64,000 nucleotides of DNA. Source: an uncultured Ruficoccus sp. (GTDB lineage: Bacteria > Verrucomicrobiota > Verrucomicrobiia > Opitutales > Cerasicoccaceae). The translations under genes were made by a program, and so were the position numbers. Location of the stretch: positions 256,001 to 320,000 of the forward strand of contig OZ223481.1 of assembly GCA_965140785.1 (NCBI GenBank), given 5' to 3'. The notes beneath the pieces are model-generated. The model was not told the origin of the DNA and did not search any database. It worked only from the letters and a program-made list of their open reading frames with translations. Numbering within the stretch: position 1 is the stretch's first letter; each line of letters opens with the position of its first letter. This document shows positions 1-64,000 of the stretch, piece by piece.

Positions 1-616
1 CCTGGGCGGTGTCGCCCGTGCCGACTACGGTGACGGGTACCCCGGCCTCGCGGAAGCTCCGGGCGGCGTCCATCAGGGGCGTGCCTTGGAGGGAAATACC
101 GTCGCTGAGTAGGACGAGCCCGGCCAGCGGGCCCTGGGAGGAATCGCGGGCGAGAGCTTCCTCCAGGCTGGTGCCGAGGGCGGTCTGGCCGCTGGTCAGC
201 GCAAGGCCCTCCGGCGGGAGCGGGCGCAGCCGGTCGCTGAAGGCGTAGGTGTCGAGCCGGTGGTAGCGGGCTTTCAGGCGGGCGCGGAGATTGTCGGGGG
301 CGGCTTCGGCGGTCTGGGCGGCGACGAACTCGATCCGCGCCTGCCCGTCCAGATCGCGGGTGTGCATGCTGCCGGAGGCGTCGGCCAGGAGGGCCAGCCG
401 GAAGCCGTCAGGGTCGGGGTCGCGCCGGACCCAGAAGGGATTCAGCGCCAGCAGCGCGGCCATGACCACCGCCGCCACGCGCAGAACGAGACTCATCCAC
501 CACAGCCCGCGCGGCAGCTCGCCGCGCTGCGCCCGCGCCAGCCGGAAGAGGGCGGCGAAGAGGAGCACGGTGGCCAGGGCGACGGCCAGCGGGGGGATGG
601 GCGTGTCGAAATGCAT
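1..616 (-). CDS. Membrane protein with vWA/MIDAS-like motif, 5' part only (runs off the window edge)
   Basis: Not in the ORF track. ATG at 616 overlaps the TGA of the upstream gene. Translates MHFDTPIPPLAVALATVLLFAALFRL...LALLADASGSMHTRD: two hydrophobic helices, then a DxSxS motif. Confidence 0.75.
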   Translation of the reverse strand, partial: MHFDTPIPPLAVALATVLLFAALFRLARAQRGELPRGLWWMSLVLRVAAVVMAALLALNPFWVRRDPDPDGFRLALLADASGSMHTRDLDGQARIEFVAAQTAEAAPDNLRARLKARYHRLDTYAFSDRLRPLPPEGLALTSGQTALGTSLEEALARDSSQGPLAGLVLLSDGISLQGTPLMDAARSFREAGVPVTVVGTGDTAQ

Positions 617-3600
617 CAGGGTTCTTCGGCCAGGTTTTTAAAGTATTCCTCGACCAGCGAGCGGTACTTGTCCGGCGGGGGGGCGGACTGGCGCTTGTAG
701 CGGACGCGCTCCTCCACCAACTGGCGGCGCAGGTACTGCTGGAGGATGGACTTGGCCTGGTTGAGGGTGCCGATGACCTCGCCCGGCCCCTCGCCGGAGC
801 CTTCACTGCCGGTGGGCGCGGCCATGCGCTCGCCCAGTTCGCTCAGTTGGTCGTTCTTGAGAATCTTGCCCGCCTCCTGCAAATCGCCGCCGAGCTTGCC
901 CAGCTTTTGGCTCTGGGACTGGCTCTCGCCTTCCTCGCCCTCGCCGGGGCGCTGTCCGGCCTGCTTCTGTTCGCTGAGGCGGCGCTGCTGCTCCTGCCCG
1001 GCCTGCTCCAGGCGATCCATCAACTGCTGGATGCTGGAGGCGGACATGGCGGGGATCTGGTCGCGGGCGTTGCGTAGGCCCTCGGCCAGGGCTTCGAGCC
1101 CATCGGCGGCCTCGCCCTGAAGCTCTCCGGCTTTGCCGTAGCGGCTGTAGAGCAGGGCGTTGGCGGAGCGCTGCATGGTGGCGTCGGTGCGGGCCTGGTC
1201 TGCCTCGCGGCTGGCGCGGGCCAGTTGCTCCCCGGCGTTGGGGAAGGTCTCGCCCATCTCCACGGCCTGGCGCTCGATCTCGGCCAGCAGTTGGGCGTAC
1301 TCCTCGTTGAGCGCGAGCTGTTCTTCGCGCAGGGCGCCCTTGGACTCGCCTTCGCCCCCGTTGGCGTCGGCCTCGCCGCTGGCCTGAGCGGCCCCGGCCT
1401 GGCGTCCGGCCATGGCTTCGGCTTGGGAAACAAGCTCGTTCATGGCCCCGGAAGCGGCCTGCCGGATCTGCTCATCGAGCAGGGAAGCGGCGTTGAGCAG
1501 GGCCTCGCCGGCACGGGCTCCGGCGTTGGCGGCCTGGGTGGATTCGCCGCTCTCGATGGCTCCGGCGGCGGCTTCCATGGTGCGGGCTGCCTCGGAAATT
1601 TCGTGCCGGATGGCGCCCATGCCGGGCTCGCCCTGGAGGGTGTCGGCGGCCTCGCCGGTTTCACTCAGGAGTGCCTGCTGAGCCTCGCTGAGCTGGCGGC
1701 GCTCGCTCTCGCCGGGCTCAAAGCGTTCGGCGCGTTCGTAACGGTTGTTTTGCCCGGCCTGGTCCTCGGCCAGGCGGTTGAGCTTGTCCATGAGGGCGCG
1801 CATCTGCTGCATGCTCATCTCCGCGTTCTCGCCTTCGCCCTGCTTGGGCTCACCCTCGGACTGGGCATTTGGTTGCTCGGAGGGTTCGCCCCCGCCGCCT
1901 CCGCCGGAGGGGGGCAGGGTGGCTTTCAAGAAGCTCTCCAACTGCACGAGGTTGCTCAGGGCCTCCTCCTGAAGGGGGATGGAGGGGGTGAGGTGGTCGG
2001 CGTTGATCTCCTCCTCGGCCTCGGCCAGGCGCTGGAGGGCGTTGTTCATCATGAGAAAGAATTCGCCCCCCTCGACCTGCATGAGGAGTTGGCCGATCTC
2101 GGCCAGTATCTGGCGCGACTCGTTCTGGACGTTGTTGAGGTCCGCCCCGAGCTCCTGCCGGGCCTGGTTGCGGGGCTCGCCCTCGAGCAGGCCGGTGCGG
2201 TAGGTCTGGCGGATGACGCGCTTGAGCTCCACGATGAGCGCCCGCAGGTCGATCTCCTTTTTCTTGGCCTCGTCGTCGCCGCCCTGGGCGTCGGGAGATT
2301 CGGCCTCGGGCCGGTCGAGGTCCTTGACCACCTCGACGAAGTACAGGTCGCTCTGGGTGACGTTCGGCTTGGGCTCGCGGTTGTCCGCCACGGAGAAGTA
2401 ATACGAGACCACGTCGCCGTGCTCGACGCCGAGGTTGGGGATGTCGAGCTGGGTGAGGAAATTGTTCTCCAGCACCGGCTCGGCGCCCTCCCGCGCGGTG
2501 AAGACCTCGATCGGGCGTCGGGGCAGGCCCGAGACGGACACGTGCAGCTCCACCCGCGCCAGGCCGAAGTCGTCCGCCCCGTACAGCTCCAGCGGCAGAA
2601 TGGTGTCGGGTCGGGCGTTGGTGTCCTGAGCCGGGTCCACCACATCGGCTACCGGCGGCTCGTCCGGAGTGACGTCGATGTTGTAGGTCTCGGTCACGGC
2701 CTTGCGCCCCTCGGCGTTGGTCAGGGTGAGCTGGTAGTCGGTGTCCTTTTTCGCGGTAAAGGTGACACTGTCATCAAAGGGCATCACCGCCTCGCCCACG
2801 CGCAGCCGGGTCTCGACACCGGGCGCGGTTTCGGTGGTCAGGGTTATCTCTGTGCCCTCGACCGGGAAGAGGTCCAGCAGCTTGGAGAACTCCAGCGCCT
2901 CGCGCCTTGTGTAGGCGGGCGGTTTCAAGGAGATGTTGACCGACTCCAGCTTTGGCGGCTCGTAAACGGTCACCGAGTACGTGGGCGAGCGCAGCGAGGA
3001 GGTCTCGACCCGGTAGGTCGTGTCGGCCTGCAAATCAAAGAGGGTGAACTGGCCCGCCCGCTTTTCGTCGAGCATCATCGGGTAGCTGACTTCGCGGCCA
3101 TCTTCGCGCACAAAGATGCGCGGGTCGCGCTCCCAGCGGTTGATCTGCGCGGTTACGGTCAGGTCCGAGCCGCGGGGGGCCTCGGCGTCGCCGGGCTCGA
3201 CAATCAGGCCGGTGGCCGCGCCGCTGAGCCGGTCGCGCTGGTAGTAAGTGGCTTTGCTGTAGAGGCTGCTCTGCTGGGTGGCTTTAAAAAGAAAAAACGC
3301 CCCGATCACGATCAGGATGGCGGCCACCGGATGGAGCTGCCGGGGTAGGGTGGCGGTGCGAAAGACGATCACCTCGGTGTCATGCTCGACCTGCCGGATG
3401 AGGGCCGCCTCCAGCGGGTTGAACGGCGCGCCCCGCTCCAGTACCTCGACCGCGGTGGTCAGGTTTTCCTTCAGCTCGGGGTGGCGGCGCTCCACCAGCC
3501 GCGCCAGCATAGCCAAAGTCGGTCGGCGGCGCAGGATGATCAGGATGCCCCCGACGAAGCACGCCCCCGTCAGCAGCATGAGGATATTAAAGAAGAGCCA

Positions 3601-3759
3601 GGCGCTGCGCTCCTGCCAGGGGGAGACGGCCACATCGAGCCCGGAGCCGATCAGCACGGCCAGGCTGAAGACGCCCAGCAGGCTGAACACGAACAGCACC
3701 AGCATGAGGACCAGCAGCAGTTTGCGCTGGAAGTGCAGCTTGTGGTAAAACTCAGGCAT
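616..3759 (-). CDS. Large membrane-anchored coiled-coil protein (DUF4175-like) of a MoxR/Bat operon
   Basis: 1047 aa. N-terminal TM helices, DDFGL motif, Q/E/A-rich helical C-terminus, terminal PDKYRSLVEEYFKNL motif. Confidence 0.75.
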   Translation of the reverse strand: MPEFYHKLHFQRKLLLVLMLVLFVFSLLGVFSLAVLIGSGLDVAVSPWQERSAWLFFNILMLLTGACFVGGILIILRRRPTLAMLARLVERRHPELKENLTTAVEVLERGAPFNPLEAALIRQVEHDTEVIVFRTATLPRQLHPVAAILIVIGAFFLFKATQQSSLYSKATYYQRDRLSGAATGLIVEPGDAEAPRGSDLTVTAQINRWERDPRIFVREDGREVSYPMMLDEKRAGQFTLFDLQADTTYRVETSSLRSPTYSVTVYEPPKLESVNISLKPPAYTRREALEFSKLLDLFPVEGTEITLTTETAPGVETRLRVGEAVMPFDDSVTFTAKKDTDYQLTLTNAEGRKAVTETYNIDVTPDEPPVADVVDPAQDTNARPDTILPLELYGADDFGLARVELHVSVSGLPRRPIEVFTAREGAEPVLENNFLTQLDIPNLGVEHGDVVSYYFSVADNREPKPNVTQSDLYFVEVVKDLDRPEAESPDAQGGDDEAKKKEIDLRALIVELKRVIRQTYRTGLLEGEPRNQARQELGADLNNVQNESRQILAEIGQLLMQVEGGEFFLMMNNALQRLAEAEEEINADHLTPSIPLQEEALSNLVQLESFLKATLPPSGGGGGGEPSEQPNAQSEGEPKQGEGENAEMSMQQMRALMDKLNRLAEDQAGQNNRYERAERFEPGESERRQLSEAQQALLSETGEAADTLQGEPGMGAIRHEISEAARTMEAAAGAIESGESTQAANAGARAGEALLNAASLLDEQIRQAASGAMNELVSQAEAMAGRQAGAAQASGEADANGGEGESKGALREEQLALNEEYAQLLAEIERQAVEMGETFPNAGEQLARASREADQARTDATMQRSANALLYSRYGKAGELQGEAADGLEALAEGLRNARDQIPAMSASSIQQLMDRLEQAGQEQQRRLSEQKQAGQRPGEGEEGESQSQSQKLGKLGGDLQEAGKILKNDQLSELGERMAAPTGSEGSGEGPGEVIGTLNQAKSILQQYLRRQLVEERVRYKRQSAPPPDKYRSLVEEYFKNLAEEP

Positions 3760-5716
3760 GGGCGGCCTTTCGGGAAGGGCGGCTCGGGGCGCACAGCAGC
3801 AGCTCGGCCAGCAGGCAGGCCAAGGCCCCGGCGGCCAGCCACGGCCACAGGGCTAGGCGGGCGGCGGTTTCCCCGGCAGGGGCGGCGGAAAGACTCCCGG
3901 TCGCTGGCCCGCTCAACTGCGCCCGGATATCGCTCAGCATGGTGGCCTGGTTGACCGACTCGGTGCGGGCGATATTGACCTGGACGATGTGCGGGCCCAG
4001 CGCGGTCACGCCCGGCTCGGCGTTGACGGAGGGGGCCACGGCGTCCGGCGGGAGCGGGAAATCGGCGGGCAGGGGCTCGTCCACGGCCAGCCGGATGACG
4101 GTGTCGTCGGCCTTCACCGCCTGGTTGAGCGCCTCGCGCACCACGGGCAGGAAGGCGTTACGCAGCGGCAAGTCGCTCCACTGGGCGTCCAGGCTGAGGG
4201 CGCTGATCAGCAGCTCGCCCTTGCCCACGGTCTCGCGCAGCAGGAGGGGGTCGCCGCCCTCGGTTTCGAGCAGTATGCTCGCTTTTGCGTCGGGCTGGAG
4301 CTTCACGTACTGGTAAATCTCAGCCAGGTAAAGGTCGCGGTCGGAGTCGCCGGTAAAGACCTCGGCCAACGGATTGCCCGGCTCCAGTGTGGCGATGCGG
4401 AAGGGGTCGCGCTGGTCGCGGTTGCGCCCCGGCACGCCGAGAAAGGCCGTGTCGGTCAGCCCGGTCTCGCGCAGCAGTCGAAACTGCCGGGATGCGGCCT
4501 GGCCGGGGGTGATCAGCGCCACGCCGCCATTGGCCACATAGTCGCGGAGTTTTTCCATCTGCACCTCGTCGAGGTAAGCCGTCGTGCCGGGCAGGTAGAG
4601 CACGTCAATCGCCTCGGCCACCGGGGCGAAGTCGAAGTCCGGGGCCGCGCCGTTCAAGACGAAGGCCGGGGGCATGTTCTCACCGGTGGCGGTGAGCGCT
4701 TTTTGCACGAAGGCGACTTCCTGCAATTTCTCCTGCTCCTGCACGCCGGGCAGCAGCGCCACGACCTGGGCGGGGGCGGGCACGCCCAGCCAGACTGAGA
4801 AGCGGTTGTCGCCTGCGTAGGCGTCCTCGGGCAGGACCACCTCGCCCGCCGAATCCTCGGGCTGGTCGATGAGAAAGGCCACCGTCTGTGTCTGGCCGGG
4901 GGCGAAGGAAAGCGTTTGAGAGTCAGTGGCGTTATCGTTGAGTAACTTAATGGTGACATCTTGCTCGATGTCGGCGTCATTGCGGACGCGGGCCAGTACC
5001 CGGAGGCGTCCCTCGGTGGCGGGGTAGGTGCGGGCGTCGAGCACAGCGGCGTTGGGCTGGGAAAAGTCGCCCACCTGAATGGCTTCGACCTCAACCCCGT
5101 CGCCGGCCTTCGGCCAGGACGCGCTCTGCCAGGTGCTTTGCTGGAAGTCGCTGATCAGGATGAGCTTGCGGGGGCCGTCGGGGCCGAGTTCACGCAGAGC
5201 GGCCTCAATCGCCGTCGCGGGGTCGCCGGTGCGTTCGCCGGGCGGCAGGTCGGCCACGATCTGCTCCAGCGTGCGGGCGGATGCGCCGGGAGGCACGGTG
5301 GCGAGCACTTCGGTGTCGAAGACGACCAGCCCGGTCGGGTTGCCCGCTTCGGCGGCGGCCTGGACGGCTTTTTCCGCCGCTTCCCACGCGCCCCAGCCGC
5401 GCATGCTGGCCGAGGCGTCGAGCACGATCATGGTCCGCTCCCGACCGGTGGCGGTGAGCGGCGAGTCGGTCGGCGGCGTCCAGACCGGTCGGGCCAGCGC
5501 GAGCACCGCCAGTGCGATAAAAAGGAGCCGAAGCAGCAGCAGGAGCAGGTCGCGCAGGCTGCGGCGCTTGTCCCGGGGAAGCTGCGAGGGGCCGATGAAG
5601 CGGACCGACGGGAAGCGCAGGGGCTGGGCGCGGGCGCGATTGACCAGATGGGCCAGCAGCGGCAGGGCGAGGCCGGCCAGCGCGGCGAGCAGGAGCGGTT
5701 GTCCAAAGCTCAGCAT
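3752..5716 (-). CDS. BatA-domain/vWA membrane protein
   Basis: Start MLSFGQP...LPLLAHL...RFPS..F (BatA N-terminus), DASASM MIDAS motif, LISDFQ, C-terminal LWPWL TM. Start moved to 5716, just after the DUF58 stop. Confidence 0.85.
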   Translation of the reverse strand: MLSFGQPLLLAALAGLALPLLAHLVNRARAQPLRFPSVRFIGPSQLPRDKRRSLRDLLLLLLRLLFIALAVLALARPVWTPPTDSPLTATGRERTMIVLDASASMRGWGAWEAAEKAVQAAAEAGNPTGLVVFDTEVLATVPPGASARTLEQIVADLPPGERTGDPATAIEAALRELGPDGPRKLILISDFQQSTWQSASWPKAGDGVEVEAIQVGDFSQPNAAVLDARTYPATEGRLRVLARVRNDADIEQDVTIKLLNDNATDSQTLSFAPGQTQTVAFLIDQPEDSAGEVVLPEDAYAGDNRFSVWLGVPAPAQVVALLPGVQEQEKLQEVAFVQKALTATGENMPPAFVLNGAAPDFDFAPVAEAIDVLYLPGTTAYLDEVQMEKLRDYVANGGVALITPGQAASRQFRLLRETGLTDTAFLGVPGRNRDQRDPFRIATLEPGNPLAEVFTGDSDRDLYLAEIYQYVKLQPDAKASILLETEGGDPLLLRETVGKGELLISALSLDAQWSDLPLRNAFLPVVREALNQAVKADDTVIRLAVDEPLPADFPLPPDAVAPSVNAEPGVTALGPHIVQVNIARTESVNQATMLSDIRAQLSGPATGSLSAAPAGETAARLALWPWLAAGALACLLAELLLCAPSRPSRKAAHA

Positions 5717-5720
5717 GCCG

Positions 5721-6623
5721 CTAGCGGATCGCCTCCCGGTGATGCAGGTAGCGTGCGAGCGCGTACCCGAGGGATTCATGGGTGGTCAGGCGCAGCAAAT
5801 CGACCTGAGAGCGGGTGAAACCTTCACGTAAATTGTCCATAAAGTCACTCATTTGTGACTTATAGGCCTCGCGGGTGGTCTCGGCCCAGGAGATGACTTC
5901 GCGCCCGGTCTCGATGTCGTGAAAACGCGCCACGCCCTCCATCGGCAGGTCGAGTTCATCGGGGTCGAGCACCTGGATGGCGAGGGTGTCGCAGTGGTGG
6001 AGGCGGAAGCGCTTGAGGTGGTCGGGCAGGACGCTTTCGCCCTCCAACATGTCGGAAATAAAGATCACGATGCTACGCTGGCGCAGTTGATTACCAAAGG
6101 TTTGCAACAGGGCGTCGTGATGGGCCGGCCCCGCCGGTTCCAGTCGCGTGAGGGCTTGCAGGACACGGTTGAGCTGGCCGGTGCGGTGGCCGGGGGGGAC
6201 GACTTCGCGCAGCGTGTCGTTGTAGGCGAAGAGGCCGACGTTGTCGCCCTGGCGGGCGGCCATGTAGGCAAGGCAGGCCGCCGTCATGCAGGCGTAGCGA
6301 AACTTCGTGCAGGCCGCCCGCTCGCCCCGGTAGTCCATGGAGGCGCTGGCGTCGAGCACGAGGTGGAGGTTCATGTTTGTCTCCTCCTGATAAACTTTCG
6401 TGTAGAGCCGGTCGGTGCGGGCCAGCAGCTTCCAGTCGAGGTACTTTAAATCCGCCCCCGGCGTGTAGTCGCGGTATTGCAGGAACTCCGTGCCGAATCC
6501 GTGGAAGAGGCTGCGGTGCATGCCCGAGAGAAACCCCTCCACCGCCGAGCGGGCCAGCAGGGCGTAGTTGCCCAATTGTGCCAGGTGGGCGGGGTCGAGC
6601 AGGTCGTGAACGCTGGGCGGCAT
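5721..6623 (-). CDS. DUF58 domain protein (MoxR-associated)
   Basis: GMHRS...GFGTEFLQYRDYTPGADLKYLDWK and LDASASM motifs. Confidence 0.92.
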   Translation of the reverse strand: MPPSVHDLLDPAHLAQLGNYALLARSAVEGFLSGMHRSLFHGFGTEFLQYRDYTPGADLKYLDWKLLARTDRLYTKVYQEETNMNLHLVLDASASMDYRGERAACTKFRYACMTAACLAYMAARQGDNVGLFAYNDTLREVVPPGHRTGQLNRVLQALTRLEPAGPAHHDALLQTFGNQLRQRSIVIFISDMLEGESVLPDHLKRFRLHHCDTLAIQVLDPDELDLPMEGVARFHDIETGREVISWAETTREAYKSQMSDFMDNLREGFTRSQVDLLRLTTHESLGYALARYLHHREAIR

Positions 6624-6639
6624 GGCGCTGGCCGCTCGC

Positions 6640-7644
<1,005 letters not shown>

Positions 7645-7842
7645 GATGGTAAAATAGCTGAGCGGGAAAGCGCGGTTTTTCCCTTTCAAGAGTCTCTGAG
7701 AGAGCGAAACCCGCACATTTGTTCCCTTTCGGCCAAAAGGCAAGGAAGTTGCCCGAAACGTGATCGGGGGATGCCAAAATCTCGTCAAACGATGCCGTAG
7801 GGCATCGTTGGCTCGGGCGGGGGACGGGGAGCTGTCCACCTG

Positions 7843-7877
7843 AAAAAACAGCCGCCCGGGGAAAACCCGGACGGCTG
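7843..7877 (-). terminator. Rho-independent terminator
   Basis: GC hairpin CAGCCG-CCCGGG / CCCGG-ACGGCTG with a T6 tail on the minus strand, downstream of 7918..8229. Confidence 0.7.
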
Positions 7878-7917
7878 CAATATGCATACCTGAATAGGTT
7901 CTATTCGCTACCGGAAA

Positions 7918-8229
7918 TCATGCCTGTAACTCCATGATTTCCGAAAATATTGCCATCGTCAGCATCTCCTCTGCGTACTCACGGAAGTCTTGGTCCTCGT
8001 CGTGGCGGGTGTTCAGCAGGAGAGCGAGCACCATCGCAGCCCGTCGCTTGAGGCGGTTGGCTACATAAGATTCCGGATAGTCGGGCAGGTGGATGAGGCT
8101 GAGGGCGTCTTTGATCACGTCACCGGCCAAGGCCGAAAGCTCGCTATGCAGGGCCGGGTTGGCCTCGTCTACCGGCAGGGAAAAAGCCTTGGTGTCTGTG
8201 GTTGGCGGTGCGAGTGTTAAGGGTTTCAT
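7918..8229 (-). CDS. Small hypothetical helical protein (103 aa)
   Basis: Protein-like 3' part of the 240-aa ORF, starting MKPLTLAPP and followed by a terminator. Confidence 0.6.
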   Translation of the reverse strand: MKPLTLAPPTTDTKAFSLPVDEANPALHSELSALAGDVIKDALSLIHLPDYPESYVANRLKRRAAMVLALLLNTRHDEDQDFREYAEEMLTMAIFSEIMELQA

Positions 8230-8415
8230 GAGAGAAGATGCTTGGTTGTTGAGTGTATCATCGCACAAACCCCGGCACAAACCCATCAGGTGAATCCTGT
8301 ATTTTGCCCCGGAAGCCAAAGTATTTAAAAAAAAGCGAAAACAGGGGCCTTCGTCGTTCATGCGAAGGCAGTGACACTTGCCAAGCACCGGAGCGCGTCC
8401 CAGACTGAACGGACC

Positions 8416-9435
8416 ATGGCTTATCCTACGCGAGACGGAATACTCTTTCACAATGTCGGGGAGCTTTTTCCCGAGCCTACCGGCGGCCTGCGCCTGCAGC
8501 GGACGCCCGAGGCGGTGCGACTGGAGCTTAATGAGATGGCGCAGGCGCGGATGCTCTGGCCGTGGGGGATCGAGCTGCGCACGGTGCCCAAAGACAACAC
8601 CCGGCCCGTCCGGCTGACACTTCGAACCTTGGAGGGCCAAGCCGAGGCTTGGGTCCAGTGGGGGCAGTTCGCCGAGCGGGCGGGCCGTCCGATCGGGACC
8701 GAGCCGACCACGCTCGAACTAAACTTTCCCGACATCGTGCGCGAATGCGGGCTGGAGCACTTCGGACATCATCCTTTCAAGCCCCAGGTCTGCCGGGTGC
8801 TGCTGCGCGGCGATCCGGTGGTCTATCTCGGCGCGGAGGGAGATCTGCGCCCGCCCGAGCCGGCGGAGCTGCCGCCGGTGCGCCTGCTGGCCTATGGGAC
8901 TTCAATCACGCAGGGGGTGGGCTGCTCGCATCAGCACCTCAGCTACATCCATCTGGCCGCCCGCGAACTGGGCTGGGACGTGATAAATCTCGGCTCCGGC
9001 GGTTCGGCGCTGTGCGATAGCGCGATCAGCGATTACATGCAGGGCTTGCCCGGCTGGGAGGCGGCGTTCCTGTGCCTTTCAGTCAATATGGTGGGACGCG
9101 GACTATCGGTCGAAACTTTTACCGAACGGGTTACGTACATGCTGGAGCGGCTGTCTTCTACGGGTAAGCCCATTCTGTGCATGTCGATCCTGCCCTATTT
9201 CGGGGACTTCTCCGGCCAGCCCCGGCAAAAGCCCACCCAGGAGTACCGCGCCGCCCTGCCGGGGATCTGCCGGAAGTTCAAGAATGTCCACTTTGTGGCC
9301 GGACCGGACATCCTCATGGACGTGGGCGACCTGACCGTCGACATGATCCACCCTTCCGACTTCGGCATGCTCAAAATCGCCCGCAACCTCGTGCCCCATC
9401 TGCGAGCCCTCCTGCCCGGTGGCAAGCCGGGTTGA
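8416..9435 (+). CDS. SGNH/GDSL hydrolase
   Basis: YGTSITQG (block I), NLGSGGSA (block II), DMIHP (block V). Confidence 0.88.
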   Translation: MAYPTRDGILFHNVGELFPEPTGGLRLQRTPEAVRLELNEMAQARMLWPWGIELRTVPKDNTRPVRLTLRTLEGQAEAWVQWGQFAERAGRPIGTEPTTLELNFPDIVRECGLEHFGHHPFKPQVCRVLLRGDPVVYLGAEGDLRPPEPAELPPVRLLAYGTSITQGVGCSHQHLSYIHLAARELGWDVINLGSGGSALCDSAISDYMQGLPGWEAAFLCLSVNMVGRGLSVETFTERVTYMLERLSSTGKPILCMSILPYFGDFSGQPRQKPTQEYRAALPGICRKFKNVHFVAGPDILMDVGDLTVDMIHPSDFGMLKIARNLVPHLRALLPGGKPG

Positions 9436-9575
9436 GGCGCGGACGCTCTGAACATTTGCCTGGACGAGCTTCGGATGATATCCCGGCCTGGTTCTCGTCG
9501 GGATAGGGGAGTAACTCCCGGCGGGAGCGGTCATCCTCTCTTGACGAAGACTAACGCTCGTGAGTAAAGTTATAA

Positions 9576-10646
9576 ATGGCTTCGATTCCGCTTCTTTCCA
9601 CGGAGGACATTTGGAGGTCGTCCTTTTCCATCCGGCCGTCCAGCTTGCTTAAGGACTGGTCGGTCTGGGCGGTCGCTCTGCTGGGAGCAAGTGTTTCGGC
9701 GCTCCAGGCAGCTTCGCTGCCGGACTCCCCCGCCGATACATTGCCCGCTCCCGACTACCGCGAGGCCGAGAGCTGGCTGGCGCGAGCCGACGCCCCGGAC
9801 AAGCCGGTGGATGTGTTCTATGTCTATCCGACTGTTTACAACGGCACCACCCCGGCCAACATGGACGTGCGCGATCCCGCTCTAAGGGCCGCCGCCGCGC
9901 ATTTGCTCGATACCCAGGCTAGCGTTTTCACCCCCAGCGCTAATCTCTACGCTCCCTACTACCGTCAGGCCTCGTTTCAGTACCTGGACCCGGCGCAGGA
10001 TATGTTTGAGAACCCGGTTTTCCGGGTGGGGGCCGCAGATGTCGAGCGGGCGTTTGAATACTACCTGGAGCACTGCAACGACGGACGCCCCTTTATCATC
10101 GCTTCTCACAGCCAGGGTACGCTGACCACGCTCAATCTGATGCGCAAATACCTCCGAGACCCGGAGCTGCAAAAGCGGCTCGTGGCCGCCTACCTGATCG
10201 GCTATTCGGTCATGCCGGAGGATTTTGAGAAATACCCCTGGATCAAGCCCGCCACGGGCCCGACGGATACGGGCGTGGTCATCTCCTACAACACACAGAG
10301 CCCCGCGGCTACCGGCTCGCCCGTGCTCAAGCCCGGCGCCTTCTGCATCAATCCGCTGACCTGGACCACGGACGAGGCCCCGGCCGACAAGCTCCTCAAC
10401 CACGGAGCGGTCTTTTTCGCGGACGACTCGGGCATCATCCTGCGCGAAGTGCCGTACTATGTCGGGGCGCAGGTGGACCGGGCCAGCGGCGCGCTGGTCT
10501 GCGAACCGCCGGATGCGGACCTTGACATCGGCCATTTTCCGCCCGGCGTCTATCACAAGTTCGACTACGTCTTCTGGTACCGGAACCTCCAGGACAACGT
10601 CCGTGCCCGCGTTGAGAGCTACCTGCGTCAGCAGGACGAACAATAG
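9576..10646 (+). CDS. DUF3089 alpha/beta hydrolase, probably exported
   Basis: DVFYVYPT, YAPYYRQ, ASHSQG nucleophile elbow, CINPLTW, YHKFDY. The true start may be later. Confidence 0.88.
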   Translation: MASIPLLSTEDIWRSSFSIRPSSLLKDWSVWAVALLGASVSALQAASLPDSPADTLPAPDYREAESWLARADAPDKPVDVFYVYPTVYNGTTPANMDVRDPALRAAAAHLLDTQASVFTPSANLYAPYYRQASFQYLDPAQDMFENPVFRVGAADVERAFEYYLEHCNDGRPFIIASHSQGTLTTLNLMRKYLRDPELQKRLVAAYLIGYSVMPEDFEKYPWIKPATGPTDTGVVISYNTQSPAATGSPVLKPGAFCINPLTWTTDEAPADKLLNHGAVFFADDSGIILREVPYYVGAQVDRASGALVCEPPDADLDIGHFPPGVYHKFDYVFWYRNLQDNVRARVESYLRQQDEQ

Positions 10647-10790
10647 AGCACTTTCGCTTTAATCTGTCTTGCGGCTCGCGGCGTTGGCTGGGGGACTTAC
10701 GGGCTTCCAGCCCGCTACGCTCCCAGCCGCCTGCCGAGCCTTCAAGACATTTCCCCACCGAGTGCGACAGATTAAAGCGAAAGTGCTCTA
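10644..10790. mobile_element. MITE, 147 bp, with perfect 25-bp terminal inverted repeats
   Basis: TAGAGCACTTTCGCTTTAATCTGTC (10644-10668) is the exact reverse complement of 10766-10790. TA at both ends; the interior also folds into a hairpin. Confidence 0.85.
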
Positions 10791-10861
10791 GTCGGCGCTG
10801 GCCCAAATTTTGTTCACGCGGGTCAGTTGGCCCGAGGTGAAACGCAGCCTGTCGTTTGCGC

Positions 10862-12751
10862 CTACGCGCCCACCCGGGCGCTGCCGCGGCTTTGATTTTC
10901 CAGGCCGTGGTCGGGCTCGCTCAGGTCGTCGGGGTCGAGGGCGGCGACGACCTCGGTCCACTTCATGCCCGGTTCGGGGTCGCGGGTAAGGGGCAACGGC
11001 TCGCCGTGCGCCTCGAAGCTGAAGAGGCGGATCGGGGACTCGCCCCAGGCGGCCTCTCCGGTGAAGCGCAGGGCCCGGACTTCGCGCCCGACAGGGAGCA
11101 CGACCAGGCGGCGGCGGTTGTCGGTGTCGGCGTAAAGGCTTTCCCACTGACCGCTGGCGCTCTGGGCCTCGATCTTGTAGGCGCGTACAAGCTGCTTGGG
11201 CATGGTGCAGTGGCGCTCCTGGTGCGGGTAGAGGACTGGCATCCTCTTGTTGTCATTGAGGTCGCTGTCGAAGACCATGCGGAGGCACTCGACCTTTTGC
11301 GGGTTCTTGAACGACAGGGTCAAGGGCGTGCCGGGGGCGGCTTCCCAGGCGTGGTCTTCGCCGTCGATGGGGCGCTCGTGGCCGTCGAACAGGGCACCGG
11401 TTGCGACCGGACTGTCGAACTCGCTCCCGCGCATCAGCTCGGGCAGGGGCTTGGCCAGACCGGGCAGCCAACAGTCGTCCTCCATCAGCATGCGCTGAAG
11501 CTCCTGCAGGGCCGGGCCGGTGATCTGGCCAGGGCGAATCGAGCGTTGCACACAGACGGCGGCGGCGGTGCCGACCGCCTGTCCCATGAGGGCACAGGTG
11601 GCCATGACGCGCGTCGAGGACATCGCGCTGTGGGTGGCCGAGATGTTACGCCCGGCGCAGAAAAGATTGTCCACGTTGCGCGAATACAGGCTGCGCAGCG
11701 GAATCCCGTAGGGGGAGGGGGCCTTGTGGAAGATGGTAGGCTTGCCCGGGTAATAGAGGCCGGCGGGGTGGTGGTCGTCCATGCTCCAACCGCCGTAGGC
11801 GACGATGTCCTCAAAGGGACCGGCGGCGTCCACGTCGTGTTGGGTCAGGATATGCTCGCCGAGGTAACGGCGGTTTTCGCGCTTGCCGGGCAGGGCGCCC
11901 ATCCAGCGCAGGCGCCAGTTGGTCAGCTTTTCGGCCTGGGGGCCGCGATTTTTCATGTAGTCCCAGACGCCCCAGGTGACTTTATAGAGGTCGTCGCGGA
12001 TGCTTTCGGCGTCGTCGATCGTGTTGAGCAGGCCGCCGAGTTCCAGCCACCAGAAGTTCTGGCCCAGGCCGGAGCCGACGCGGGAGGGCAGGTTGGAGTC
12101 CTGGTCAAAGTGGTAGGCCCACACGGGCGGGGAGAAGGGCTGCGGGTGGGGCGTCTCCTCCAACTGCATCAGGATGGTGTTGCCCATGGTCTTGAGGTCG
12201 GCCTTGAGCGGGGCGATGGACTCGCCGAACTCCTCGCGGCTCTCCCGGCCCGAGCGGGTCTCCGCGCCCGAAAGGGGCGCCAGGATGGAATCGCCCGAGC
12301 TGTCGATGAAATACCGGGCCTGAACGCGGTGGCGGATCTGGGTGGTGAGCTGCCAAGCGTCGATGGCGACGAGCCTGCCGTCCTCGATCTCGGCCCCGTG
12401 GCAGGAGCAGTTGAGCAAGGTGGTCAGCCCAGGGGTCATCTTGGCGTACTCGAACAGGACCGAATCCCAGACCGCATACATGCCCTGCGGGTTGCGGTGA
12501 ATGTTGCCCAGCTGCATCTCCTCCAGCAGGCCGGTTTCCTTCTTGTGCTGGCCGTGTGCGCCGCAGATCCACATGCGCACCTCCGAGGAGGCATTGCCGC
12601 CGAGCACGGGGCGGTCATGTACCAGCACCACGGAGCAGCCCCGCCGGGCTGCCGAGACGGCGGCGATGAGCCCGGCCATGCCCCCGCCGACCACGCAGAC
12701 GTCGGCGGTGTGGGTTTGCTGGGGTAAACGGGATTGGGTCTGAGTTGCCAT
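10862..12751 (-). CDS. FAD-dependent oxidoreductase (FAD_oxidored family) with C-terminal beta-sandwich
   Basis: VVGGGMAG, DRPVLGGNASSE, GKRENRR, CAGRNISATH, RVMATCALMGQAVGTAA. Confidence 0.9.
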   Translation of the reverse strand: MATQTQSRLPQQTHTADVCVVGGGMAGLIAAVSAARRGCSVVLVHDRPVLGGNASSEVRMWICGAHGQHKKETGLLEEMQLGNIHRNPQGMYAVWDSVLFEYAKMTPGLTTLLNCSCHGAEIEDGRLVAIDAWQLTTQIRHRVQARYFIDSSGDSILAPLSGAETRSGRESREEFGESIAPLKADLKTMGNTILMQLEETPHPQPFSPPVWAYHFDQDSNLPSRVGSGLGQNFWWLELGGLLNTIDDAESIRDDLYKVTWGVWDYMKNRGPQAEKLTNWRLRWMGALPGKRENRRYLGEHILTQHDVDAAGPFEDIVAYGGWSMDDHHPAGLYYPGKPTIFHKAPSPYGIPLRSLYSRNVDNLFCAGRNISATHSAMSSTRVMATCALMGQAVGTAAAVCVQRSIRPGQITGPALQELQRMLMEDDCWLPGLAKPLPELMRGSEFDSPVATGALFDGHERPIDGEDHAWEAAPGTPLTLSFKNPQKVECLRMVFDSDLNDNKRMPVLYPHQERHCTMPKQLVRAYKIEAQSASGQWESLYADTDNRRRLVVLPVGREVRALRFTGEAAWGESPIRLFSFEAHGEPLPLTRDPEPGMKWTEVVAALDPDDLSEPDHGLENQSRGSARVGA

Positions 12752-12820
12752 GATGATAACCAGTCTGTCTCACGGGACCGGTGGGCACAATGGGATTGCC
12801 AATCAGGAATTGCACATTTT

Positions 12821-13729
12821 ATGTCAAATATTCAACATATGCCGATGAGGAAAAAACCACCGGCCTCGATTTACCCGTCTTTCCGCCTCAACCAGTGGGT
12901 CGCGCTGCGGTTGCAACTGCTCTGGGCCTACGAAAAGGTGATGGAGACCAGCACGAGCGTGAGCAGGGGCACAGAATACACCTTTCAAAGCGCTCTGCTG
13001 GTGCGCAAGGGATGGGCGCTGCTCGGCAGCTCCGAGGAAGAGGCCCTGCGCGCCGATCCCGGCCAGTGGATTATCCTGGGGCAGGGCTGGCGCTGGCAGC
13101 GTTTCAGCCCGGATTGCGTGCTGTTTTCGATCGGTTTCCGCTTCCAACTGCCCAACGGCGAGCCGATCTACGACAAGGGTTTCCCCCTGCGGATCGAGTC
13201 GGAGGATTTTCCACAGCTCAAGCGCGAGGCTTTCAAGGTCATGCGCTCGATTAAAAAGCACATCGGGCTGGGCTTTTACCTGGGCGAACGTTCCATCGAC
13301 ATGCGTGACTACCTGTTGTCCCAGAACGCCCTGCGGCTTTTCCTGATCGAGCTGGCCGCGGTCTTTTCCGCGCACGGCATCGCCCCGCGGCACCTGAGCG
13401 AGCACAGTGACCCGGTGCGCGGCACCCTGGAGCTGATCCAGCGCATGCCTCCCGGAAAGGTCTTGAAAAGCGCCGAAGTCGCCCGTCGCATCGGCCTGAG
13501 CCAGACGCACCTGGACCGCCTGATGGTGGTCGAGACCGGCCACACCGTCCACCAGCAGATCGAGCTGCTGCGGCTTCAGCAGGCGCAGGCCGCGCTTCAG
13601 GCCCGGACCGCCTCGCTCAAGTCCATCGCCTACGACCTGGGCTTCTGCTCGCCCTCGCACTTCCACAGTTGGTTTCGCCGCCACCAGGGCATGACCCCCA
13701 TGCAGTTCCGCGAGCGCAACGCCTGGTAG
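12821..13729 (+). CDS. AraC family transcriptional regulator, divergent from the oxidoreductase
   Basis: C-terminal IAYDLGFCSPSHFHSWFRRHQGMTPMQFR. Start at 12821 or 12839. Confidence 0.9.
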   Translation: MSNIQHMPMRKKPPASIYPSFRLNQWVALRLQLLWAYEKVMETSTSVSRGTEYTFQSALLVRKGWALLGSSEEEALRADPGQWIILGQGWRWQRFSPDCVLFSIGFRFQLPNGEPIYDKGFPLRIESEDFPQLKREAFKVMRSIKKHIGLGFYLGERSIDMRDYLLSQNALRLFLIELAAVFSAHGIAPRHLSEHSDPVRGTLELIQRMPPGKVLKSAEVARRIGLSQTHLDRLMVVETGHTVHQQIELLRLQQAQAALQARTASLKSIAYDLGFCSPSHFHSWFRRHQGMTPMQFRERNAW

Positions 13730-13831
13730 CATTCCGGGCCATTACCTAGACGCCTCCTGCGGACCGGAAAAACCCCGCATGCCGTGGATTTTAGGCTTTC
13801 GACGCGGTAGATGGGGTGGTTATTTCCTGTT

Positions 13832-16000
13832 ATGCCATCCACTGCTTCTCATATTGTTTCAGCTTCCGAAAACGCCTTGGCGCGGGTGAAATTTCAACCC
13901 GTTCCAGACTGGGCCATCCTGCATGAAGCCCCCGCCGACGTGGCGCGCAAGGATGGAGACGTGCTAACGCAATTACTGATCGATTTGCAGCATCACCGGC
14001 AGGATCAAGCCGTCTTCCAGCATCGGGTGATCCGGCTGGAGAGCATGGACGCCGTCCAGCACCTGTCACAATGGACGCTGGATTTCTGTCCGTTGACGCA
14101 GCATATCATCCTGCATGACCTGACGGTGATCCGGGGCGGTGAACGCAAGCAGTACGCGCACCCTGATAACATTCGCCTGTTGAACCGAGAGCGTAATCTG
14201 GAAGCGTTTATCGTGGACGGTCTGGCCACGCTCCTGATTGTCCTGGCGGACATTCGTGTCGGGGACATCATTGATCAGTCGCTGACTATTGTCACCCGCC
14301 CGCATTTGCTTACAGAGGAGTTTTTTGATTTCTACTCGTTGCCGGTTCAGACACAGATCGGCGCCTTTTACTACTCGGTCACGGCCCCGGCCGGAAAGCT
14401 CCCCCAGTGGCGTGGATCGGAGTCGATGGGGGAGCCTGAAACTATTGCCGAAGACGGGAGTGAGCGCCTCCTCTGGCGGAGGGAAGGGGTATCGCGTTTC
14501 GAAAGCGAGCCCAACGTGCCGGCCTGGCACATGCCTCCGGCCTGGTTGCAGTTCTCGAGTCTGGACAGCTGGGAGTCGGCCTCACGTGCCACGGCAGCGG
14601 CCTGGCCGCGGTGTGGCGATGGGACGGAGATCGAGACATACATTGCCAGTGTCAAAGCCGAACATCCGACGCTGGAAGCCCAGATCGAAGCGGTCCTGCG
14701 GTTTGTGCAGGACGATTTCCGCTACCTGAGCGTCAACGAAGCTGTCGGCGGGCAGATCCCCAGCGCTCCAGATACGGTGCTGGGCCGCCGCTATGGCGAC
14801 TGCAAGGATTTGTCCCTCCTGCTGACGGAATTCCTCGCCCGGCTGGGAGTGCGTGCGCGACCCCTGGTTGTTAACGCAACTATCGGCAAGACCCTTCCGC
14901 AACTTCTGCCCAGCCTCGATCTTTTCAATCACGCCATTGTTTCCTTCTTTTACGAGGACAGGGAATACTGGGTCGATCCGACTCTCAGTACGCAGGGCGG
15001 GGGGCCCTTTCGGCGCGCCGTGGGAGAATTCACCCACGGCCTGCCGATTGAGACGGCGGGCGTGGGCCTGCTCTCCCAGCCAGACTCCGGCAGCCGGGAT
15101 TCGTATCAGCTCTATGATACCTTGCTCCTGGACACCGCCGGCGGGCATTCCCTGTTGAGAATCCAGATCCTCGCGACGGGCCGTCATGCCGACGGTTTTC
15201 GCAACCGCCTGCACCGGGCCGGAGAGGAGGGCTTCAGGCAGGATTTAATCAACCAGACGCGGGAGCGTTACAAGGTCGAGGAAATGCCCGATAAGCCGGT
15301 TTATGAAGATGACCGTGACGCCAATATCTGGCGCATGGTCGAGGTCTACCAACTGCCCCGGTTGCAGGGCAGCCAGAACGGCCAGTACGGGGTGAGCCTG
15401 CCGGACGGTCTGCCGCTCATGTTGCTACCTTTTCCAGATGATAAAAAGCGGCAGGCTCCCTTTGCCGTGCCCACTGACATCGACATCACGCACACGACGG
15501 AAATCCGGTCCCCTGCCAACCGGCGTCAACCCGGTCGCGCCGAACGCGCAACCTTTAATGACATCCACTTAACCGTGGATACGCGGTTCAGGGACCAGAT
15601 ATGGAAGCATGTCGTTTCCCTGAAGTCGGGCACGGATCATATCCTGCCGAAAGATATCGACGTTTTCCGGACATCCTTCCGCAAGCCCATGCAGGAAGCC
15701 GGCATGTCCATCCAGCTTCCGCGTGGGCACCGTCGTCCGCGCCGCGGCAAGGACTTCCTGGAACTGCTGCCGTTGTCATCCGCTACTCCCGAGGCCGGTA
15801 AGATTAATGGCCCGCCCCCCAAAAAAGCGACCCGCGAATTTCATCCGTCCGTTAAAAAATACCGCTCACATTCTTCCGGCTCCCGCCGCCCTGCAGGGTC
15901 CCATACCGATAACAAGAGATCGACCGCCGTCATCTGGGTCGTCATCGGGTTCATCGCCCTGGTGGTGAAGTTTGTACTCCTGCTGATGCGCAATAACTAG
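13832..16000 (+). CDS. DUF3857 + transglutaminase-like domain protein with C-terminal TM anchor
   Basis: DIRVGDII, RRYGDCKDLSLLL (catalytic Cys), FNHAI, YWVDPT; hydrophobic C-terminus. Confidence 0.88.
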   Translation: MPSTASHIVSASENALARVKFQPVPDWAILHEAPADVARKDGDVLTQLLIDLQHHRQDQAVFQHRVIRLESMDAVQHLSQWTLDFCPLTQHIILHDLTVIRGGERKQYAHPDNIRLLNRERNLEAFIVDGLATLLIVLADIRVGDIIDQSLTIVTRPHLLTEEFFDFYSLPVQTQIGAFYYSVTAPAGKLPQWRGSESMGEPETIAEDGSERLLWRREGVSRFESEPNVPAWHMPPAWLQFSSLDSWESASRATAAAWPRCGDGTEIETYIASVKAEHPTLEAQIEAVLRFVQDDFRYLSVNEAVGGQIPSAPDTVLGRRYGDCKDLSLLLTEFLARLGVRARPLVVNATIGKTLPQLLPSLDLFNHAIVSFFYEDREYWVDPTLSTQGGGPFRRAVGEFTHGLPIETAGVGLLSQPDSGSRDSYQLYDTLLLDTAGGHSLLRIQILATGRHADGFRNRLHRAGEEGFRQDLINQTRERYKVEEMPDKPVYEDDRDANIWRMVEVYQLPRLQGSQNGQYGVSLPDGLPLMLLPFPDDKKRQAPFAVPTDIDITHTTEIRSPANRRQPGRAERATFNDIHLTVDTRFRDQIWKHVVSLKSGTDHILPKDIDVFRTSFRKPMQEAGMSIQLPRGHRRPRRGKDFLELLPLSSATPEAGKINGPPPKKATREFHPSVKKYRSHSSGSRRPAGSHTDNKRSTAVIWVVIGFIALVVKFVLLLMRNN

Positions 16001-16251
16001 GGCGAATCGACATTCATGGTTCAATATTGGGTTTGACGTGTTGTATGCTAAAGGATGGCCCGACGTTACGAACTGACAAAGGAACAATTTGCGCAGGAGG
16101 AGGAGCTTCTCCCTGGCAAAGCGGGCGATCCCGAGGAGGCCTAGCGACCAAGATTCATTTGCTGTGCGATGCCCTGGGCAGACCGCTACGCTTCCTGCTT
16201 ACCGGCGGCGAAAAAGCCGACTGCCAGGGTGCGTTGCCGCTGCTGTCCTGA
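15997..16251 (+). mobile_element. IS5-family (IS427-like) remnant A with an internal deletion
   Basis: CTAG followed by a GGCGAATCGACATTCA end. ATG 16055 gives MARRYELTKEQFAQEEELLPGKAGDP, fused out of frame to GRSRGGLATKIHLLCDALGRPLRFLLTGG. Confidence 0.8.
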
Positions 16252-16499
16252 TGAACCTTGATATCGGTCGCATCGAGCATAACAGCGATGTCGTGGCGGG
16301 CACACTGAGCGCCCATCCGCTGGAGCTGCCACTCCCACATCCCCGATTCGCACCAGCGCCGAAACGTACGCCATACACGGTTGCACTTGCCGTACTTGAC
16401 GGGCAGCTGATTCCACATCGAACCGGTGCATAATATCCACCAAATTCCGCTCAAGATACCGTCGAGGTCTCCATATGGACGCCCACGATTGCCGCTCAC
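16240..16499 (-). pseudogene. IS5-family transposase remnant B (N-terminal half)
   Basis: GRP...ILSGIWWILCTGSMWNQLPVKYG...WRTFRRWCESGMW...MLDATDIKVHQD, truncated where it meets remnant A. Confidence 0.8.
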
Positions 16500-16629
16500 T
16501 TCTATACGGTAAGCGGTGTTGATTGTTTTAAGCCTTCACGCAGGACGTAAGGCAGCTCGGCAGCCTTGTGTTGTACCATTCAAAGAGCATGAAGCAGGTG
16601 CAAGGCTTTTAAATTCAAAATATTATAAA

Positions 16630-17838
16630 CTAATGTACTTTGTCTACGCGGCCTAGAGTGGGAGAGAGCTCTGCGCTGGCCCAGGGCAGATGAGCTTCAC
16701 CGAAAAGGAGATTTGCCTCAAAGCAACGCTGGGTGTCCGCATTCAGACTTGGAATATGTTGATAGATGTCGCCGTTGAGATTGCTGGTCTTAATATATCG
16801 CGGGGGAACACTTTCGATTTCACAGTCACGGTGCAAGCGCACCACCAGCTCGGTGTGAGCACGGGCCATGGGCAATGTACACAATGGCGCCGTTATGCCT
16901 TCGATATGATCCAGAAACTTATCAATGATTAGTGTAGTCTGAAAAACATCCCGAGGAGGATATCTGCGTGGAGGTTCACCGGGCACTTCAATGGTTACGC
17001 CGTCGTCTTGAGTCCAGCGCAAGTTGCCGTTGCTGCCTTCAAGAAGGACAACGGGCTGGATCGATGCAGGGCTGCTGTGACTTCCCCAAAAGCTGAGTTC
17101 CTGACCGGTATCGAGCTGTGCACGAAGGCTGACCGTATCAAAGCTTTCGATATCCTGTACCCGGTACAGGCTTGCTTGAAGGGAGTGGCAACGCGCTGCG
17201 GCGTGTTGCTTGGCACCTGCCAGGAAGAGGCCGAGATTGACGAAATGCGCCATGGCATTATTAACCGGTGAGTCCAATACCCAGCCGATATTGTTACGCA
17301 ACCGCCCAGCCCAGTTGTTACGCTGATAATAGCTGCTGGGGCGCGGCCACAGGCACATAGCTCGAATGCGTTGGATTTGTCCTAGGTCGCCAGCCAGGAT
17401 CGTTGCTTTGGCCCACTGTAGACACGGACGATAAATATCTTGAAAGCCCACAGCGACGGTTTTCCCTGACTGAGCTTCGGCCTCGATCATAGCATCGACT
17501 TCTTCCAAGCTAGCGGCAGCTGGTTTTTCCAACAGCACATTCGCGCCCACAGCTAGGGCCTGTCGTGTCATGGAACAATGCCAGGCGATGCCCGTCGGGA
17601 TGATGCACAGGTCGATCTTGCCCGCTTGCTCCGCCCATAGATCGTCCACGCTTGAGTAGAGTTTGACCTTGGCGTCGCACAGTTTCTGACAGGCCCCATG
17701 CGCTTCCTCTGGGTTGATAACCACAGCGGCACGGAAATCGACACGCTCCCGCAGCTCGTCTGACAACAAGGCCCGCAGATGGATAGCTCCATAGCCGGTA
17801 ATGCCAATCAAGGCGATGCGCTGTCTTGATAAGGGCAT
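16630..17838 (-). CDS. Gfo/Idh/MocA family oxidoreductase
   Basis: IALIGITGYG, VLLEKP, VAVGFQ, YYQRNNWAG. Confidence 0.9.
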   Translation of the reverse strand: MPLSRQRIALIGITGYGAIHLRALLSDELRERVDFRAAVVINPEEAHGACQKLCDAKVKLYSSVDDLWAEQAGKIDLCIIPTGIAWHCSMTRQALAVGANVLLEKPAAASLEEVDAMIEAEAQSGKTVAVGFQDIYRPCLQWAKATILAGDLGQIQRIRAMCLWPRPSSYYQRNNWAGRLRNNIGWVLDSPVNNAMAHFVNLGLFLAGAKQHAAARCHSLQASLYRVQDIESFDTVSLRAQLDTGQELSFWGSHSSPASIQPVVLLEGSNGNLRWTQDDGVTIEVPGEPPRRYPPRDVFQTTLIIDKFLDHIEGITAPLCTLPMARAHTELVVRLHRDCEIESVPPRYIKTSNLNGDIYQHIPSLNADTQRCFEANLLFGEAHLPWASAELSPTLGRVDKVH

Positions 17839-17861
17839 GTGTTCTTAACCCCTTAGCAACC

Positions 17862-19544
17862 TCATGGGGTAGTTGGCTCCAAGCCATCCGTGGGAGGTTT
17901 CTCCAGAGGAATTGCATCCGAAACAGATTGCTCTTCTGCCTCTGAGGGGTGTTCGTTAAGGGAGAAATATTTGAAAAGAACCTTGGCGCGATCGGTCGTT
18001 TCCTTGGCAAGAACATGTGTCTTGGGGTCAGCGGGCAGGTTCGCATGTTCGAGGCTCCAGCCGGGCCATTCGCGGAAAGAGTGGTAAGTCCAATCCCAAC
18101 CGTATTCCTCGAATATGCTAATCAAGTCGTCAAGATAGCGACTAGCCCCGGGAGCCCAGCGTACGACACTGAACTCGCCGACGTAGATATGGGCATTGGT
18201 ATCGAGCTGAAACTGGCGTACGGGCTGAAGCGCATCACGCAGGTAGTCCTTGTCGAAAGGCTTCCCGTGGATAACGCCCGGGTAATCAACCTGACGACTG
18301 GCGGCCGTTTCCCCCCAGGAATTGTGAACGCCCTGGTGCGTGTATTCGCCGGGTTGGTACATGTGCACCTGGTAGATGACATTGGGGATGTCCACCGGTG
18401 CCAACCAACGAAACTCGCTCGGATTACTCCATCCGTCCACCGTTATGCTGATAGCGGTATCCGGATCGATGGCACGGATGGCCTTGGCGGCAGCAATCTG
18501 AGTCCCCAGCCAGTCGTTGACGCCTTCGGGTGATGGCTGCAATTGCACAGGTTCATTGATCAAATCGTAGGCCCAAATGGCGGGGTGATATTTGTAACGG
18601 AACGCAATTTTCTCCCAGAGTTCAATGAAGTGCTCCTGATAAGGTTTTTCCAGGAACATCCGCATGCTCCTGTCTGACATACGGCCACCGGGAGGTGAAT
18701 GGATGTCAACGATGAGCTTGATGCCATGACGTTGCGCAGCGTCTGCTGCCTGGTCCAGTTCTTCCAGTTCCTGATTCATCCAACGGTCATACTCTTTCAA
18801 ATCCAGGTTTTGACCGGTCTTGCCCCAATTGCGGGTGATTTGCCAACGGACGAGGTTGACGTTCCATTCCTGGAGCGTGGCAAAGTCTTCCTCGCTAAAG
18901 CGATGGGGCGACATCACCCCGCGCAACCGCGGCAGGTCGTGCCCACGATAGACCGGGCCGGGATCCTCCGGCAAGGCAGGACGCTCGGCGATGGTCCGCC
19001 AGGCTATAAACTCAACATCGGTAAACCAAGCCGTGCCGGAGCAGTTCTGCAAACCGAGGTAAAGCTTGGCATCGGTGGCGTCCTCCGGCACAGGAATGAC
19101 AACACTGGTTTGGCGAAAATCAAAGGAACCGAAGAGGGATCCCTGCCCCAGCCAATGCTCGCCAGTCGATGGAGTTTTAAAGGCCAACATGCACTTAACC
19201 CCGTAGTAACTACGGTCCGGCTGGCTGACATCCTGCGCCTTAACCTTGGCGCGCATGAGCATCACCTGACCACGCCAGGGACGCAAGTCCACCGGGATGG
19301 TGAGGGCGTTTAGCCGGCTCGTATCTCCCTGCGGAGAAACGTGTGCCTTGAGACAGGCCGCATCCTCAGGCCCCGTCTTTTCCCAAGCAAACCCAGCGGG
19401 CAAGGGCATGGCCTGAACCTCTGGCGAAGCCATATCCACGCGATAGACGACTTTGGACGCGCTATCGTTTTGGCCCCTGGACAATGCCGGGGCGACCAAT
19501 GCCGCAGATACGGCAATTATTTGGGTAAGGGATCGAAGCGACAT
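17862..19544 (-). CDS. Secreted GH5-type glycoside hydrolase with N-terminal CBM-like module
   Basis: Signal peptide; WNVNLVR, VDIH, YDLINEP (acid/base), HMY, YVGEF (nucleophile). Confidence 0.88.
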   Translation of the reverse strand: MSLRSLTQIIAVSAALVAPALSRGQNDSASKVVYRVDMASPEVQAMPLPAGFAWEKTGPEDAACLKAHVSPQGDTSRLNALTIPVDLRPWRGQVMLMRAKVKAQDVSQPDRSYYGVKCMLAFKTPSTGEHWLGQGSLFGSFDFRQTSVVIPVPEDATDAKLYLGLQNCSGTAWFTDVEFIAWRTIAERPALPEDPGPVYRGHDLPRLRGVMSPHRFSEEDFATLQEWNVNLVRWQITRNWGKTGQNLDLKEYDRWMNQELEELDQAADAAQRHGIKLIVDIHSPPGGRMSDRSMRMFLEKPYQEHFIELWEKIAFRYKYHPAIWAYDLINEPVQLQPSPEGVNDWLGTQIAAAKAIRAIDPDTAISITVDGWSNPSEFRWLAPVDIPNVIYQVHMYQPGEYTHQGVHNSWGETAASRQVDYPGVIHGKPFDKDYLRDALQPVRQFQLDTNAHIYVGEFSVVRWAPGASRYLDDLISIFEEYGWDWTYHSFREWPGWSLEHANLPADPKTHVLAKETTDRAKVLFKYFSLNEHPSEAEEQSVSDAIPLEKPPTDGLEPTTP

Positions 19545-19549
19545 TGCTT

Positions 19550-20653
19550 TTAAGTGCTTTGGCGTACGACCAAGTCTCCACTGACCAGAATATCCTGGCT
19601 ATCCACGTTTGGCTTACCGGTGACCAGGTCTTCCAACAACTCATAGGCCTGCGCCCCCAGTTTCTCGAAGCTCACTCGATAGCTGGTCAGACCCAGTTCC
19701 TCGTTGCGGCTGTCATAGTCGTCAATACCGGCAACTTTAAATTGCTCGGGTACTTTGATGCCGCGTTCAGTGAGAACCTCCAGCAGACCATAGCTGATGA
19801 TGTCGTAGGCGCACACCACGCCGTCGACCTCGTCCAGTGCACCGGAGTCAAGATACTTGCGAGCCAAGGTCGTTGGAAACTTGAGACGGTCCGCGAAGTT
19901 GGTATCAATCGCCTTGTTTAACATGAATGACTTCGGCGGGATTTTGAGTCCGGCATTACGCAAGGCCCAACGATAGCCGAGCGAGCGGTCTCGTACGGAG
20001 ACACTCCAAGCCCGGTCGGAAAGAAAACCAATGCGCTTGCAGCCTTGCTCGATCAGGTGCTGTGTGACCGTGTAACCCGCGTGAAATCCATCGACAATAA
20101 CCGACGGGGCCTCCAGACCGTTCAGCGTTGAACCCGCCAGCACGATAGGCAGATGTGACGACTCCAGCACTTGAGAGAACTGCACCAGATGCTGAAAGCT
20201 GGGCACCATCGGGTGGATGATAGCCCCCTGTACCTCAAACTCGGCCAGGCGACTGATAAGCTCCATCTCACGGCGCGAATCGATGTCCGCCGTTAGCATG
20301 ACGATGCGTCGGTTTTTCTCCTGAGCACGTTGCTGAAACCCGCGCAACATCCGCCACAGGCCTTCGTGCTGGTCGCTGGGCGAAATGAAAGCAAAAGCGT
20401 TAAGGTCGAGTTCCTCCGCCTTAAGGCTTTTCTGATTGCGCAAGATACGCGTGCCGTCGCGGGGCTTACGCTCGACTAACCCCTCATGCACCAGCAGAGC
20501 CACAGCCTTACTGATGGTCCCAGTGCTGCACTGGAATCGCTCAGACAATTCTTTCTCGGTCGGCAGCTTATCATTGATTTCACCCGACAACACTTCCTTG
20601 CGGAGTTGCTGGCTGATGATGGACTGCTTTCTCGAATTTTTAACTCTGGTCAT
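19550..20653 (-). CDS. GntR HTH + LacI-type sugar-binding regulator
   Basis: KLPTEKELSERF...LVHEGLVER, then a periplasmic-binding-like domain (GIKVPEQFKVAGID). Confidence 0.9.
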   Translation of the reverse strand: MTRVKNSRKQSIISQQLRKEVLSGEINDKLPTEKELSERFQCSTGTISKAVALLVHEGLVERKPRDGTRILRNQKSLKAEELDLNAFAFISPSDQHEGLWRMLRGFQQRAQEKNRRIVMLTADIDSRREMELISRLAEFEVQGAIIHPMVPSFQHLVQFSQVLESSHLPIVLAGSTLNGLEAPSVIVDGFHAGYTVTQHLIEQGCKRIGFLSDRAWSVSVRDRSLGYRWALRNAGLKIPPKSFMLNKAIDTNFADRLKFPTTLARKYLDSGALDEVDGVVCAYDIISYGLLEVLTERGIKVPEQFKVAGIDDYDSRNEELGLTSYRVSFEKLGAQAYELLEDLVTGKPNVDSQDILVSGDLVVRQST

Positions 20654-20688
20654 GATAGGATCATTATATCAGGCACACGTATGAATGG

Positions 20689-21855
20689 TTACTTGTGGGA
20701 GCGAAACAGCTCTACGGTATCGACGTAGATTTCACCGGTCACATTTTCCAAGCCAATCGAAAGGCGAAGGCTTACGGTGTTATCCGGAATATACACATTC
20801 CAATCAATGTCGGTCCAGTCGAAGGAGCCCACGGGCAAATGGTATTGCGGGTAGTCCATGACTCCCTCGGCATTCTCCACGCGCAACATGATTTTAATGC
20901 CGTTCCAGTTATTGGGTTTTTCCGACACGTCCTCGGCCTTCACGCGTGTCTTAACCGTAAGGTAGCCGCCCTTGATTTCGTCGACCGGCAGGTCGAGGTG
21001 GTACATAGAAGATTTGTTGGGCGTCTTTTGTTTGACGTGCGCCTTGCCTCCCTGCGCGGGAGAAATCGGATGCCAGTCGTTGGTCGAAGACGCAGACCAG
21101 TCTTCCTTTATCGACCATGCGACACGGCCATCACCCGTTGCCGAGCTTTCCACCTCCTCGTTGGTGTAGGCACTCCAGAGCGCATCGGCCATAGCCTGCA
21201 TTCCCTTATCACCGGGATGCCAATTAACTCCCTTGTTGGTAAATCGGCCTTCCGTACCTGCCTGGTTGGCAGGGTCAGCATTGGCAGCACTCAAGCTGAC
21301 AAAATCAGCGTCATATTTTTCGCACAGCTGTTGGATGATGGCATCCTTTTCTGTATTGCCACGTGTAGGCGACCAAACACCAAAGCAGAAAATCTGCGCT
21401 TTGGGATTACCTTTGCGAAGTGCTTCCAGAATACGTCCATAATCACGACGGAAGCCCACGCCATGGTCATGCAGCTTGTCATTTTCCCCCATTTGCACGA
21501 CGGCGATGTCCGCATTGGCCGAAGCAAAGTCGTCCAGAAACTTCAATTGCCCGGCAAGTGTTCCACCGCCTTTTGCATAGACAGAAAGCTCCGGCTCGCG
21601 GCCTTGCTGTTCGGCCAGCTTGGCCATGAACAGATGAACGTAATCCTTGTCCTCGGCAGAAGCGGCCATGCCGTAGTTGCCCGACCAGTCGAGCTTGGCG
21701 ATGTTGGGGGCGTGCTGTGTGATGCTATCGCCAATAAAAATGACTTTTTCAATTTTCTGCCCGGCAAAAGCCGAGCAAATAGAAAACAGAATAGCAATCA
21801 GGCAGGCCGTCCGGCGGGTAATGATTTGAATTCCTTGCGTGGATGGGTATTTCAT
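20689..21855 (-). CDS. Secreted SGNH esterase with C-terminal CBM-like module
   Basis: Signal peptide, FIGDSIT, GEND, WHPGDKGM. Confidence 0.85.
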   Translation of the reverse strand: MKYPSTQGIQIITRRTACLIAILFSICSAFAGQKIEKVIFIGDSITQHAPNIAKLDWSGNYGMAASAEDKDYVHLFMAKLAEQQGREPELSVYAKGGGTLAGQLKFLDDFASANADIAVVQMGENDKLHDHGVGFRRDYGRILEALRKGNPKAQIFCFGVWSPTRGNTEKDAIIQQLCEKYDADFVSLSAANADPANQAGTEGRFTNKGVNWHPGDKGMQAMADALWSAYTNEEVESSATGDGRVAWSIKEDWSASSTNDWHPISPAQGGKAHVKQKTPNKSSMYHLDLPVDEIKGGYLTVKTRVKAEDVSEKPNNWNGIKIMLRVENAEGVMDYPQYHLPVGSFDWTDIDWNVYIPDNTVSLRLSIGLENVTGEIYVDTVELFRSHK

Positions 21856-21867
21856 AATAGTCGAAGA

Positions 21868-23649
21868 TTATCGTGGAGACTTTGCGATAAGGTGTTCATC
21901 CGAGTTATCGGAGTATGCAGATTCAAAAAGACTTATGTGCCCGCCGGGGCCATCCAGTTCAGTAACAAGATTACCCCACCCAGAATTGAGCCAAGGGCTT
22001 TCCAGTGCCGGATAATCCAGATCCAGTGCCTGCCCGTTCAGGCAACGCTTCCCCTGAGCATCCATGGTCAATTCATTCCCCTGAGCGGATTTGTAGCAAA
22101 GCTTCAGACTGTCTGCATCGAAGGCAAATGTACTACGACGCACACGCTCAATAAAGGCATCGAAATCGCCATCCTCAGACATGCGCCCGACCTCGCAGGC
22201 CATGCCGTGGCGAGCGCCTTCGAGAATGATTTCGCGCCGGGCCCATTCCCCGGATTCAGTCCAGGAGTAAGGCGCACTCAAGCGTAAAGCTGCGTAAGCG
22301 CTTCCGGCACGAACAAAGATTACGTCGGGCTCTTCGCGCAGCTCGTCGAAGGACTCGCGGGGCAAGTAAATATGGATGTACTGACACGGTTGACTCGACG
22401 GGATGTCGTAAAGGGCCAGCAGGCAATTGCGCTCCTGCATAAAGTGTCCACAACCGCAGCAGCGATCCCCGGTCCAGTGGTTGTGCAGGGGGTCCTTGCC
22501 GGGATGATGAGCAAAGAGGCGAGCGGTGTCTGAAGTGGCGAAACTGAGATCCCAATCGTGCTGTTGATGCCAGGGGTAGGCCGTGGTTTCTATTTGATCT
22601 GCGGGGATGGTATAGTTGCGAATGTGGCCGTGTACGGGCGTGCCTTGAGGATAAGCATCCTGGAACTGCACGCACCCCAGCATATAATCCGGCGTCCAGT
22701 AGGTGTATTTGCGAATACTGCCAGCGAGAGGTTCAACGGGAAGGATATCGGCCAGGTTGTGCAAGAGTTTGCGCGATTTGAGCACAAAGGAGGCGCCTTC
22801 GGATTCCGGACTAAGGGCTAGGACAGACTTGCGAGGACGGTAGCGGGTCGAAACCAGATCGACGACATAGCCGTTCATGTTACTGGTCGGTGCAGACACC
22901 GACCCCCAATACAGATAGTGGAGCGAACGAGTAACCTCGTAACTATGGTCTAATGCTTCAGCAGGTTGGATGCGCCCTTGGGCTCCCCCCTGCCGACCAT
23001 ACAAGGACTCCACCTGCATCTCAGCCAAAAGCAAATCGAGGGAATCCCGGGCTAAACTTTGCAAAGAGGAGTCGGGGCTAAAATCGTACAGCGTCAGCAG
23101 GCATTCCCAAACCGCCATCAGGTAGTGGGAAGAGTTAAATTCCCCCCAGCCATGCCGGGCACGATACTCCAAAAAGCGTTTGAGCCAAAGCCCGTCCTCT
23201 GCGCTGAGCGTGGCACCCGTCTCGCCGTAAGCTTCAAAGTGCGCTTGCGGCAAGGCACTGCCCATCAAATAAAGGCTGGAGTGAAAGAGTAGGGCGTGAT
23301 TTTCGGACTGGTATTTACTGGCGAAATTATTCTGAGTGAAGAACTGCTCGATAGCCGTAGCCACTTCTACAGGTAATTGCTTTTCAGGCACGAACAAATG
23401 CCAGGCCCGGCAGAGCTTAATCGCGCCGAAATCTACCTCGTTGATCTTTTGAACATGAGTCGGGTCGATGCCCTCAAACCAACTGGCGACATGCGCTAGC
23501 TCACGAAAGGCATCCTCGTGCTCCTGCTCCAGGAGCAATAACTGAATCGCGCGAGCACCGAACGGTTCTGGCTCCAGCTCACCCGCCAAAAGCGTGCGGC
23601 GCCGGGCTTCGTAATCTTTGTCAATGATGGTATGGGTGGCGGGTTGCAT
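21868..23649 (-). CDS. Hypothetical carbohydrate-active enzyme (helical + beta domain, lyase/heparinase-like architecture)
   Basis: 593 aa with SENH and GWGEFNSSHY motifs, inside a glycan operon. Family assignment is inference. Confidence 0.6.
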   Translation of the reverse strand: MQPATHTIIDKDYEARRRTLLAGELEPEPFGARAIQLLLLEQEHEDAFRELAHVASWFEGIDPTHVQKINEVDFGAIKLCRAWHLFVPEKQLPVEVATAIEQFFTQNNFASKYQSENHALLFHSSLYLMGSALPQAHFEAYGETGATLSAEDGLWLKRFLEYRARHGWGEFNSSHYLMAVWECLLTLYDFSPDSSLQSLARDSLDLLLAEMQVESLYGRQGGAQGRIQPAEALDHSYEVTRSLHYLYWGSVSAPTSNMNGYVVDLVSTRYRPRKSVLALSPESEGASFVLKSRKLLHNLADILPVEPLAGSIRKYTYWTPDYMLGCVQFQDAYPQGTPVHGHIRNYTIPADQIETTAYPWHQQHDWDLSFATSDTARLFAHHPGKDPLHNHWTGDRCCGCGHFMQERNCLLALYDIPSSQPCQYIHIYLPRESFDELREEPDVIFVRAGSAYAALRLSAPYSWTESGEWARREIILEGARHGMACEVGRMSEDGDFDAFIERVRRSTFAFDADSLKLCYKSAQGNELTMDAQGKRCLNGQALDLDYPALESPWLNSGWGNLVTELDGPGGHISLFESAYSDNSDEHLIAKSPR

Positions 23650-23650
23650 C

Positions 23651-24358
23651 TTAGTCAGTGTCCCACAGTTCGTCGTTTGCGGTGAAGCTGGAGTCACCGG
23701 TTTCGGAGGTTACGTGTCCATCAAACCAAAGTACGTTGGCGGTATTTCCCGGGTGGCGGAACGCAGTCTTGAATGGCGCGTTGCTGTCCCAAGCCCCTTC
23801 CCACATGGAAGGCGGGCGAACAAACGGACGCCATTGATCATTGTCCCCCCGTGTGACATCCGTCATGAATACCGTCTGGGCAGGATTGGCCACCACCGTG
23901 TTCTTACGCACAACGACACGTAGCATCGGCCCTAAATCCTTGCTGAAAGTAGAAAGCCAATTGTAGTTGTGGCCGTAGCCGAAAACCTCTGGATTTTCCG
24001 GGCAAATAAAAATCGGCTGAGATTGATAAGAGGGATATGAGCCCTGTGACGTGTCATAATCCAAATAAGGTGCCAAGAGGCCCGTCCAGTGCGTCATGGC
24101 TAGAGGGTCAGACGAGTTGTCGCGCGGATAATACATGGGCAGGATGTCGCCGTTGTGTTCGTTTGTGTACAGCTTGGCCAGCACACCGATTTGCCGGAGA
24201 TTGGATTGGCATTTCGTAGTATTCGAGCGGGCTACAATACTACCGACGACCGGAATAATTATGGCGGCCAAAATCGCAATGCAGGCGATGACCGTTAACA
24301 ACTCGACAAGGGTAAAGGCCTGTTTCGAATATCGGCTATGACACAAGGATGCTGACAT
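23651..24358 (-). CDS. Prepilin-type N-methylation / H-X9-DG (DUF1559-like) protein
   Basis: AFTLVELLTVIACIAILAAIIIP, CQSNLRQIG, FICP, RHPGNTANVLWFDGHV. Confidence 0.92.
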   Translation of the reverse strand: MSASLCHSRYSKQAFTLVELLTVIACIAILAAIIIPVVGSIVARSNTTKCQSNLRQIGVLAKLYTNEHNGDILPMYYPRDNSSDPLAMTHWTGLLAPYLDYDTSQGSYPSYQSQPIFICPENPEVFGYGHNYNWLSTFSKDLGPMLRVVVRKNTVVANPAQTVFMTDVTRGDNDQWRPFVRPPSMWEGAWDSNAPFKTAFRHPGNTANVLWFDGHVTSETGDSSFTANDELWDTD

Positions 24359-24464
24359 GATGGGGTCGCGTTGAACAGGCAGGGCCATTGTACTCGCGGG
24401 ATAGGCGAGCAAGTCTAATTCTTCCCCTCAAAAAAGAGAGAGGGGAGGGGACGCAACGGACAGC

Positions 24465-25358
24465 CTAGGATTGCCGACGACGACGCATCCAGGCGAGTCC
24501 GATGGCAATCAGGCCCAGCATTGCGGCGTAATGCCCCGGCTCGGGTACGAGCGAAGTGACCATAAAATTATCGAAGTTGTAGTTTAACTCATCACCATTG
24601 GAACTGTAGATGCCGAGTCGGCCAAAATTGTTTTCCGTAGTTTCAATCGTCCCGCCACTGGTGGAGGCACCCAGGTTGAGAAGTGTGGTGAAGGAGCGAT
24701 CATGGTCACCGCCACCGTCCACGAAGAAAGCCACGGAGTTGGCCGCTAAAGATTCGGTAGAGCCGGTTATGGGGTCGATATAGGAAATAGCTTGTGAATC
24801 GAGGTCATTGACCACCATGGTGAATTTTACTCGCTCGTCCTCACCGGCAACAAACGAGAAAAGATTAGGCCCGGCAGTGCCATTTCCAATAAAACCGACC
24901 AAACCATTATTGCGCAGGCGGACCTCCGAATAATAAAGACTCGTGTCATTAAAGACCATTGAGGTCGAAGGATTATAAGCACCCAGCAGGATGGAGAATC
25001 GACTGTTGTCAGTCGGAGCCGATGCCGTTGGCAAACGCGCTAAATCGAAGCTCACCATGAAAGTCGACTGCCCGCTGGATGAGTCCGAAACGAAATTATA
25101 TTCCAAGGAGGTGGCTGAGCCGTTATTGTTATACATGGCCACACCGTTACCCGTGCTTCCACCGGCGGGGTTATTCGCGCCCGTTACCACCTGAACGGTG
25201 TTGCTTGGCGTGTTGGATCCAGGGGTAAGGGCAGTCTGCCCTGTCGGCTGCTCCCCAACCGTTTGGCCAGATTCAAAATTCTCGGAAAAAAGCACTTCGC
25301 CTGAAAGCGGCGCGGAAGCGAGGATCGCGAGACAACTAATAAGATAGGGTATTTTCAT
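24465..25358 (-). CDS. PEP-CTERM surface protein
   Basis: Signal peptide MKIPYLISCLAILASAPLSG; C-terminal VPEPGHYAAMLGLIAIGLAWMRRRR. Confidence 0.93.
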   Translation of the reverse strand: MKIPYLISCLAILASAPLSGEVLFSENFESGQTVGEQPTGQTALTPGSNTPSNTVQVVTGANNPAGGSTGNGVAMYNNNGSATSLEYNFVSDSSSGQSTFMVSFDLARLPTASAPTDNSRFSILLGAYNPSTSMVFNDTSLYYSEVRLRNNGLVGFIGNGTAGPNLFSFVAGEDERVKFTMVVNDLDSQAISYIDPITGSTESLAANSVAFFVDGGGDHDRSFTTLLNLGASTSGGTIETTENNFGRLGIYSSNGDELNYNFDNFMVTSLVPEPGHYAAMLGLIAIGLAWMRRRRQS

Positions 25359-26039
25359 TGGGTAGTGTGTTTTAAGGGTGATAAGTGCCGAATTAAAGTC
25401 ACTCAATTTTAATTAACTCACTTAGTCAATATATAAATCTCTTAATTGACGGGCCACTTCGATTAACCTCGCTGCGACCGCCGCAAGCAGAGACATTTTG
25501 CTATGCGCGTAAAGACTGGCAGCGAGCAGAGTAAGGGCGGTCGGATCCGGTGGTGTCCGTTGTTGATGCTCCAGGCCTTAGGCACTGTCCGCAAATCTGC
25601 TCAATATCCCAATACTCGCGCCAGCGTAGTCGGCACTTGAGCCCCGATGGTTTACACAAAGTACGAGCCCATGTGAGATGCAGAGAGCGTTGTTTTGGAT
25701 AGTTTGAGTAATATTTTAATTATTCAAGTAACAGTCTTCCATTTTTAATGGCCCTGGGATGCTTAATTTTACGTAGTATAGAGGGCAGGGTTCTATTTTA
25801 AGAATGGATATCCTCGGACTCATTGCAGGCATGGCTTGGCTCCTGATTGACGAGTCAAGAGAGCTCAAGAAAAAGAAACCCTGACGCATACATCTTAACC
25901 CTGCAATCATGAGAAATCGGCATCGGGATAGGGGGCTGCGTCTCTTCCAGTTTGCAGTGGCTACCGTCCGCTCCATCTGCTCCTCTGGCAAGGAGGACAA
26001 ACCCACCCGCCCGTAAGCGGCGAAGAAGAGTCGTAAACA

Positions 26040-26511
26040 GTGAGACCCTTGGGTGCATTTAAACTCTACCCGCTGCTCGTCCTGTTTTTTTGGCCCGGGG
26101 CAAACCTCCATGCGGCCCGGCATCACCCCGAGTCCTATTACCGGGGCTGGGCCGCTGCCGAACTCTGTGGTAAAACCGAGGTTGTCCTTCCCAACGATAC
26201 CCGCTGCGACATCTTCACGGATCAATACGCGGTCGGAGGTGGACTTCGCCGACAAGTGGGCCGAAGCCCTCGGCCAGTGTCTAAACTAAGCCGCCCAGAC
26301 TAACCCCCAACCGGGCATCGTGCTCATTCTCGAATCCCCCGATGACAAACGCCACCTCGCCCGTCTGCAAGCGATCGTCGAGTACTACCGGCTGCCCGTC
26401 AGCATCATGCCGCTTTACGGTTTTATACCCTCAGCATTTGAACCCAAAAAGATGGAGCCTCCCTGGCTAAAATCCCCACCCGTGCCGACCGACGAGGGTG
26501 CCCGTAGTTGA
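26040..26511 (+). pseudogene. Disrupted PD-(D/E)xK nuclease-like gene with a hydrophobic N-terminus
   Basis: Joined frames read EVVLPNDTRCDIFTDQYAV / EVDFADKWAEALGQCLN * AAQT...GIVLILE. +1 frameshift near 26234 and an in-frame TAA at 26287. Confidence 0.7.
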
Positions 26512-26630
26512 TTTCTAGCAGTTTTTCTAATTGGACATATTAAATTTAAGTATATCAAGTTTATTTCTTGTATGCTTTTCTGTGATGCTGTTTATCCTTT
26601 TTTGGACACCTCACAATAAACTTACCCGCT

Positions 26631-26837
26631 ATGAAAACTGCTGTTTTGCCCCTTGTTGTCTTGTTCGCTATCCCGTCTGTCCTGTGTGCTCAGGAGCCCT
26701 CTGGGGGGACTCTGATTGAGATGTCCGGGGTGGGGGGATTTATGCTGACGGCGTACTTGCTGATGTTTTTCGGGCGTAAGAACCCGGACGGAAAGCTGGC
26801 GCGTTTCGCCTCCAGGATTTTCCCCCACAAGCGCTAA
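26631..26837 (+). CDS. Small protein: signal peptide + single TM + basic tail; first gene of the Rhs operon
   Basis: MKTAVLPLVVLFAIPSVLCA|QEPS...FMLTAYLLMFFGRK...; stops 18 bp before the next gene and has an AT-rich upstream region. Confidence 0.6.
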   Translation: MKTAVLPLVVLFAIPSVLCAQEPSGGTLIEMSGVGGFMLTAYLLMFFGRKNPDGKLARFASRIFPHKR

Positions 26838-26855
26838 CCGCGGAAAGGCATCCCC

Positions 26856-29618
26856 ATGTTCCGTGTTAGCGCCGCCTGTCTCGGGCTTTCGCTAGCCCTC
26901 CTTGCAACGCCCCTTTTGGGGCAGGTTTCCTTGCCCTACGAAACGGATTTCGAAGCGGCTTCCGGCTACGGCGTGGATGATCCGCCGAGCGTGGCGCCTT
27001 GGGTCGTAGGCGGCTCGGGGGCCTTGGTGACGAGTGCCGACTCCGCCTCGGCAGCGCAGGGAGTTTTACTCCCGATCGATGAAACAGGATTTTTGCGGGC
27101 GAATTTTTCGAGCAGCCAGGCGGGGGTGGTGACCTTTGTGGATTTCTACCTCAAGCCCATGGCCGGGCCGGTGGAGGAATTGCCGGCGGTTTCGAGCGAT
27201 GTTACCTCCGCGATGACCGGTGCGGCTGAATCCGGCGGCGTCGGCTGGTTTTACGCAGTGGAAGGCGACGGCCTGGGTGGGGGGCAGTGGCAGCAGATCC
27301 CGCGGCCGTTTGCGCTGAGCGACGGTGTATCCACGAACTGGATACGCTTGACTTACCGCCTCGATTATGCGACCAAGACCTGGGATCTCTACCTGGACGA
27401 CGATCTGGTGGCGACCGACTTGGGGTTCGTGGACGATGTGCTGGAGAGTTTGAGCGAATTCCGGCTCAAGGGCGGCGGGCTGGCCCCGGTTTATTTTGAT
27501 TTTTTCTACGCCGGTTATGAGAACCCGCTTTTCCTCGACAGCGACAGCGACGGGATGAGCGACGCCTACGAGAGCGCCAACGGCCTCGACCTCTACGCCG
27601 ACGACCGCTATGGCGACCACGATTTCGATGGCATCACCAATGTCCACGAATTCCTCTACGACCTGGAGGCGGGCAACCCCGACACGGACGGGGACGGTGT
27701 GCACGATGGCTGGGAATTTTCCTTCGGGGGCGACCCGGCGGTGGCGGATAATTACGTGCTCAGCCAGCTGCCCTACGTGGAGGGTTTCGAGAGCCACCCG
27801 GACGCGAACGTCACGAGCGGGGGAGGGTGGTCCTATCAGGGCGGCACCGAGCCGCAACTGAGCAGCGACGAGGCCGCGAACGGCACCCACTCGGTGCTGA
27901 TCAATCCGCTCGGCGCGGGCACGGCGCTCTACAATTTATTCACGGCCACGCCCGACACCATTGTTTGGGTGGACCTGGCGCTCAAGCCCGGAGCGTTGAG
28001 TGAGGAGCCGGCGCTGAGCGCGGCGACCTCGGCGGGTTTTTACTTTGGCGAGGATGGGCGGCTGCGCGTCTTCGACGGGGCGGAGTTGCCCGCTGGCGCT
28101 TGGGAGGCCCTGACGCACGAGGCGGTCGAGATGGACGCCTGGCAGCGCCTGACGGTGCAGCTCAATTACTCCACCCAGCGCTGGGCGATTTATTTGAATG
28201 GCGTGCGGTTGGCTGCGGGGCTCGGCTTCGCCAATCCGGTGCCGTTTTTCCAGTCCTTTCGTGTGACCCAGTCTGAGGGCGGGGAAACTTACCTCGACAA
28301 TGTGCAGGTCAGCTACACCGAGCCGGCTGGGCTCGATAACGATGGAGACGGCTTGACCAATGTTTGGGAAATTGCGGCGGCGTCATATGGCTACGATCCG
28401 GAGAACGCCTACTCGGCGGACCCGACCGGCATGGTACGCGACGATTATTATGACCTCGATGGAGACGGCCTGGGGACGCTGGCCGAACTCGCCGCGGGCA
28501 CGGCGTACACGAACCCCGACACCGATGGCGACGGCGTGCTGGACGGGGCCGAGGCTTCCTTGGGCGAAGACCCGCTGGTGGCGGGAACTTTTAATCAACT
28601 AACCGCCGACAGCAACGACATCTATACGTGGACCGCCGGTTTCGAAACCGCCGAGGGCTACAGCGTGGCCGCGCTCGACGGCCAAGACCTGTGGCGGACG
28701 AACTCCTCGTCAGCGACGGTGACGTCTGCTCAGGCTGAGGGCGGGGCGCAGTCCGTGTCGCTGGAATCCGGCACGGGCGAAGCGGTTACCGCCGAGCAGT
28801 GGCTGGTGGCTCCCTCCGGCGCGGAAGTGGTCTGGGTCAGCTTTTCCTCCAAGCTCGTCGGCGGCGATCTGCCGGACCTGTCAGAGCGCGAAACGCTCGG
28901 AGCGGCTTATTTCACGGCGAGCGAAGCAGGAACGCTCTGCGTTTATGACGGTGCGTCGGCCCAGTGGCAGGACACCGCGCTGGCCGTGGATGCCGCCAGT
29001 TGGGTCCGCTTCGATGTGCGCCTCGACTATGTATCCAAAACCTGGGACATCTGGGTTGAGGGCAACGAAGTCGCCACCGACCTCGGTTTTGCTAATACCG
29101 CGATCACCGCCTTTGCCCGGGTGCGCTTCGAGCAGTTGCGTGCCACTGAGGCCCAGGGCTTTATCGATTCGCTCAGTATTTCCACCGCCATGCCCGCCAG
29201 CCTCTCGCCCTGGCCCCACGTCTCCGATGCCTGGAAACAGCAGATCGTCGATGCCGACCCGAACGACGCCATTACCGACCCCTCGCAGGTGCTGGCCGGA
29301 GACGACTTCGACGGCGACGGCCAGACCAACGAGGAAGAGTTCCGGCAGGGCACATCCCCGACCAGGGCCGATGCCGATGTCCAGTACTACGTCTTCGGCG
29401 ATATCGGCAACGATGTGTACAACGGTCTCAGCCTCTACCCCGGCCAGCCGACCAGCCTGCACGGCCCCAAGGCAACCCTCTCCGGCGCACTAGCCGCCGC
29501 CCCCGATGGCAGCCGCATCCAGATGGAAAGCGCCACCGCCGCCTACGACGAGTCCACCCTCTCGCTCGCAGGCAAAAACCTCACCCTGCGCCCCCACGGC
29601 GACGTCGTCCTGCAATGA
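26856..29618 (+). CDS. Secreted protein with three ConA/LamG-like repeats and TSP3-like DxDxDG calcium-binding repeats
   Basis: Signal peptide. Three units ending WIRLTYRLDYATKTWDLYLD, WQRLTVQLNYSTQRWAIYLN and WVRFDVRLDYVSKTWDIWVE, each followed by DxDGDG repeats. Confidence 0.8.
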   Translation: MFRVSAACLGLSLALLATPLLGQVSLPYETDFEAASGYGVDDPPSVAPWVVGGSGALVTSADSASAAQGVLLPIDETGFLRANFSSSQAGVVTFVDFYLKPMAGPVEELPAVSSDVTSAMTGAAESGGVGWFYAVEGDGLGGGQWQQIPRPFALSDGVSTNWIRLTYRLDYATKTWDLYLDDDLVATDLGFVDDVLESLSEFRLKGGGLAPVYFDFFYAGYENPLFLDSDSDGMSDAYESANGLDLYADDRYGDHDFDGITNVHEFLYDLEAGNPDTDGDGVHDGWEFSFGGDPAVADNYVLSQLPYVEGFESHPDANVTSGGGWSYQGGTEPQLSSDEAANGTHSVLINPLGAGTALYNLFTATPDTIVWVDLALKPGALSEEPALSAATSAGFYFGEDGRLRVFDGAELPAGAWEALTHEAVEMDAWQRLTVQLNYSTQRWAIYLNGVRLAAGLGFANPVPFFQSFRVTQSEGGETYLDNVQVSYTEPAGLDNDGDGLTNVWEIAAASYGYDPENAYSADPTGMVRDDYYDLDGDGLGTLAELAAGTAYTNPDTDGDGVLDGAEASLGEDPLVAGTFNQLTADSNDIYTWTAGFETAEGYSVAALDGQDLWRTNSSSATVTSAQAEGGAQSVSLESGTGEAVTAEQWLVAPSGAEVVWVSFSSKLVGGDLPDLSERETLGAAYFTASEAGTLCVYDGASAQWQDTALAVDAASWVRFDVRLDYVSKTWDIWVEGNEVATDLGFANTAITAFARVRFEQLRATEAQGFIDSLSISTAMPASLSPWPHVSDAWKQQIVDADPNDAITDPSQVLAGDDFDGDGQTNEEEFRQGTSPTRADADVQYYVFGDIGNDVYNGLSLYPGQPTSLHGPKATLSGALAAAPDGSRIQMESATAAYDESTLSLAGKNLTLRPHGDVVLQ

Positions 29619-29646
29619 TACGTTTTTTATTCAACCCACGATCGAT

Positions 29647-30768
29647 ATGAAAAGCTTACTCTCTAGACTGTTGTTCATCCTCTTCATTCCCTTTGCCCTT
29701 CATGCCGATTCCCTCACCGTCGAGGGAGATCTTAACATCGAGGGCTCTCTCCGTATTATCCCGCAGACAGTTCCTGATATTGTTTCTACAGGTATGATGT
29801 ATTTCGACTTATCTACTGGTGAACTCATAGTATATAATGGTGAAAAGTGGATATCGCTTACTGAAACTGCCACTATTATCAATACCTCAGGTGGTATCTA
29901 TTCTCTATCGCTGGGAAAAGATTCATCTGCGAGTGGGGGCAGAGCCATTGCCATAGGCGCGGATGCGATTGCGAGTGGGAATAGCTCAATCGCAATCGGG
30001 CAATATGCTAATGCGGGGGCATCGAATGCTATAGCTTTGGGCTATCATGCCACAGCGAGTGGTAATTATGCTACGGCTTGGGGCGCCGGTCCAGAGGCCA
30101 GTGGTGTGGCTGCTACGGCTTGGGGTTGGACAACCGAGGCAAGTGGTGACTATTCCACAGCTTTTGGACAGAACACAGCAGCAAGCGGTGATTATTCTGC
30201 GACTTGGGGAAACTATTCAGAAGCAAGTGGTGACTACTCCACAGCTTGGGGGGAATGGGGGAGAGCTATAGGTGATTTTGCTACGGCTTGGGGTGCCGCC
30301 ACATATGCCATCGGCGACTATTCCACGGCATGGGGACATCGGACCCATGCTGAGTCGTATTCTTCTAGCGCCCTTGGGTGTTGGAATATTGGTGGCTATA
30401 CTTACTCTGATGATGGCGTTGACACCAATGATGGCGATACTCAGTGGTTCGATTTGGATCCACTCCTTGAAGTCGGAAATGGTGACTACTCAGCGCGCTC
30501 CAACGCCCTGACCGTCATCAAAAACGGCCAGACCACCCTGGAGAATAAGTATTGGGACGAAGAGATGCCCACCGCCATTCCCGCCGACCCGGACACCGCA
30601 CTGAACGGCGACCAGTCCTCCGCCGGCGAAGCCCTCGTCGTCAAAGGCCATACAAACCTGAATGGTAATCTTACAGTTCAAGGGAATGTCAGTATGCCTC
30701 GGCAGGGAGATATCTGGATGGGGGCTTTTGGCAATCCTGAGGATTCGTGGCAGCAAAGCGGCTCCTGA
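29647..30768 (+). CDS. Secreted YadA-head-like (14-aa repeat) beta-roll protein without a beta-barrel anchor
   Basis: Signal MKSLLSRLLFILFIPFALHA; about 12 repeats of type ASGDYSTAWGxxxx; ends PRQGDIWMGAFG. Confidence 0.82.
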   Translation: MKSLLSRLLFILFIPFALHADSLTVEGDLNIEGSLRIIPQTVPDIVSTGMMYFDLSTGELIVYNGEKWISLTETATIINTSGGIYSLSLGKDSSASGGRAIAIGADAIASGNSSIAIGQYANAGASNAIALGYHATASGNYATAWGAGPEASGVAATAWGWTTEASGDYSTAFGQNTAASGDYSATWGNYSEASGDYSTAWGEWGRAIGDFATAWGAATYAIGDYSTAWGHRTHAESYSSSALGCWNIGGYTYSDDGVDTNDGDTQWFDLDPLLEVGNGDYSARSNALTVIKNGQTTLENKYWDEEMPTAIPADPDTALNGDQSSAGEALVVKGHTNLNGNLTVQGNVSMPRQGDIWMGAFGNPEDSWQQSGS

Positions 30769-30860
30769 GTTCAGATACTACAGCTTCCATTTCCACGATT
30801 TCCGTCAAACAATTCAACTGCATCCCTCGTGCTTGATTCAATTTTGCGAAACTACATTCC

Positions 30861-31955
30861 ATGATCCGCCGCTTTCTCCTTTCTTTGATACTCTTCCTTC
30901 TGAGCGCAACCACTTGGGCCGATTCAGAGCCTGCAGCCTATCCCCAGTGGTGGTTAGATAGGGGAGTCGTTAATGCTCAGCCGCCCACTCCAACCGATTT
31001 CAACTATGAGGCTTGGATGCAGGCTAACTATGCCCCCGCCAACCTCGGGCAACTCAAAATGATTGCGAGTGGTGCAAAGGCCGAGCTGGACGCAGTACTC
31101 GCCCCGGTTGGCGGGGCAGGTCCAGTCATTGATAGTGTAGTGAGTTTATTTTCGACTGATCCATCAGATAACTATGCGGTGTTAAATCAAGGGCAGCTAA
31201 AATATATTTCATCGTTGTTCTTTAATAGACTGGGGGATGTCACTTTCAACGGATGGCCTGCCAATTATACGCTAGACTCTAGTACAGGATATCCGTGGAC
31301 GGAATCCGTTACCGATGACGCTCATTATGCGCCTGCGAATACTGGCCAACTAAAGTATCTATTTTTGTGGGATCTCAATGCTTGGGCGGATTCGATAGAT
31401 TACAGTACCATTGATGCAGACGGTGATGGTCTCGGTGATATTTGGGAAATTGCTTATAATCTTAGTCCCTTTGACGATGGGGGTTCTGACAGTATCAATG
31501 GTCCTAATGGAGATCCCGATGGCGATGGGCTTACGAATTTGCAAGAGTATGAGGTGGCCCAAACCTTCGCCAATGCTGCCGATCCATCACTTTTGAGTCC
31601 GCGAGCAAATGATTCAGATGGAGATGGGCGTATTGATGGCGTGGAGGTTGCCGATGGTACGGATCCAACCGATTATTATAATTTAGCATCGCCTGTGTTT
31701 AAGCGTACTCCCGTAGTCGAGGTTCTCTCTGGAGATGACCAGACGGTAGGGCCGGGTGAGATACTGGCTAACGCCATTAGTGTCAAGGTTACCGCCCAAG
31801 AGGATGGCAGCTTGCTCGTAAATGCGCCTCTATGCATCAGTCCTGAAGCTTTAGGTGCCATGGTTGGGGTATTGCCCGATGGCTCTGATTTAAAGGAATC
31901 AATCATCGTTTACACCAACGCCAGTGGGATCGCTACTTTCTACGTTAAGCCATAA
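30861..31955 (+). CDS. Secreted protein with three (N/H)YAxxNxGQLK repeats, TSP3-like repeats and a C-terminal Ig-like domain
   Basis: Signal peptide; NYAPANLGQLK, NYAVLNQGQLK, HYAPANTGQLK; DADGDG/DPDGDG/DSDGDG; SGDDQT...TNASGIAT. Confidence 0.8.
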   Translation: MIRRFLLSLILFLLSATTWADSEPAAYPQWWLDRGVVNAQPPTPTDFNYEAWMQANYAPANLGQLKMIASGAKAELDAVLAPVGGAGPVIDSVVSLFSTDPSDNYAVLNQGQLKYISSLFFNRLGDVTFNGWPANYTLDSSTGYPWTESVTDDAHYAPANTGQLKYLFLWDLNAWADSIDYSTIDADGDGLGDIWEIAYNLSPFDDGGSDSINGPNGDPDGDGLTNLQEYEVAQTFANAADPSLLSPRANDSDGDGRIDGVEVADGTDPTDYYNLASPVFKRTPVVEVLSGDDQTVGPGEILANAISVKVTAQEDGSLLVNAPLCISPEALGAMVGVLPDGSDLKESIIVYTNASGIATFYVKP

Positions 31956-32003
31956 GGCGGTCATTATCGCTACTGTTCCTAAAAATACTTTTATTCCTTC
32001 GCT

Positions 32004-35000
32004 ATGAATTGGACTGCTACCCTATTAACTGTTGCTTGTTGCGCACCGTTGATATCCCAATCACTGCTCGCTGACAGCCTAGTGGCCACGGCCCCTACCG
32101 AGTCTGTCGGGTCGAAATACCGGAAAATCGGACTCAATGGCTATCCGATGCCAGATCAGAAGCCGCAGAATGAGGCGGAAACTGATTATCAGGATGAGGA
32201 AACCTATATCGATGCGCTAGATCTCACATTGCGCCACAGTGTAACGGATATTTATATTCCCATTCCCGGCAGTGACCTATCGCTATCAGTGCGAAGAAAT
32301 TACAGACCGGAAACGTGGAGTGACCCAGAGGCGCAGTACTTTCTACCCGGTGAGGCCCCTGAGGATGCTTTCGGTGCTTGCTGGTCGACCAATTTGACGC
32401 CTCATGTCAAGATGGAGGCTACGCAAAGCTGCTTCGGCACAAGTAGCAGCTATAGTTTCACCCGGTACATTACAGTGGTTGATGAAAATGGGGCATCGCA
32501 TCGGTTTCTCATGCTGCTTCCTTCTGGAAATAGCTATGAGTTTTGGACTCAAAGCGTACAAAGTCCTGAAGGTTGGTGGATGACCTTTGATTTGAACACA
32601 ATACCAGACGATGCGCTTTTTTACCCCTATCCTTCTTCTGATGAGGCCTTGGATACTCTGCAAAGTAAATTGACCTATGATCCAAATGCGGAAGAACTTA
32701 CTTTTACAAAGAAATACGGGACGACTATTGTTTTTTCAGATAGTGGGTTGGGGCTCGAGGATCAGTTGAAATATACTGAAGAGGAGAATTATCTAGGGAA
32801 CGCAATTGATCAGTTTGGAATCACCAGACAGCAACTTGGTGATGTTTCTAATCACCCAAAGTTTGTCGAACCATTTGGTTCTATCAATCTAGCTCGTGGC
32901 CCGTCTCCAGTTTCATCCATTACGAGGAAGTCGTATCGTTATTTTAGGGCAGTATCTATTCAGGATCGCAATGGAAATTTCCTAAATTATTCTTATGATT
33001 CGGATAATTATACTCTGGTTCCAAATCACATATTTCTTAACGAGTCTATATTTCATGCGATCACGGTCCATCTGTCGCCAGGGAATACATTGCCTATATT
33101 AAGTGTTGAAGATCCATTGGGTAATGTAATAAGTTATGTATACAATGAAATTGGGTATACTTACATGGAAGCTAATGTAAGTTATGATAGGCCAATTGCT
33201 GTGCTAGATTATGTCGAAAAATCAGGCCCGGATGGTATAGAATGTAAGACAGATTATGACTACGTTTACAGCTTGGAGGCGGACCAAACACCACAGTACC
33301 TACAACCAATACGCGCTACAGGAAGCTTGAATCCTAAAGCTTATTGGAAGGAGCTTCCTGCCAGTCATATAGACATTGAGTCCATATCACAGATTGTGCC
33401 GGACGGCGCAGATGATGTTGAAGAGTATGAATACGCTTTTGAGTATGTGTTCAATGACCATATGGAGTCCTATGAAATAAATGATTCACCATATTCGCCT
33501 TTTATCGGTTACTATCAGTCCATTGGCCTTCCATCCCAAGTGTCGGCAGTCACCCTGCCCAATGGTTCGGAAGCAACATTTACATCTTATGGTCAGGTGA
33601 AGGCGGGTTTTGCGCACGGCGCCGGTGTAGAAACATTCGTTGATGGATACTTAGTGCCGAATGTGACTATCGTGGGTGATCGCGAAACTGTTGTTATCGA
33701 TACGGAAGGCAATGAACGGACATATCGATTTAAAAATTACGACTACATCAAATTGTACGAATATTTTACGGCTATCCCCAATTACCGTAACTTAAGAACC
33801 CCGCCTACGATCCTGTTTTATGAACTGATGGAGATCGTCCATCCGGGTAACCTTGTCGAGAAAGTTGTCTATGATAGTGAAGTTGGTAGCATGCCTATTG
33901 AGGTTTACGATGTTTACGGAAATAAAACTACTTTTGAATACGGTGAGCCTATCGAGGCTAATACGACTGTCCTGGGGGTAAACGGACAGAATAATACTTT
34001 TTCTGCCTACAGCCCCGACCCAACAAAGCAAATCAATGCGCTGGATGATGAGCAGGTCTTTGCCTACGATGTGGATCTGGATGGTGTCGCGCTGCATGCC
34101 CCTGCGGATTCATACCATCTGATGACAACGTTCATCGACGAGGAAAACCGCATAACATATACTCCTGTCGATGCATTGGGGCGTCGTGAGACTCAGGAAA
34201 TATATCAGCCGGATGGCTCAGGCGGTCATGAGCTTGTCCAGCGAACCCAGTATGAATATGGGCAAGACTTTGGTGGTATTGTCAAATACAAGGGTGTGGT
34301 GACGAGAGAGACCTTGGAGTCGCTTCCCGGGGATCCTGATTGGGCGGAGGATTTGGTAACCGAGTACACCTTGTACGATGAGGGGGAGGCGAATGGCTTT
34401 CCGGGTAAGATAAAGGAAATGACTGTCGATCCGGGAGGGCTGAATCTCAAGACAGTTTATACCTATGATGCGAACGGCAATCGGACATCGATGACGTCGC
34501 CACGTGCTTTTGATACCGCCGATCCGCTCTATGGGGGAAATTTTACGACCTACTATGTGTATGATGCCCGAAATCGCTTGACGGATATTGTTTATCCGCC
34601 GGCCTCAAGTGCGACTGATATGGGCGCGCCTCGCACGACCTATGTCTATGATTGGCGTGGGAAACAGGTTGGGGTGATTGACGAGGAGGGGGGCGTCACG
34701 GTTAAGCACTATGACGCACTGGGACGGCAAATTAAGGAGATTGTCGTCATGGGGCCTGCGTCCGGTTTTGATACGAGTGACCCCCAGACGTTTCTGTCAT
34801 ACACTCCCGATCAAGACGGGGTGATGCCAGACGATATCGTGACCTCGATGACGTATAATAATTTAAATGCAAAGCTGACGGAGACTGATCCGAATGGGAA
34901 CGTGACCGAGTTTTTTTATGACGATTTAAACCGCGTCATCGCCACCCGAAAGAGCACTGTCCGGGAAGTTGATTATACCAATGCGCAGGATCGTAATGTT

Positions 35001-38000
35001 CAGCCCATCACGTGGTTTTACTACGGGGAAAATAGCGGTTCGGGATCGATTTTTAAGGGGGAATCCTTCAAGCCAACTCATACGATTGATATGCGTGGCT
35101 ATCTGACGGTGGCCGAGTACGACGAGCTTTATCGATCGACGGCGGTTGCCCAGCAGTATGATCATCCGGTTAATATTACATCGCTTGATCCGCATGTCTT
35201 TCCATTAACCCCTCCAAGTATCGGTAGTCTGGCAGCCGCTGACTATGCTGTGACTACTTACACCTATGATGATGTCGGTAACCCCTTAACGGTTACGGAC
35301 GATTTAGGTAAGACGACAACGACACAGTACGATGCGCTTAATCGTCCAGTGAAAGTTATTTTCCAAGATACTTCTGAAGCTGAAACCAGGTACACATCCA
35401 CCGGGCTGAAGTATGAAAATGAAGATGAGCTAGACCGTTTGACGACAACGGAGTATGACGCAGCAGGACGAGCTGTTGCTGTCCTTCAACCGACGGTGTT
35501 CGATGCTGCCGCTGGCCAAGACGACACTCCGGAGACCACACAGGCCTATGATGCCAATGGCAATATGATTGCCATGACCAACCCATTGGAGGCCACTTGG
35601 AACTATGAATATGATGTGCGCGATCGCCGTATCAAAGAAATATTACCCGCGGTCGATTACATCAATGAGGCCGGAGGCTGGAGTGACGATAATCCTGTTC
35701 GGCCGGAGATTGAAACGACCTACGATAACGTAGGAAACGTGATTGCCGTCACTGATCCGCGCGATAAAACAACCCACACCCGCTACGACCCTGCGAAGCG
35801 ACCGATTTTTGTCATTTCGCCGTTGGTGGCTCTGGCCGACTCGAGCTCGCTTCGTCCGGTGGCGATTACCGAGTATGACCTCAACGGGAACATTCTTTAC
35901 CAGAAAACGGGTAGCTTGTCCGCTGGGGCTGATCCTGCTGAGGATACGCCTTCCGAGGTGCGGACAGAGGTTACGAACACCTGGGATGCGCTGAACCGGC
36001 TCACTGCCACAGAGGATGCGAATGCGATCGTGGTGCAAAATACCTACGACCTGGCCGGGAACCTGACGTCTGTCACAGACGGGGAGGAGCAGGTGACGAA
36101 ATTCGAATACGATGGGCTCAACCGCAATACCGTCACCGAGTACGCCGATGGCGAGCAGAAGGTTGTTGCGTTTAATGGGGTTAATCAGGTCACGCGCACG
36201 GATGAAAACGGGGTCGTCACCCGCTATGGCTACGATGACCGTCACCGCCTGGAAACAGTCGATTACGAGGACGATAGCTCCGTTGACAGAAGTTACACCT
36301 ACGACCTGGTAGGTAATATCCTCGGCGTGGAGGAGTCCGGTGACCATGGCGATTTGCGGAAGGTGAAGTATGTCTATGACGGTCTTAACCGCATTGGTGG
36401 GGAGAAGTCGGCCGGGCTCTGGCACGTGTACCGGTATGATTTGGCGGGTAACAGGTTGTTTGCGGGATACGGGGCTGCCCTGAGCAGTGATCCGGCTACC
36501 GTGGAGGCTGCTTACCAGGTGTCCTCGTCCGAGTTTGATACGCAGCTTCGCTCGACCTATGACGCGTTGAATCGCACCGCCACGATCTATGAGGATACTG
36601 ATGGTGACGGCACCTACACGACCGGCGAGCGGGAGAGTGGCTACCGTTATGACCTGGCGGGAAATATCCGGCAGAAGCTTCAGGCTAACGGGCACATCGT
36701 GCTCAAAACCTACGATGCGCTCGGGCGCGCCTCGGTCATCACGGGGCCCAATGGCACCGATACGCAGCCCCTCTACCGTTACGCTAACTTTTACGATATC
36801 TACGGCAACCTCAAGCGCATCGAGGAAACCTACCCCAGTGCGGCTGCGAAGATCGATGACCGCACGGTGACCAACACCTACGACGCGTCTAATCGCCTGG
36901 AGGTCGAGTCCATCACCCAGGGGAGCGACACGATTACCACGACCTACGCCTATGACGACGCGAACAACCGCGTGCTGCGCGAAGTGACGACCAACGAGAC
37001 TGTCGATGAGCGCAAGCGCTACGTGTATGAGAACGACCTGAACCAGCTCACCTACTGGTATGAGGACTGGGACGACGATGGCGCCTGGGATGAGGACACG
37101 GAGGTCAAGGTCGGCTTCACCTACGACGACAATGGCAACCGCGTCACGAGTACGCGGGTCGATGGCTCGTCCACGACCACGGTCACCTATGGCTATGACT
37201 GGGAAAACCGCCTGCTGAGTTTGGCTGAGGAGAAGCTGGTCTCCAATCAGGTCAACCTGCACGCCGGCACGCTGGCCACCGGGGAGCCGACGGCTGTCGT
37301 GACCTATCACTTTGTCGAAAATCAGGCCTATGCCTACGCCTACGATTATCGTACCCGGCGCGTGCTCCGGGACGAGTCCGGGGCGGACGGGGATTTGACG
37401 TATATTGTTTTCTCGGGCGGCACCAGCGCCCAGGAGTACACCGAGGCCGGGAGCGTGCCCGGTCTGGACGGAGCTGACACGCTGGCTGTCCAGTATGTGC
37501 GCGGGAGCGACTATGGGGGTGGCGTGGGGGGCATTCTTTATACCTTGCGCTCGGGGTCGGCCTCCTTTAAGCATTACAACAGTCGGGGCGACGTTGTTGC
37601 CGCGACCGATGGTTCTGGTTCTTTGACTTATCAGGCGGCTTACGAAGCCTACGGCAAGCACGGGGATACGTCTTCGTCGCAGGAGTGGGGCGATACGAGC
37701 GACCGCCAGCAGGCCAACACCAAAGACGAAGACCCGACGGGACTCCTGAACGAAGGCTTCCGCTACCGCGACCTGGAAACGGGCACCTTCATCACCCGCG
37801 ACCCACTCGGTTTCGTTGACGGCCCCAATGTCTACACCTACGTCAACCAGAATCCCTGGACCAAGTTCGACCCACAAGGGCTGGAGAAAAAGAAAGACAA
37901 AAAGAAACCAGAGCAGGAGGCTGATGGTAGTTCAAGCACTCAGGATGTGAAGACTGATAGTGTTGATGCGGGTACAAATCAATCTCCATCGGACTCAACG

Positions 38001-38615
38001 GATGCTACATCTGAAAAGGTCGGTAAGTTTAACGCTGCTACATCTGAGGCGACGAAAGCAAATGATTCCTCGGAATCTGCACGTTCTGAGGCAGAGCCAT
38101 GGATAAATGAAGTCCAGTTGTTTGGCGGGATAACAGGTACGATTGGGAAATTTATGTATGCTCATGGCGAGACTAACTTGGGAGTCTCAGTGCCGACATA
38201 TTCTGATGGCATTTTAAATACCATTTTGGATACAAAGTTATTTTTTCATGCTCAAGGAGCACTTATGGGTGGCGTTGGACCAGCTGCTGAACTTGGTGGG
38301 CAATTTGGAGGGGGACTGTCCTTCGATGATGTGGAATCAGGTTTATCTACGTTTAATACCATTCATTGTGAGGGACAAGGGGGTGTTGGCAGTACTTTTG
38401 GTATGGCCGTAGATGTCGACATTGAAAATACAGCTTTTTCAGGAGGAAAAGGAAGAGTTGAGGTTGGTGCTTCTGCTTATGGTGCTGCTGGGGCAGCAAA
38501 AAATGTTATGGTAGTAACCCCATCCTTAAGGGAGATATCGGATGCGTCTATAAAGGCACAAACCCAAATACCACTCATGTTACCATTGTGGAATCTGTTT
38601 GGAGGGGATGAGTGA
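32004..38615 (+). CDS. rhs: Rhs/YD-repeat polymorphic toxin with an N-terminal signal peptide
   Basis: Many YDxxGN/YDxLNR repeats; core RYRDLETGTFITRDPLGFVDGPNVYTYVNQNPWTKFDPQGL; AT-rich 243-aa C-terminal tip from 37884. Confidence 0.95.
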   Translation: MNWTATLLTVACCAPLISQSLLADSLVATAPTESVGSKYRKIGLNGYPMPDQKPQNEAETDYQDEETYIDALDLTLRHSVTDIYIPIPGSDLSLSVRRNYRPETWSDPEAQYFLPGEAPEDAFGACWSTNLTPHVKMEATQSCFGTSSSYSFTRYITVVDENGASHRFLMLLPSGNSYEFWTQSVQSPEGWWMTFDLNTIPDDALFYPYPSSDEALDTLQSKLTYDPNAEELTFTKKYGTTIVFSDSGLGLEDQLKYTEEENYLGNAIDQFGITRQQLGDVSNHPKFVEPFGSINLARGPSPVSSITRKSYRYFRAVSIQDRNGNFLNYSYDSDNYTLVPNHIFLNESIFHAITVHLSPGNTLPILSVEDPLGNVISYVYNEIGYTYMEANVSYDRPIAVLDYVEKSGPDGIECKTDYDYVYSLEADQTPQYLQPIRATGSLNPKAYWKELPASHIDIESISQIVPDGADDVEEYEYAFEYVFNDHMESYEINDSPYSPFIGYYQSIGLPSQVSAVTLPNGSEATFTSYGQVKAGFAHGAGVETFVDGYLVPNVTIVGDRETVVIDTEGNERTYRFKNYDYIKLYEYFTAIPNYRNLRTPPTILFYELMEIVHPGNLVEKVVYDSEVGSMPIEVYDVYGNKTTFEYGEPIEANTTVLGVNGQNNTFSAYSPDPTKQINALDDEQVFAYDVDLDGVALHAPADSYHLMTTFIDEENRITYTPVDALGRRETQEIYQPDGSGGHELVQRTQYEYGQDFGGIVKYKGVVTRETLESLPGDPDWAEDLVTEYTLYDEGEANGFPGKIKEMTVDPGGLNLKTVYTYDANGNRTSMTSPRAFDTADPLYGGNFTTYYVYDARNRLTDIVYPPASSATDMGAPRTTYVYDWRGKQVGVIDEEGGVTVKHYDALGRQIKEIVVMGPASGFDTSDPQTFLSYTPDQDGVMPDDIVTSMTYNNLNAKLTETDPNGNVTEFFYDDLNRVIATRKSTVREVDYTNAQDRNVQPITWFYYGENSGSGSIFKGESFKPTHTIDMRGYLTVAEYDELYRSTAVAQQYDHPVNITSLDPHVFPLTPPSIGSLAAADYAVTTYTYDDVGNPLTVTDDLGKTTTTQYDALNRPVKVIFQDTSEAETRYTSTGLKYENEDELDRLTTTEYDAAGRAVAVLQPTVFDAAAGQDDTPETTQAYDANGNMIAMTNPLEATWNYEYDVRDRRIKEILPAVDYINEAGGWSDDNPVRPEIETTYDNVGNVIAVTDPRDKTTHTRYDPAKRPIFVISPLVALADSSSLRPVAITEYDLNGNILYQKTGSLSAGADPAEDTPSEVRTEVTNTWDALNRLTATEDANAIVVQNTYDLAGNLTSVTDGEEQVTKFEYDGLNRNTVTEYADGEQKVVAFNGVNQVTRTDENGVVTRYGYDDRHRLETVDYEDDSSVDRSYTYDLVGNILGVEESGDHGDLRKVKYVYDGLNRIGGEKSAGLWHVYRYDLAGNRLFAGYGAALSSDPATVEAAYQVSSSEFDTQLRSTYDALNRTATIYEDTDGDGTYTTGERESGYRYDLAGNIRQKLQANGHIVLKTYDALGRASVITGPNGTDTQPLYRYANFYDIYGNLKRIEETYPSAAAKIDDRTVTNTYDASNRLEVESITQGSDTITTTYAYDDANNRVLREVTTNETVDERKRYVYENDLNQLTYWYEDWDDDGAWDEDTEVKVGFTYDDNGNRVTSTRVDGSSTTTVTYGYDWENRLLSLAEEKLVSNQVNLHAGTLATGEPTAVVTYHFVENQAYAYAYDYRTRRVLRDESGADGDLTYIVFSGGTSAQEYTEAGSVPGLDGADTLAVQYVRGSDYGGGVGGILYTLRSGSASFKHYNSRGDVVAATDGSGSLTYQAAYEAYGKHGDTSSSQEWGDTSDRQQANTKDEDPTGLLNEGFRYRDLETGTFITRDPLGFVDGPNVYTYVNQNPWTKFDPQGLEKKKDKKKPEQEADGSSSTQDVKTDSVDAGTNQSPSDSTDATSEKVGKFNAATSEATKANDSSESARSEAEPWINEVQLFGGITGTIGKFMYAHGETNLGVSVPTYSDGILNTILDTKLFFHAQGALMGGVGPAAELGGQFGGGLSFDDVESGLSTFNTIHCEGQGGVGSTFGMAVDVDIENTAFSGGKGRVEVGASAYGAAGAAKNVMVVTPSLREISDASIKAQTQIPLMLPLWNLFGGDE

Positions 38616-38818
38616 TGAAAACACTTATATCAGCATATATATTCTCTGGATGTCCGTTTTTGCTTATCGCTGTTTTTATTCTTATTGCTGGCGATGGTAA
38701 GCAATTAGGGATTGCAGCTTTATTCTTGGTGATTTTTTTAATTTTCCCATTGATTCCTTATTCTAGCGCTAGGCGTAAGATCAAGAATGATAAGAATAAC
38801 ACCAACGGCAGAACCTAA
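38615..38818 (+). CDS. Putative immunity protein, two TM helices
   Basis: ATG overlaps the rhs stop (TGATG); AT-rich; two hydrophobic segments and a basic tail. Confidence 0.72.
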   Translation: MKTLISAYIFSGCPFLLIAVFILIAGDGKQLGIAALFLVIFLIFPLIPYSSARRKIKNDKNNTNGRT

Positions 38819-38872
38819 CCCTATGGGTGCCAGACGAACCCGAAGAGGGGGAACCAGAAGGGGTCAGAACCA

Positions 38873-38952
38873 GAAGGGGTCATGTCAATAATTTAAATGT
38901 TGGTTGCTGTCTGACTTGTGTAGTTATTCTAAATTATTGACATGACCCCTTC
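38873..38952. repeat. 80-bp palindromic element, copy 1 (perfect 23-bp arms)
   Basis: GAAGGGGTCATGTCAATAATTTA - 34 nt - TAAATTATTGACATGACCCCTTC. A 16-bp tandem duplication GAACCAGAAGGGGTCA (38851-38882) overlaps its left end. Confidence 0.92.
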
Positions 38953-39139
38953 GGGTTCAACATCTACGTTCATGGCCGGCTTCGGTGTTGGATACAACAC
39001 CGAATTCAACGCTGATGCTAGTGGCGACTTAAGTCTTTCTGGGCATTATCTTACGATGCCATACGAGTGCGGAAGCCTTGCTGGATCAATTATGTCAGAG
39101 TCAAAAAAGAAATTTTCGGATAATGAGGATGATGAGTGA
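38942..39139 (+). pseudogene. Orphan toxin C-terminal fragment
   Basis: Gly-rich frame with an acidic end (NEDDE*), coupled to a membrane protein gene by the same GATGAGTGATGAA junction seen at rhs/immunity. Its 5' end is cut by the palindrome. Confidence 0.6.
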
Positions 39140-39453
39140 TGAATATATTGTTATATACGCTGATGCTTTTTTTTATGGGGTGGGTGCTCGTTTTTAAGGT
39201 TATTAGATTGAATGCATCTTTGTTTGGTGTTGTGTCTAATGTTCTTATGATGAATATAGCCGCGCTTTTGTGGGTTATTATTGGGTCTGTGTTAAAATTT
39301 CCTATATATACATTTAATGGGACGTTGAGTTCTTATGACTTCGTTGAGCCAGGACTGATTTTGTGTGTTATACTAACTCCTGTTAGCGTTATTTCTTTGG
39401 CTTATTTCAAATGGAAGAAGGGTGACGAGTTTACTATTCGAAAAAAGAAATGA
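39139..39453 (+). CDS. Putative orphan immunity protein, three TM helices
   Basis: Very AT-rich, three hydrophobic segments, KKK tail, TGATG coupling with GAGG upstream. Confidence 0.7.
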   Translation: MNILLYTLMLFFMGWVLVFKVIRLNASLFGVVSNVLMMNIAALLWVIIGSVLKFPIYTFNGTLSSYDFVEPGLILCVILTPVSVISLAYFKWKKGDEFTIRKKK

Positions 39454-39501
39454 TTACGGCTTGATGCCCCCCTTCGCCTTCCGTCCCGTCCCTTGAGGCT
39501 T

Positions 39502-39633
39502 GCCATACGGGCTGGCACAACTCGTCATTATGTCAAAATTGCGTCGTGGGAGAGTGAGATTGGCGAACGAATCGACGTGGCCGCGAGGCCGAGCAACTTG
39601 GGCATAATGGTCCGTTGTGCGCGAGCGTATGGC
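39502..39633. repeat. attC-like imperfect inverted repeat
   Basis: GCACAAC (39515-21) pairs with GTTGTGC (39614-20); inner CATTATGTCAAAATTGC / GCAACTTGGGCATAATG; outer GCCATACG / CGTATGGC. Confidence 0.6.
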
Positions 39634-39722
39634 CCGTTCTTTTGTTTGGGGGCGTGGCGGATGGCGGCAGGGGCTGCTCCACGGAATGGGGGTTGAATCC
39701 CCCCTCTCTTATGGGAAACCCT

Positions 39723-39799
39723 GAAGGGGTCATGTCAATAATTTAGAATAACTACACAAGTCAGACAATAACCAACATTTAAATTATTGACATGACCCC
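39723..39799. repeat. Palindromic element copy 2, inverted relative to copy 1
   Basis: Equals the reverse complement of 38876-38952 except for two adjacent spacer substitutions (GC to AT). Confidence 0.92.
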
Positions 39800-40019
39800 G
39801 TGTTATTTGACCAGCACGGTTTCGCTTTCCTCCCGGGTCATTTCGGAGGGAAGCTCCAGCGGGAGTTTAATTCGCTTATTCCCTGATCGAGCCAAATGTA
39901 AAAATGTTGCCCAAAAACAGGGGGTTTTTCTGGATTTACCCGGATTTCGTTGGACTTGGGGTCTTGAGGGGTGTTGCCTTGCAAGTCCCTATTTATCAGG
40001 GAAATCCCCAGAAATAAAA

Positions 40020-40097
40020 TGGTCGGGGCGATAGGATTCGAACCTACGACCCTCTGCTCCCAAAGCAGATGCGCTAACCAGGCTGCGCTACGCCCCG
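40020..40097 (-). tRNA. tRNA-Pro (TGG)
   Basis: Minus strand CGGGGCGTAGCGCAGCCTGGTTAGCGCATCTGCTTTGGGAGCAGAGGGTCGTAGGTTCGAATCCTATCGCCCCGACCA: cloverleaf, TGG anticodon, encoded CCA. Confidence 0.98.
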
Positions 40098-40345
40098 ACT
40101 CGGAACGGGCAACCATCCTCGCGGCGGGCCTGAAAGTCAATGCTTACTTGGCGCGGTACGTAGGGACGGCGAGGGGGGATGCGTGATTGGAGGTGGGCCG
40201 CCCGTTGCTGGTGGGTGTAATCGCAGGTGGGTGTTTGGGCCCAGGGCGGGGAAGAAATATCCTGGATATGAATAGGCTCCACAAAGCCCGCCCTCAGCGA
40301 GAATGCGGCTTGCCCCGGAGACACCGAAGGCTCTAGGCTCGCAAA

Positions 40346-41008
40346 ATGGACGACGTATCCGACTCGTTACTGGACGCTGGCGATGGCAACCGCGGCGGTA
40401 TGCCGATTTTTGTTCCCATCGCCCTGGCGTTAATCGGGGTGGCCCTCGGGGGTCTCGCGCTCTACTTCGCCCTGACCGGGGGCAAGGAGGACGAGTTCAG
40501 CGCGCGCCTGAGCGAGAGCGGCAGTCAGGTCGCCCAGCTCGAAAAGACGATCACCGAGCTCAACGCGCAAAACGAGAAACTCCGGCACGACTACGAGGCG
40601 CTGGAGAAACAGGTGCGTTCCATCGCCGGGCAGACCCAAAACGCGCTCAACCAGGTCGGGCAGGAAATTCTCAGCACGCGCCGCCAGATTTCCGACAACG
40701 GCGAGGCCTTGCGCAAGGTGGTCGAGGCCCTCAACAGCGGACAAGCCCGCCCGAGTGCTTCGCGGCCCGCTGCCGCCTCGGGGAGTGCTTCGAGCGCGAG
40801 CGGGTCGGCCACGGCCACCTCTCCCGCCGAGGAGGCCGCCACGTCGGGCACCCGCACGCATGTGATCGAGTCCGGGCAGACGTTCGCCAGCATTGCGCAG
40901 CAGTACGGCGTGCCCTTGCAGAAGGTGCTGGAGGCCAATCCCGACGTGGACCCGCGCCGCCTGCGCATCGGCCAGAAGATTCAGGTTCCGCTTCCTGGCA
41001 ATGAGTGA
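40346..41008 (+). CDS. Membrane-anchored coiled-coil LysM protein
   Basis: TM helix, coiled coil, C-terminal HVIESGQTFASIAQQYGV...ANPDVDPRRLRIGQKIQVP. Confidence 0.9.
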   Translation: MDDVSDSLLDAGDGNRGGMPIFVPIALALIGVALGGLALYFALTGGKEDEFSARLSESGSQVAQLEKTITELNAQNEKLRHDYEALEKQVRSIAGQTQNALNQVGQEILSTRRQISDNGEALRKVVEALNSGQARPSASRPAAASGSASSASGSATATSPAEEAATSGTRTHVIESGQTFASIAQQYGVPLQKVLEANPDVDPRRLRIGQKIQVPLPGNE

Positions 41009-41561
41009 GCGGGTCCCGAGTCTGTGGGTCCCCGGCGAGGAGAGCCTGCACGCGCAGTGCAAGGTCTATGACGTTTACAAGCGGCATTACCACCATCCGG
41101 GCGACAACCGCAGCGGCGATTTTTACATCATCCGCTGCAATGACTGGGTGCAGACAATCCCGCTGACCGGGGACGGCCAGGTCGTCCTCGTGCGCCAGTA
41201 CCGATTCGGCACGCAGGAGCTGTCCTGGGAGGTGCCCGGCGGCATCATCGACGACGGCGAGGAGCCGGTGGAGGCCGGGCTGCGCGAATTGGCCGAGGAG
41301 ACCGGCTACCGTTGCCGAAGCTCCCGCCTGCTGGCCCAGTGCTACCCGAATCCCGCCTTGCAGGAGAACCGGACCTTCTTCGTCCTGGCCGAGGGCTGCA
41401 CGCTTCAGAGCGGGCAAAATCTCGACCACCACGAGGAACTGGAGGTCAAGGTCTTCCCCATGGCCGAAGTCAGCGCCATGGCCCGCAACGGCGACATCAG
41501 CCACGCCCTCGCGATCAATTCCGTCTTTTTCCTGGAGAATTATCTGGGCTCACGGGCATAG
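41001..41561 (+). CDS. NUDIX hydrolase (ADP-ribose pyrophosphatase-like)
   Basis: LVRQYRFG...EVPGGIIDDGEEPVEAGLRELAEETGY Nudix box. Confidence 0.92.
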   Translation: MSERVPSLWVPGEESLHAQCKVYDVYKRHYHHPGDNRSGDFYIIRCNDWVQTIPLTGDGQVVLVRQYRFGTQELSWEVPGGIIDDGEEPVEAGLRELAEETGYRCRSSRLLAQCYPNPALQENRTFFVLAEGCTLQSGQNLDHHEELEVKVFPMAEVSAMARNGDISHALAINSVFFLENYLGSRA

Positions 41562-41614
41562 GCCAGGTGGAGCAGGATTGGATTTTACAGGCAGGCCGGG
41601 AAGCACGAAAAGTC

Positions 41615-42019
41615 TCAGGGCCGGGCATCCAACCACGTCTCGCCTTCGATGCGGATGCCGCCTAGTTCGCGGATTTTAGCAGGGAGCATGACATAGGCCC
41701 AAACTTGGCCGAGGGAGGTTCCATGTTCGTCCCAGCATTCGACTTGGCGGCGCTGGTACTCGTTGTCGGCCTCGGGCCGATCGGGCGCGTAGCCCTCCAA
41801 TTCGTCGAAACCTTGCAGTGCCGCTTCGTCCTTGAGCGTGAGCAGGACGCCGTGGGCCCAGCCTTCGCCCTCGCGCAGGCCGGGGTAGCCGGGCTTGAGA
41901 TCGTAGAGCACGCCCCGGACGCGGGCGGGCTGGTGGGCGGCGACTTTTCCCTCCGCGTAGCGGGGCCAGTAGTAGCCGCCGGGCTTGAGGGTGCCGTAAA
42001 CGAAAACGCGCAGGTCCAT
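41615..42019 (-). CDS. Gamma-glutamylcyclotransferase (AIG2-like) family protein
   Basis: VFVYGTLKPG, GYPG, DELEG, YQR. Confidence 0.9.
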   Translation of the reverse strand: MDLRVFVYGTLKPGGYYWPRYAEGKVAAHQPARVRGVLYDLKPGYPGLREGEGWAHGVLLTLKDEAALQGFDELEGYAPDRPEADNEYQRRQVECWDEHGTSLGQVWAYVMLPAKIRELGGIRIEGETWLDARP

Positions 42020-42027
42020 GGCCGGGT

Positions 42028-42969
42028 TCAACGGAAAGCGCGGGTGCGGTCGCGGTTTTTCACCTGATGCTTGGGGCCGACCACTTCCGGGTCCTCGAAG
42101 TCGGGCGTACGGGGCGCCGCAGGGAGCATGTTGGTGCCGGTCTCGGTGGTGGCGGTCAGAAAGATCATCACACGTTGGCTGGTGGACTGGCGGGCTTCTT
42201 CCAGAGGGATCAGGGGCACACCTTGGCGGGCGTTGCCGTCCTGAGTGGTGGCGGAGCCACCGATGGCGATGGTGCCGCCATTGGGGACGACGACGTGGGT
42301 GGCGGCGGTGCGGGTCGTGATGTCTTCGCCCTTGCCACTGCGGCTGACAGTCGGGGTGAGCGCGACATCGATCGAGCCGTCGGGCTTGACACGCGGCTGG
42401 ACGGCCAGCATCTGCCCGACCGGCACGCGTTCATAGACCGTGTCGGTCATGCCCCAGCGGTTGGTGCTCTCGGCCAGGGTGACGAACTTGTCCGTGGAAA
42501 TCTGCAAATAGGCGGGGCTGCCGCTCATGGTGGTGACCGTCATGTAGTTCTCGATGCGTCCGTTCTGCTGGCGGTCGAGCAGGTCCAGCACCACCTCGAA
42601 CTGCGTCTGGTCCATCACCGTGTAGCCCGAGAGTTGCAGGCCGTAACGCTGCTCCAGCGCTGTATCCACCTCGGTCACATACACGGTCAGGGCGACCTGC
42701 TTGAGCGCCCCGTCGAGTTCGGCCAGGATTTTTTCCAACTGCTCAAGCTGGGCGGACGTGCCGGTGGCGACGATGGCATTGGTCCGGGCGTCGAGGCTGG
42801 CACTGCCGCCGGGGCTGACCATCTCCTGGGCCAGCGAGAGCAGCTCGGCCGCGTCGCGGTTCTCCAGCTTGAAGATCTTCGCCTCGGTCGTGCCCTGGGC
42901 GTTGGCGCTCAGAGCGAACAAAATCATGGCGAGGGCGGTCAGACAGAGGGAGCGCATGGAAAGAGTCAT
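42028..42969 (-). CDS. Short secretin-like protein (NolW/N3 + secretin domain)
   Basis: Signal peptide; DARTNAIV...LAELD...QVALTV (N3 domain); LAVQPRV...VVPNGGTIAIGG...MIFLTA. Confidence 0.8.
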   Translation of the reverse strand: MTLSMRSLCLTALAMILFALSANAQGTTEAKIFKLENRDAAELLSLAQEMVSPGGSASLDARTNAIVATGTSAQLEQLEKILAELDGALKQVALTVYVTEVDTALEQRYGLQLSGYTVMDQTQFEVVLDLLDRQQNGRIENYMTVTTMSGSPAYLQISTDKFVTLAESTNRWGMTDTVYERVPVGQMLAVQPRVKPDGSIDVALTPTVSRSGKGEDITTRTAATHVVVPNGGTIAIGGSATTQDGNARQGVPLIPLEEARQSTSQRVMIFLTATTETGTNMLPAAPRTPDFEDPEVVGPKHQVKNRDRTRAFR

Positions 42970-43090
42970 AGATTCGTAAACGGGTAAATTCAAGCGTTAG
43001 GCGCTTTTCGGTTATCAGGGGAGGTAGCTTCCCGGCGATCAACACTTGAACTCATGCGCGTTTAAGCTTATCTACTAGCGCCTTTTCACC

Positions 43091-44482
43091 ATGAACCGCG
43101 TCCACATCAAGACCTACGGCTGCCAGATGAACGAGCGTGACTCGGAGGCGGTGGCCGCCATGCTGCGCGCTCGCGGCTACAGCGTTGTGGACGACGAGGG
43201 TGAGGCCGACGTGGTGCTGCTCAACACCTGCTCGGTGCGCGACCAGGCCGAGCAGAAGGCCATCGGTAAGGCCGGGCACCTCAACCGGCGCAAGAAGAAG
43301 AACCCGAACTTTCTCGTCGGCGTCATGGGCTGCATGGCCCAGAACCGCGGGGCGGACCTGCTCGACCGCCTGCCCGATCTCGACCTGCTGGTGGGCACGC
43401 AGAAGTTTCACACCGTGCCCGACCACCTCGACAACTTGATCGCCAGCCTCCAGGGGCAGGGCCCCCGGCCCGCGACTCTGGTGGACCTGGAGGAGGAGGC
43501 CGGCTCGCAGAACACCATCCGCGACCACGTGCCGGGGCAGCGGCAGGTCTCGGCCTTCGTCAGTATTATGCAGGGCTGCAACATGAAGTGCAGCTACTGC
43601 ATCGTCCCGAAAACCCGCGGCCCCGAGCGAGGACGGCCCATCGACGACATTGTGGCCGAGGTCGAGGAGTTGGCCGCCGCCGGGACGAAGGAAGTCACCC
43701 TGCTCGGCCAGATCGTCAACCAGTACGGCGTGCGCGAGTTCCCCTTTATCGATGGGAAAAGCCCCTTCGTGCAATTGCTGGAGCGCGTCAACGCGGTCGA
43801 GGGGATCGAACGCATCCGCTTCACCAGCCCGCACCCCTCCGGCTTCAAGCAGGACCTGATCGACTGCTACGGGCGCTTGGAGAAGCTGTGCGAGTACATC
43901 CATTTCCCGCTCCAGAGCGGCTCGGACCCGATTCTCAAGGCCATGCGCCGCCCCTACACGGTGGAGAAGTTTCGCCGCATCCTGGACGCCATGCGCGCCC
44001 GCTGCCCGGACCTGTGGGTCTCGACCGACGTCATCGTGGGCTACCCCGGCGAGACCGAGGAGGATTTTCAAAAAACCTGTGACGTCTTCGACCAGATCGG
44101 CTTCGACATGGCCTTTATCTTCAAATACAGCGTGCGCCCCGACACCAAGGCCGCGCCGCTGGGCGATCCAATCCCCCAAGAGGTCAAGGAAGCGCGCAAC
44201 CAGATCCTGCTGGAAAAGCTTCAGGCCCGCTCACTCGTGCGCAACCGTTCGCTGGTCGGGCAGACGCTGGAGGTACTGGTCGAGGGACCGGCCCGGCGCG
44301 GGGAGAACCGCTTCATCGGACGCACCCGGGGCTACCGCAAGGTGGTTTTCTCCGGAACGGAGCGCCTCATCGGCCAGCTCGTGCCGGTGCGTATCCGGGA
44401 GGCGACCGTCACCACCCTGGACGGAGAGCTCGTTTTGAGCGGCGTCGATCTTGACACCGTCGAGGCGGCCCCCACGCTCTGA
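43091..44482 (+). CDS. miaB: tRNA methylthiotransferase MiaB
   Basis: TYGCQMNERDSE, NTCSVR, radical SAM CNMKCSYC, RFTSPHP, C-terminal TRAM domain. Confidence 0.96.
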   Translation: MNRVHIKTYGCQMNERDSEAVAAMLRARGYSVVDDEGEADVVLLNTCSVRDQAEQKAIGKAGHLNRRKKKNPNFLVGVMGCMAQNRGADLLDRLPDLDLLVGTQKFHTVPDHLDNLIASLQGQGPRPATLVDLEEEAGSQNTIRDHVPGQRQVSAFVSIMQGCNMKCSYCIVPKTRGPERGRPIDDIVAEVEELAAAGTKEVTLLGQIVNQYGVREFPFIDGKSPFVQLLERVNAVEGIERIRFTSPHPSGFKQDLIDCYGRLEKLCEYIHFPLQSGSDPILKAMRRPYTVEKFRRILDAMRARCPDLWVSTDVIVGYPGETEEDFQKTCDVFDQIGFDMAFIFKYSVRPDTKAAPLGDPIPQEVKEARNQILLEKLQARSLVRNRSLVGQTLEVLVEGPARRGENRFIGRTRGYRKVVFSGTERLIGQLVPVRIREATVTTLDGELVLSGVDLDTVEAAPTL

Positions 44483-44485
44483 GGG

Positions 44486-45559
44486 ATGCCCTTTTTTGAG
44501 GAACCCGTCGAAGTCGGCACGCCCTACCGCGCCGCATATTTCCAGGGAATGTTCGCCGCGCTCGAGCAGCGCCAGGAGCAGAGTCACGCCCGGCGACGGG
44601 AGTTCTTTTCTCCGGCCTGCACTTCGCCGGAAGCCTATGAGGCCAGCCTGGAGCCGCTGCGGGCCGAGCTGGTCAAGATGCTCGGTTGGCCGCTGACCGA
44701 TTCTTCTCTACGGATCGGCATGCCCGAACTCCTCTCCGAGACCTTTGTGGCCGAGGACGAGTGCAGCCGCATCTACCGCCTGCAGTGGGAGGTGTTGCCC
44801 GGCGTGCCGTTCTACACCCTGCTTTTCCTGCCCAAGATCGAGGGACCGCATACGCTGGTGATCGCTCAGCACGGTGGTCAGGGCACGCCGGAGCTTTCGG
44901 ACGGGTTTTACAACGAGTCGGGCAACTACCACTACATGACTCGTCGCTTGCGCCAGCGAGGCTTCGCAGTCCTCGCGCCGCAGTTGTGTCTGTGGGCCCC
45001 CGAGGCTGGGCCCGGGCGTGACCGCTCACTGCTAGATCGGCGTTTTAAAGAGGTTGGCGGTTCGCTGGCGGCCTTCGAGTTGTTCTGCCTGCAGCGGGTG
45101 CTCGACGGAATGCTCGCCCGAGAGGATATCCGGACCGAAGGACCGGACGGCGCCCCGGCGCCGGTCGGCATGTGCGGGCTCTCGTATGGCGGTTTTTATA
45201 CGTTGTACCTGACCGCGCTCGATACCCGCATCCGGGCCGCCGTCTCCTCCTGCTTCTTCAACCAGCGCTATGCAGTAACGGGAGATTTTTATGACTGGGC
45301 CTGGTTCGGCTCGGGGCTGCGGTTTCAGGACGAGCAATTGGCCGGGCTGGTCTGCCCGCGCCCTCTCTATGTCGAAGTCGGGCGCAACGACGACCTGTTC
45401 CCCGCTGACAAGGCGATCGAGCTGGCCCCCCGCGCTGCCGCTTGGTGGGAGGCGGTCGGGAAGACGGAGGACTTTGTCTTCCACATTCACGAAGGCGGGC
45501 ACGACTTCGACACGGCTGACGAAGGACTCGATTTTCTGGAGCGGAAACTAAGGACATAA
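44486..45559 (+). CDS. Alpha/beta hydrolase (dienelactone hydrolase-like)
   Basis: HGG, GLSYGG nucleophile, DDLF, GGHDF. Confidence 0.85.
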   Translation: MPFFEEPVEVGTPYRAAYFQGMFAALEQRQEQSHARRREFFSPACTSPEAYEASLEPLRAELVKMLGWPLTDSSLRIGMPELLSETFVAEDECSRIYRLQWEVLPGVPFYTLLFLPKIEGPHTLVIAQHGGQGTPELSDGFYNESGNYHYMTRRLRQRGFAVLAPQLCLWAPEAGPGRDRSLLDRRFKEVGGSLAAFELFCLQRVLDGMLAREDIRTEGPDGAPAPVGMCGLSYGGFYTLYLTALDTRIRAAVSSCFFNQRYAVTGDFYDWAWFGSGLRFQDEQLAGLVCPRPLYVEVGRNDDLFPADKAIELAPRAAAWWEAVGKTEDFVFHIHEGGHDFDTADEGLDFLERKLRT

Positions 45560-45674
45560 CCTTAGCTTTACGGAGGCTCTCCTGCCGGGGTAGTATAGTG
45601 GGTTTACGATATTTTTACAATTCCTGTCGGGCTCGTGCTTGATTCCCGGGAAAGCTTGACCCACATTCTGCGCC

Positions 45675-46697
45675 GTGAGTGAGAAATGGGAGAATTTTCA
45701 GGCCTTCATTGCGCGGTGCGGCGGTACCGTGACGTTTGAGCGTTTCATGCGCGAGGCGCTGTACCATCCCGGCAGCGGTTACTATTCCCATCACATCTCG
45801 GATGTGGGCCGGAGTGGGGATTTTTCCACCAGTGCGACCCTGAACGCTATATTGGGCGACGCCGTGGCCGCCTGGCTGCGGACGCGTCGGCGCGAGCACT
45901 TCGGCGACACCGCCTGCGCCGTGATCGAGCTGGGCCCCGGCAACGGTTCCCTCATGCGCCGGGTTGTCCAGGCTTTGGAGAAGGCGGGTGAGCGGGAGCT
46001 GTTCAAGTTCTGCGCGGTGGAGACCTCGCCGATCTTCCGGGCCGCGCTCAAGCACGGTTTTTTCGAAACGGGGCTCGAAGTTCACGACACGCTGGTGCAG
46101 GCCCTGGAGAGCTGTGACGGGCGCGCGCTCATCTACTCCAACGAGTTTGTGGACGCCTTCCCGGCAGTCCAGTTGGCCTGGCAGGACAACGAATGGCGCG
46201 AGGTTTACATCGGCCTGGAGGACGGCCTGCCGCGTGAGTGGACCAAGCCCCTGCTGCGCGGGATCGACGCCGACGCGCCCAACCGCGTGCGCGATGACCT
46301 GCGCATCTTTGTCCACCCCGCTTTCCACGGCTGGCTGCGGCGCAGCCTCTCCCACCTCAAAGCCGGGGCGGTCCTGACCATCGACTACGGCCGCGCCTAT
46401 CCCTCTACCGAGTGCCGGGCCTATCGGGGGCACGAGCGGCTGGAGGGCTTCGACATTTACGCGTACATGGGCGAGCAGGATGTGACCTGCGACGTCAACT
46501 TCACCGACCTCCAGCGCTGGGGCGAGCAGCTCGGCCTGCGCACGCGAGAGCTGGGCACGCAGGCGCAGTTTCTTCAAAAATGGCTGCCCGACCTCGAAGC
46601 CCGCACAAAGGCCAGCCCGGCGGCGGCCTTCCTCGCCAACCCCCTGGGGGCCGGCGGGGCTTTCTGCGCGCTGGAGCAGGTCAAAGAATGCCGTTGA
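45675..46697 (+). CDS. SAM-dependent methyltransferase, MidA/NDUFAF7 family
   Basis: FERFMREALY..GYY, GDFST, IELGPGNG, NEFVDAFP, IDYG, QDVTCDVNF. Confidence 0.92.
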   Translation: MSEKWENFQAFIARCGGTVTFERFMREALYHPGSGYYSHHISDVGRSGDFSTSATLNAILGDAVAAWLRTRRREHFGDTACAVIELGPGNGSLMRRVVQALEKAGERELFKFCAVETSPIFRAALKHGFFETGLEVHDTLVQALESCDGRALIYSNEFVDAFPAVQLAWQDNEWREVYIGLEDGLPREWTKPLLRGIDADAPNRVRDDLRIFVHPAFHGWLRRSLSHLKAGAVLTIDYGRAYPSTECRAYRGHERLEGFDIYAYMGEQDVTCDVNFTDLQRWGEQLGLRTRELGTQAQFLQKWLPDLEARTKASPAAAFLANPLGAGGAFCALEQVKECR

Positions 46698-46916
46698 CGG
46701 TGCGGGCGGGAGCGGCTTGTGTCTTTGGCATCGTATGAACCACGCTGATCCGCGCACCGCACTTAAAGGAAGCCGCGCCCTTATGATTTGGGTGCCGACG
46801 GCTCTCCGGTGACGCTGCGCGCATCTGCCGGAGGCGACCTGACGGTTCAGGGCTCTTCCGCACAGTTGCGTGAATCATTCATACCGCCGGGTCGTTTTCG
46901 CTAACGCGAAACTGCC

Positions 46917-47826
46917 ATGACACGACCCGAAATTCCCACCTCACCGCTCGACGGACATCGCCGGGGCCTGATCCTGATGACGGTCTCCATCCTCTGCTTC
47001 GCCGGGGGGAGCCTCATCTTTAAGGCCGCCGGAAACATGGCCGGGGTGACCGGCTGGACGCTGACCATTGCCCGCGCGGTGATGGGCCTGTTTATCGTGT
47101 TTGTGGTGTTCTGGCCGCGGGGCAGTTTCGAGCCCGCCCATCTGGTCAAGAACCCGCTGCTGATCCTGCGCGGGGTGCTCGGCGGCGGCAACCTGGTCAT
47201 CCTCTACCTCGTCCTGCTCAAGCTCGGGGCGGGCCGGGCCGTGGTGCTCAACTGCATGTACCCGATCTTCGCCAGCCTCCTGGCGGCGATCTTTCTGAAG
47301 GAAAAGCTGCGCCCGGTGCAGCTCTTCTGGATGGGGCTGGCCTTCTTCGGTCTGACCCTGATCACCGGCGTCTGGCAAAACGGCGGCTCCATCAACGGCT
47401 ACTACGCGCTCGGCATTCTCGGGGCGTTCATTGCCGGGTGCGTGGTGGTGACAGATCCGCCACCTCTCGCGCCAGGAGCACACAGCCACGATTTTCTCCG
47501 CCCAGTGCTTTTACGGGCTGCTGGCGGCATCCGGTCCGGTCATCGCGCACCCCACCGCGCCCGCTCCGCTGGCGCTGGGCGTGCTGGTCTTCGGCGGGAT
47601 TGTGGTCAGCGTCGGTCAGCTCACCATGACGCGGGCCTATCTGCACTTGCCCGTGGCGCAGGGGGCGAGCATGCAGCTCTCCCTGCCGGTGGTGACGGCG
47701 CTCGGGGCCGTGGTATTCCTCGGCGAGCGCTTCACCCTGCTCGACATGCTCGGCGCCGCCCTGATCGTGCTGGGGTGCCTCCAGATGGTCCGGTTCAAGT
47801 ACCGGCCTGCTCCCGACAGTAAGTAG
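46917..47826 (+). CDS. DMT/EamA transporter, apparent +1 frameshift near 47453
   Basis: Removing one base from ACAGATC restores VVVTIRHLSRQEHTATIF and joins two EamA halves (FLKEKL...FLGERF). Confidence 0.8.
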
Positions 47827-47894
47827 TGCGATACCGTTTCGCCGCTGTGATGATAAGATAATCAGCCACAGATATTCTGGCGGACTTCCGCTCT

Positions 47895-47974
47895 TAGGGC
47901 CTGTTGGCGCAATGAGAAAAGTGGATAAAAGATGGATTTTTCGCCGATTTGAGTCGTTGCGTTAACAGACCCTA
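47895..47974. repeat. Degenerate 80-bp MITE-like inverted repeat
   Basis: TAGGGCCTGTTGGCGCAATGA vs TCGTTGCGTTAACAGACCCTA (17/21 complementary), between convergent genes. Confidence 0.6.
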
Positions 47975-47999
47975 GTTTTTATCGGCGTTTCATCGCGGC

Positions 48000-49026
48000 T
48001 CATTCATAGTCAGGCGGACCCAGCCGTTCGCGCAACCGGCCCAGCGCCCAGCGGGCGTGTTCGGCGATGACCGGGTCGGGGTCGGCAGCGGCCTGCTCAA
48101 GGACGGGCCGGTCCTCGGCGGTGCCGGTATTGCCGAGCACGACGCAGATGTTGCGCTTCCAGCGGGTCAGGCCGCTGCGGCGCATGGGCGTGCCGGCGAG
48201 AGTTTCATTAAAGGTCGCCTCGTCCCAGGCGAGCATTTCGCGCAGGTCGGGGTAGGGGCGGGGGGCGAACTTCGCCTCCTGCGTGCGCTGGGCCCATTTG
48301 TTCCACGGGCAAACGTCGAGGCACTCGTCGCAGCCGAAGAGCCGCCCGCCGATGGCGGTGCGGAATTCCTCCGGGATGGAGCCCGTGTGCTCGATCGTCA
48401 GGTATGAGATGCAGCGCCGGGCGTCGAGCTGGAAGGGTGCGGTGATGGCCCGTGTGGGGCAGGCGTCGATGCAGCGGGTGCAGGAGCCGCAGCGCTCGGG
48501 CGGCGGCGCGTCGGGCTCCAGTTCGACGGTGGTAAAGATCACCCCCAGGAACAGCCAGGTGCCGTGGGTCGGGTTGAGCAGGATGGTGCTCTTGCCCTGC
48601 CAACCGAGTCCGGCCTGCACGCTGATGGGTTTTTTCCAAGACCGGACCGGTATCGACGTAGGGCTTTTGGCTGCCGCTGTACTCCTCGCGCAGGAAGTCG
48701 CAGAGCTTCTTCAGTTTTTTCAGGAGGACTTTGTGATAATCGCCCCCGAGCGCGTACTTGGCGATGCGCCCGCGCCGCTCCGGCTCCGGCTGCCAGTAAT
48801 TGATCCCCGCGCAGAGGATGCTGCGGGCCTCGGGCAGGATGCGGGCGGGCTCCAGGCGGCGCTCGTTGTTGCGCTCCATCCAGGCCATCTGGCCGTGTTG
48901 GCCGTCGGCGATCCATTTGCGGTAGTACTCGCGCCGCAGGGGAGGATCGACGGGGGCCACGCCGAGGGCGTCCAGCCCCAGTTCGCGGGCCCGGCTGCGC
49001 AGCCTGTCTTTGATCTCCTCCTGCAT
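48000..49026 (-). CDS. queG: Epoxyqueuosine reductase QueG, apparent +1 frameshift in an A6 run near 48632
   Basis: IAKYALGGDYH, YVDTGPVLEK / AGLGWQGK, CGSCTRCIDACPT, CISYLTIE, GCDECLDVCPWN. Confidence 0.9.
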
Positions 49027-49187
49027 CCGGCTAATGTGCAGTATCAGCGCGGCAAATGCCAGCCTTCGCTGGAAATGTCCCGGCGACCCCGGCGGGCGGT
49101 CCCGAGGCAGGGCGCAAGAGCCCCGCGCGCCGGCCCTCTCATTTATGGCGTTGCCCCGCACGGAGGTTATAATGTATTTTGTCCCCA

Positions 49188-51051
49188 ATGAAGCCCCTCG
49201 ATGTGCGTGACTGGCCGAAGCTTGTAAGGCCGGGGAGCCGCGTCTTTATCGGTTCGACGGCCGCCTGCCCCCATGCCCTGGTGGCCTCGATGTTGCAGTG
49301 CCGCGAACGGCTCAGGGATGTCGAGCTGGTGCACATCTTTGTGCTCGGCGGAGCCCCCTGGGCCGATGACAAGTACCGCGACACGTTCAAGGTCAACTGC
49401 TTCTTCCTCAGTACCGGCACCCGCGAGTCGGTCAATGCCGGTTGGAGCGACTACACGCCGAGCTTTCTGAGCGACGTGCCCGCCCTCTTCAAGGAGGCGA
49501 TCCTGCCGCTGGACGTGGCCTTGATCCAGGTCTCCCCGCCGGACCAGATGGGGTTCTGCTCGCTCGGGGTAAGTGTGGATGTCGTGCCCGCCGCTGTGCA
49601 GAGCGCCCGCTGCGTGATCGCTCAGGTCAACCCGAAGATGCCCCGCACCTCGGGCGAAAGCTTCCTCCATATCGATGAGATCGACTACTACCTGGAGGCC
49701 GAAGCCGACCTACCCGAGTGGCACCCGGCTCCCGGTGCTGGCGAGGCGGGTCGTGATCGCCAACTACGTGGCCCAGTTGATCGAGGACGGCAGCACCCTT
49801 CAGCTCGGCGTGGGCAACATTCCCGACCAGGTCTGCCGCGCCCTCAGCGGCCATCAGCACCTCGGCGTGCACACGGAGATGTTCAGCGACGGGGTTATGC
49901 ACCTGATGCAGTCCGGGGTGATTGACAACAGTCGCAAGACCGACCACCGCGGGCATACCGTGTCGTCCTTCTGCATCGGTAGCCGCGAGCTGTACCGCTT
50001 CGTCGATGGCAACCCGCACATCCACTTCTTGCCCACCGAACTGACTAACAACATCACCAATATCGCCCGCAATTCGCAGATGGTGGCGATCAACAGCGCG
50101 GTTGAGGTGGACCTGACCGGGCAGGTGGCCGCCGACTCGATCCGGGGCCGCTTCTACAGCGGTATCGGCGGGATGGTGGACTTCATGCGCGGAGCCGCCC
50201 TGAGCAAAGGCGGCCTGCCCATCATCGCGCTGCCCTCTACTGCCGAGGACGGCAAGACCTCGCGCATTGTGGCGCGTTTGAGTCCGGGGGCGGGCGTAGT
50301 CGGCAGCCGGGCCGACGTGCACTTCGTCATAACCGAATTCGGCATAGCGACCTTACGCGGACGCAGTATCCGCGAGCGTACGCTCGAACTTATTCAGGTC
50401 GCCCATCCGAAGTTTCGGGATGAGCTGTTGCATTTTGCACGCGAACAGTGCTTCGTACCCGCCTATCAAAAGCTCGTGCCGCGCCCCACCCGTGAAATCG
50501 GCGGGGTGGAATTTGAGCGGGTCCGGTTGGCCAATGAAGAATTTGTACTGCGCCCGCTACACCCCTCTGACGAGCGCCGTCTGCAGGAATTTTTCTATTC
50601 GCATACGCCCGAAACCGTCCAGAAACGCTATGGTTATAACATCACCAGCATGACCCGTGAGCGGGCCCACGAGCTGGTTAGTGTCAATCAGGACAAGGAC
50701 CTGGCGCTGGGTATTTTCGAAATCAAGGGCCCGCGGCAGCGAATTCACGCGGTCGGACGCTACTATCTCGACCAGAACGAAGAATCGGCGGAGATCGCCT
50801 TTGTCGTGCGCGAGACCAAGCGCCGGCACGGCATGGGAGGGCTCTTGTTAGGCCGGATGATCGAGATCGCCCGTAAGCGGGGGCTGAGCCAGCTGTGGGC
50901 CTTTGTCTCCCGCAGCAACGACCCCATGCTTCGGCTTTTCTACAAGCACGGTGGCAAAGGCGAAGGGGTAAAGGATCAGGAAGAGATGCGCGTTATTTTT
51001 AATTTGAAAGAAGAAGCGACAGAGTCTCTCCCCTCCGGAAACGATACGTAG
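49188..51051 (+). CDS. Acetyl-CoA hydrolase/CoA-transferase fused to a GNAT domain, apparent frameshift near 49750
   Basis: DVALIQVSPPD..GFCSLG; DGSTLQLGVGNIP, GVHTEM, GIGGMVDF, VITEFGIA; GNAT AEIAFVV...RRHGMG. Confidence 0.85.
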
Positions 51052-51241
51052 ACAATTGCTCGCGAGGTAAGGAAAGTTCCTTATAGATATTAGTGTGATC
51101 CCTATAGATAAATGCGGTGTTGCTTGTGCAAATAGCGATATGCAAAAGGCATGCAGTAGACTAAATGTTAATAAAGGCTTGCTTTAACGTGGGTTCTGGA
51201 TAGCTGTTAATCCTCTAAACGGTATTAACCTAAGTGAAACT

Positions 51242-51625
51242 ATGAGTATTGATAATGAATTAAAGCGTATAGAGAAAGCCGCGGAGAATCTGGCTAAGCA
51301 GAAAAAGAAGCTGATCGAGCAAAAGAAAAAAGAAAAGGCTGCTCACGCTAAATTGGACGCGGTAGTCAAGCAGAGCGGCTTCGATACGCCGAAGGAATTG
51401 GTCGAAGCGCTGATTGAAAAGTACAACATCCGGCTGCACCGCCGCCGCGCCGCCGCCGCGACCCCGTCCGGCCGCCGCAAGCGCACCAAGATCACTCCTG
51501 AGCTGCGCGACCAAGTTAAGGCCAAGCTGAAGGACAGCTCGATGAACAAGGTCTCCAAGGAGATGGAAATCAGCTACGCCGTGATCGCCAAGATCGCGAA
51601 GGGTGCCTACGACAAGGCCAAGTAA
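51242..51625 (+). CDS. Small basic putative nucleoid-associated DNA-binding protein
   Basis: Lys-rich coiled coil, linker RRRAAAATPSGRRKRTKITPELR, C-terminal HTH-like segment; own AT-rich upstream region and terminator. Confidence 0.75.
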   Translation: MSIDNELKRIEKAAENLAKQKKKLIEQKKKEKAAHAKLDAVVKQSGFDTPKELVEALIEKYNIRLHRRRAAAATPSGRRKRTKITPELRDQVKAKLKDSSMNKVSKEMEISYAVIAKIAKGAYDKAK

Positions 51626-51653
51626 CCATCCTCACGCTGGCTCCCGATTTTTC

Positions 51654-51684
51654 ATCCGCAGGTCTTCGGCCCTGCGGATTTTTT
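51654..51684 (+). terminator. Rho-independent terminator
   Basis: ATCCGCAGG-TCTTCGGC-CCTGCGGAT followed by a T run. Confidence 0.88.
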
Positions 51685-51823
51685 ATGGGCATTTCGCTTA
51701 ACCTCTCATGCACAATCTCGCTCATGGTGGATTAATCGAAATGCCTTTGTGCCTCGGCTGCGCGCAACGCGGGTTTTGACAACCGGCTCGGGATGGCATA
51801 GGCTATGCTAACTCTGACTCATC

Positions 51824-52513
51824 ATGCGGCTCGTACTACCGAGATGCAGGCAGCACCTCACCCGCGAGGATGAAAACTTCCTGGCGGAGACGCTGGCTGC
51901 TTCCCCCGCCTCCCGCGAGGCTGTGGCGGAGCTTTTAGCCGATCCGCCCATGCGGGACCTGCTGTTGGACGAGAAGGAGGTTTTCCAGATCTTGCTGGAG
52001 TCGCCGCAGTCCCTGGCGGTGTCCCCGAATCTTTACTTCTACGTCCTCGTGCGCCACAGCCTGAAGGACAACGGCGTGGACGACCGCGAGCTGGCCGACT
52101 ACCTGGCCTCGCTCTTACTGGCTTACCTGATGGAGCGCCAAAGCGGCATGCACGTGCCCTATGTGGGCGAGTGCATGAGCGAGATCGCCGCTTCCGCTGG
52201 GGCGGACCGGTTCTTTCTCGTGGTTGAGCTGGCCGACCGCCTGCTCTTTCTGACCGGAATCTTTCCGGCGCATTTCGAGCATCGGCGGCAGCGGCGCGGG
52301 GCGCCTCCATTGGACTTTTATGAAAACGTCGGCGTGGCCCAGTACCGGACGGCCAGCGGACACGCTCTGGCGCGTGAGTTCTGTCTGGAGCCGATTTTTC
52401 AGGCGCTGGGCGAAGCCTTTCACGAGATCCGTCTCGGGCTCAACCGCATCGGCGACACCCTGGCCTTTACCGGCGACGACGGCCCTTCGCCGGGGCGTTA
52501 CCTGCTTAACTGA
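51824..52513 (+). CDS. Conserved hypothetical protein
   Basis: 229-aa ORF with host-like codon usage; LYFYVLVRH, ADYLA and LFLTGIFP motifs. Confidence 0.75.
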   Translation: MRLVLPRCRQHLTREDENFLAETLAASPASREAVAELLADPPMRDLLLDEKEVFQILLESPQSLAVSPNLYFYVLVRHSLKDNGVDDRELADYLASLLLAYLMERQSGMHVPYVGECMSEIAASAGADRFFLVVELADRLLFLTGIFPAHFEHRRQRRGAPPLDFYENVGVAQYRTASGHALAREFCLEPIFQALGEAFHEIRLGLNRIGDTLAFTGDDGPSPGRYLLN

Positions 52514-52736
52514 TTCTGTAAATAAAGGCCTGTTTAGTGCGGTTTAAATGAAGTCGTGGCCATCGCTCCCTTAACTCTGTGTCTTCGCATCTTTGTGGTG
52601 AAAAAAAGATGAGCTACAGAGAGCACAGAGGATTTTTAAAAGTGAACATCACTGCCATGCGCGTGTTTTTCGATCTTTCCGGCCTTCCTGTTAAAAAAAT
52701 CGAAGAGGAAGCGGATTTCTTTACCAGTAAGGGGGT

Positions 52737-52772
52737 AAAAAAAGACCGCCCGGTTTGTTCGACCGGGCGGTC
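52737..52772 (-). terminator. Rho-independent terminator
   Basis: Minus strand GACCGCCCGGT-loop-ACCGGGCGGTC followed by T7, after the SDR gene. Confidence 0.88.
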
Positions 52773-52805
52773 CGTGCAAAGGGTTGAGTGAAGGGTGCGC
52801 TTCGC

Positions 52806-53594
52806 CTACAGGCGCGGCAGCGTGAGCCCGCCGTCCACCATGATGACCTGACCGGTGGAGTACGGGAAGTCGCCGCGGGCGAGCGAGGTGACAGCCTTGC
52901 CGATGTCGTCCGGGAAGCCCCAGCGGGGCGTTACGCACAGGCCATCGGCAATGAGCTTGTCATACTTTTCCGTTACACCGGCGGTCATGTCGGTCTTGAT
53001 CACGCCGGGGCGCACTTCATAGACCGGGATACCGTACTCGCCCAGGCGCACGGCGAAGAGCTGAGTCGCCATCGACAGGCCGGCCTTGGCCACACAGTAT
53101 TCGCCGCGGTTGATCGAGATGACCGTGGCCGAGATCGAGCTGACGTTGATGATGGCGGCGTGGAAGTTTTCGTCAGCCTCTTTCTGCTCGACCATCCAGC
53201 GGGCGGCGCCCTGCGTGAGGAAGTACGCCCCCTTCAGGTTCGTGCCCACCACGTAGTCGAAGCTCTCTTCGGTGGCCTCGAGTAGGTCGAGCCGTTGCTT
53301 CGGGGCGACCCCGGCGTTGTTGACGAGGACGTTGAGCTTGCCGAAGCTCTCGCGCACGACGGCGAGAATGCCCTCCCGGCTTTCCTTGGAGCCGATGTCG
53401 CCGCGGGCGTAGGCGGTGCGGGCACCGAGGTCCTGCAGAGCCTTGAGCGCGTCGCCGACCGACTCCTCGGGGCGCATGCCGTTGATGACCAGGTCGAATC
53501 CGGCCTTGGCCAGGTGCTCGGCGCAGCCGAAGCCGATGCCACGGCTGCCGCCGGTTACCAGAGCGACGGGTTTGGAGGTGTTGTCAGTTTTCAT
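52806..53594 (-). CDS. SDR family oxidoreductase
   Basis: TGGSRGIG, NNAG, YCVAK, VRPGVIKTDM, VDGG. Confidence 0.93.
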   Translation of the reverse strand: MKTDNTSKPVALVTGGSRGIGFGCAEHLAKAGFDLVINGMRPEESVGDALKALQDLGARTAYARGDIGSKESREGILAVVRESFGKLNVLVNNAGVAPKQRLDLLEATEESFDYVVGTNLKGAYFLTQGAARWMVEQKEADENFHAAIINVSSISATVISINRGEYCVAKAGLSMATQLFAVRLGEYGIPVYEVRPGVIKTDMTAGVTEKYDKLIADGLCVTPRWGFPDDIGKAVTSLARGDFPYSTGQVIMVDGGLTLPRL

Positions 53595-53690
53595 AGCTAA
53601 TGGATGGGTGGTTCAAGTGTGGGTTGTCGCCGGTGCACCGGAAGCAGCTCCATCCATCGCCATGAAAACTGACCGATGGGTGGGCGGCTT

Positions 53691-54639
53691 TTAGCTGCCG
53701 ACGATGTCCTGCAGTTCGCTCAACAGGGTCGGGTCGGCGGGATGGCCGAGCCAGAGCACTTCGCCCTCGGGCGAGATAATGGCGACCTGCGGGATGGAGG
53801 TGATGTTGAGAAGGTCGGAGAGTGGATAGTCCTTGGTTTCGAGCAGCCACTTCAGCGGGGTGCTGGCGATGTTCTGATCGGTGTAAACTTTCGAGGCGGC
53901 AGCCTGGTCCTCCAGGTTGACCGCGGCGAACACGATGCCCTCGGAGGAGTACTCGGCGGCGCGTTCCTTCAGCTCGGGCATGGCGTTCATGCACGGGCCG
54001 CACCAGCTGGCCCAGAAGTCCAGGTAAACGGCCTTCTTACCCCTTGGCCAGATCGGCCAGGGTGACGGTCTTACCCTCTTCGGAGACGACGCCCAGCGGT
54101 TTGTCCATCGGGACGGTCAGGCCGTCCATGAGCTTGGCCTGCCAGTAGTCATTGACCCACTGGCCGGCGACGCCGTTGGCGATTTCTGGCATCTGCACGA
54201 AGGCCTTGCCGATCTCGGTTTCGGCGGACTCGATGTCGCCCTTGTCCCAGCTTTTCTTGGCATCGGCCATGATGATAATGGCGCGGGCGGCGCGGGCGTT
54301 TTCGGAGTTCACGCCGTCTTGTTTTTCAATGCCGGGGATGGCCTTTTCGATGGCGGCGATCTTGGCGGCAGCCTGTTCGTCCATGCCGAGCTGGTAGTAG
54401 GCCATGGTCTCGATCAGGAGCAGTTCGGTGTCGGAAGCACCCTGGCTCTGGAGCTGCTGGAGCTGCTGCTCGATCATGGCCAGGCGCGGGTCCTGCATGC
54501 TGGAGTCGGCGGAGGCTGCGGCCACCGGCGCGTCAGAGGTTTTGGAGGCCGGTGCGGCTTCCTGGGCAAAGACGGGCTGTGAGAGGGAGAAAAGCGTGGC
54601 CGAGGCAACGCCTGCGAGAATGAGAAGCGGTGATTTCAT
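53691..54639 (-). CDS. Exported TlpA-like thiol-disulfide oxidoreductase, apparent +1 frameshift in a G4 run near 54041
   Basis: Removing one G joins the two ORFs as [27 protein letters not shown]; N-terminal signal peptide. Confidence 0.85.
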
Positions 54640-54760
54640 AGGTGATTTTATCCGGTGTTAATGATCGAATGAGCGGAGTACACCTTGCCCATGACGGGGG
54701 TCATGGGCAAGGCTTTCCTCGCGTCGATACTTATGCGGGTGACCGGATAAAGACAAGGAC

Positions 54761-55912
54761 CTACGCCTTCAGTTCCGGCAGTTCGATCCACTGACGGGCG
54801 TCGCTGCTCTTGATGCCGTACTCGGCCAGCTGAACGCCCTTGGCGCCCTCCAGCAGGGTCCAGCGGAAGGGCTCGTCGAGCACCACGTGGCGCAGGAACA
54901 GCTCCCACTGCACCTTGAAGGCGTTGTCGAAGCTCTCCTGCTCGGGCACCTTGCTCCAGCCATTGAAAAAGTCGATGGGCTGCGGAATGTCCGGGTTCCA
55001 GATGGGCTTGGGTGTGTTGCCGTAGTGCTGGATCCACACGTCGCGCAGGCCGACGATGGCGCTGCCCTTGGTGCCGTCCACCTGCATGGTGAGCAGGTCG
55101 TCGCGGCGCACGCGCACGTTCCAGGAGGAGTTGAAGTGGCAGACGACGCCGTTCTCCAGTTCGAAGGTCGAGTAGGCGCTGTCGTCGGCGGTGCACTTGT
55201 AGGGCTTGCCCTGCTCGTCCACGCGCTCGGGGATGTGGGTGGCGGCCAGGCAGGAGACGCTCTTGACCGGGCCGAAGAGGTTGTCGATCACATAGCGCCA
55301 GTGGCAGAGCATATCGACGACCATGCCGCCGCCGTCTTCCTTGCGGTAGTTCCAGGAGGGGCGCTGGGCCGGGATGGTGTGGCCCTCGAAGACCCAGTAG
55401 CCGAACTCGCCGCGCACGCTGAGGATGTCGCCAAAGAAGCCGTTTTCCTTCAGGCGCATGAACTTGAGCATGCCGGGCAACCAGAGCTTGTCCTGCACGA
55501 CGCCGTTCTTGACCCCGGCGTCGCGGCAGATCTTGTACAGCTCGTAGGCGTCCTCGGTCTTGATCGCGGTGGGCTTTTCGCAGTAAACGTGCTTGCCCGC
55601 CTCGGCGGCTTTCTTGACCGCGTCGAAGCGCTGGAGCGTGCCCTGCGAGTCGAAGTAGATCGAGAAGCGCTCGTCGCTCATCACGCTGTCCAGGTCGGTC
55701 GTGTACTCCTTGACGCTGCTGATCTCGGTCAGGTGCTTGAGCTTGTTCTCATTGCGGCCGACCAGGATGGGGTCGGGCATGATGACCTCGTTCGGGCTGA
55801 TCTTGACGCCGCCCTGTTTGATGATCGCGTCGATGGAGCGCAGCAGGTGCTGGTTCGTGCCCATCCGGCCCGTGACGCCGTTCATGATGATACCGACTTT
55901 GTGTGTTTTCAT
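54761..55912 (-). CDS. Gfo/Idh/MocA family oxidoreductase
   Basis: [35 protein letters not shown]. Confidence 0.92.
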
Positions 55913-55974
55913 CTTAATGTAATGGTTGATTGCTGATTGTTAATTGTTGGAAGTGACTGTTGCCTGTATCCAGA

Positions 55975-56808
55975 TTATGAATACTGAAGGTAGGCGTTCT
56001 TGATCTGGTCGAGGAACTTGTTCTGATCTTCCTTCCACCAGCGGTTGGAGAAAATCTCGACTTCGTTGTAGCCGCTGTAGCCGGTGGCCTCGACCCAGGA
56101 GCGGATCTCACGGATGTTGATCACGCCTTCGCCCATCAGGCCGCGGTCCAGGAGAAAGTCTTCCGTCGGGCTGCGCCAGTCGCAGATGTGAAAGGCGAAG
56201 AGCTTGTCCAGCTCGCCGCAGCGGGCGATTTCGGCCTTGAGCATATCGTCCCACCACAGGTGATACACGTCCACCGCGACGCCGACGTGGTCGTCGTTGA
56301 TGGCTTCGCACATGTCGTTGGCCTGCTTCATCGAGTTGACCGCGGAGCGCTCGGCGGCGTACATCGGATGGAGGGGCTCGATGGCGAGCTTGACGCCCTT
56401 GTCCTTGGCGCGGGGGAGGACGGCGCGGATGCCGTCGGCGATCTGCTGGCGGGCCTCGGGCAGCGGAATGCCGGGCACAGCACCGACGACGAGCACGATC
56501 ATGGGCGCGCCCAGTGCGGCGGCCTCGTCAATGCACGTCTCGTTGTCGGCGATGGCGGCGGCGCGGTCGGCCTCGCTCTTGCCGGGGAAGAAGCCCCCCC
56601 GGCAGTACGAGACGATGTCGAGGCCGTTGTCGCGGATCATTTTCCCGGCGTCGGCGTGGGTCATGTCCTTGACCGCGTCACGCCACACGGTGATGCCGGG
56701 CACGCCCTCGCGGGCAAAACTTTGCACGGTCTGCTTGAGGCTCCAGGGCTTGTGCGTGATGGTGTGGATGCACAGGCGGGAGAAGTCGGTGAAGGGTTTT
56801 ACGCTCAT
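55975..56808 (-). CDS. Sugar phosphate isomerase/epimerase (AP2/xylose-isomerase-like TIM barrel)
   Basis: LAIEPLHP, DVYH, FHICDW, DRGLMGEG, EVEIF. Start MSVKP. Confidence 0.9.
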   Translation of the reverse strand: MSVKPFTDFSRLCIHTITHKPWSLKQTVQSFAREGVPGITVWRDAVKDMTHADAGKMIRDNGLDIVSYCRGGFFPGKSEADRAAAIADNETCIDEAAALGAPMIVLVVGAVPGIPLPEARQQIADGIRAVLPRAKDKGVKLAIEPLHPMYAAERSAVNSMKQANDMCEAINDDHVGVAVDVYHLWWDDMLKAEIARCGELDKLFAFHICDWRSPTEDFLLDRGLMGEGVINIREIRSWVEATGYSGYNEVEIFSNRWWKEDQNKFLDQIKNAYLQYS

Positions 56809-56821
56809 GAGTTGGTATGGG

Positions 56822-57985
56822 TTAAAGATCGGAAGGGCTGTAGGGCTGGAGATTATCCCCGGTCCACAGGCGTTGGGAAGTGAAGGGGCGATCCGGCTCG
56901 GTCCAGAAAGCGTGCGTGGGGTCAAGCCCAAGCGGGAGGAAAATGGTAGAGGCGAGGTAGAGGCTACCGGTGCTGATGTAATGCTGCGCGGCGGCTGGCT
57001 GGTGGCCAACGATCCCCAACTGCAGCCAACCTTCCTCGTCGTAAGTGCCCGGGGCGCTGAGCATGCGGTTCATAACGATAGAGAGGGCGTGGCGCGTCTG
57101 TCCGTAGGGCAGGGCTTTCGGCAGCTCCTTGCGCAGGATGATCTGGCAGAGGGTCTGGAACGCCCCGGTGCGGTAGCACATGGAGCGCCCTGTCAGGGGA
57201 AATGTCCCTTCAGGCGAAATCAACTGCTCCTGCATGAGCGCATAGTGCTGGGCGCGCTTCAGTAGGACGGGCCATTTTTCCTTCCACGCCGGCGGGATAC
57301 GCTCATCATCCCGGTGCCGCAACTGATCGACATTATCCAGCAGCATGGGCTGGATGACGTAGCTGTTGTAGTAGTCCCAGTGGAAGCTGGGGCCGTCGCC
57401 ATACATACCGTCGCCGAGGTAAAATTCCTCGTGGCTGTTGAAGGCATGTTCGATGGGCCCGGGCTGCCAGTCCGCCCCGGCCATGCACAGGAAGCATTCG
57501 ACGGTGGAGGAAAATAGCAGCCAGTTGTTATTGTTGGGTTTGATATTGCGAGTGGCGGCAGCCTCCTTGATGAGTCGCGTGCGGCTAAGCTCATCCAGGC
57601 TGTGCCACAACTGCTGCGGTGCACGGAGCATGGCCTGGCAGAGGAAGGCCGTATCCACTAGTGACTGCCGTTCACCGGAGAAGTTCAGGTAATCCGTTGC
57701 ATCCGGATCGACGGCCCGGGCCAGCCCCTGGCGGGTAAGCTCGCGGAATTCCGCTTGCAGTGTCTGTTCGGCCTGCGGGAAGTCCGCTTCCAGTTCCAGC
57801 CAGGGTGCAATTCCCACCAGCACGCGGGCAACGGCTTCCAGGTGGCTGACGTTTTCACGGGAGTCGGTACACGCGGGAGCTATTTCAACAGGCATCCGCT
57901 CCCGGAGCCGGCCATGGGCCAGGGCTTCGAGGACAGGTCTGGCCATCGTCTGAAGATGGGCCAGCCATAGCGAACGCGTATCCAT
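56822..57985 (-). CDS. DUF2264 protein
   Basis: HLEAVAR, QSLVD, NNWLLF, YLGDGMYGDG, DYYNSYV, GRSMCYR, YISTGSLYL. Confidence 0.88.
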   Translation of the reverse strand: MDTRSLWLAHLQTMARPVLEALAHGRLRERMPVEIAPACTDSRENVSHLEAVARVLVGIAPWLELEADFPQAEQTLQAEFRELTRQGLARAVDPDATDYLNFSGERQSLVDTAFLCQAMLRAPQQLWHSLDELSRTRLIKEAAATRNIKPNNNNWLLFSSTVECFLCMAGADWQPGPIEHAFNSHEEFYLGDGMYGDGPSFHWDYYNSYVIQPMLLDNVDQLRHRDDERIPPAWKEKWPVLLKRAQHYALMQEQLISPEGTFPLTGRSMCYRTGAFQTLCQIILRKELPKALPYGQTRHALSIVMNRMLSAPGTYDEEGWLQLGIVGHQPAAAQHYISTGSLYLASTIFLPLGLDPTHAFWTEPDRPFTSQRLWTGDNLQPYSPSDL

Positions 57986-58040
57986 TTTATTAATACCTAG
58001 AGAGGATGGCGGGAGGCTCCGGGGCGCACTTCTCGCGCAC

Positions 58041-59411
58041 TCAATTAAAGAAGCGGTAGTAGGGCTCGTCCTTGAGCATGCGGGTGACCAGGAGGGCGGC
58101 TTCACGCATGTGGTAGTCGCCCCACATGGAGGACTCGCCGCAGGCGATCTTCTGCCCGGCGGGGACGTGGTCCCAGCCGTTGGGCTCGTGGTAAATGCTG
58201 TGCAGGGTGAGGCCCTGGTGCTTCTCGTCGGTGGAGAGGTAGGGCTCGTCGAGCAGGGTCTTGAGCGAGGTCAGCCCAGCCTGCCAGTAGCGCTCGGCGT
58301 CAGCGGTCTCGCCCTTGTCCTTGAGGTACTTGCCCAGGCGCAGGAGGCCCTGGACGCCGATGGCGGCGGCGGAGGAGTCAACCGGCTCCCAATCGTTGAA
58401 CGGGTCGGCGGGGCGTTCGGTGTAGTTGCCGAGTTGATACAGCTTGGGCGCGCCGGTGTCCCAGTACGGGATGCCGTCGGAGGCGGTGTTGGCGATAAAG
58501 AAATCGTTGGTGGCTTTGGCGGCCTTTAAGAGGAACGCCTCGACCTCGGCGCGACCACCGAGGGGCTCCAGCGCTTCGTCCGGAACCTCGGCGACGAACT
58601 CCAACTGCTCGGGGAAGCCGAGCATGGCCCAAGACAGGCCGCGGGTCCAGGTGGTGAAGCCGGAGAAGCCCTGCTGCGAGTTGGGGCAGCGGAAAGCCCC
58701 GTCGTTGATGTTAAAGATGGCCTCGTGGGCGGTGCGGCCCCACTCGTCGTACTTGTCGCGGCCCTCGCCGTAGAAGACGTTGTAGGCGGCGTTGGAGCGG
58801 GCGTGGTTGAGAGCGCGTTCGAGCAGGTTGATCTCGGCGTCGTTGTCGGTGAGGAGAGAGTGGCCGAGCAGCCAGCTCATTTCAACGGCGCGGATGGTGC
58901 GTACGGTGTCGATGAAGAGCGAGTGCGGCCCGTTAAAGGAGTAGAGGTAGCCGCCCTTGTCGTTGGGGCTCCAGCGCATGGCCTGAACCGCGCCGGAGGC
59001 CTTGAGAGCCATGTCGTAGAAATTCATCTCCCACTCGTTCTGCGGGATTTTGCCCTCGCGCATGAGGCGGCGCAGGTTGCCGTAGGTGGAGACGTTGTTA
59101 AAGCCGTGGTCGTGCACGCCCTTGTGGGTGATGTGCGGGGCCATGACGGCGAGCGTCTGCTCGCGCCCGTAGGTGAGGAAGCTCTCCTCGCCGGTGGCGT
59201 CGAACTGGAGAATGGCCGAGCCGAACTGGAAGCCCTGCGTCCACTCGGTCCAGCCGCGCGTGGTGTACTTGCCCTCGACGGTGAAGACGGGCGAGCCTTG
59301 CGAGGTGTCGTACTCGGCCTCGATCAGCTTGATCTTCTGGCCGGAGATGTCCCAAAAGCGATCCAGCGCCGGTTTCAGCGCCTGGGGGGTGAGAGAGGTG
59401 TCGATGTTCAT
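58041..59411 (-). CDS. GH88-like unsaturated uronyl hydrolase
   Basis: EWTQGF, HDHGF, WTRGLSWA, PYWD, DSSAAAI, WGDYH. Confidence 0.85.
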   Translation of the reverse strand: MNIDTSLTPQALKPALDRFWDISGQKIKLIEAEYDTSQGSPVFTVEGKYTTRGWTEWTQGFQFGSAILQFDATGEESFLTYGREQTLAVMAPHITHKGVHDHGFNNVSTYGNLRRLMREGKIPQNEWEMNFYDMALKASGAVQAMRWSPNDKGGYLYSFNGPHSLFIDTVRTIRAVEMSWLLGHSLLTDNDAEINLLERALNHARSNAAYNVFYGEGRDKYDEWGRTAHEAIFNINDGAFRCPNSQQGFSGFTTWTRGLSWAMLGFPEQLEFVAEVPDEALEPLGGRAEVEAFLLKAAKATNDFFIANTASDGIPYWDTGAPKLYQLGNYTERPADPFNDWEPVDSSAAAIGVQGLLRLGKYLKDKGETADAERYWQAGLTSLKTLLDEPYLSTDEKHQGLTLHSIYHEPNGWDHVPAGQKIACGESSMWGDYHMREAALLVTRMLKDEPYYRFFN

Positions 59412-59498
59412 GAGAAGTTTTTAATGGGTGTTGGTTTAAAAGGGTTGGAGAAAAAGGAGTGGGCGTATCGGAAAGGCGGAACTGCGGGGGCCGTTTGT

Positions 59499-60059
59499 CT
59501 AGAAGCGATTTTCTTTGCGCAGGTGGACGATGATCAGCTCGGAGTCCTCCAGCGCCTCGTAGGAGTGCTCCAAAATGGCGTCGAACTGCACGGCCCGTCC
59601 GGCCTTGACGAGGCGGGTCTCGGAGGGGAGGTTGATCTGGATTTCGCCCTTGAGCACCCAACAGGTCTCGAAGTCGTCGTGGTGCATCTCGGGGCGGGTA
59701 ATGTGGCTGCCCCTGGCCGCGCGACCATAGAACATACTCGCCTTTCCGTAGGTGATGCGGCTAAATACGAAGCCGTCATGCTCGTAACCCTCCGCCTTCA
59801 CCTCGTGCGCGAAGCGCGCCTCGGCCAGTCCGAGCAGCTCCGCCGCGCTCATGCCGAAGACCCGCGCGAGCTTGTAGAGGGTTTCCAGTTCGGCGCTGGA
59901 CTGGTTGCGCTCCAGCTTGGAGATGACCGCCACGGACACGCCCGAGCGCTCGGCCACCTGCCCCAGTGTCAGCGACTCCCGCTTGCGCAGGGCGCGCAGG
60001 ACCGAGAAATCGTAGAGCGGGGCAGATTCGCCCCCGGGACTGGTGGTAAGCGTGGGCAT
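59499..60059 (-). CDS. XRE HTH + cupin transcriptional regulator
   Basis: LRALRKRESLTLGQVAERSGVSVAVISKLERN; cupin H...E..WVLKG...FDAILEHSY. Confidence 0.9.
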   Translation of the reverse strand: MPTLTTSPGGESAPLYDFSVLRALRKRESLTLGQVAERSGVSVAVISKLERNQSSAELETLYKLARVFGMSAAELLGLAEARFAHEVKAEGYEHDGFVFSRITYGKASMFYGRAARGSHITRPEMHHDDFETCWVLKGEIQINLPSETRLVKAGRAVQFDAILEHSYEALEDSELIIVHLRKENRF

Positions 60060-60123
60060 GATTAAATTTTCGCTTGCGATAAAAAATAGATAGTTTCATA
60101 TTGTCAAAGAAAAATTCAAACCC
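60060..60123. promoter_or_regulatory. AT-rich divergent promoter region (regulator / eda)
   Basis: 64-bp AT-rich spacer; TTGACA on the minus strand (60102-60107) and TTGCGA on the plus strand. Confidence 0.5.
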
Positions 60124-60765
60124 ATGAGTGAACATCCTGCCGTAACCCTGCTCCAAGAAAAACGCCTGCTGCCTGTCGCCGTCCTCGAGGACGTGGACGC
60201 CGGGCTCAAAACCGCCGCCGCGCTGCGTGAGGGCGGGCTGAACCTGATCGAGGTCACCCTGCGCAATCCCGCTGCCAAGGACGTCATCGCCGCCATCCTG
60301 AAGGAATTTCCGGACATGATCGTCGGGGCCGGAACGGTCCTCGACCCGGCCATGGTCCAGCCGCTGGCCGACATGGGCGTGCAGTTCTTTGTCGCGCCCG
60401 GCCTGAACGAGGAGGTCGTGGAAGCCGCGCACAATGTGGGCTGCCCGATCACGCCGGGGGTCGTGACCCCGAGCGAAGTGGATCGCGGCATCCGCCTGGG
60501 CTGCAAGGCCCTGAAGTTCTTCCCGGCTGAGCCGGCGGGCGGCGCCAAGATGCTCAAGGCGCTGACGGCGGCCTTTGGCCACACGGGCGTGAAGTTCATC
60601 CCGACCGGCGGCATCGACCTGGCCAAGGCCCCCAGCTACTGGGCGCTCAAGAGCGTGCTCGCCGTGGGCGGCTCGTGGTTTGTGGCCGGGGATCTGGTCA
60701 AGGCGGGCAAGTTTGACGAGATCGCCCGCATGACGAAGGAAGGCCTCGCCGCCGCCCAGGGCTGA
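60124..60765 (+). CDS. eda: KDPG/KHG aldolase
   Basis: IEVTLR, VGAGTV, PGVVTPSE, LKFFPA, FIPTGGI, VGGSW. Confidence 0.95.
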   Translation: MSEHPAVTLLQEKRLLPVAVLEDVDAGLKTAAALREGGLNLIEVTLRNPAAKDVIAAILKEFPDMIVGAGTVLDPAMVQPLADMGVQFFVAPGLNEEVVEAAHNVGCPITPGVVTPSEVDRGIRLGCKALKFFPAEPAGGAKMLKALTAAFGHTGVKFIPTGGIDLAKAPSYWALKSVLAVGGSWFVAGDLVKAGKFDEIARMTKEGLAAAQG

Positions 60766-60820
60766 TTGCTCTCAGCCACCGGCATCTCCATTCTTTATCT
60801 GACAACCTTGTCATTTTCGG

Positions 60821-60849
60821 GCTCCCGGTCTGCCGGCCGGGAGCTTTTT
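60821..60849 (+). terminator. Rho-independent terminator
   Basis: GCTCCCGGTC-TGCC-GGCCGGGAGC followed by TTTTT. Confidence 0.8.
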
Positions 60850-60987
60850 ACGCGCCTGTCGCTGGGTTTTCCGTATTGGCGGCTTGCGCGGCGGTAGGAT
60901 TTTATAGATAAAAGCATCACGCGCCCTTTCGCCATTCCGCCCATCGGCGAAAGGTGCGCGAACGAAATCTCCTACTGTCTTATCCTT

Positions 60988-62013
60988 ATGCGCAAGCTCC
61001 TGCCTCTGTTCATCGTCCCTCTCCTGATCGTACTCGCGGCTGGTCCGGGCTGCTCTAAAAAAGAAGAAGCGCCGGAGCAGGCGACATCGGCAGAGAAGCC
61101 TGCAGAAAAGAAGAGCTCGAAATCGCTGGCCGGGTCGTTGATCGAGCGGATCACCCAGCCGGAAGAAAAAACCGAGCCTGAAGCAGCGGCCGAACCTTCC
61201 ACCTACCAGGTCCGCTACCCGGACATTCGCCAGTATCTGGGAGGCGAGCCGGTCGTGGTGCAGAGCGAGCCGCTCAAAGGTGACCTGCACACGGCGATGG
61301 AGCGGCAGATCATGCTATTTAAGAGCCTGATGCAAATCGGCGATGGCGGCGGGGACTCTGCCGAGCGGCAAAAACTCCAGCGGAAGCTCGATGAGCTGCG
61401 GTATGCTTTTCCAGTGCCGGGGAGCGGAGACAAGTATGTCTATGAGCAGCCCTCCGACGCCGACTCTTCCCTCAATTTCTACCGTTATCCGGTTCGGGAC
61501 TACACCAACGCACGGATGGTCGAGGATTTCCGCCGTACAGCCGAGGGTGCACAACTGGACCAGATCGAGCAGGCCATCGACGCCCTGAATGGCGACCTGA
61601 ACAAGTGGGAGCGCCACATGAGCAAAGTTTCCGACCGCAGTTCCAACTATGAACGCTATAAGCAGTTGAAGGCCGACAACAGATTTCTCGATTACATGCC
61701 GACATATCTTGAGGAGTGGACCAGCTTGGCAAAGCAGGTGGCCGCGCTCAAACAGGACGCACCCGACCCCGCCGAAGCCCGCCGCCAGTGGGCTCAGTTT
61801 GAGCAGCAGGAGCTGCCCGAGTTGAACGCCTATATCGAGAAATGCTGCGTCAACCGCTGGCCGGTCAACGCCAACAACCGGACGCAGGCGGCGGTTTCCC
61901 GCGACGCGACGCTGTACCTCTGCCTCAATGTGGCCAACCGCCAGCTGTACTTCCCGCTCCAGCCGACCTGGGATCAGGGTCTGGGCATGACCATTGCGCA
62001 GGTAGGAAACTAA
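60988..62013 (+). CDS. Hypothetical lipoprotein
   Basis: MRK + hydrophobic core + lipobox-like GPGC followed by SKKEE. Confidence 0.75.
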   Translation: MRKLLPLFIVPLLIVLAAGPGCSKKEEAPEQATSAEKPAEKKSSKSLAGSLIERITQPEEKTEPEAAAEPSTYQVRYPDIRQYLGGEPVVVQSEPLKGDLHTAMERQIMLFKSLMQIGDGGGDSAERQKLQRKLDELRYAFPVPGSGDKYVYEQPSDADSSLNFYRYPVRDYTNARMVEDFRRTAEGAQLDQIEQAIDALNGDLNKWERHMSKVSDRSSNYERYKQLKADNRFLDYMPTYLEEWTSLAKQVAALKQDAPDPAEARRQWAQFEQQELPELNAYIEKCCVNRWPVNANNRTQAAVSRDATLYLCLNVANRQLYFPLQPTWDQGLGMTIAQVGN

Positions 62014-62183
62014 GTTGAATATGGCCAGTGATTTTCTCAAGACGTGGAGCCTGTGGTTGCTGTTGCTGCCTTCGCCCATCGCAGAGACGATGCAGTAAGC
62101 ATCGGAAGTGCAGGCTATGCCTGCCGCGGGCGCGGGCTGCGTAAGCCCGCAATCAATATGCCGCGAACTTCAAACTCGGGACA

Positions 62184-62795
62184 CTAGGCGGTAGCGCCGC
62201 TGGGGCGCGGCGGGCGTCCGCTGCGGCGGAAGCGTTTGATCAGCTTCACACTGAGCCAGAGGACGATACACAGCACGATGATCCCGATCAGGATGGGGAT
62301 CACCAGGGCCAGAATGGCGGTTACGAGGGAGCTGCCCGCCTCGACCGTGGAGACGATGGGGTTGCCCATGCCACCGGTGGTGGCGGTGGAAGTTCCACGG
62401 GTAAGGACCGTCCCGGCCTGGACGACACCGGCGGGGCCCCCGCCCATGAGGGCCGCCAGCGTCCATTTGACGCCGGGGTTCATGTCCGGCAGGACGGCAG
62501 CGGAAATGACCGTGCCGGCCACCAGCGCCGCCGGGGTGGCGATGCTGTCGAGCGCGTTGTCCACCCACGGAATGTAGTAGGCGGCGATTTCGGCTAGCGT
62601 GGCGGTGCACAGGCCGACGAGGGCAGGCCAGCTCTGTAGCCACTGGAAGCTCTCGCCCAGCTCGATCACGCCGCTACGGCCCGCTATGCTCAGCACCAGC
62701 ATGGGAATGAACACGCGAAAGCCCGCGGCGGCACTGAGGCCGATGCCCGCGACGACAGCGACAATGCCGGTTAGCGTTCCCTGGTCCATTTCCAT
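62184..62795 (-). CDS. DUF4126 membrane protein
   Basis: GIGLSAAAGFRVFIP, EIAAYYIPWVDNALD, NPIVSTVE. Confidence 0.9.
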   Translation of the reverse strand: MEMDQGTLTGIVAVVAGIGLSAAAGFRVFIPMLVLSIAGRSGVIELGESFQWLQSWPALVGLCTATLAEIAAYYIPWVDNALDSIATPAALVAGTVISAAVLPDMNPGVKWTLAALMGGGPAGVVQAGTVLTRGTSTATTGGMGNPIVSTVEAGSSLVTAILALVIPILIGIIVLCIVLWLSVKLIKRFRRSGRPPRPSGATA

Positions 62796-63020
62796 GATAA
62801 CTGATCTGCGTCGGTAATAACGTTTAGCAGATATCGGTCCGTTTGCAAAGGGCATAAGCGTTAACCGGGTGGGGGAGCAGGAGCGCCTGCGTACACGGCC
62901 TAGCCTGGGGTAGTCGTCTTCTATTGGTAGAAGTGCGGAGCCCCTTTTAGCACCGGCGCAGCCCGGTTTGAGAAAGCAATGGGCTTGCCTCGGGGGCGGG
63001 CATTACTTAGCGAATGGGGC

Positions 63021-63956
63021 ATGAGCAAACCTCAGAGGCACGCCGAGCATCTGCTGCGCCGGCTCAGTTGGGAAGAACTGGACCCCGCCTGGCTGCGGCG
63101 CCTGATCGAGATGGCCCGCGACGAAGACCTGGACGGGGCCGGGCTGCGCAAGCCGGCCACTCCCGGCGGCGACGCTACCACGGACCTGCTGGCCGCCGAC
63201 ACACGCGGCACGGTGGAGCTGGTCGCCCGCGAGCCCATGCGGCTCTGCGGCCTGCGGCTCGTTCCGCTGATTCTGGAGGTTTACGGTGGCGGCTGTGACT
63301 GGAGCCCGATGGCTCGCGACGGCACGCCGCTGGATGAGGGGGCCTTGATCGGGCGGATCGCCGGGCCGGTGGGGACTCTTTTACGGGCCGAGCGCGTCAT
63401 GCTGAACTTCCTCCAGCGCCTGAGCGGGATTTCCACCACGACGGCGCATTATGTCACTCTTCTGGGACAAAATGGACCGCGCCTGCTCGATACCCGTAAG
63501 ACCACGCCGGGCTTTCGCGTGCTGGAGAAGTACGCCGTCGCCACCGGCGGCGGGTGGAACCACCGGCTGGGGCTGTTTGACCGCATTATGTTGAAAGACA
63601 ATCACTTGGCCGCGAACGACGCCAGCGCGGGCGAGCGGCTGGCCGCGACTGTGCGGGCAGCCCGGGAGCGGCGCCCGGACCTCGCGGTCGAGGTCGAGGT
63701 GGACCACCTGGAGCAGATTCCGCCGGTGCTGGAAGCAGGGGCGGATGTGATTATGCTGGATAACTTTACTACCAAGGGCCTGCGCGAGGCCGTGGCGCTG
63801 ATCGGTGATCAAGCCTGGACCGAGGCCAGCGGCGGGATCAACGAAGCCAATGCCAAGTCCCTGTCCGGGCTCGGGCTGGACTTCATCTCCAGCGGGGCGG
63901 TCGTGCACCGCAGCCGCTGGATGGACATCGGGCTGGATTGGAGCGATCATGGGTGA
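63021..63956 (+). CDS. nadC: Quinolinate phosphoribosyltransferase
   Basis: AERVMLNFLQRLSGIST, DTRKTTPG, NHRLGLFD..MLKDNH, EVEVD, MLDN, EASGG. Confidence 0.96.
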   Translation: MSKPQRHAEHLLRRLSWEELDPAWLRRLIEMARDEDLDGAGLRKPATPGGDATTDLLAADTRGTVELVAREPMRLCGLRLVPLILEVYGGGCDWSPMARDGTPLDEGALIGRIAGPVGTLLRAERVMLNFLQRLSGISTTTAHYVTLLGQNGPRLLDTRKTTPGFRVLEKYAVATGGGWNHRLGLFDRIMLKDNHLAANDASAGERLAATVRAARERRPDLAVEVEVDHLEQIPPVLEAGADVIMLDNFTTKGLREAVALIGDQAWTEASGGINEANAKSLSGLGLDFISSGAVVHRSRWMDIGLDWSDHG

Positions 63957-64000
63957 GGTCAGCGACGCGGAAATCCTCGCCGCCTTCCTCGCCGCCGGGG
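63949..64000 (+). CDS. Start of the next gene (MGEVSDAEILAAFLAAG...), possibly BirA with an N-terminal HTH
   Basis: ATG overlaps the nadC end. Only 17 codons are visible, so identity is guessed from context. Confidence 0.4.
   Translation, partial: MGEVSDAEILAAFLAAG

Follow-up and report, generated by a model that had tools for sequence, protein, structure and literature searches.

A probable T6SS-independent, Sec-dependent Rhs toxin–immunity cassette in an uncultured Ruficoccus sp., marked by the N-terminal module P4N

Results

The window, a stretch of 64 000 nucleotides of DNA from an uncultured Ruficoccus sp., carries a tight, co-oriented run of ORFs comprising P2, P3, P4, an Rhs gene and an ORF with two transmembrane segments (P6). 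The original prediction had described a packed same-strand run that begins one ORF earlier, with P1, and this was borne out by the ORF calls: the plus strand is used throughout, the intergenic gaps from P1 through P2, P3 and P4 to Rhs are 18, 28, 92 and 48 nt, and the stop of Rhs and the start of P6 overlap by 4 nt. The run lies in a region of low G+C (0.44–0.51, compared to 0.60–0.66 in the flanks), which is bounded at its end by a tRNA-Pro gene.

P1 (26631..26837, plus strand), a 68-aa ORF with a signal-peptide-like N-terminus, was considered a doubtful gene and left out of the system. Its earlier description as a micro membrane protein gene was unsupported, as it had no Pfam or NCBIfam family match and no counterpart 5' of the P2-like genes in five related loci (L013, L014, L018, L022 and L026), and is overlapped by an antisense ORF of equal size. 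P2 (26856..29618, plus strand) encodes an exported TSP3-repeat protein of 920 aa. Of the TSP3 and three ConA-like parts predicted for it, the former stood (TSP3_bac in Pfam, E 1.6e-9, with six DxDxDGxxDxxE calcium-type motifs in a motif scan), but the latter did not, as the three modules searched separately gave no Laminin_G or ConA family even at E ≤5. P2 has no sequence relative in the PDB. P2-like genes were present at some cassette loci only, making P2 an occasional member; its C-terminal ~130 aa (aa 788–920) are conserved directly 5' of P3 in L013, L014 and L018, and in L026 a P2 match also lies directly 5' of P3, but covers aa 685–920.

P3 (29647..30768, plus strand) encodes an exported protein of 373 aa, counted from MKSLL; a longer frame from 29506 runs into P2. 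It contains YadA_head (Pfam, E 1.7e-18, six stretches), its profile matched the PDB heads of BpaC (3e-35), YadA (3e-12), EibD and UspA1, and it is homologous to obligately trimeric adhesin heads. YadA-type head repeats are common to P3 and the trimeric autotransporter adhesins, whereas the C-terminal YadA membrane-anchor beta-barrel of the latter is not found in P3. No anchor family was detected at E ≤0.01, nor any at E ≤5 in the last 106 aa, in agreement with the anchorless YadA-head protein that had been proposed. The C-terminal extremity instead carries a motif conserved in the alignment, QGDIxMGxFGN.

P4 (30861..31955, plus strand) encodes an exported protein of 364 aa, in which a signal peptide is followed by a domain that we call P4N (aa ~25–180), three TSP3 motifs (aa 185–262) and an Ig-like domain (aa 283–364). 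P4N consists of a PxWW motif and three ~48-aa NYAPaNlGQLK (NxGQLK) repeats, with the triplication recovered by hhalign at a probability of 98% and a confidently predicted fold (AF2 pLDDT 92–98 over the P4 N-domain). The TSP3 motifs are of the DxDxDGxxDxxE calcium type, with TSP3_bac scoring below the cut-off (E 9e-4), and the C-terminal domain is Ig/MG-like with a structural Z of 5–6. All three parts of the predicted NxGQLK/TSP3/Ig architecture were thus recovered.

P4N is a previously unnamed N-terminal module, covered by no Pfam or NCBIfam model. It was represented by 1842 cluster representatives, in Verrucomicrobiota and Lentisphaerota, and was found in 31 of the 301 genomes sampled from the phylum Verrucomicrobiota; P4N proteins and YadA-head proteins are both multi-copy families. 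The only whole-domain structural neighbours were three-repeat SLH wall-anchor domains (Z 5.5 and 4.6), the better of which (rmsd 5.6 A, 109 residues aligned) is under the level that the tool regards as meaningful for helical domains. Membership of the SLH family was rejected, as the SLH HMM PF00395 matched in 0 of 41 relatives, with controls ringing in four genomes, and no SLH family match was seen among 104 P4N proteins. P4N adjoins the signal peptide directly on very diverse cargo and recurs as a general module at the N-terminus of many large secreted proteins; its non-toxin cargoes include LamG, RCC1 propellers, beta-helix or pectinesterase, and Ig. Other P4N proteins have toxin-type ends, namely TNT (3.6e-14), Amidase_3 (3.9e-20), the lipase-like DUF900 and Peptidase_M10, and at one locus (L039) a Reprolysin-like domain is encoded in the gene adjoining the P4N gene. 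The N-termini of the ORFs 3' of P4N toxins (~300 aa) are mostly hydrophobic and signal-peptide-like, and these ORFs are mostly dissimilar to one another.

The Rhs gene (32004..38615, plus strand) encodes a YD-repeat shell protein of 2203 aa (~240 kDa, predicted to be folded). Our analysis shows it to be a genuine YD shell that has an Rhs-associated core and a DPxGL site and ends in a unique C-terminal tip. RHS_repeat was found in eight stretches (Pfam, E 1.6e-48) together with YD_repeat_2x (NCBIfam, E 7.4e-25), and Rhs_assc_core (TIGR03696) scored 45.5 bits against an NCBIfam cut-off of 32.5 at aa 1880–1960, ending on the predicted autocleavage site DPQGL (aa 1956–1960, nt 37869–37883). Tse5, RhsA and TccC are its sequence relatives in the PDB, its homologues cover aa 1–800, and a conserved N-block (aa 33–175) reads GPRYRKIxLNG....

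Sec signal peptides had been claimed for all five proteins. Judged by a home-made heuristic of hydropathy and the -3/-1 positions, an h-region is present in 5/5, but that of Rhs (signal peptide aa 1–24) is the weakest, with an h-max of 2.26 and an n-region lacking K/R. The deposited gene call for Rhs (P0151) begins 387 residues further in. The same heuristic assigned a signal-peptide-like N-terminus to 19 of the 21 RHS proteins scored (the window Rhs and 20 homologues from fetched cassette loci, one of them without P4N), and in the P4N–Rhs fusions described below Rhs homology begins at residues 25–33 of the window Rhs, the end of its signal peptide. These observations uphold the reading of the Rhs N-terminus as a signal peptide.

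The tip of Rhs (aa 1961–2203, nt 37884–38612) is Gly-rich (17.6% Gly) and carries small-xxx-small zipper motifs at four times the density of the core; it has no relative among long proteins or in the PDB. It is followed by P6 (38612..38818, plus strand; 68 aa), which is translationally coupled to Rhs and has two hydrophobic segments, as expected of the 2-TM gene predicted at this position, with no family match above cut-off in Pfam or NCBIfam. P6 is a candidate immunity protein; as neither the tip nor P6 has a relative or family, toxicity of the one and immunity by the other are guesses. Further downstream lies a pair of small ORFs (38942..39453, plus strand), a 65-aa Gly-rich ORF (38942–39139) and an overlapping 105-aa ORF with three hydrophobic segments (39136–39453). 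The pair may be what remains of an orphan toxin tip together with its immunity gene, which is a speculative reading because BLASTP found no similarity between the pair and the Rhs tip.

The order P3, P4N, Rhs was found in G011, G012, G013, G003 and G008, thus being conserved across several genera, and the gene order and strand of the cassette are fixed across genera and orders. Eight loci (L018–L021 and L023–L026) were picked by the P3–P4 pair alone, and in four of these (L019, L020, L025 and L026) RHS_repeat was detected downstream above the Pfam cut-off. L023 fell narrowly under it (21.8 against 22 bits), the contig ended 3' of the pair in L018 and L021, and L024 had no RHS. Picking by P4N alone gave 53 loci, three of which (L030, L031 and L066) duplicate loci met before. 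RHS lay 3' of P4N on the same strand in 18/53, and in 12 of the 30 loci with at least 8 kb downstream, while as a control it was found 5' of P4N in 0/53 and on the opposite strand in none, the flanks compared amounting to 356 kb upstream versus 398 kb downstream. RHS after P4N occurs far above chance, always downstream and on the same strand. A P3-like gene was upstream of P4N in 21 of the 53 loci and downstream in two.

The association takes two forms. Short P4N proteins (220–460 aa) are encoded just 5' of a separate signal-peptide RHS gene in L040, L046, L049, L058, L065 and L070, the last of which is an uncultured Akkermansia contig; in L064 a 305-aa ORF stands between the two genes. In L015, L035, L041 and L059, and also in L014, which has a later in-frame TAG, P4N and Rhs are fused in one ORF, and RHS_repeat was also present on the P4N representatives P0060, P0080 and P0099. 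Cassettes are carried by two Cerasicoccus species. P4N is nevertheless also found away from Rhs, and Rhs genes lacking P4N are numerous: of the 30 P4N loci with at least 8 kb downstream, 18 had no RHS, signal-peptide RHS genes without P4N or P3 were found in the same bacterial family (L080–L083), and the link to RHS was scattered, not clustered, over a quick, poorly supported P4N tree. The predicted co-occurrence of accessory genes with Rhs in other genomes was confirmed for P3 and P4N, but a dedicated five-gene apparatus is too strong a description, because P1 is unsupported, P2 is occasional, P4N is general and often RHS-free, and Rhs genes of the same family do without P4N and P3.

The absence of T6SS genes noted for the window extends to the genome and to its cassette-bearing relatives. 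TssC (PF05943), Hcp (PF05638), PAAR (PF05488) and VgrG (PF05954) gave 0 matches in the source genome (G000, 90.85% complete). TssC was detected in two of 41 relatives (G006 and G015), both without P3, P4 or Rhs-N matches, and was absent from every cassette-bearing relative, including G007, a single contig of 97% completeness. The CdiB-type family ShlB (PF03865) also had 0 matches, though its control likewise rang in no genome, and no haemagglutinin family was found on any cassette protein (Pfam). Five secretin genes are present in the source genome, including one 3.4 kb 3' of the cassette; this nearby secretin was not seen among the cassette genes of other annotated loci, and the neighbourhoods of the cassettes in 14 + 53 loci showed no conserved component of the membrane or outer membrane.

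Discussion

Few bacterial toxins are as widespread as Rhs cocoons and, to our knowledge, their delivery in two-membrane bacteria is understood only via the T6SS or as Tc toxins. The locus described here is without T6SS or Tc, and its P4N module and recurrent partner provide handles on a T6SS-independent route.

Our study suggests that the locus is probably a T6SS-independent, Sec-dependent Rhs toxin–immunity cassette of a class that is limited to Verrucomicrobiota and Lentisphaerota and marked by P4N. The adjacency of P4N and Rhs, their fusions and the other toxin ends of P4N proteins together argue for a lineage-restricted, Sec-dependent polymorphic toxin class, and an Rhs behind an export signal with recurring partners suggests that cells are armed in a way not described before. 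Under this scheme P3, P4 and Rhs would be exported separately by Sec, with P4 as the half of a WapA-like toxin that serves as carrier or anchor and has become a separate protein. The Ig-like end of P4 may re-associate with the conserved N-block of Rhs, and the three-repeat P4N may keep the complex on the cell envelope, possibly docked on trimeric P3. Passage of Rhs through the outer membrane is a step that we infer; contact, or release in vesicles, could then lead to autocleavage of the shell at DPQGL, upon which the Gly-rich tip would attack the membrane of a neighbouring cell while the 2-TM P6 shields the producer. The Rhs-enriched Akkermansia vesicles taken up below are in line with this scheme. 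As the two Cerasicoccus carriers are culturable, knock-outs, fractionation and competition assays are feasible. P4N merits its own family model and can be used as a marker when polymorphic toxins and their immunity genes are sought in these phyla.

A more ambitious proposal, which we regard as tentative, is that the PVC superphylum has a new contact-dependent apparatus for the delivery or display of toxins, defined by P4N and the anchorless, trimeric P3. Each P3 trimer would dock through its three C-terminal QGDIxMG tails on the NxGQLK repeats of P4N, likewise three in number, giving a surface spike that bears Rhs cocoons as well as toxins of other kinds (NADase, amidase, lipase-like and protease), either fused to P4N or bound by it. 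If true, such a spike would do the work of CDI or T6SS for bacteria lacking both, and could account for strain exclusion in Verrucomicrobiota such as Akkermansia.

P4N could alternatively be an export tag or adaptor for a putative PVC outer-membrane route rather than an anchor, much as the T9SS C-terminal domain marks cargo for outer-membrane translocation and as has been proposed for TANFOR in Bacteroidetes. P4 and other short P4N proteins that stand alone would then ferry a separate Rhs, and P3 would belong to the conduit or tip. Such a role agrees with the place of P4N immediately after the signal peptide on cargo of many kinds, with the many short P4N genes just before a separate signal-peptide RHS gene, with a fused-or-adjacent pattern like that described for TANFOR, MIX and FIX (PMC7073777) and with the five secretin genes of the genome. 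However, the nearby secretin was not seen among the cassette genes of other annotated loci, and the 14 + 53 loci offer no conserved membrane component as a conduit. The compact three-repeat helical fold, as modelled, and its weak likeness to SLH would also suit a binding module better, and we consider the export tag unlikely.

It is less likely still that Rhs and its partners pass from the periplasm into outer-membrane vesicles that deliver the toxin, with P3 and P4 merely aiding packing or vesicle targeting, in which case no dedicated display apparatus would be needed. Sec export alone reaches the periplasm, and the uncultured Akkermansia contig encodes P4N followed by RHS, which also gives the locus a link to the gut, as Rhs is enriched in the extracellular vesicles with which Akkermansia muciniphila clade AmII inhibits a rival clade (PMC11923206). 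That study itself states, however, that there is no direct evidence for a role of Rhs, so that a causal role is not established; no sequence feature here favours vesicle loading, and the adhesin-like, calcium-binding domains of extracellular type (TSP3, Ig and YadA head) suggest surface exposure. Finally, that only Rhs and P6 form a unit, with P2–P4 being ordinary adhesins in a horizontally acquired surface-protein island, fits the low G+C, the tRNA-Pro boundary, the multi-copy P4N and YadA-head families and the RHS genes without these neighbours, but is highly improbable given the constant order and strand across genera and orders, the 18 downstream versus 0 upstream RHS genes and, above all, at least five independent P4N–Rhs fusions with a precise junction.

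Our preferred reading, a Sec-dependent cassette, can be set against several known toxin systems. The T6SS Rhs effectors Tse5, RhsA and Tse15 are the closest PDB sequence matches to the window Rhs and share with it a YD-repeat shell, an Rhs-associated core with DPxGL autocleavage and an encapsulated variable toxin. They differ in that the genome here has no PAAR, VgrG, Hcp or TssC matches, the window Rhs has a signal peptide in place of the PAAR or clade domain, and its ~1900 residues before the cleavage site are roughly twice a T6SS Rhs shell. A similar length before the cleavage site is found in the TcB–TcC fusion of the Tc (ABC) toxins, and TccC and YenC match the Rhs-associated core. However, on the window Rhs Pfam found only RHS_repeat and no SpvB or TcdB mid-domains, none of the annotated neighbours resembled TcA and, unlike in Tc toxins, genes for immunity-type membrane proteins lie 3' of Rhs. 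The MafB toxins of Neisseria are likewise Sec-dependent polymorphic toxins of Gram-negative bacteria whose outer-membrane passage is not understood, but they have no RHS shell and an unrelated N-terminal domain.

The TANFOR domain (TIGR02542), the model of which we take to be part of NCBIfam, had no NCBIfam match on P2–P4 or Rhs, and its likeness to the P4N cassette is one of organization, not sequence. P4N also differs in phylum, in being a triplicated 48-aa repeat that heads many non-toxin proteins as well, in its recurrent YadA-head neighbour and in its strong link to RHS shells. In the TANFOR toxins of Bacteroidetes, as in the P4N cassettes, the toxin is either fused or the product of the next gene, with immunity genes further downstream, and the outer-membrane step is only hypothesized (PMC7073777); the tip of the T6SS effector Tse5, for comparison with the Gly-rich tip here, is described as membrane-active (PMC10684867).

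Another close counterpart is WapA, which belongs to the Sec-routed RHS toxins that, as such, are already catalogued (Zhang et al. 2012, PMC3482391). WapA of the Gram-positive bacteria Bacillus subtilis and Streptococcus suis is alike in its export by a Sec signal peptide without a T6SS, and in consisting of an N-terminal envelope-binding region, RHS repeats and a polymorphic toxin at the C-terminus, the immunity gene for which lies downstream; S. suis also has dedicated accessory genes 5' of the toxin gene (PMC12704120). The fused P4N–Rhs proteins have the same overall order of parts, with P4N, a putative binding module, supplied in cis in the fusions and in trans at the present locus. WapA differs in that its N-terminal module consists of LysM or wall-binding repeats unrelated in sequence to P4N, which in the window is split off as part of a separate protein, P4, and the partner here is an anchorless YadA-head protein rather than a sortase or SecF-like protein. 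As the host here has two membranes, the outer membrane must also be passed, unlike in the hosts of WapA.

Domain P4N and its linkage to Rhs proteins

Our study revealed a new N-terminal module, P4N, that precedes polymorphic toxin tips and is linked to Rhs proteins by both gene order and gene fusion. In P4 (30861-31955, + strand), P4N covers residues ~25-180 and comprises a PxWW motif and, after it, three NxGQxK motifs spaced 48-51 residues apart. Profile-profile comparison identified the three segments as repeats of one unit with the core NYAPaNlGQLK (probability 98 %). The domain is covered by no Pfam family (104 members checked) and by no NCBIfam family, and a full-text literature search, with subscription journals and supplements outside its reach, found no paper on the NxGQLK module, its link to RHS or a cassette combining YadA-head and RHS proteins. 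HMMER, run against 1.84 billion cluster representatives, matched 1842 proteins with E ≤1e-3, of which 778 reached E ≤1e-10. P4N was almost always N-terminal, and the best 150 of the 1842 matches were proteins of 108-4293 aa. For P4N, the ESM Atlas returned nothing beyond low or unspecific scores.

An even sample of the phylum contained P4N in 31 of 301 genomes and 26 of 146 genera (E ≤1e-8). Pattern scanning of species-representative genomes yielded 53 P4N loci from Opitutales, Chthoniobacterales, Verrucomicrobiales, Akkermansiaceae and Lentisphaerota. The contigs of loci L041 and L061 are labelled Microthrixaceae (Actinomycetota) and Aggregatilineales (Chloroflexota), respectively. The P4N of L041 is near-identical to that of a Verrucomicrobiales MAG (L037), and both contigs are probably mis-binned rather than products of cross-phylum transfer.

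The original prediction held that the accessory genes belong with Rhs, and this was borne out in other genomes. An RHS gene lay downstream of P4N on the same strand in 18/53 loci, and in 12/30 of those with at least 8 kb of downstream DNA; three of the 18 (L030, L031 and L066) are DNA used for query building, giving 15/50 as the independent count. As a control, RHS was found upstream of P4N in none of the 53 loci and on the opposite strand in none, with a similar amount of DNA scanned per side. Genes resembling P3, the YadA-head protein encoded before P4, were upstream of P4N in 21 cases and downstream in 2. Furthermore, P4N and Rhs share a single ORF of 1670-3070 aa in four loci (L015, L035, L041 and L059), and likewise in L014 save for a later TAG; P4N was also combined with RHS_repeat in three further cluster representatives. 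In a quick tree built from 52 P4N domains, with weak support, the RHS association was scattered (14 changes, not below shuffles), which fits modular recombination.

At P4N loci free of RHS, a toxin-type domain often ends the P4N protein itself or the product of the adjoining gene. These domains were TNT (L047, 3.6e-14), Amidase_3 (L033, 3.9e-20), DUF900 hydrolase (L042 and the proteins P0039 and P0106) and Peptidase_M10 or Reprolysin-like (L036, L039 and L055). In L047, from a Chthoniobacterales MAG, the P4N protein (9902-14602, +) is 1566 aa long and ends in TNT, an NAD+ glycohydrolase toxin, with no obvious immunity gene among the next ORFs. These toxin-type proteins are followed by an ORF of ~250-375 aa whose N-terminus is mostly hydrophobic and signal-peptide-like. 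The downstream ORFs are mostly dissimilar, with only 5 pairs alike among 23 compared (19 from the RHS-free loci), a pattern that, judged from sequence, would be expected of periplasmic immunity proteins. Further P4N proteins carry just LamG, TSP3, Ig, fn3, RCC1-propeller or beta-helix/pectinesterase domains.

Conservation of the cassette in relatives

The P3/P4/Rhs cassette is conserved. Forty-one relatives were searched with P4, Rhs residues 1-800 and P3, and 14 loci were then fetched and annotated. The order P3, P4-like, Rhs is kept in five relatives: G011 (Cerasicoccus arenae), G012, G013, G003 and G008. The culturable strain C. arenae KCTC 12870 has two cassettes. The consensus cassette from the 14 loci comprises a P2-like TSP3 protein of ~950 aa, an exported protein of ~250 aa, a P3-like YadA-head protein, a P4N-headed protein of 260-1800 aa, an RHS protein with a signal peptide and then small ORFs. 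The ~250-aa exported protein, absent from the window, is encoded between the P2-like gene (if present) and P3 in the loci of C. arenae and G012 (L013 12618-13376, −; L014 6900-7658, +; L023 6931-7659, +). Among the eight of these 14 loci that were chosen by the P3-P4 pair alone, a downstream RHS_repeat was over the cut-off in four, just under it in one and lacking in one, and a contig break truncates the remaining two. No P3-P4N fusion was seen among 171 proteins examined.

Several signal-peptide RHS genes without P4N or P3 occur in the same bacterial family. They stand alone in G009 and G013, and in G007 the RHS gene lies behind a TSP3-rich protein of 2583 aa. The two RHS loci of the same-genus genome G001, which is without P4N, have a different conserved exported neighbour of ~280-300 aa. 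These homologous proteins (L080 9931-10776, −; L081 12511-13410, −) are encoded upstream of the RHS genes, share the motif PLxPxEADAIVRxQ and may represent a different accessory gene for Sec-routed Rhs. Relatives also have RHS-repeat frames of 8082, 7678 and 6756 aa (G014:C7:164297-166954, G007:C1:4264990-4266861 and G012:C7:700376-702247, respectively). No P4N match lies near them, and they represent giant Rhs proteins built on a different architecture.

Genes and setting of the cassette

ORF calling confirmed a tightly packed, co-oriented run, with all genes on the + strand, gaps of 18, 28, 92 and 48 nt from P1 to Rhs, and the start of P6 overlapped by the Rhs stop. P1 (26631-26837) did not stand up as a cassette gene, having no relatives and no counterpart in 5/5 related loci; a reading of it as a PEP-CTERM-like mini-protein, an idea taken from sequence, was dropped because P1 is not conserved. 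P2 (26856-29618) matches TSP3_bac in Pfam/NCBIfam and has six DxDxDGxxDxxE motifs. It had been described as carrying three ConA-like domains, and its three globular modules matched neither ConA nor LamG in Pfam even at E ≤5. The separate P2 modules and the C-termini of P2 and P3 gave only a weak TSP3 match at that threshold, and sequence searching of the PDB with P2 returned no useful match.

The gene run has a G+C content of 0.44-0.51 (profile over 30001-40000), compared to 0.60-0.66 in its flanks, and a tRNA-Pro(TGG) gene (40020-40097, −) lies ~570 nt past the last small ORF of the cassette. The G+C drop and the adjoining tRNA gene suggest a horizontally acquired island. Queries with P3, P4N and RHS (tblastn) matched nowhere else in the genome. 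Scanning for promoters and terminators found sites no more frequent than in shuffled sequence. Metagenome contigs aligned to the region gave no functional information. A small ORF 5′ of P1/P2 (26320-26511, +) encodes the motif RHLxRLQAxxExYRLPxxIMPL, also found in an ORF before a P2-like gene in a same-genus relative (L018; G003:C62, oriented 1543-1809), and may be a regulator or leader of the cassette. Beyond P6, an ORF for a Gly-rich 65-aa product overlaps one of 105 aa with three hydrophobic segments by hydropathy (together 38942-39453, +). The pair resembles a tip with its immunity protein; the first ORF (38942-39139) was rejected as an orphan toxin tip, showing no BLASTP similarity to the Rhs tip.

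Export signal, shell and tip of the Rhs protein

The Rhs gene (32004-38615, +) encodes RHS_repeat (1.6e-48) and YD_repeat_2x matches, and an Rhs-associated core at residues 1880-1960 ending in DPQGL (1956-1960). The core is related to Tse5, RhsA and TccC; the T6SS Rhs shell is roughly half of the ~1900 residues found here between signal peptide and DPQGL. Signal peptides were judged by hydropathy and a −3/−1 heuristic made for this analysis. Sec signals had been proposed for all five proteins from P1 to Rhs, and a signal-like N-terminus was indeed found in each, although that of Rhs was the weakest because no basic residue precedes its h-region. In the deposited Rhs protein (P0151, 1816 aa) the first 387 residues of the frame (window 32004-33164) are missing, the start being set at an internal Met. 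It therefore lacks both the signal peptide and the conserved N-block kept by homologues; the low-G+C 5′ part was probably miscalled.

The Rhs signal peptide is supported by three findings. Homologues from Chthoniobacter, Roseimicrobium, Prosthecobacter and others align to residues 1-800, supporting the N-terminal start. The heuristic scored 19/21 RHS proteins as signal-like, the set being 20 homologues from fetched cassette loci (one without P4N) and the window's own protein. In fused homologues, similarity to this Rhs starts at residues 25-33, right behind the predicted cleavage site LLA|DS. The best-conserved part is the N-block (residues 33-175), with 44-54 % identity among homologues and a weak DUF6531 match.

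DPQGL is followed by a charged, Ser/Thr-rich linker of ~70 residues and a 170-residue tip with 17.6 % Gly and a small-xxx-small motif density 4 times that of the core. The tip had no relative in the PDB by sequence and only low or unspecific scores in the ESM Atlas, and among proteins of 1211-3856 aa its only homologue was the window's own protein. Because a coupled ORF with two hydrophobic segments, P6 (38612-38818, +), stands directly behind this Gly-rich tip, the most economical reading of the sequence is a membrane-active tip with P6 as its putative membrane immunity protein.

Secretion machinery

T6SS was not found, which extends the absence noted for the window to the genome. Searches of this genome (4.36 Mb, 50 contigs, 90.85 % complete) for the TssC, Hcp, PAAR and Phage_GPD families returned no match. 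Among the 41 relatives, TssC was restricted to G006 and G015, both low-quality assemblies, in which P3, P4 and the Rhs N-terminus had no match; in G007, a single contig of 97 % completeness, several cassettes occur in the absence of TssC. The ShlB/CdiB profile search had a control that matched in no genome. Five secretin genes are present in the Ruficoccus genome. One of them, 3.4 kb past the cassette (42028-42993, −; Secretin and Secretin_N), is unusually short at 321 aa. On the other side, 2.2 kb before the cassette, lies a gene for a prepilin-type N-methylation protein (23651-24412, −).

Predicted structure of P4 and profile of P3

AlphaFold2 (104 sequences) modelled P4 with a mean pLDDT of 84, rising to 92-98 over P4N, with a compact, helical N-domain joined by a flexible TSP3 linker to a predicted beta-sandwich (residues 283-364). 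The TSP3 match of P4 is sub-threshold, with three DxDxDGxxDxxE motifs. Foldseek found nothing in the PDB at E ≤0.001, and the whole N-domain was spanned only by the SLH domains SpaA-SLH and Sap-SLH (E 0.3-1, TM 0.30-0.37). A search independent of Foldseek also placed Sap-SLH first (6bt4_A, Z 5.5, rmsd 5.6 Å, 109 residues aligned), with SpaA-SLH at Z 4.6, scores below the tool's meaningful level for helical domains. An SLH HMM matched nothing in the 41 relatives, and these low scores and the silent HMM rule out P4N as an SLH domain; the modelled likeness would amount to a build of three repeats, as is usual in envelope anchors. The C-domain of P4 scored Z 5-6 against Ig-like domains of macroglobulin, invasin and intimin.

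P3 (29647-30768, +) has six YadA_head stretches (Pfam/NCBIfam), and the P3 profile hit the head regions of several trimeric autotransporter adhesins, namely BpaC (3e-35), YadA, EibD and UspA1. Those adhesins have a membrane anchor, whereas P3 has none and ends in an almost invariant QGDIxMGxFGN.

Proposed mechanism and comparison with known systems

Taken together, the original prediction of T6SS-independent Rhs delivery by five dedicated genes was largely correct as an observation and right in direction as an interpretation, though drawn too narrowly. Rather than five dedicated genes, the relevant unit is P4N, with a frequent trimeric partner. In PVC bacteria, P4N is the marker of a class of polymorphic toxins that depend on Sec, and the window Rhs is a split member of this class. 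We propose that all parts of the cassette would be exported by Sec and that P4 may be the carrier half of a WapA-like toxin, detached from the Rhs and re-binding its N-block. P4N would hold the complex on the envelope or on the P3 trimer; the pairing of three P4N repeats with three P3 tails is an attractive, if putative, geometry. For passage of the outer membrane there are three candidates: a secretin system (any of the five), a further route with P4N as its tag, and release in vesicles. The tip would then be released at DPQGL and damage the neighbour's membrane, with P6 protecting the producer. In two-membrane bacteria, Rhs delivery independent of a T6SS becomes testable with this system, hence its high interest.

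The comparative survey by Zhang et al. 2012 (PMC3482391) includes Sec-routed RHS toxins, and its tables give RHS repeats, T2SS trafficking and Verrucomicrobia jointly for several toxin families. In Akkermansia, many Rhs/WapA genes have been noted (PMC8920140), and inhibitory vesicles are enriched in Rhs, with export by a T6SS assumed without evidence (PMC11923206). The experimental paradigm is WapA of Gram-positive bacteria, and in S. suis WapA is described as needing upstream accessory genes (PMC12704120). The TANFOR toxins of Bacteroidetes (PMC7073777) are alike in logic, with a phylum-restricted N-terminal marker and the toxin either fused to it or encoded next door.

Follow-up and report, generated by a model that had tools for sequence, protein, structure and literature searches.

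The window that we analysed, a 64,000-nt stretch of contig OZ223481.1 from an uncultured Ruficoccus sp., contains a forward-strand gene at 32004..38615 for an Rhs protein of 2203 aa (Pfam RHS_repeat, E 1.6e-48). The Rhs core ends with DPQGL (37869-37883) and is followed by a glycine-rich C-terminal tip of 243 aa with a GC content of 0.45; DNA similarity to the Rhs gene of a sister species, G003, ends exactly at 37883. The next forward-strand gene, at 38612..38818 (GC 0.36), overlaps the Rhs stop codon and encodes a protein of 68 aa that is hydrophobic by hydropathy, matches no Pfam family and, judged from its position, is presumably the cognate immunity protein. Downstream lie two palindromes in opposite orientations, copy 1 at 38867..38958 on the forward strand and copy 2 at 39720..39799 on the reverse strand. 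They enclose a 65-aa frame from the list of open reading frames (38942..39139, forward), which may be a remnant of a toxin C-terminus, and a gene (39136..39453, forward, GC 0.35) for a 105-aa protein with three hydrophobic segments by hydropathy, a candidate orphan immunity protein. The remaining 266 bp before copy 2 (39454..39719) have a host-like GC content of 0.60, are unique in the genome and match no family. Beyond copy 2, a tRNA-Pro(TGG) gene on the reverse strand (40020..40097) has its 3' end toward the Rhs island; the tRNA was the sole match in the window to Rfam at gathering thresholds. The region conserved in four sister species starts at this tRNA-Pro, and copy 2 lies about 107 bp from position 39906, where similarity to the tRNA-Pro flank of the relatives begins.

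A preliminary description of this DNA had reported 23-bp arms around a 34-nt spacer at 38873-38952, and the computed complementarity of 38873-38895 and 38930-38952 is indeed exact. The arms of copy 1 reach 29 nt if one mismatch is allowed (38867-38895 and 38930-38958). Its 74-bp core (38876-38949), comprising arms 38876-38895 and 38930-38949 and spacer 38896-38929, aligns to a 997-bp transposase-bearing element found elsewhere in the genome. Copy 2 has perfect arms of 20 nt at 39726-39799, and its spacer is the reverse complement of that of copy 1; the two substitutions that had been noted between the copies are at 38906 and 38907 only (GC versus AT). Folded as single-stranded DNA, copy 1 gives -27.3 kcal/mol compared with -6.1 +/- 1.9 in 200 shuffles (z -11), and copy 2 gives a z of -6.5. 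The smaller details of that description are present as well: each arm carries an outward-reading TTGACA, an in-frame ATG occurs at 38942, and the 16-bp sequence GAACCAGAAGGGGTCA is duplicated in tandem at 38851..38882, covering the outermost part of the left arm and its flank. Such 'head plus flank' duplications, with units of 13-20 bp, also stand beside many other copies. Moreover, the second copy is very unlikely to be an assembly artefact, a doubt that had been raised earlier. Unitigs of run X1, which may be the source sample of the assembly, match 38923-39752 and 39738-39840 with zero differences; they end within the repeats, and they span copy 2, which is therefore present in the reads.

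The ATG at 38942 lies within the right arm of copy 1 and opens the 65-aa frame, with stop codons upstream of it inside the element. The stop codon of this frame overlaps the start of the 105-aa gene in a 13-nt motif, GATGAGTGATGAA, and the junction between the Rhs gene and its immunity gene has the same motif. The 65-aa frame had been taken for a toxin, an identity that similarity does not support: neither Pfam nor NCBIfam gave a match, no homologue was found, with longer proteins included in the search, and BLASTP gave no alignment to the main Rhs tip. Its position makes a toxin tip possible. The 105-aa protein did not align by BLASTP with the main Rhs immunity protein, had marginal matches only among 400 other genomes of the order, and, in a search of 5.8 billion protein clusters, retrieved only itself. 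Rhs core sequence is confined to the single Rhs gene of this genome, in agreement with the earlier view of an orphan without a core. The most likely reading is that, at the tRNA-Pro border of a variable island, the palindromes bracket a displaced Rhs tip remnant and its membrane immunity gene.

Two elements of 997 bp, 99% identical to each other, are located at C10:480076-481072 and C43:224655-225651. Both have the palindrome arms inverted at their two ends (20-25 nt, ending in GAAGGGGTCA) and a 306-aa ORF inside. The 306-aa protein scores 39.4 bits with Pfam Y1_Tnp (PF01797, cut-off 23), 67.4 bits with NCBIfam REP_Tyr_transpos (NF047646, equivalog cut-off 80) and 18.7 bits with the IS200 family NF033573, and among solved structures it matches E. 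coli TnpArep best (4ER8, E 0.02). Y14-H15, H60/H62 and Y102 are invariant across six homologues, and the C-terminal half of this RAYT is conserved. The genome has no further Y1_Tnp genes, and the two bear out the earlier suggestion of a REPIN-like repeat with a cognate HUH/Y1 transposase of the RAYT type. The C43 copy, which itself fills a cassette slot in an array, carries R101C, a change of an otherwise invariant residue that adjoins the catalytic tyrosine.

The transposase has 593 relatives, and the best 80 of the 593 are mostly from Opitutales and other Verrucomicrobiota. Among loci of other genomes with both flanks, an inverted repeat surrounds the RAYT gene at 56 of 68; it starts with a GGGGTC-type head at 52 of the 56, and the four loci without such a head (L044, L065, L068 and L109) were dropped. 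Inverted flanking repeats are also found around the RAYT genes of G002, G009 and G026. A RAYT family with GGGGTCA ends is widespread in Opitutales, and its distribution is uneven, with members in 24 of 41 related genomes and in three of five in the genus, the present genome (G000) included.

Ten full gene-less copies of 74-75 bp exist in the genome, and the 74-bp copies align to the left ~37 nt of the parent plus its right arm. In G003, elements of 180 bp consist of parent positions 8-116, at 87-91% identity, and the right arm; by direct reading, the first and the last codon of the RAYT gene are still present in them, and they are independent deletion derivatives. On the basis of these alignments, the palindromes of the window are probably non-autonomous, REPIN- or MITE-like, internal-deletion derivatives of the 997-bp IS-like element, and we hold the explanation as a whole, with the inferred steps set out below, to be probable to the same degree. 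Complementarity between arms is 17-25 of 28 without compensating changes, so that many copies may be dead. By hand count over the ten copies, the left arm has 16 substitutions and the right arm 8. The tetranucleotide GTAG is present only inside the spacer and absent from arm ends.

Searching with the 20-nt arm at up to three mismatches gave 31 arms in the genome and none for the reversed-pattern control. The 31 arms fall in eight clusters. For 28 arms, and for all eight clusters, a low-GC islet is found no more than 300 bp away in this genome of 60% GC; the fraction for random points is 0.06. Ten of 168 low-GC islets bear arms; these islets hold several arms each, which recur regularly where genes meet and all face the same way with respect to the genes. 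The window array alone adjoins the Rhs gene; of the other seven clusters, four are arrays flanked by housekeeping genes, two have integrase or defence-type genes as neighbours, and one is a single arm. Hence the enrichment proposed in the preliminary description holds for arrays of immunity and accessory cassettes, with eight of eight clusters by low-GC islets, and fails for rhs, with seven of eight clusters elsewhere. Arm numbers are 6-31 per genome in G000 and the three sister species with arms, 0 in G004, and 1-7 in each of three genomes of other genera; a metagenome scan with the 20-nt arm returned one solitary arm on a high-GC contig. In other genomes, we compared sequence windows around 52 RAYT loci: those of low GC content account for 5.5% of windows up to 1.5 kb from an arm versus 0.8% beyond. 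At least one low-GC window occurs at 26 of these 52 loci, about half having no low-GC neighbour, and some RAYT neighbours in other Opitutales are defence-type genes (SMODS/SLATT, KAP NTPase). Together with the small share of islets that bear arms, these observations indicate that the tie to immunity genes is not exclusive.

Within the genus, nearly all arms belong to small arrays of low GC content, in which cassettes of one gene each share an orientation. The arms mark the boundaries of cassettes and arrays, and several of the cassettes are polymorphic-toxin immunity genes. Among 18 low-GC ORFs at arm loci of G000 outside the window, five pass Pfam cut-offs (Imm30, DUF4274, HEPN, DUF3997 and Sel1), one matches an AHH nuclease weakly and 12 match no family. 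Among 28 cassette ORFs of sister species, two pass (Imm22/DUF4284, and DUF2750, which is Imm16), two are weak (Imm74 and DUF6142) and 24 match no family. Imm22 and Imm16/DUF2750 are in tandem in G001, and the weak Imm74 is in G002; as in polyimmunity arrays, several immunity-family genes stand in tandem and away from a cognate toxin. The Imm30 cassette had one weak match in another genome among 400 of the order, PADLOC matched none of 25 cassette proteins, and in ESM Atlas every score of the 212-aa C43 cassette was under 0.9, which gave no lead to its identity.

The arrays hold 1-5 genes and are mostly flanked by housekeeping genes. Outside the window, a right arm is followed by a co-oriented ORF, an order that was read off coordinates and not counted by script. 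In the C12 array, the gaps are 0-28 nt from ORF stop to arm and 32-36 nt from arm to ORF start. Two ORFs, at 38942 in the window and at C39:143668, start at an ATG within the arm itself.

The site between the HAD gene and gltB allows comparison between species. In both G000 and G002, the right arm lies 2-6 nt past the HAD stop codon and the left arm at the far end, with three cassettes in G000 and one different cassette in G002. The site measures ~320 bp in G004 and ~360 bp in G001, where it includes a 20-nt arm-like remnant. At one orthologous site in two species, therefore, the same boundary arm has been kept with differing cassettes. In addition, G003 shows the order of the window: Rhs gene, TM immunity gene, head, and left arm with an internally deleted RAYT.

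According to the mechanism that we propose, RAYT would act in trans on the single-stranded-DNA hairpin of each copy and would cut at the conserved outer heads. New copies would land by existing ends and so form clusters, and they may leave tandem 'head plus flank' duplications behind. The shared arms could then serve as portable recombination sites, used by homologous recombination or by the transposase, which would permit turnover of cassettes between fixed arms. In a stronger version, the HUH/Y1 enzyme would run a cassette-array system in which the arms serve as recombination sites, single-stranded hairpins as substrate, and the array borders, with a right arm at one side and a left arm at the other, as docking site. 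We consider this version speculative and rather unlikely; if true, it would be a third independent solution for gathering and rearranging immunity and toxin-tip cassettes, beside integrons (IntI/attC) and rAID-1 (XerD-like). We saw no transposition product, neither an empty-versus-filled pair for a single miniature copy nor a circle junction.

Of the other explanations, it is conceivable, though we would not bet on it, that the miniatures are passive passengers, which multiply or are tolerated in dispensable acquired DNA and take no part in cassette traffic. The cassettes would then arrive by Rhs tip displacement or with tyrosine-integrase islands at tRNA genes. Decay of the arms without compensation and the low copy number in every genome examined are consistent with passengers, as are the position of the window array at the edge of the tRNA-Pro island and an IS3-family element inserted in the C39 array. 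Moreover, a module of integrase, HTH, PD-(D/E)XK and DUF932 genes adjoins the C10:630 kb array, and a block homologous to it (the integrase being outside that comparison) adjoins both G001 arrays; such modules could have delivered the arrays. However, passengers would not be expected to occupy 10 of 168 islets and yet be multiple, regular and of one orientation to the genes there, and the persistence of a boundary arm between two species with different cassettes also argues against them.

The preliminary description favoured active capture and shuffling of cassettes. According to this idea, a left and a right arm define a unit movable by RAYT, a cassette between two miniatures moves as a composite, and arrays arise by serial insertion, as the HUH-transposase counterpart of an integron. 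Several observations are in its favour: the interval 38876-39799 is 924 bp and close in size to the 997-bp parent, cassettes are tightly packed between arms in the C12 array, and they are single-gene, co-oriented, low in GC and strain-specific. The arrays sit between core genes at a distance from toxin genes, the arms form their outer borders in two species, and a RAYT element has taken a cassette slot on C43. However, none of the cassettes turned up at a second location or with arms in another setting, we obtained no sign that the transposase captures, inverts or shuffles them, and 400 genomes of the order are nearly devoid of homologues of two cassettes. In addition, if the parent defines the element, the cassettes are not part of it but fill the stretch from one right arm to the left arm that follows. 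Y1 transposases of this kind are not known to carry cargo between separate hairpin doublets. We regard active capture as doubtful.

A regulatory role is improbable. In this case, the TTGACA of the right arm would act as a -35 box, in some cases with the ATG, or the hairpin would terminate or stabilise transcripts, and selection for expression would keep the repeats at cassette starts. The right arm does precede a co-oriented ORF in arrays outside the window, it is better conserved than the left arm (8 versus 16 substitutions), and two ORFs begin at an ATG in the arm. However, a consensus promoter scan of the arms gave 3 sites versus 3.3 expected. Across 53 arms of G000 and its sisters there was no consistent -10 hexamer at 16-19 nt (at most 4/6 matches, mostly 1-3, with the hexamer index one base off), and no T-run follows the stem.

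Sites of an integron-like system, either attC or those of a XerD-type recombinase as in rAID-1 of Bacteroidales, are very improbable. The palindromes are of attC-like size and lie between co-oriented low-GC cassettes, and skewed GC and repetitive intergenic sequence are shared with rAID-1 arrays as the accessible text of bioRxiv 10.1101/471110 presents them. However, the arms form the termini of an element with a Y1 transposase, and a tyrosine recombinase occurs beside just one G000 array. The integron reading was rejected in the absence of an IntI (best TIGR02249 match 84 bits, cut-off 265), and the attC core motifs, RYYYAAC and GTTRRRY, were judged by reading to be absent at arm ends. Finally, we find it barely credible that the copies arose in assembly or are MITEs of a DDE-type insertion sequence: unitigs do break within the repeats, but those of X1 tie each copy to unique flanks without differences, copies are present on five contigs as well as in three sister species, and the DDE reading was rejected, given a full-length element that encodes a Y1 enzyme.

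REPIN-RAYT systems are usually seen as genome-wide, high-copy symbionts with a single transposase and uncertain function. Here, a RAYT family behaves as a low-copy insertion sequence, and its miniatures punctuate arrays of interbacterial immunity and accessory genes in Verrucomicrobiota. The system offers a testable case for the assembly of orphan immunity arrays outside Bacteroidales, and for an integron-like role of hairpin-specific HUH enzymes. Even if they are mere passengers, the repeats are a handy marker for such arrays in Opitutales.

The IS200/IS605 elements have separate subterminal hairpins as ends, without terminal inverted repeats, and their miniature palindromic derivatives are called PATEs. 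The present element resembles them in being IS-like and multicopy, in having a Y1 enzyme, and in its internal-deletion derivatives, which retain both ends; it differs in that its ends are inverted copies of each other and in its score of just 18.7 bits with NCBIfam IS200. In integrons and CALIN, hairpin-forming imperfect palindromes reportedly separate promoterless cassettes of one orientation, whereas the present arrays have no IntI and no attC core motifs, and their repeats are Y1 transposon ends.

The likeness to REPIN-RAYT, as far as the accessible text of Bertels, Gallie & Rainey 2017 (PMC5581495) describes it, lies in a Y1/HUH gene between inverted short repeats, in gene-less hairpin doublets and in a presumed action in trans. 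In the same text, the 'REPtrons' of Pseudomonas and enterobacteria typically have about one RAYT per genome, and group 2/3 REPIN 16-mers occur 57-140 times. In contrast, the present genome has two near-identical RAYT copies and ~31 arms, which are confined to low-GC cassette arrays rather than dispersed in extragenic space; with two copies and patchy presence, the transposase is not the single-copy, vertically inherited gene of REPINs. The 306-aa protein, with its conserved C-terminal half, is below the NCBIfam equivalog cut-off, and the heads are GGGGTCA instead of the GTAG or CGTC tetranucleotide tag at the REP end that is given in the available portion of Di Nocera 2013.

For the arrays, the closest parallels are with immunity loci. 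The rAID-1 arrays, in the accessible text of Ross et al. (bioRxiv 10.1101/471110), are likewise co-directional low-GC arrays of orphan immunity genes with repetitive intergenic sequences, and are said there to suggest active gene acquisition. According to that text, they have an XerD-family tyrosine recombinase at the 5' end and up to 31 genes in Bacteroidales, whereas the arrays in Verrucomicrobiota have a Y1/HUH enzyme, whose own ends are the repeats, and 1-5 genes. The heterogeneous polyimmunity loci of Zhang et al. 2012 (PMC3482391), in the part of the paper available to us, are likewise arrays that mix immunity genes at a distance from toxin genes; Imm30, Imm22 and Imm74 are listed there as occurring in such loci, and DUF2750 is listed as Imm16. 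That part has the word 'transposase' once and is silent on palindromic repeats or RAYT at the borders of cassettes. The orphan rhs/cdi modules in the accessible text of Poole 2011 (PMC3150448), Koskiniemi 2014 (PMC3967940) and Kirchberger 2017 (PMC5361080) share with the window a tip and immunity remnant downstream of a full Rhs and immunity pair; the orphan described here differs in having no Rhs core and in being bracketed by transposon-derived palindromes. In a search of the main texts of openly accessible literature, we found no description of RAYT-derived repeats that delimit immunity cassettes. Our verdict is that the element is a variant of REPIN-RAYT, and that the arrays are a variant of repeat-punctuated immunity arrays.

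The palindrome at 38873-38952 (copy 1) has perfect 23-nt arms (GAAGGGGTCATGTCAATAATTTA) around a 34-nt spacer, and these arms reach 29 nt when one mismatch is allowed. Copy 2 (39726-39799) has perfect 20-nt arms and a spacer that is the reverse complement of that of copy 1, and the 74-bp cores of the two copies differ only at 38906 and 38907. A 16-bp tandem duplication (38851-38882) lies beside copy 1, an ATG at 38942 falls within its right arm, and TTGACA reads outward in the arms; these features, like the palindromes themselves, agree with the preliminary description. Promoter checks gave no support for a promoter role of the arms. Folding of copy 1 as single-stranded DNA gave -27.3 kcal/mol versus -6.1 ± 1.9 kcal/mol for shuffled sequences (z -11), and copy 2 folded with a z of -6.5. 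Moreover, with up to 3 mismatches allowed, the genome contains 31 occurrences of the 20-nt arm and 0 of the reversed control pattern. The palindrome feature is real and far above chance.

A genome-wide search showed ten complete copies (74-75 bp) as well as several isolated arms, and two 997-bp elements (C10:480076-481072 and C43:224655-225651 on contigs C10 and C43; mutual identity 99%) carry the same arms in inverted orientation at their ends and encode a protein of 306 aa. This protein is predicted to be a Y1/HUH transposase of the REP-associated kind (RAYT): it matches Pfam Y1_Tnp above the cut-off, scores 67.4 bits with the NCBIfam REP-associated tyrosine transposase model (equivalog cut-off 80) versus 18.7 with the IS200 model, and has E. 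coli TnpArep as its best solved relative. Six aligned homologues all have the YHV motif, both HUH histidines and the tyrosine without exception, and their C-terminal half is conserved as well. The genes of the two elements are the only Y1_Tnp matches in this genome, in which no integron integrase was found. The C43 gene (C43:224714-225631) has R101C, a Cys in place of an otherwise invariant Arg beside the catalytic tyrosine; the C10 copy keeps the consensus Arg, yet its arms are more diverged than those of the C43 copy.

The 74-bp copies align to the first ~37 nt of the 997-bp element plus its right arm. Short elements of the sister species G003 are 180 bp long, match positions 8-116 plus the right arm and, by direct reading, keep the first ~16 and the last RAYT codons, and another sister species, G001, has a short form of 104 bp. 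On these alignments and short forms, therefore, the palindromes are non-autonomous derivatives of the RAYT element, produced by internal deletion and independently in each species.

The 31 arms of the source genome form eight clusters. Low-GC islets (under 45% GC over 400 bp) lie within 300 bp of 28 of the arms and of all eight clusters, versus a probability of 0.06 for a random point, and only 10 of 168 such islets have arms. Outside the window, runs of small low-GC genes (cassettes) and arms are found between housekeeping genes: between HAD hydrolase and glutamate synthase genes, between LacI-family regulator and GH2 genes, and between NADH dehydrogenase subunit and UPF0047 genes. As read from coordinates rather than by a scripted count, the low-GC ORFs in these arrays lie after a right arm and are co-oriented, often with a gene-arm gap of 0-36 nt. 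Among 18 low-GC ORFs at arm-bearing loci outside the window, five pass Pfam cut-offs (Imm30, DUF4274, HEPN, DUF3997 and Sel1), and one weak AHH nuclease match lies directly upstream of the DUF4274 gene. Among 28 cassettes of the sister species, two pass (Imm22/DUF4284 and DUF2750) and two match weakly (Imm74 and DUF6142). According to Zhang et al. (2012, PMC3482391), DUF2750 is Imm16, and Imm30, Imm22 and Imm74 occur in heterogeneous polyimmunity loci. PADLOC matched none of 25 cassette proteins. In other Opitutales, 52 RAYT loci were compared: of the windows up to 1.5 kb from an arm 5.5% are low in GC, versus 0.8% further off, and 26 loci have at least one low-GC window. Among the ORFs there are a SMODS/SLATT pair, a KAP NTPase, DKNYY and one with a weak Imm33-like match. 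Thus, as judged from the neighbours in this genome, the sister species and other Opitutales, arms are associated with small horizontally acquired conflict genes and not with rhs as such, and immunity genes are prominent in this genus. The preliminary description had guessed at a RAYT/HUH enzyme, rightly in view of the 997-bp elements, and had linked the palindromes to toxin loci; non-random clustering at conflict and immunity cassettes bears out part of this link, and the tie to rhs falls away, with a single Rhs gene in the genome and the other arrays elsewhere.

The array on contig C39 contains an inserted 1316-bp IS3-family element (rve domain; C39:140866-142180), which the genome carries in at least 10 near-identical copies. 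In the same assembly, contigs C9, C28, C41 and C44 have GC contents of 0.28-0.40 versus 0.60 for the rest, and 30 kb of C39 (275701-305800) is likewise much below 0.60; these could stem from a foreign replicon, from a large island or from bin contamination.

Of 41 related genomes, 24 have a RAYT homologue. Among species-representative genomes, a scan found 593 relatives, and the 80 best of these are mostly from Opitutales and other Verrucomicrobiota. An inverted repeat surrounds the gene at 56 of the 68 RAYT loci with at least 150 bp on either side. The outer arm end, or head, is of GGGGTC type in 52 of these 56 (GGAGTC in one), excluding L044, L065, L068 and L109, where the repeat has no head or lies far from the gene; the inner part of the arm is variable. 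Arm numbers were low in every genome counted: compared with the 31 arms of the source genome, G003 has 11, G001 and G002 have 6 each, G004 has 0, and three genomes of other genera have 1-7. Bertels et al. (2017, PMC5581495) describe a typical RAYT as present about once per genome and give 57-140 occurrences for group 2/3 repeats. The present family is closer in behaviour to an insertion sequence of low copy number.

Between the HAD and gltB genes, in both the source genome and G002, the right arm lies 2-6 nt past the HAD stop codon and the left arm at the far end, followed in the source genome by a decayed RAYT start. The source genome has three cassettes at this site and G002 a single, different one (weak Imm74 match); the site is ~320 bp long in G004 and ~360 bp in G001, including a 20-nt arm-like remnant directly past the stop codon. 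In G003, DNA similarity of an Rhs gene (at least 1877 aa) to that of the window ends at the DPQGL codons; beyond these lie a different tip, a gene for a membrane protein of 100 aa, a head and then a left arm plus a RAYT with an internal deletion, an order that matches the window. Thus, the arms are retained and the genes that lie between them change. Contig ends C4, C9, C50 and C51 of G003 (L117-L121) share 805-bp and 2404-bp stretches, 100% identical, around the RAYT remnant and a pair of low-GC genes (103 and 98 aa); these are either truly multi-copy blocks or a tangled assembly graph.

In the window, the Rhs protein (32004-38615; 2203 aa, Pfam RHS_repeat) has a core ending in DPQGL (37869-37883) and a glycine-rich tip of 243 aa, and a gene for a 68-aa hydrophobic protein overlaps its stop codon. 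Downstream of this gene lie the tandem heads and copy 1, then a frame of 65 aa and, overlapping it, a gene for a 105-aa product with three hydrophobic segments. After 266 bp with host-like GC follows copy 2 and, ~220 bp beyond it on the opposite strand, tRNA-Pro. GC content is low (0.34-0.45) in the Rhs tip, the two small genes and the two repeats, versus 0.60 for the genome. Copy 2 lies at the edge of a variable island, because similarity to the four sister species starts only at the tRNA flank (39906-40020) and is absent upstream of it. Neither the 65-aa nor the 105-aa product has a family or a homologue, and neither resembles the main Rhs tip or its immunity protein. Their position and a 13-nt stop/start overlap motif, identical to that at the Rhs/immunity junction, are the basis for suggesting that they may be a displaced tip/immunity pair. 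Genes directly upstream of Rhs (26856-31955) encode bacterial TSP3 and YadA-head repeats, with no match to type VI secretion families among those scanned, and a ~30-nt stretch near tRNA-Pro (39901-39930) recurs at many places in sister genomes with 93-97% identity.

Outside most arms, a unit made up of the outermost 7-10 nt of the arm and 6-10 nt of flank recurs in tandem one to three times, as at 38851-38882 in the window, C12:36875-36935 (four units), C43:224052-224100 (three units), C43:224634-224660 and both borders of the G002 cassette (L116, about 6490-6540 and 6960-7010); in L040, from another genus, the repeats are mirrored on both sides. They may originate from cutting and rejoining by the transposase, from insertion beside an existing end or from replication slippage at the hairpin base.

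By analogy with TnpArep and enzymes of the IS200/IS605 type, RAYT would bind the arm hairpin in single-stranded DNA and cut at the conserved heads, miniature copies would be mobilised in trans and insert preferentially next to ends already present, and the common arms might then act as portable recombination sites. The data establish the parentage, distribution and persistence of the arms. However, an active role of RAYT and arms in capturing and shuffling cassettes is unproven, and several observations speak against it: no cassette was found at two places, arms decay without compensating changes, and the C43 copy of RAYT carries R101C at an otherwise invariant residue. Moreover, a module of integrase, HTH, PD-(D/E)XK and DUF932 genes adjoins some arrays and could have delivered them, and 357-bp direct repeats of a DUF932 gene 3′ end (C43:222731-223087 and 226874-227230; 88% identical) flank the C43 array, suggesting that this array may have arrived or moved along with a piece of that gene. 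At C10:629.6 kb, a one-cassette array lies next to such a module (C10:630331-635432, L006), which comprises DUF932, a Cas4-like PD-(D/E)XK nuclease, an HTH_17 protein and a tyrosine integrase of 457 aa. Both arrays of G001 (L113/L114, first 2.7 kb) are adjoined by a homologous 2-kb block, the two copies of which are 97% identical.

The element would work like a REPIN-RAYT system. It shares the structural features of such a system, namely an enzyme of the Y1 class, repeats inverted on either side of the gene and doublets that form hairpins. However, it lacks the population-level ones: high copy number, dispersal, a single-copy transposase and a GTAG/CGTC tag. In Bacteroidales, rAID-1 arrays combine a skewed GC content with co-directional genes and repetitive sequences between the genes (bioRxiv 10.1101/471110), and the present arrays resemble them, although the enzyme class differs; the layout also resembles that of integrons, again with a different enzyme class. 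A 2026 preprint places insertion-sequence sites and Xer systems beside poly-immunity clusters in other bacteria, and our literature search found no account of RAYT-derived repeats in an immunity-array role. We regard the element and its arrays as a variant of two known kinds, REPIN-RAYT systems and repeat-punctuated immunity arrays.
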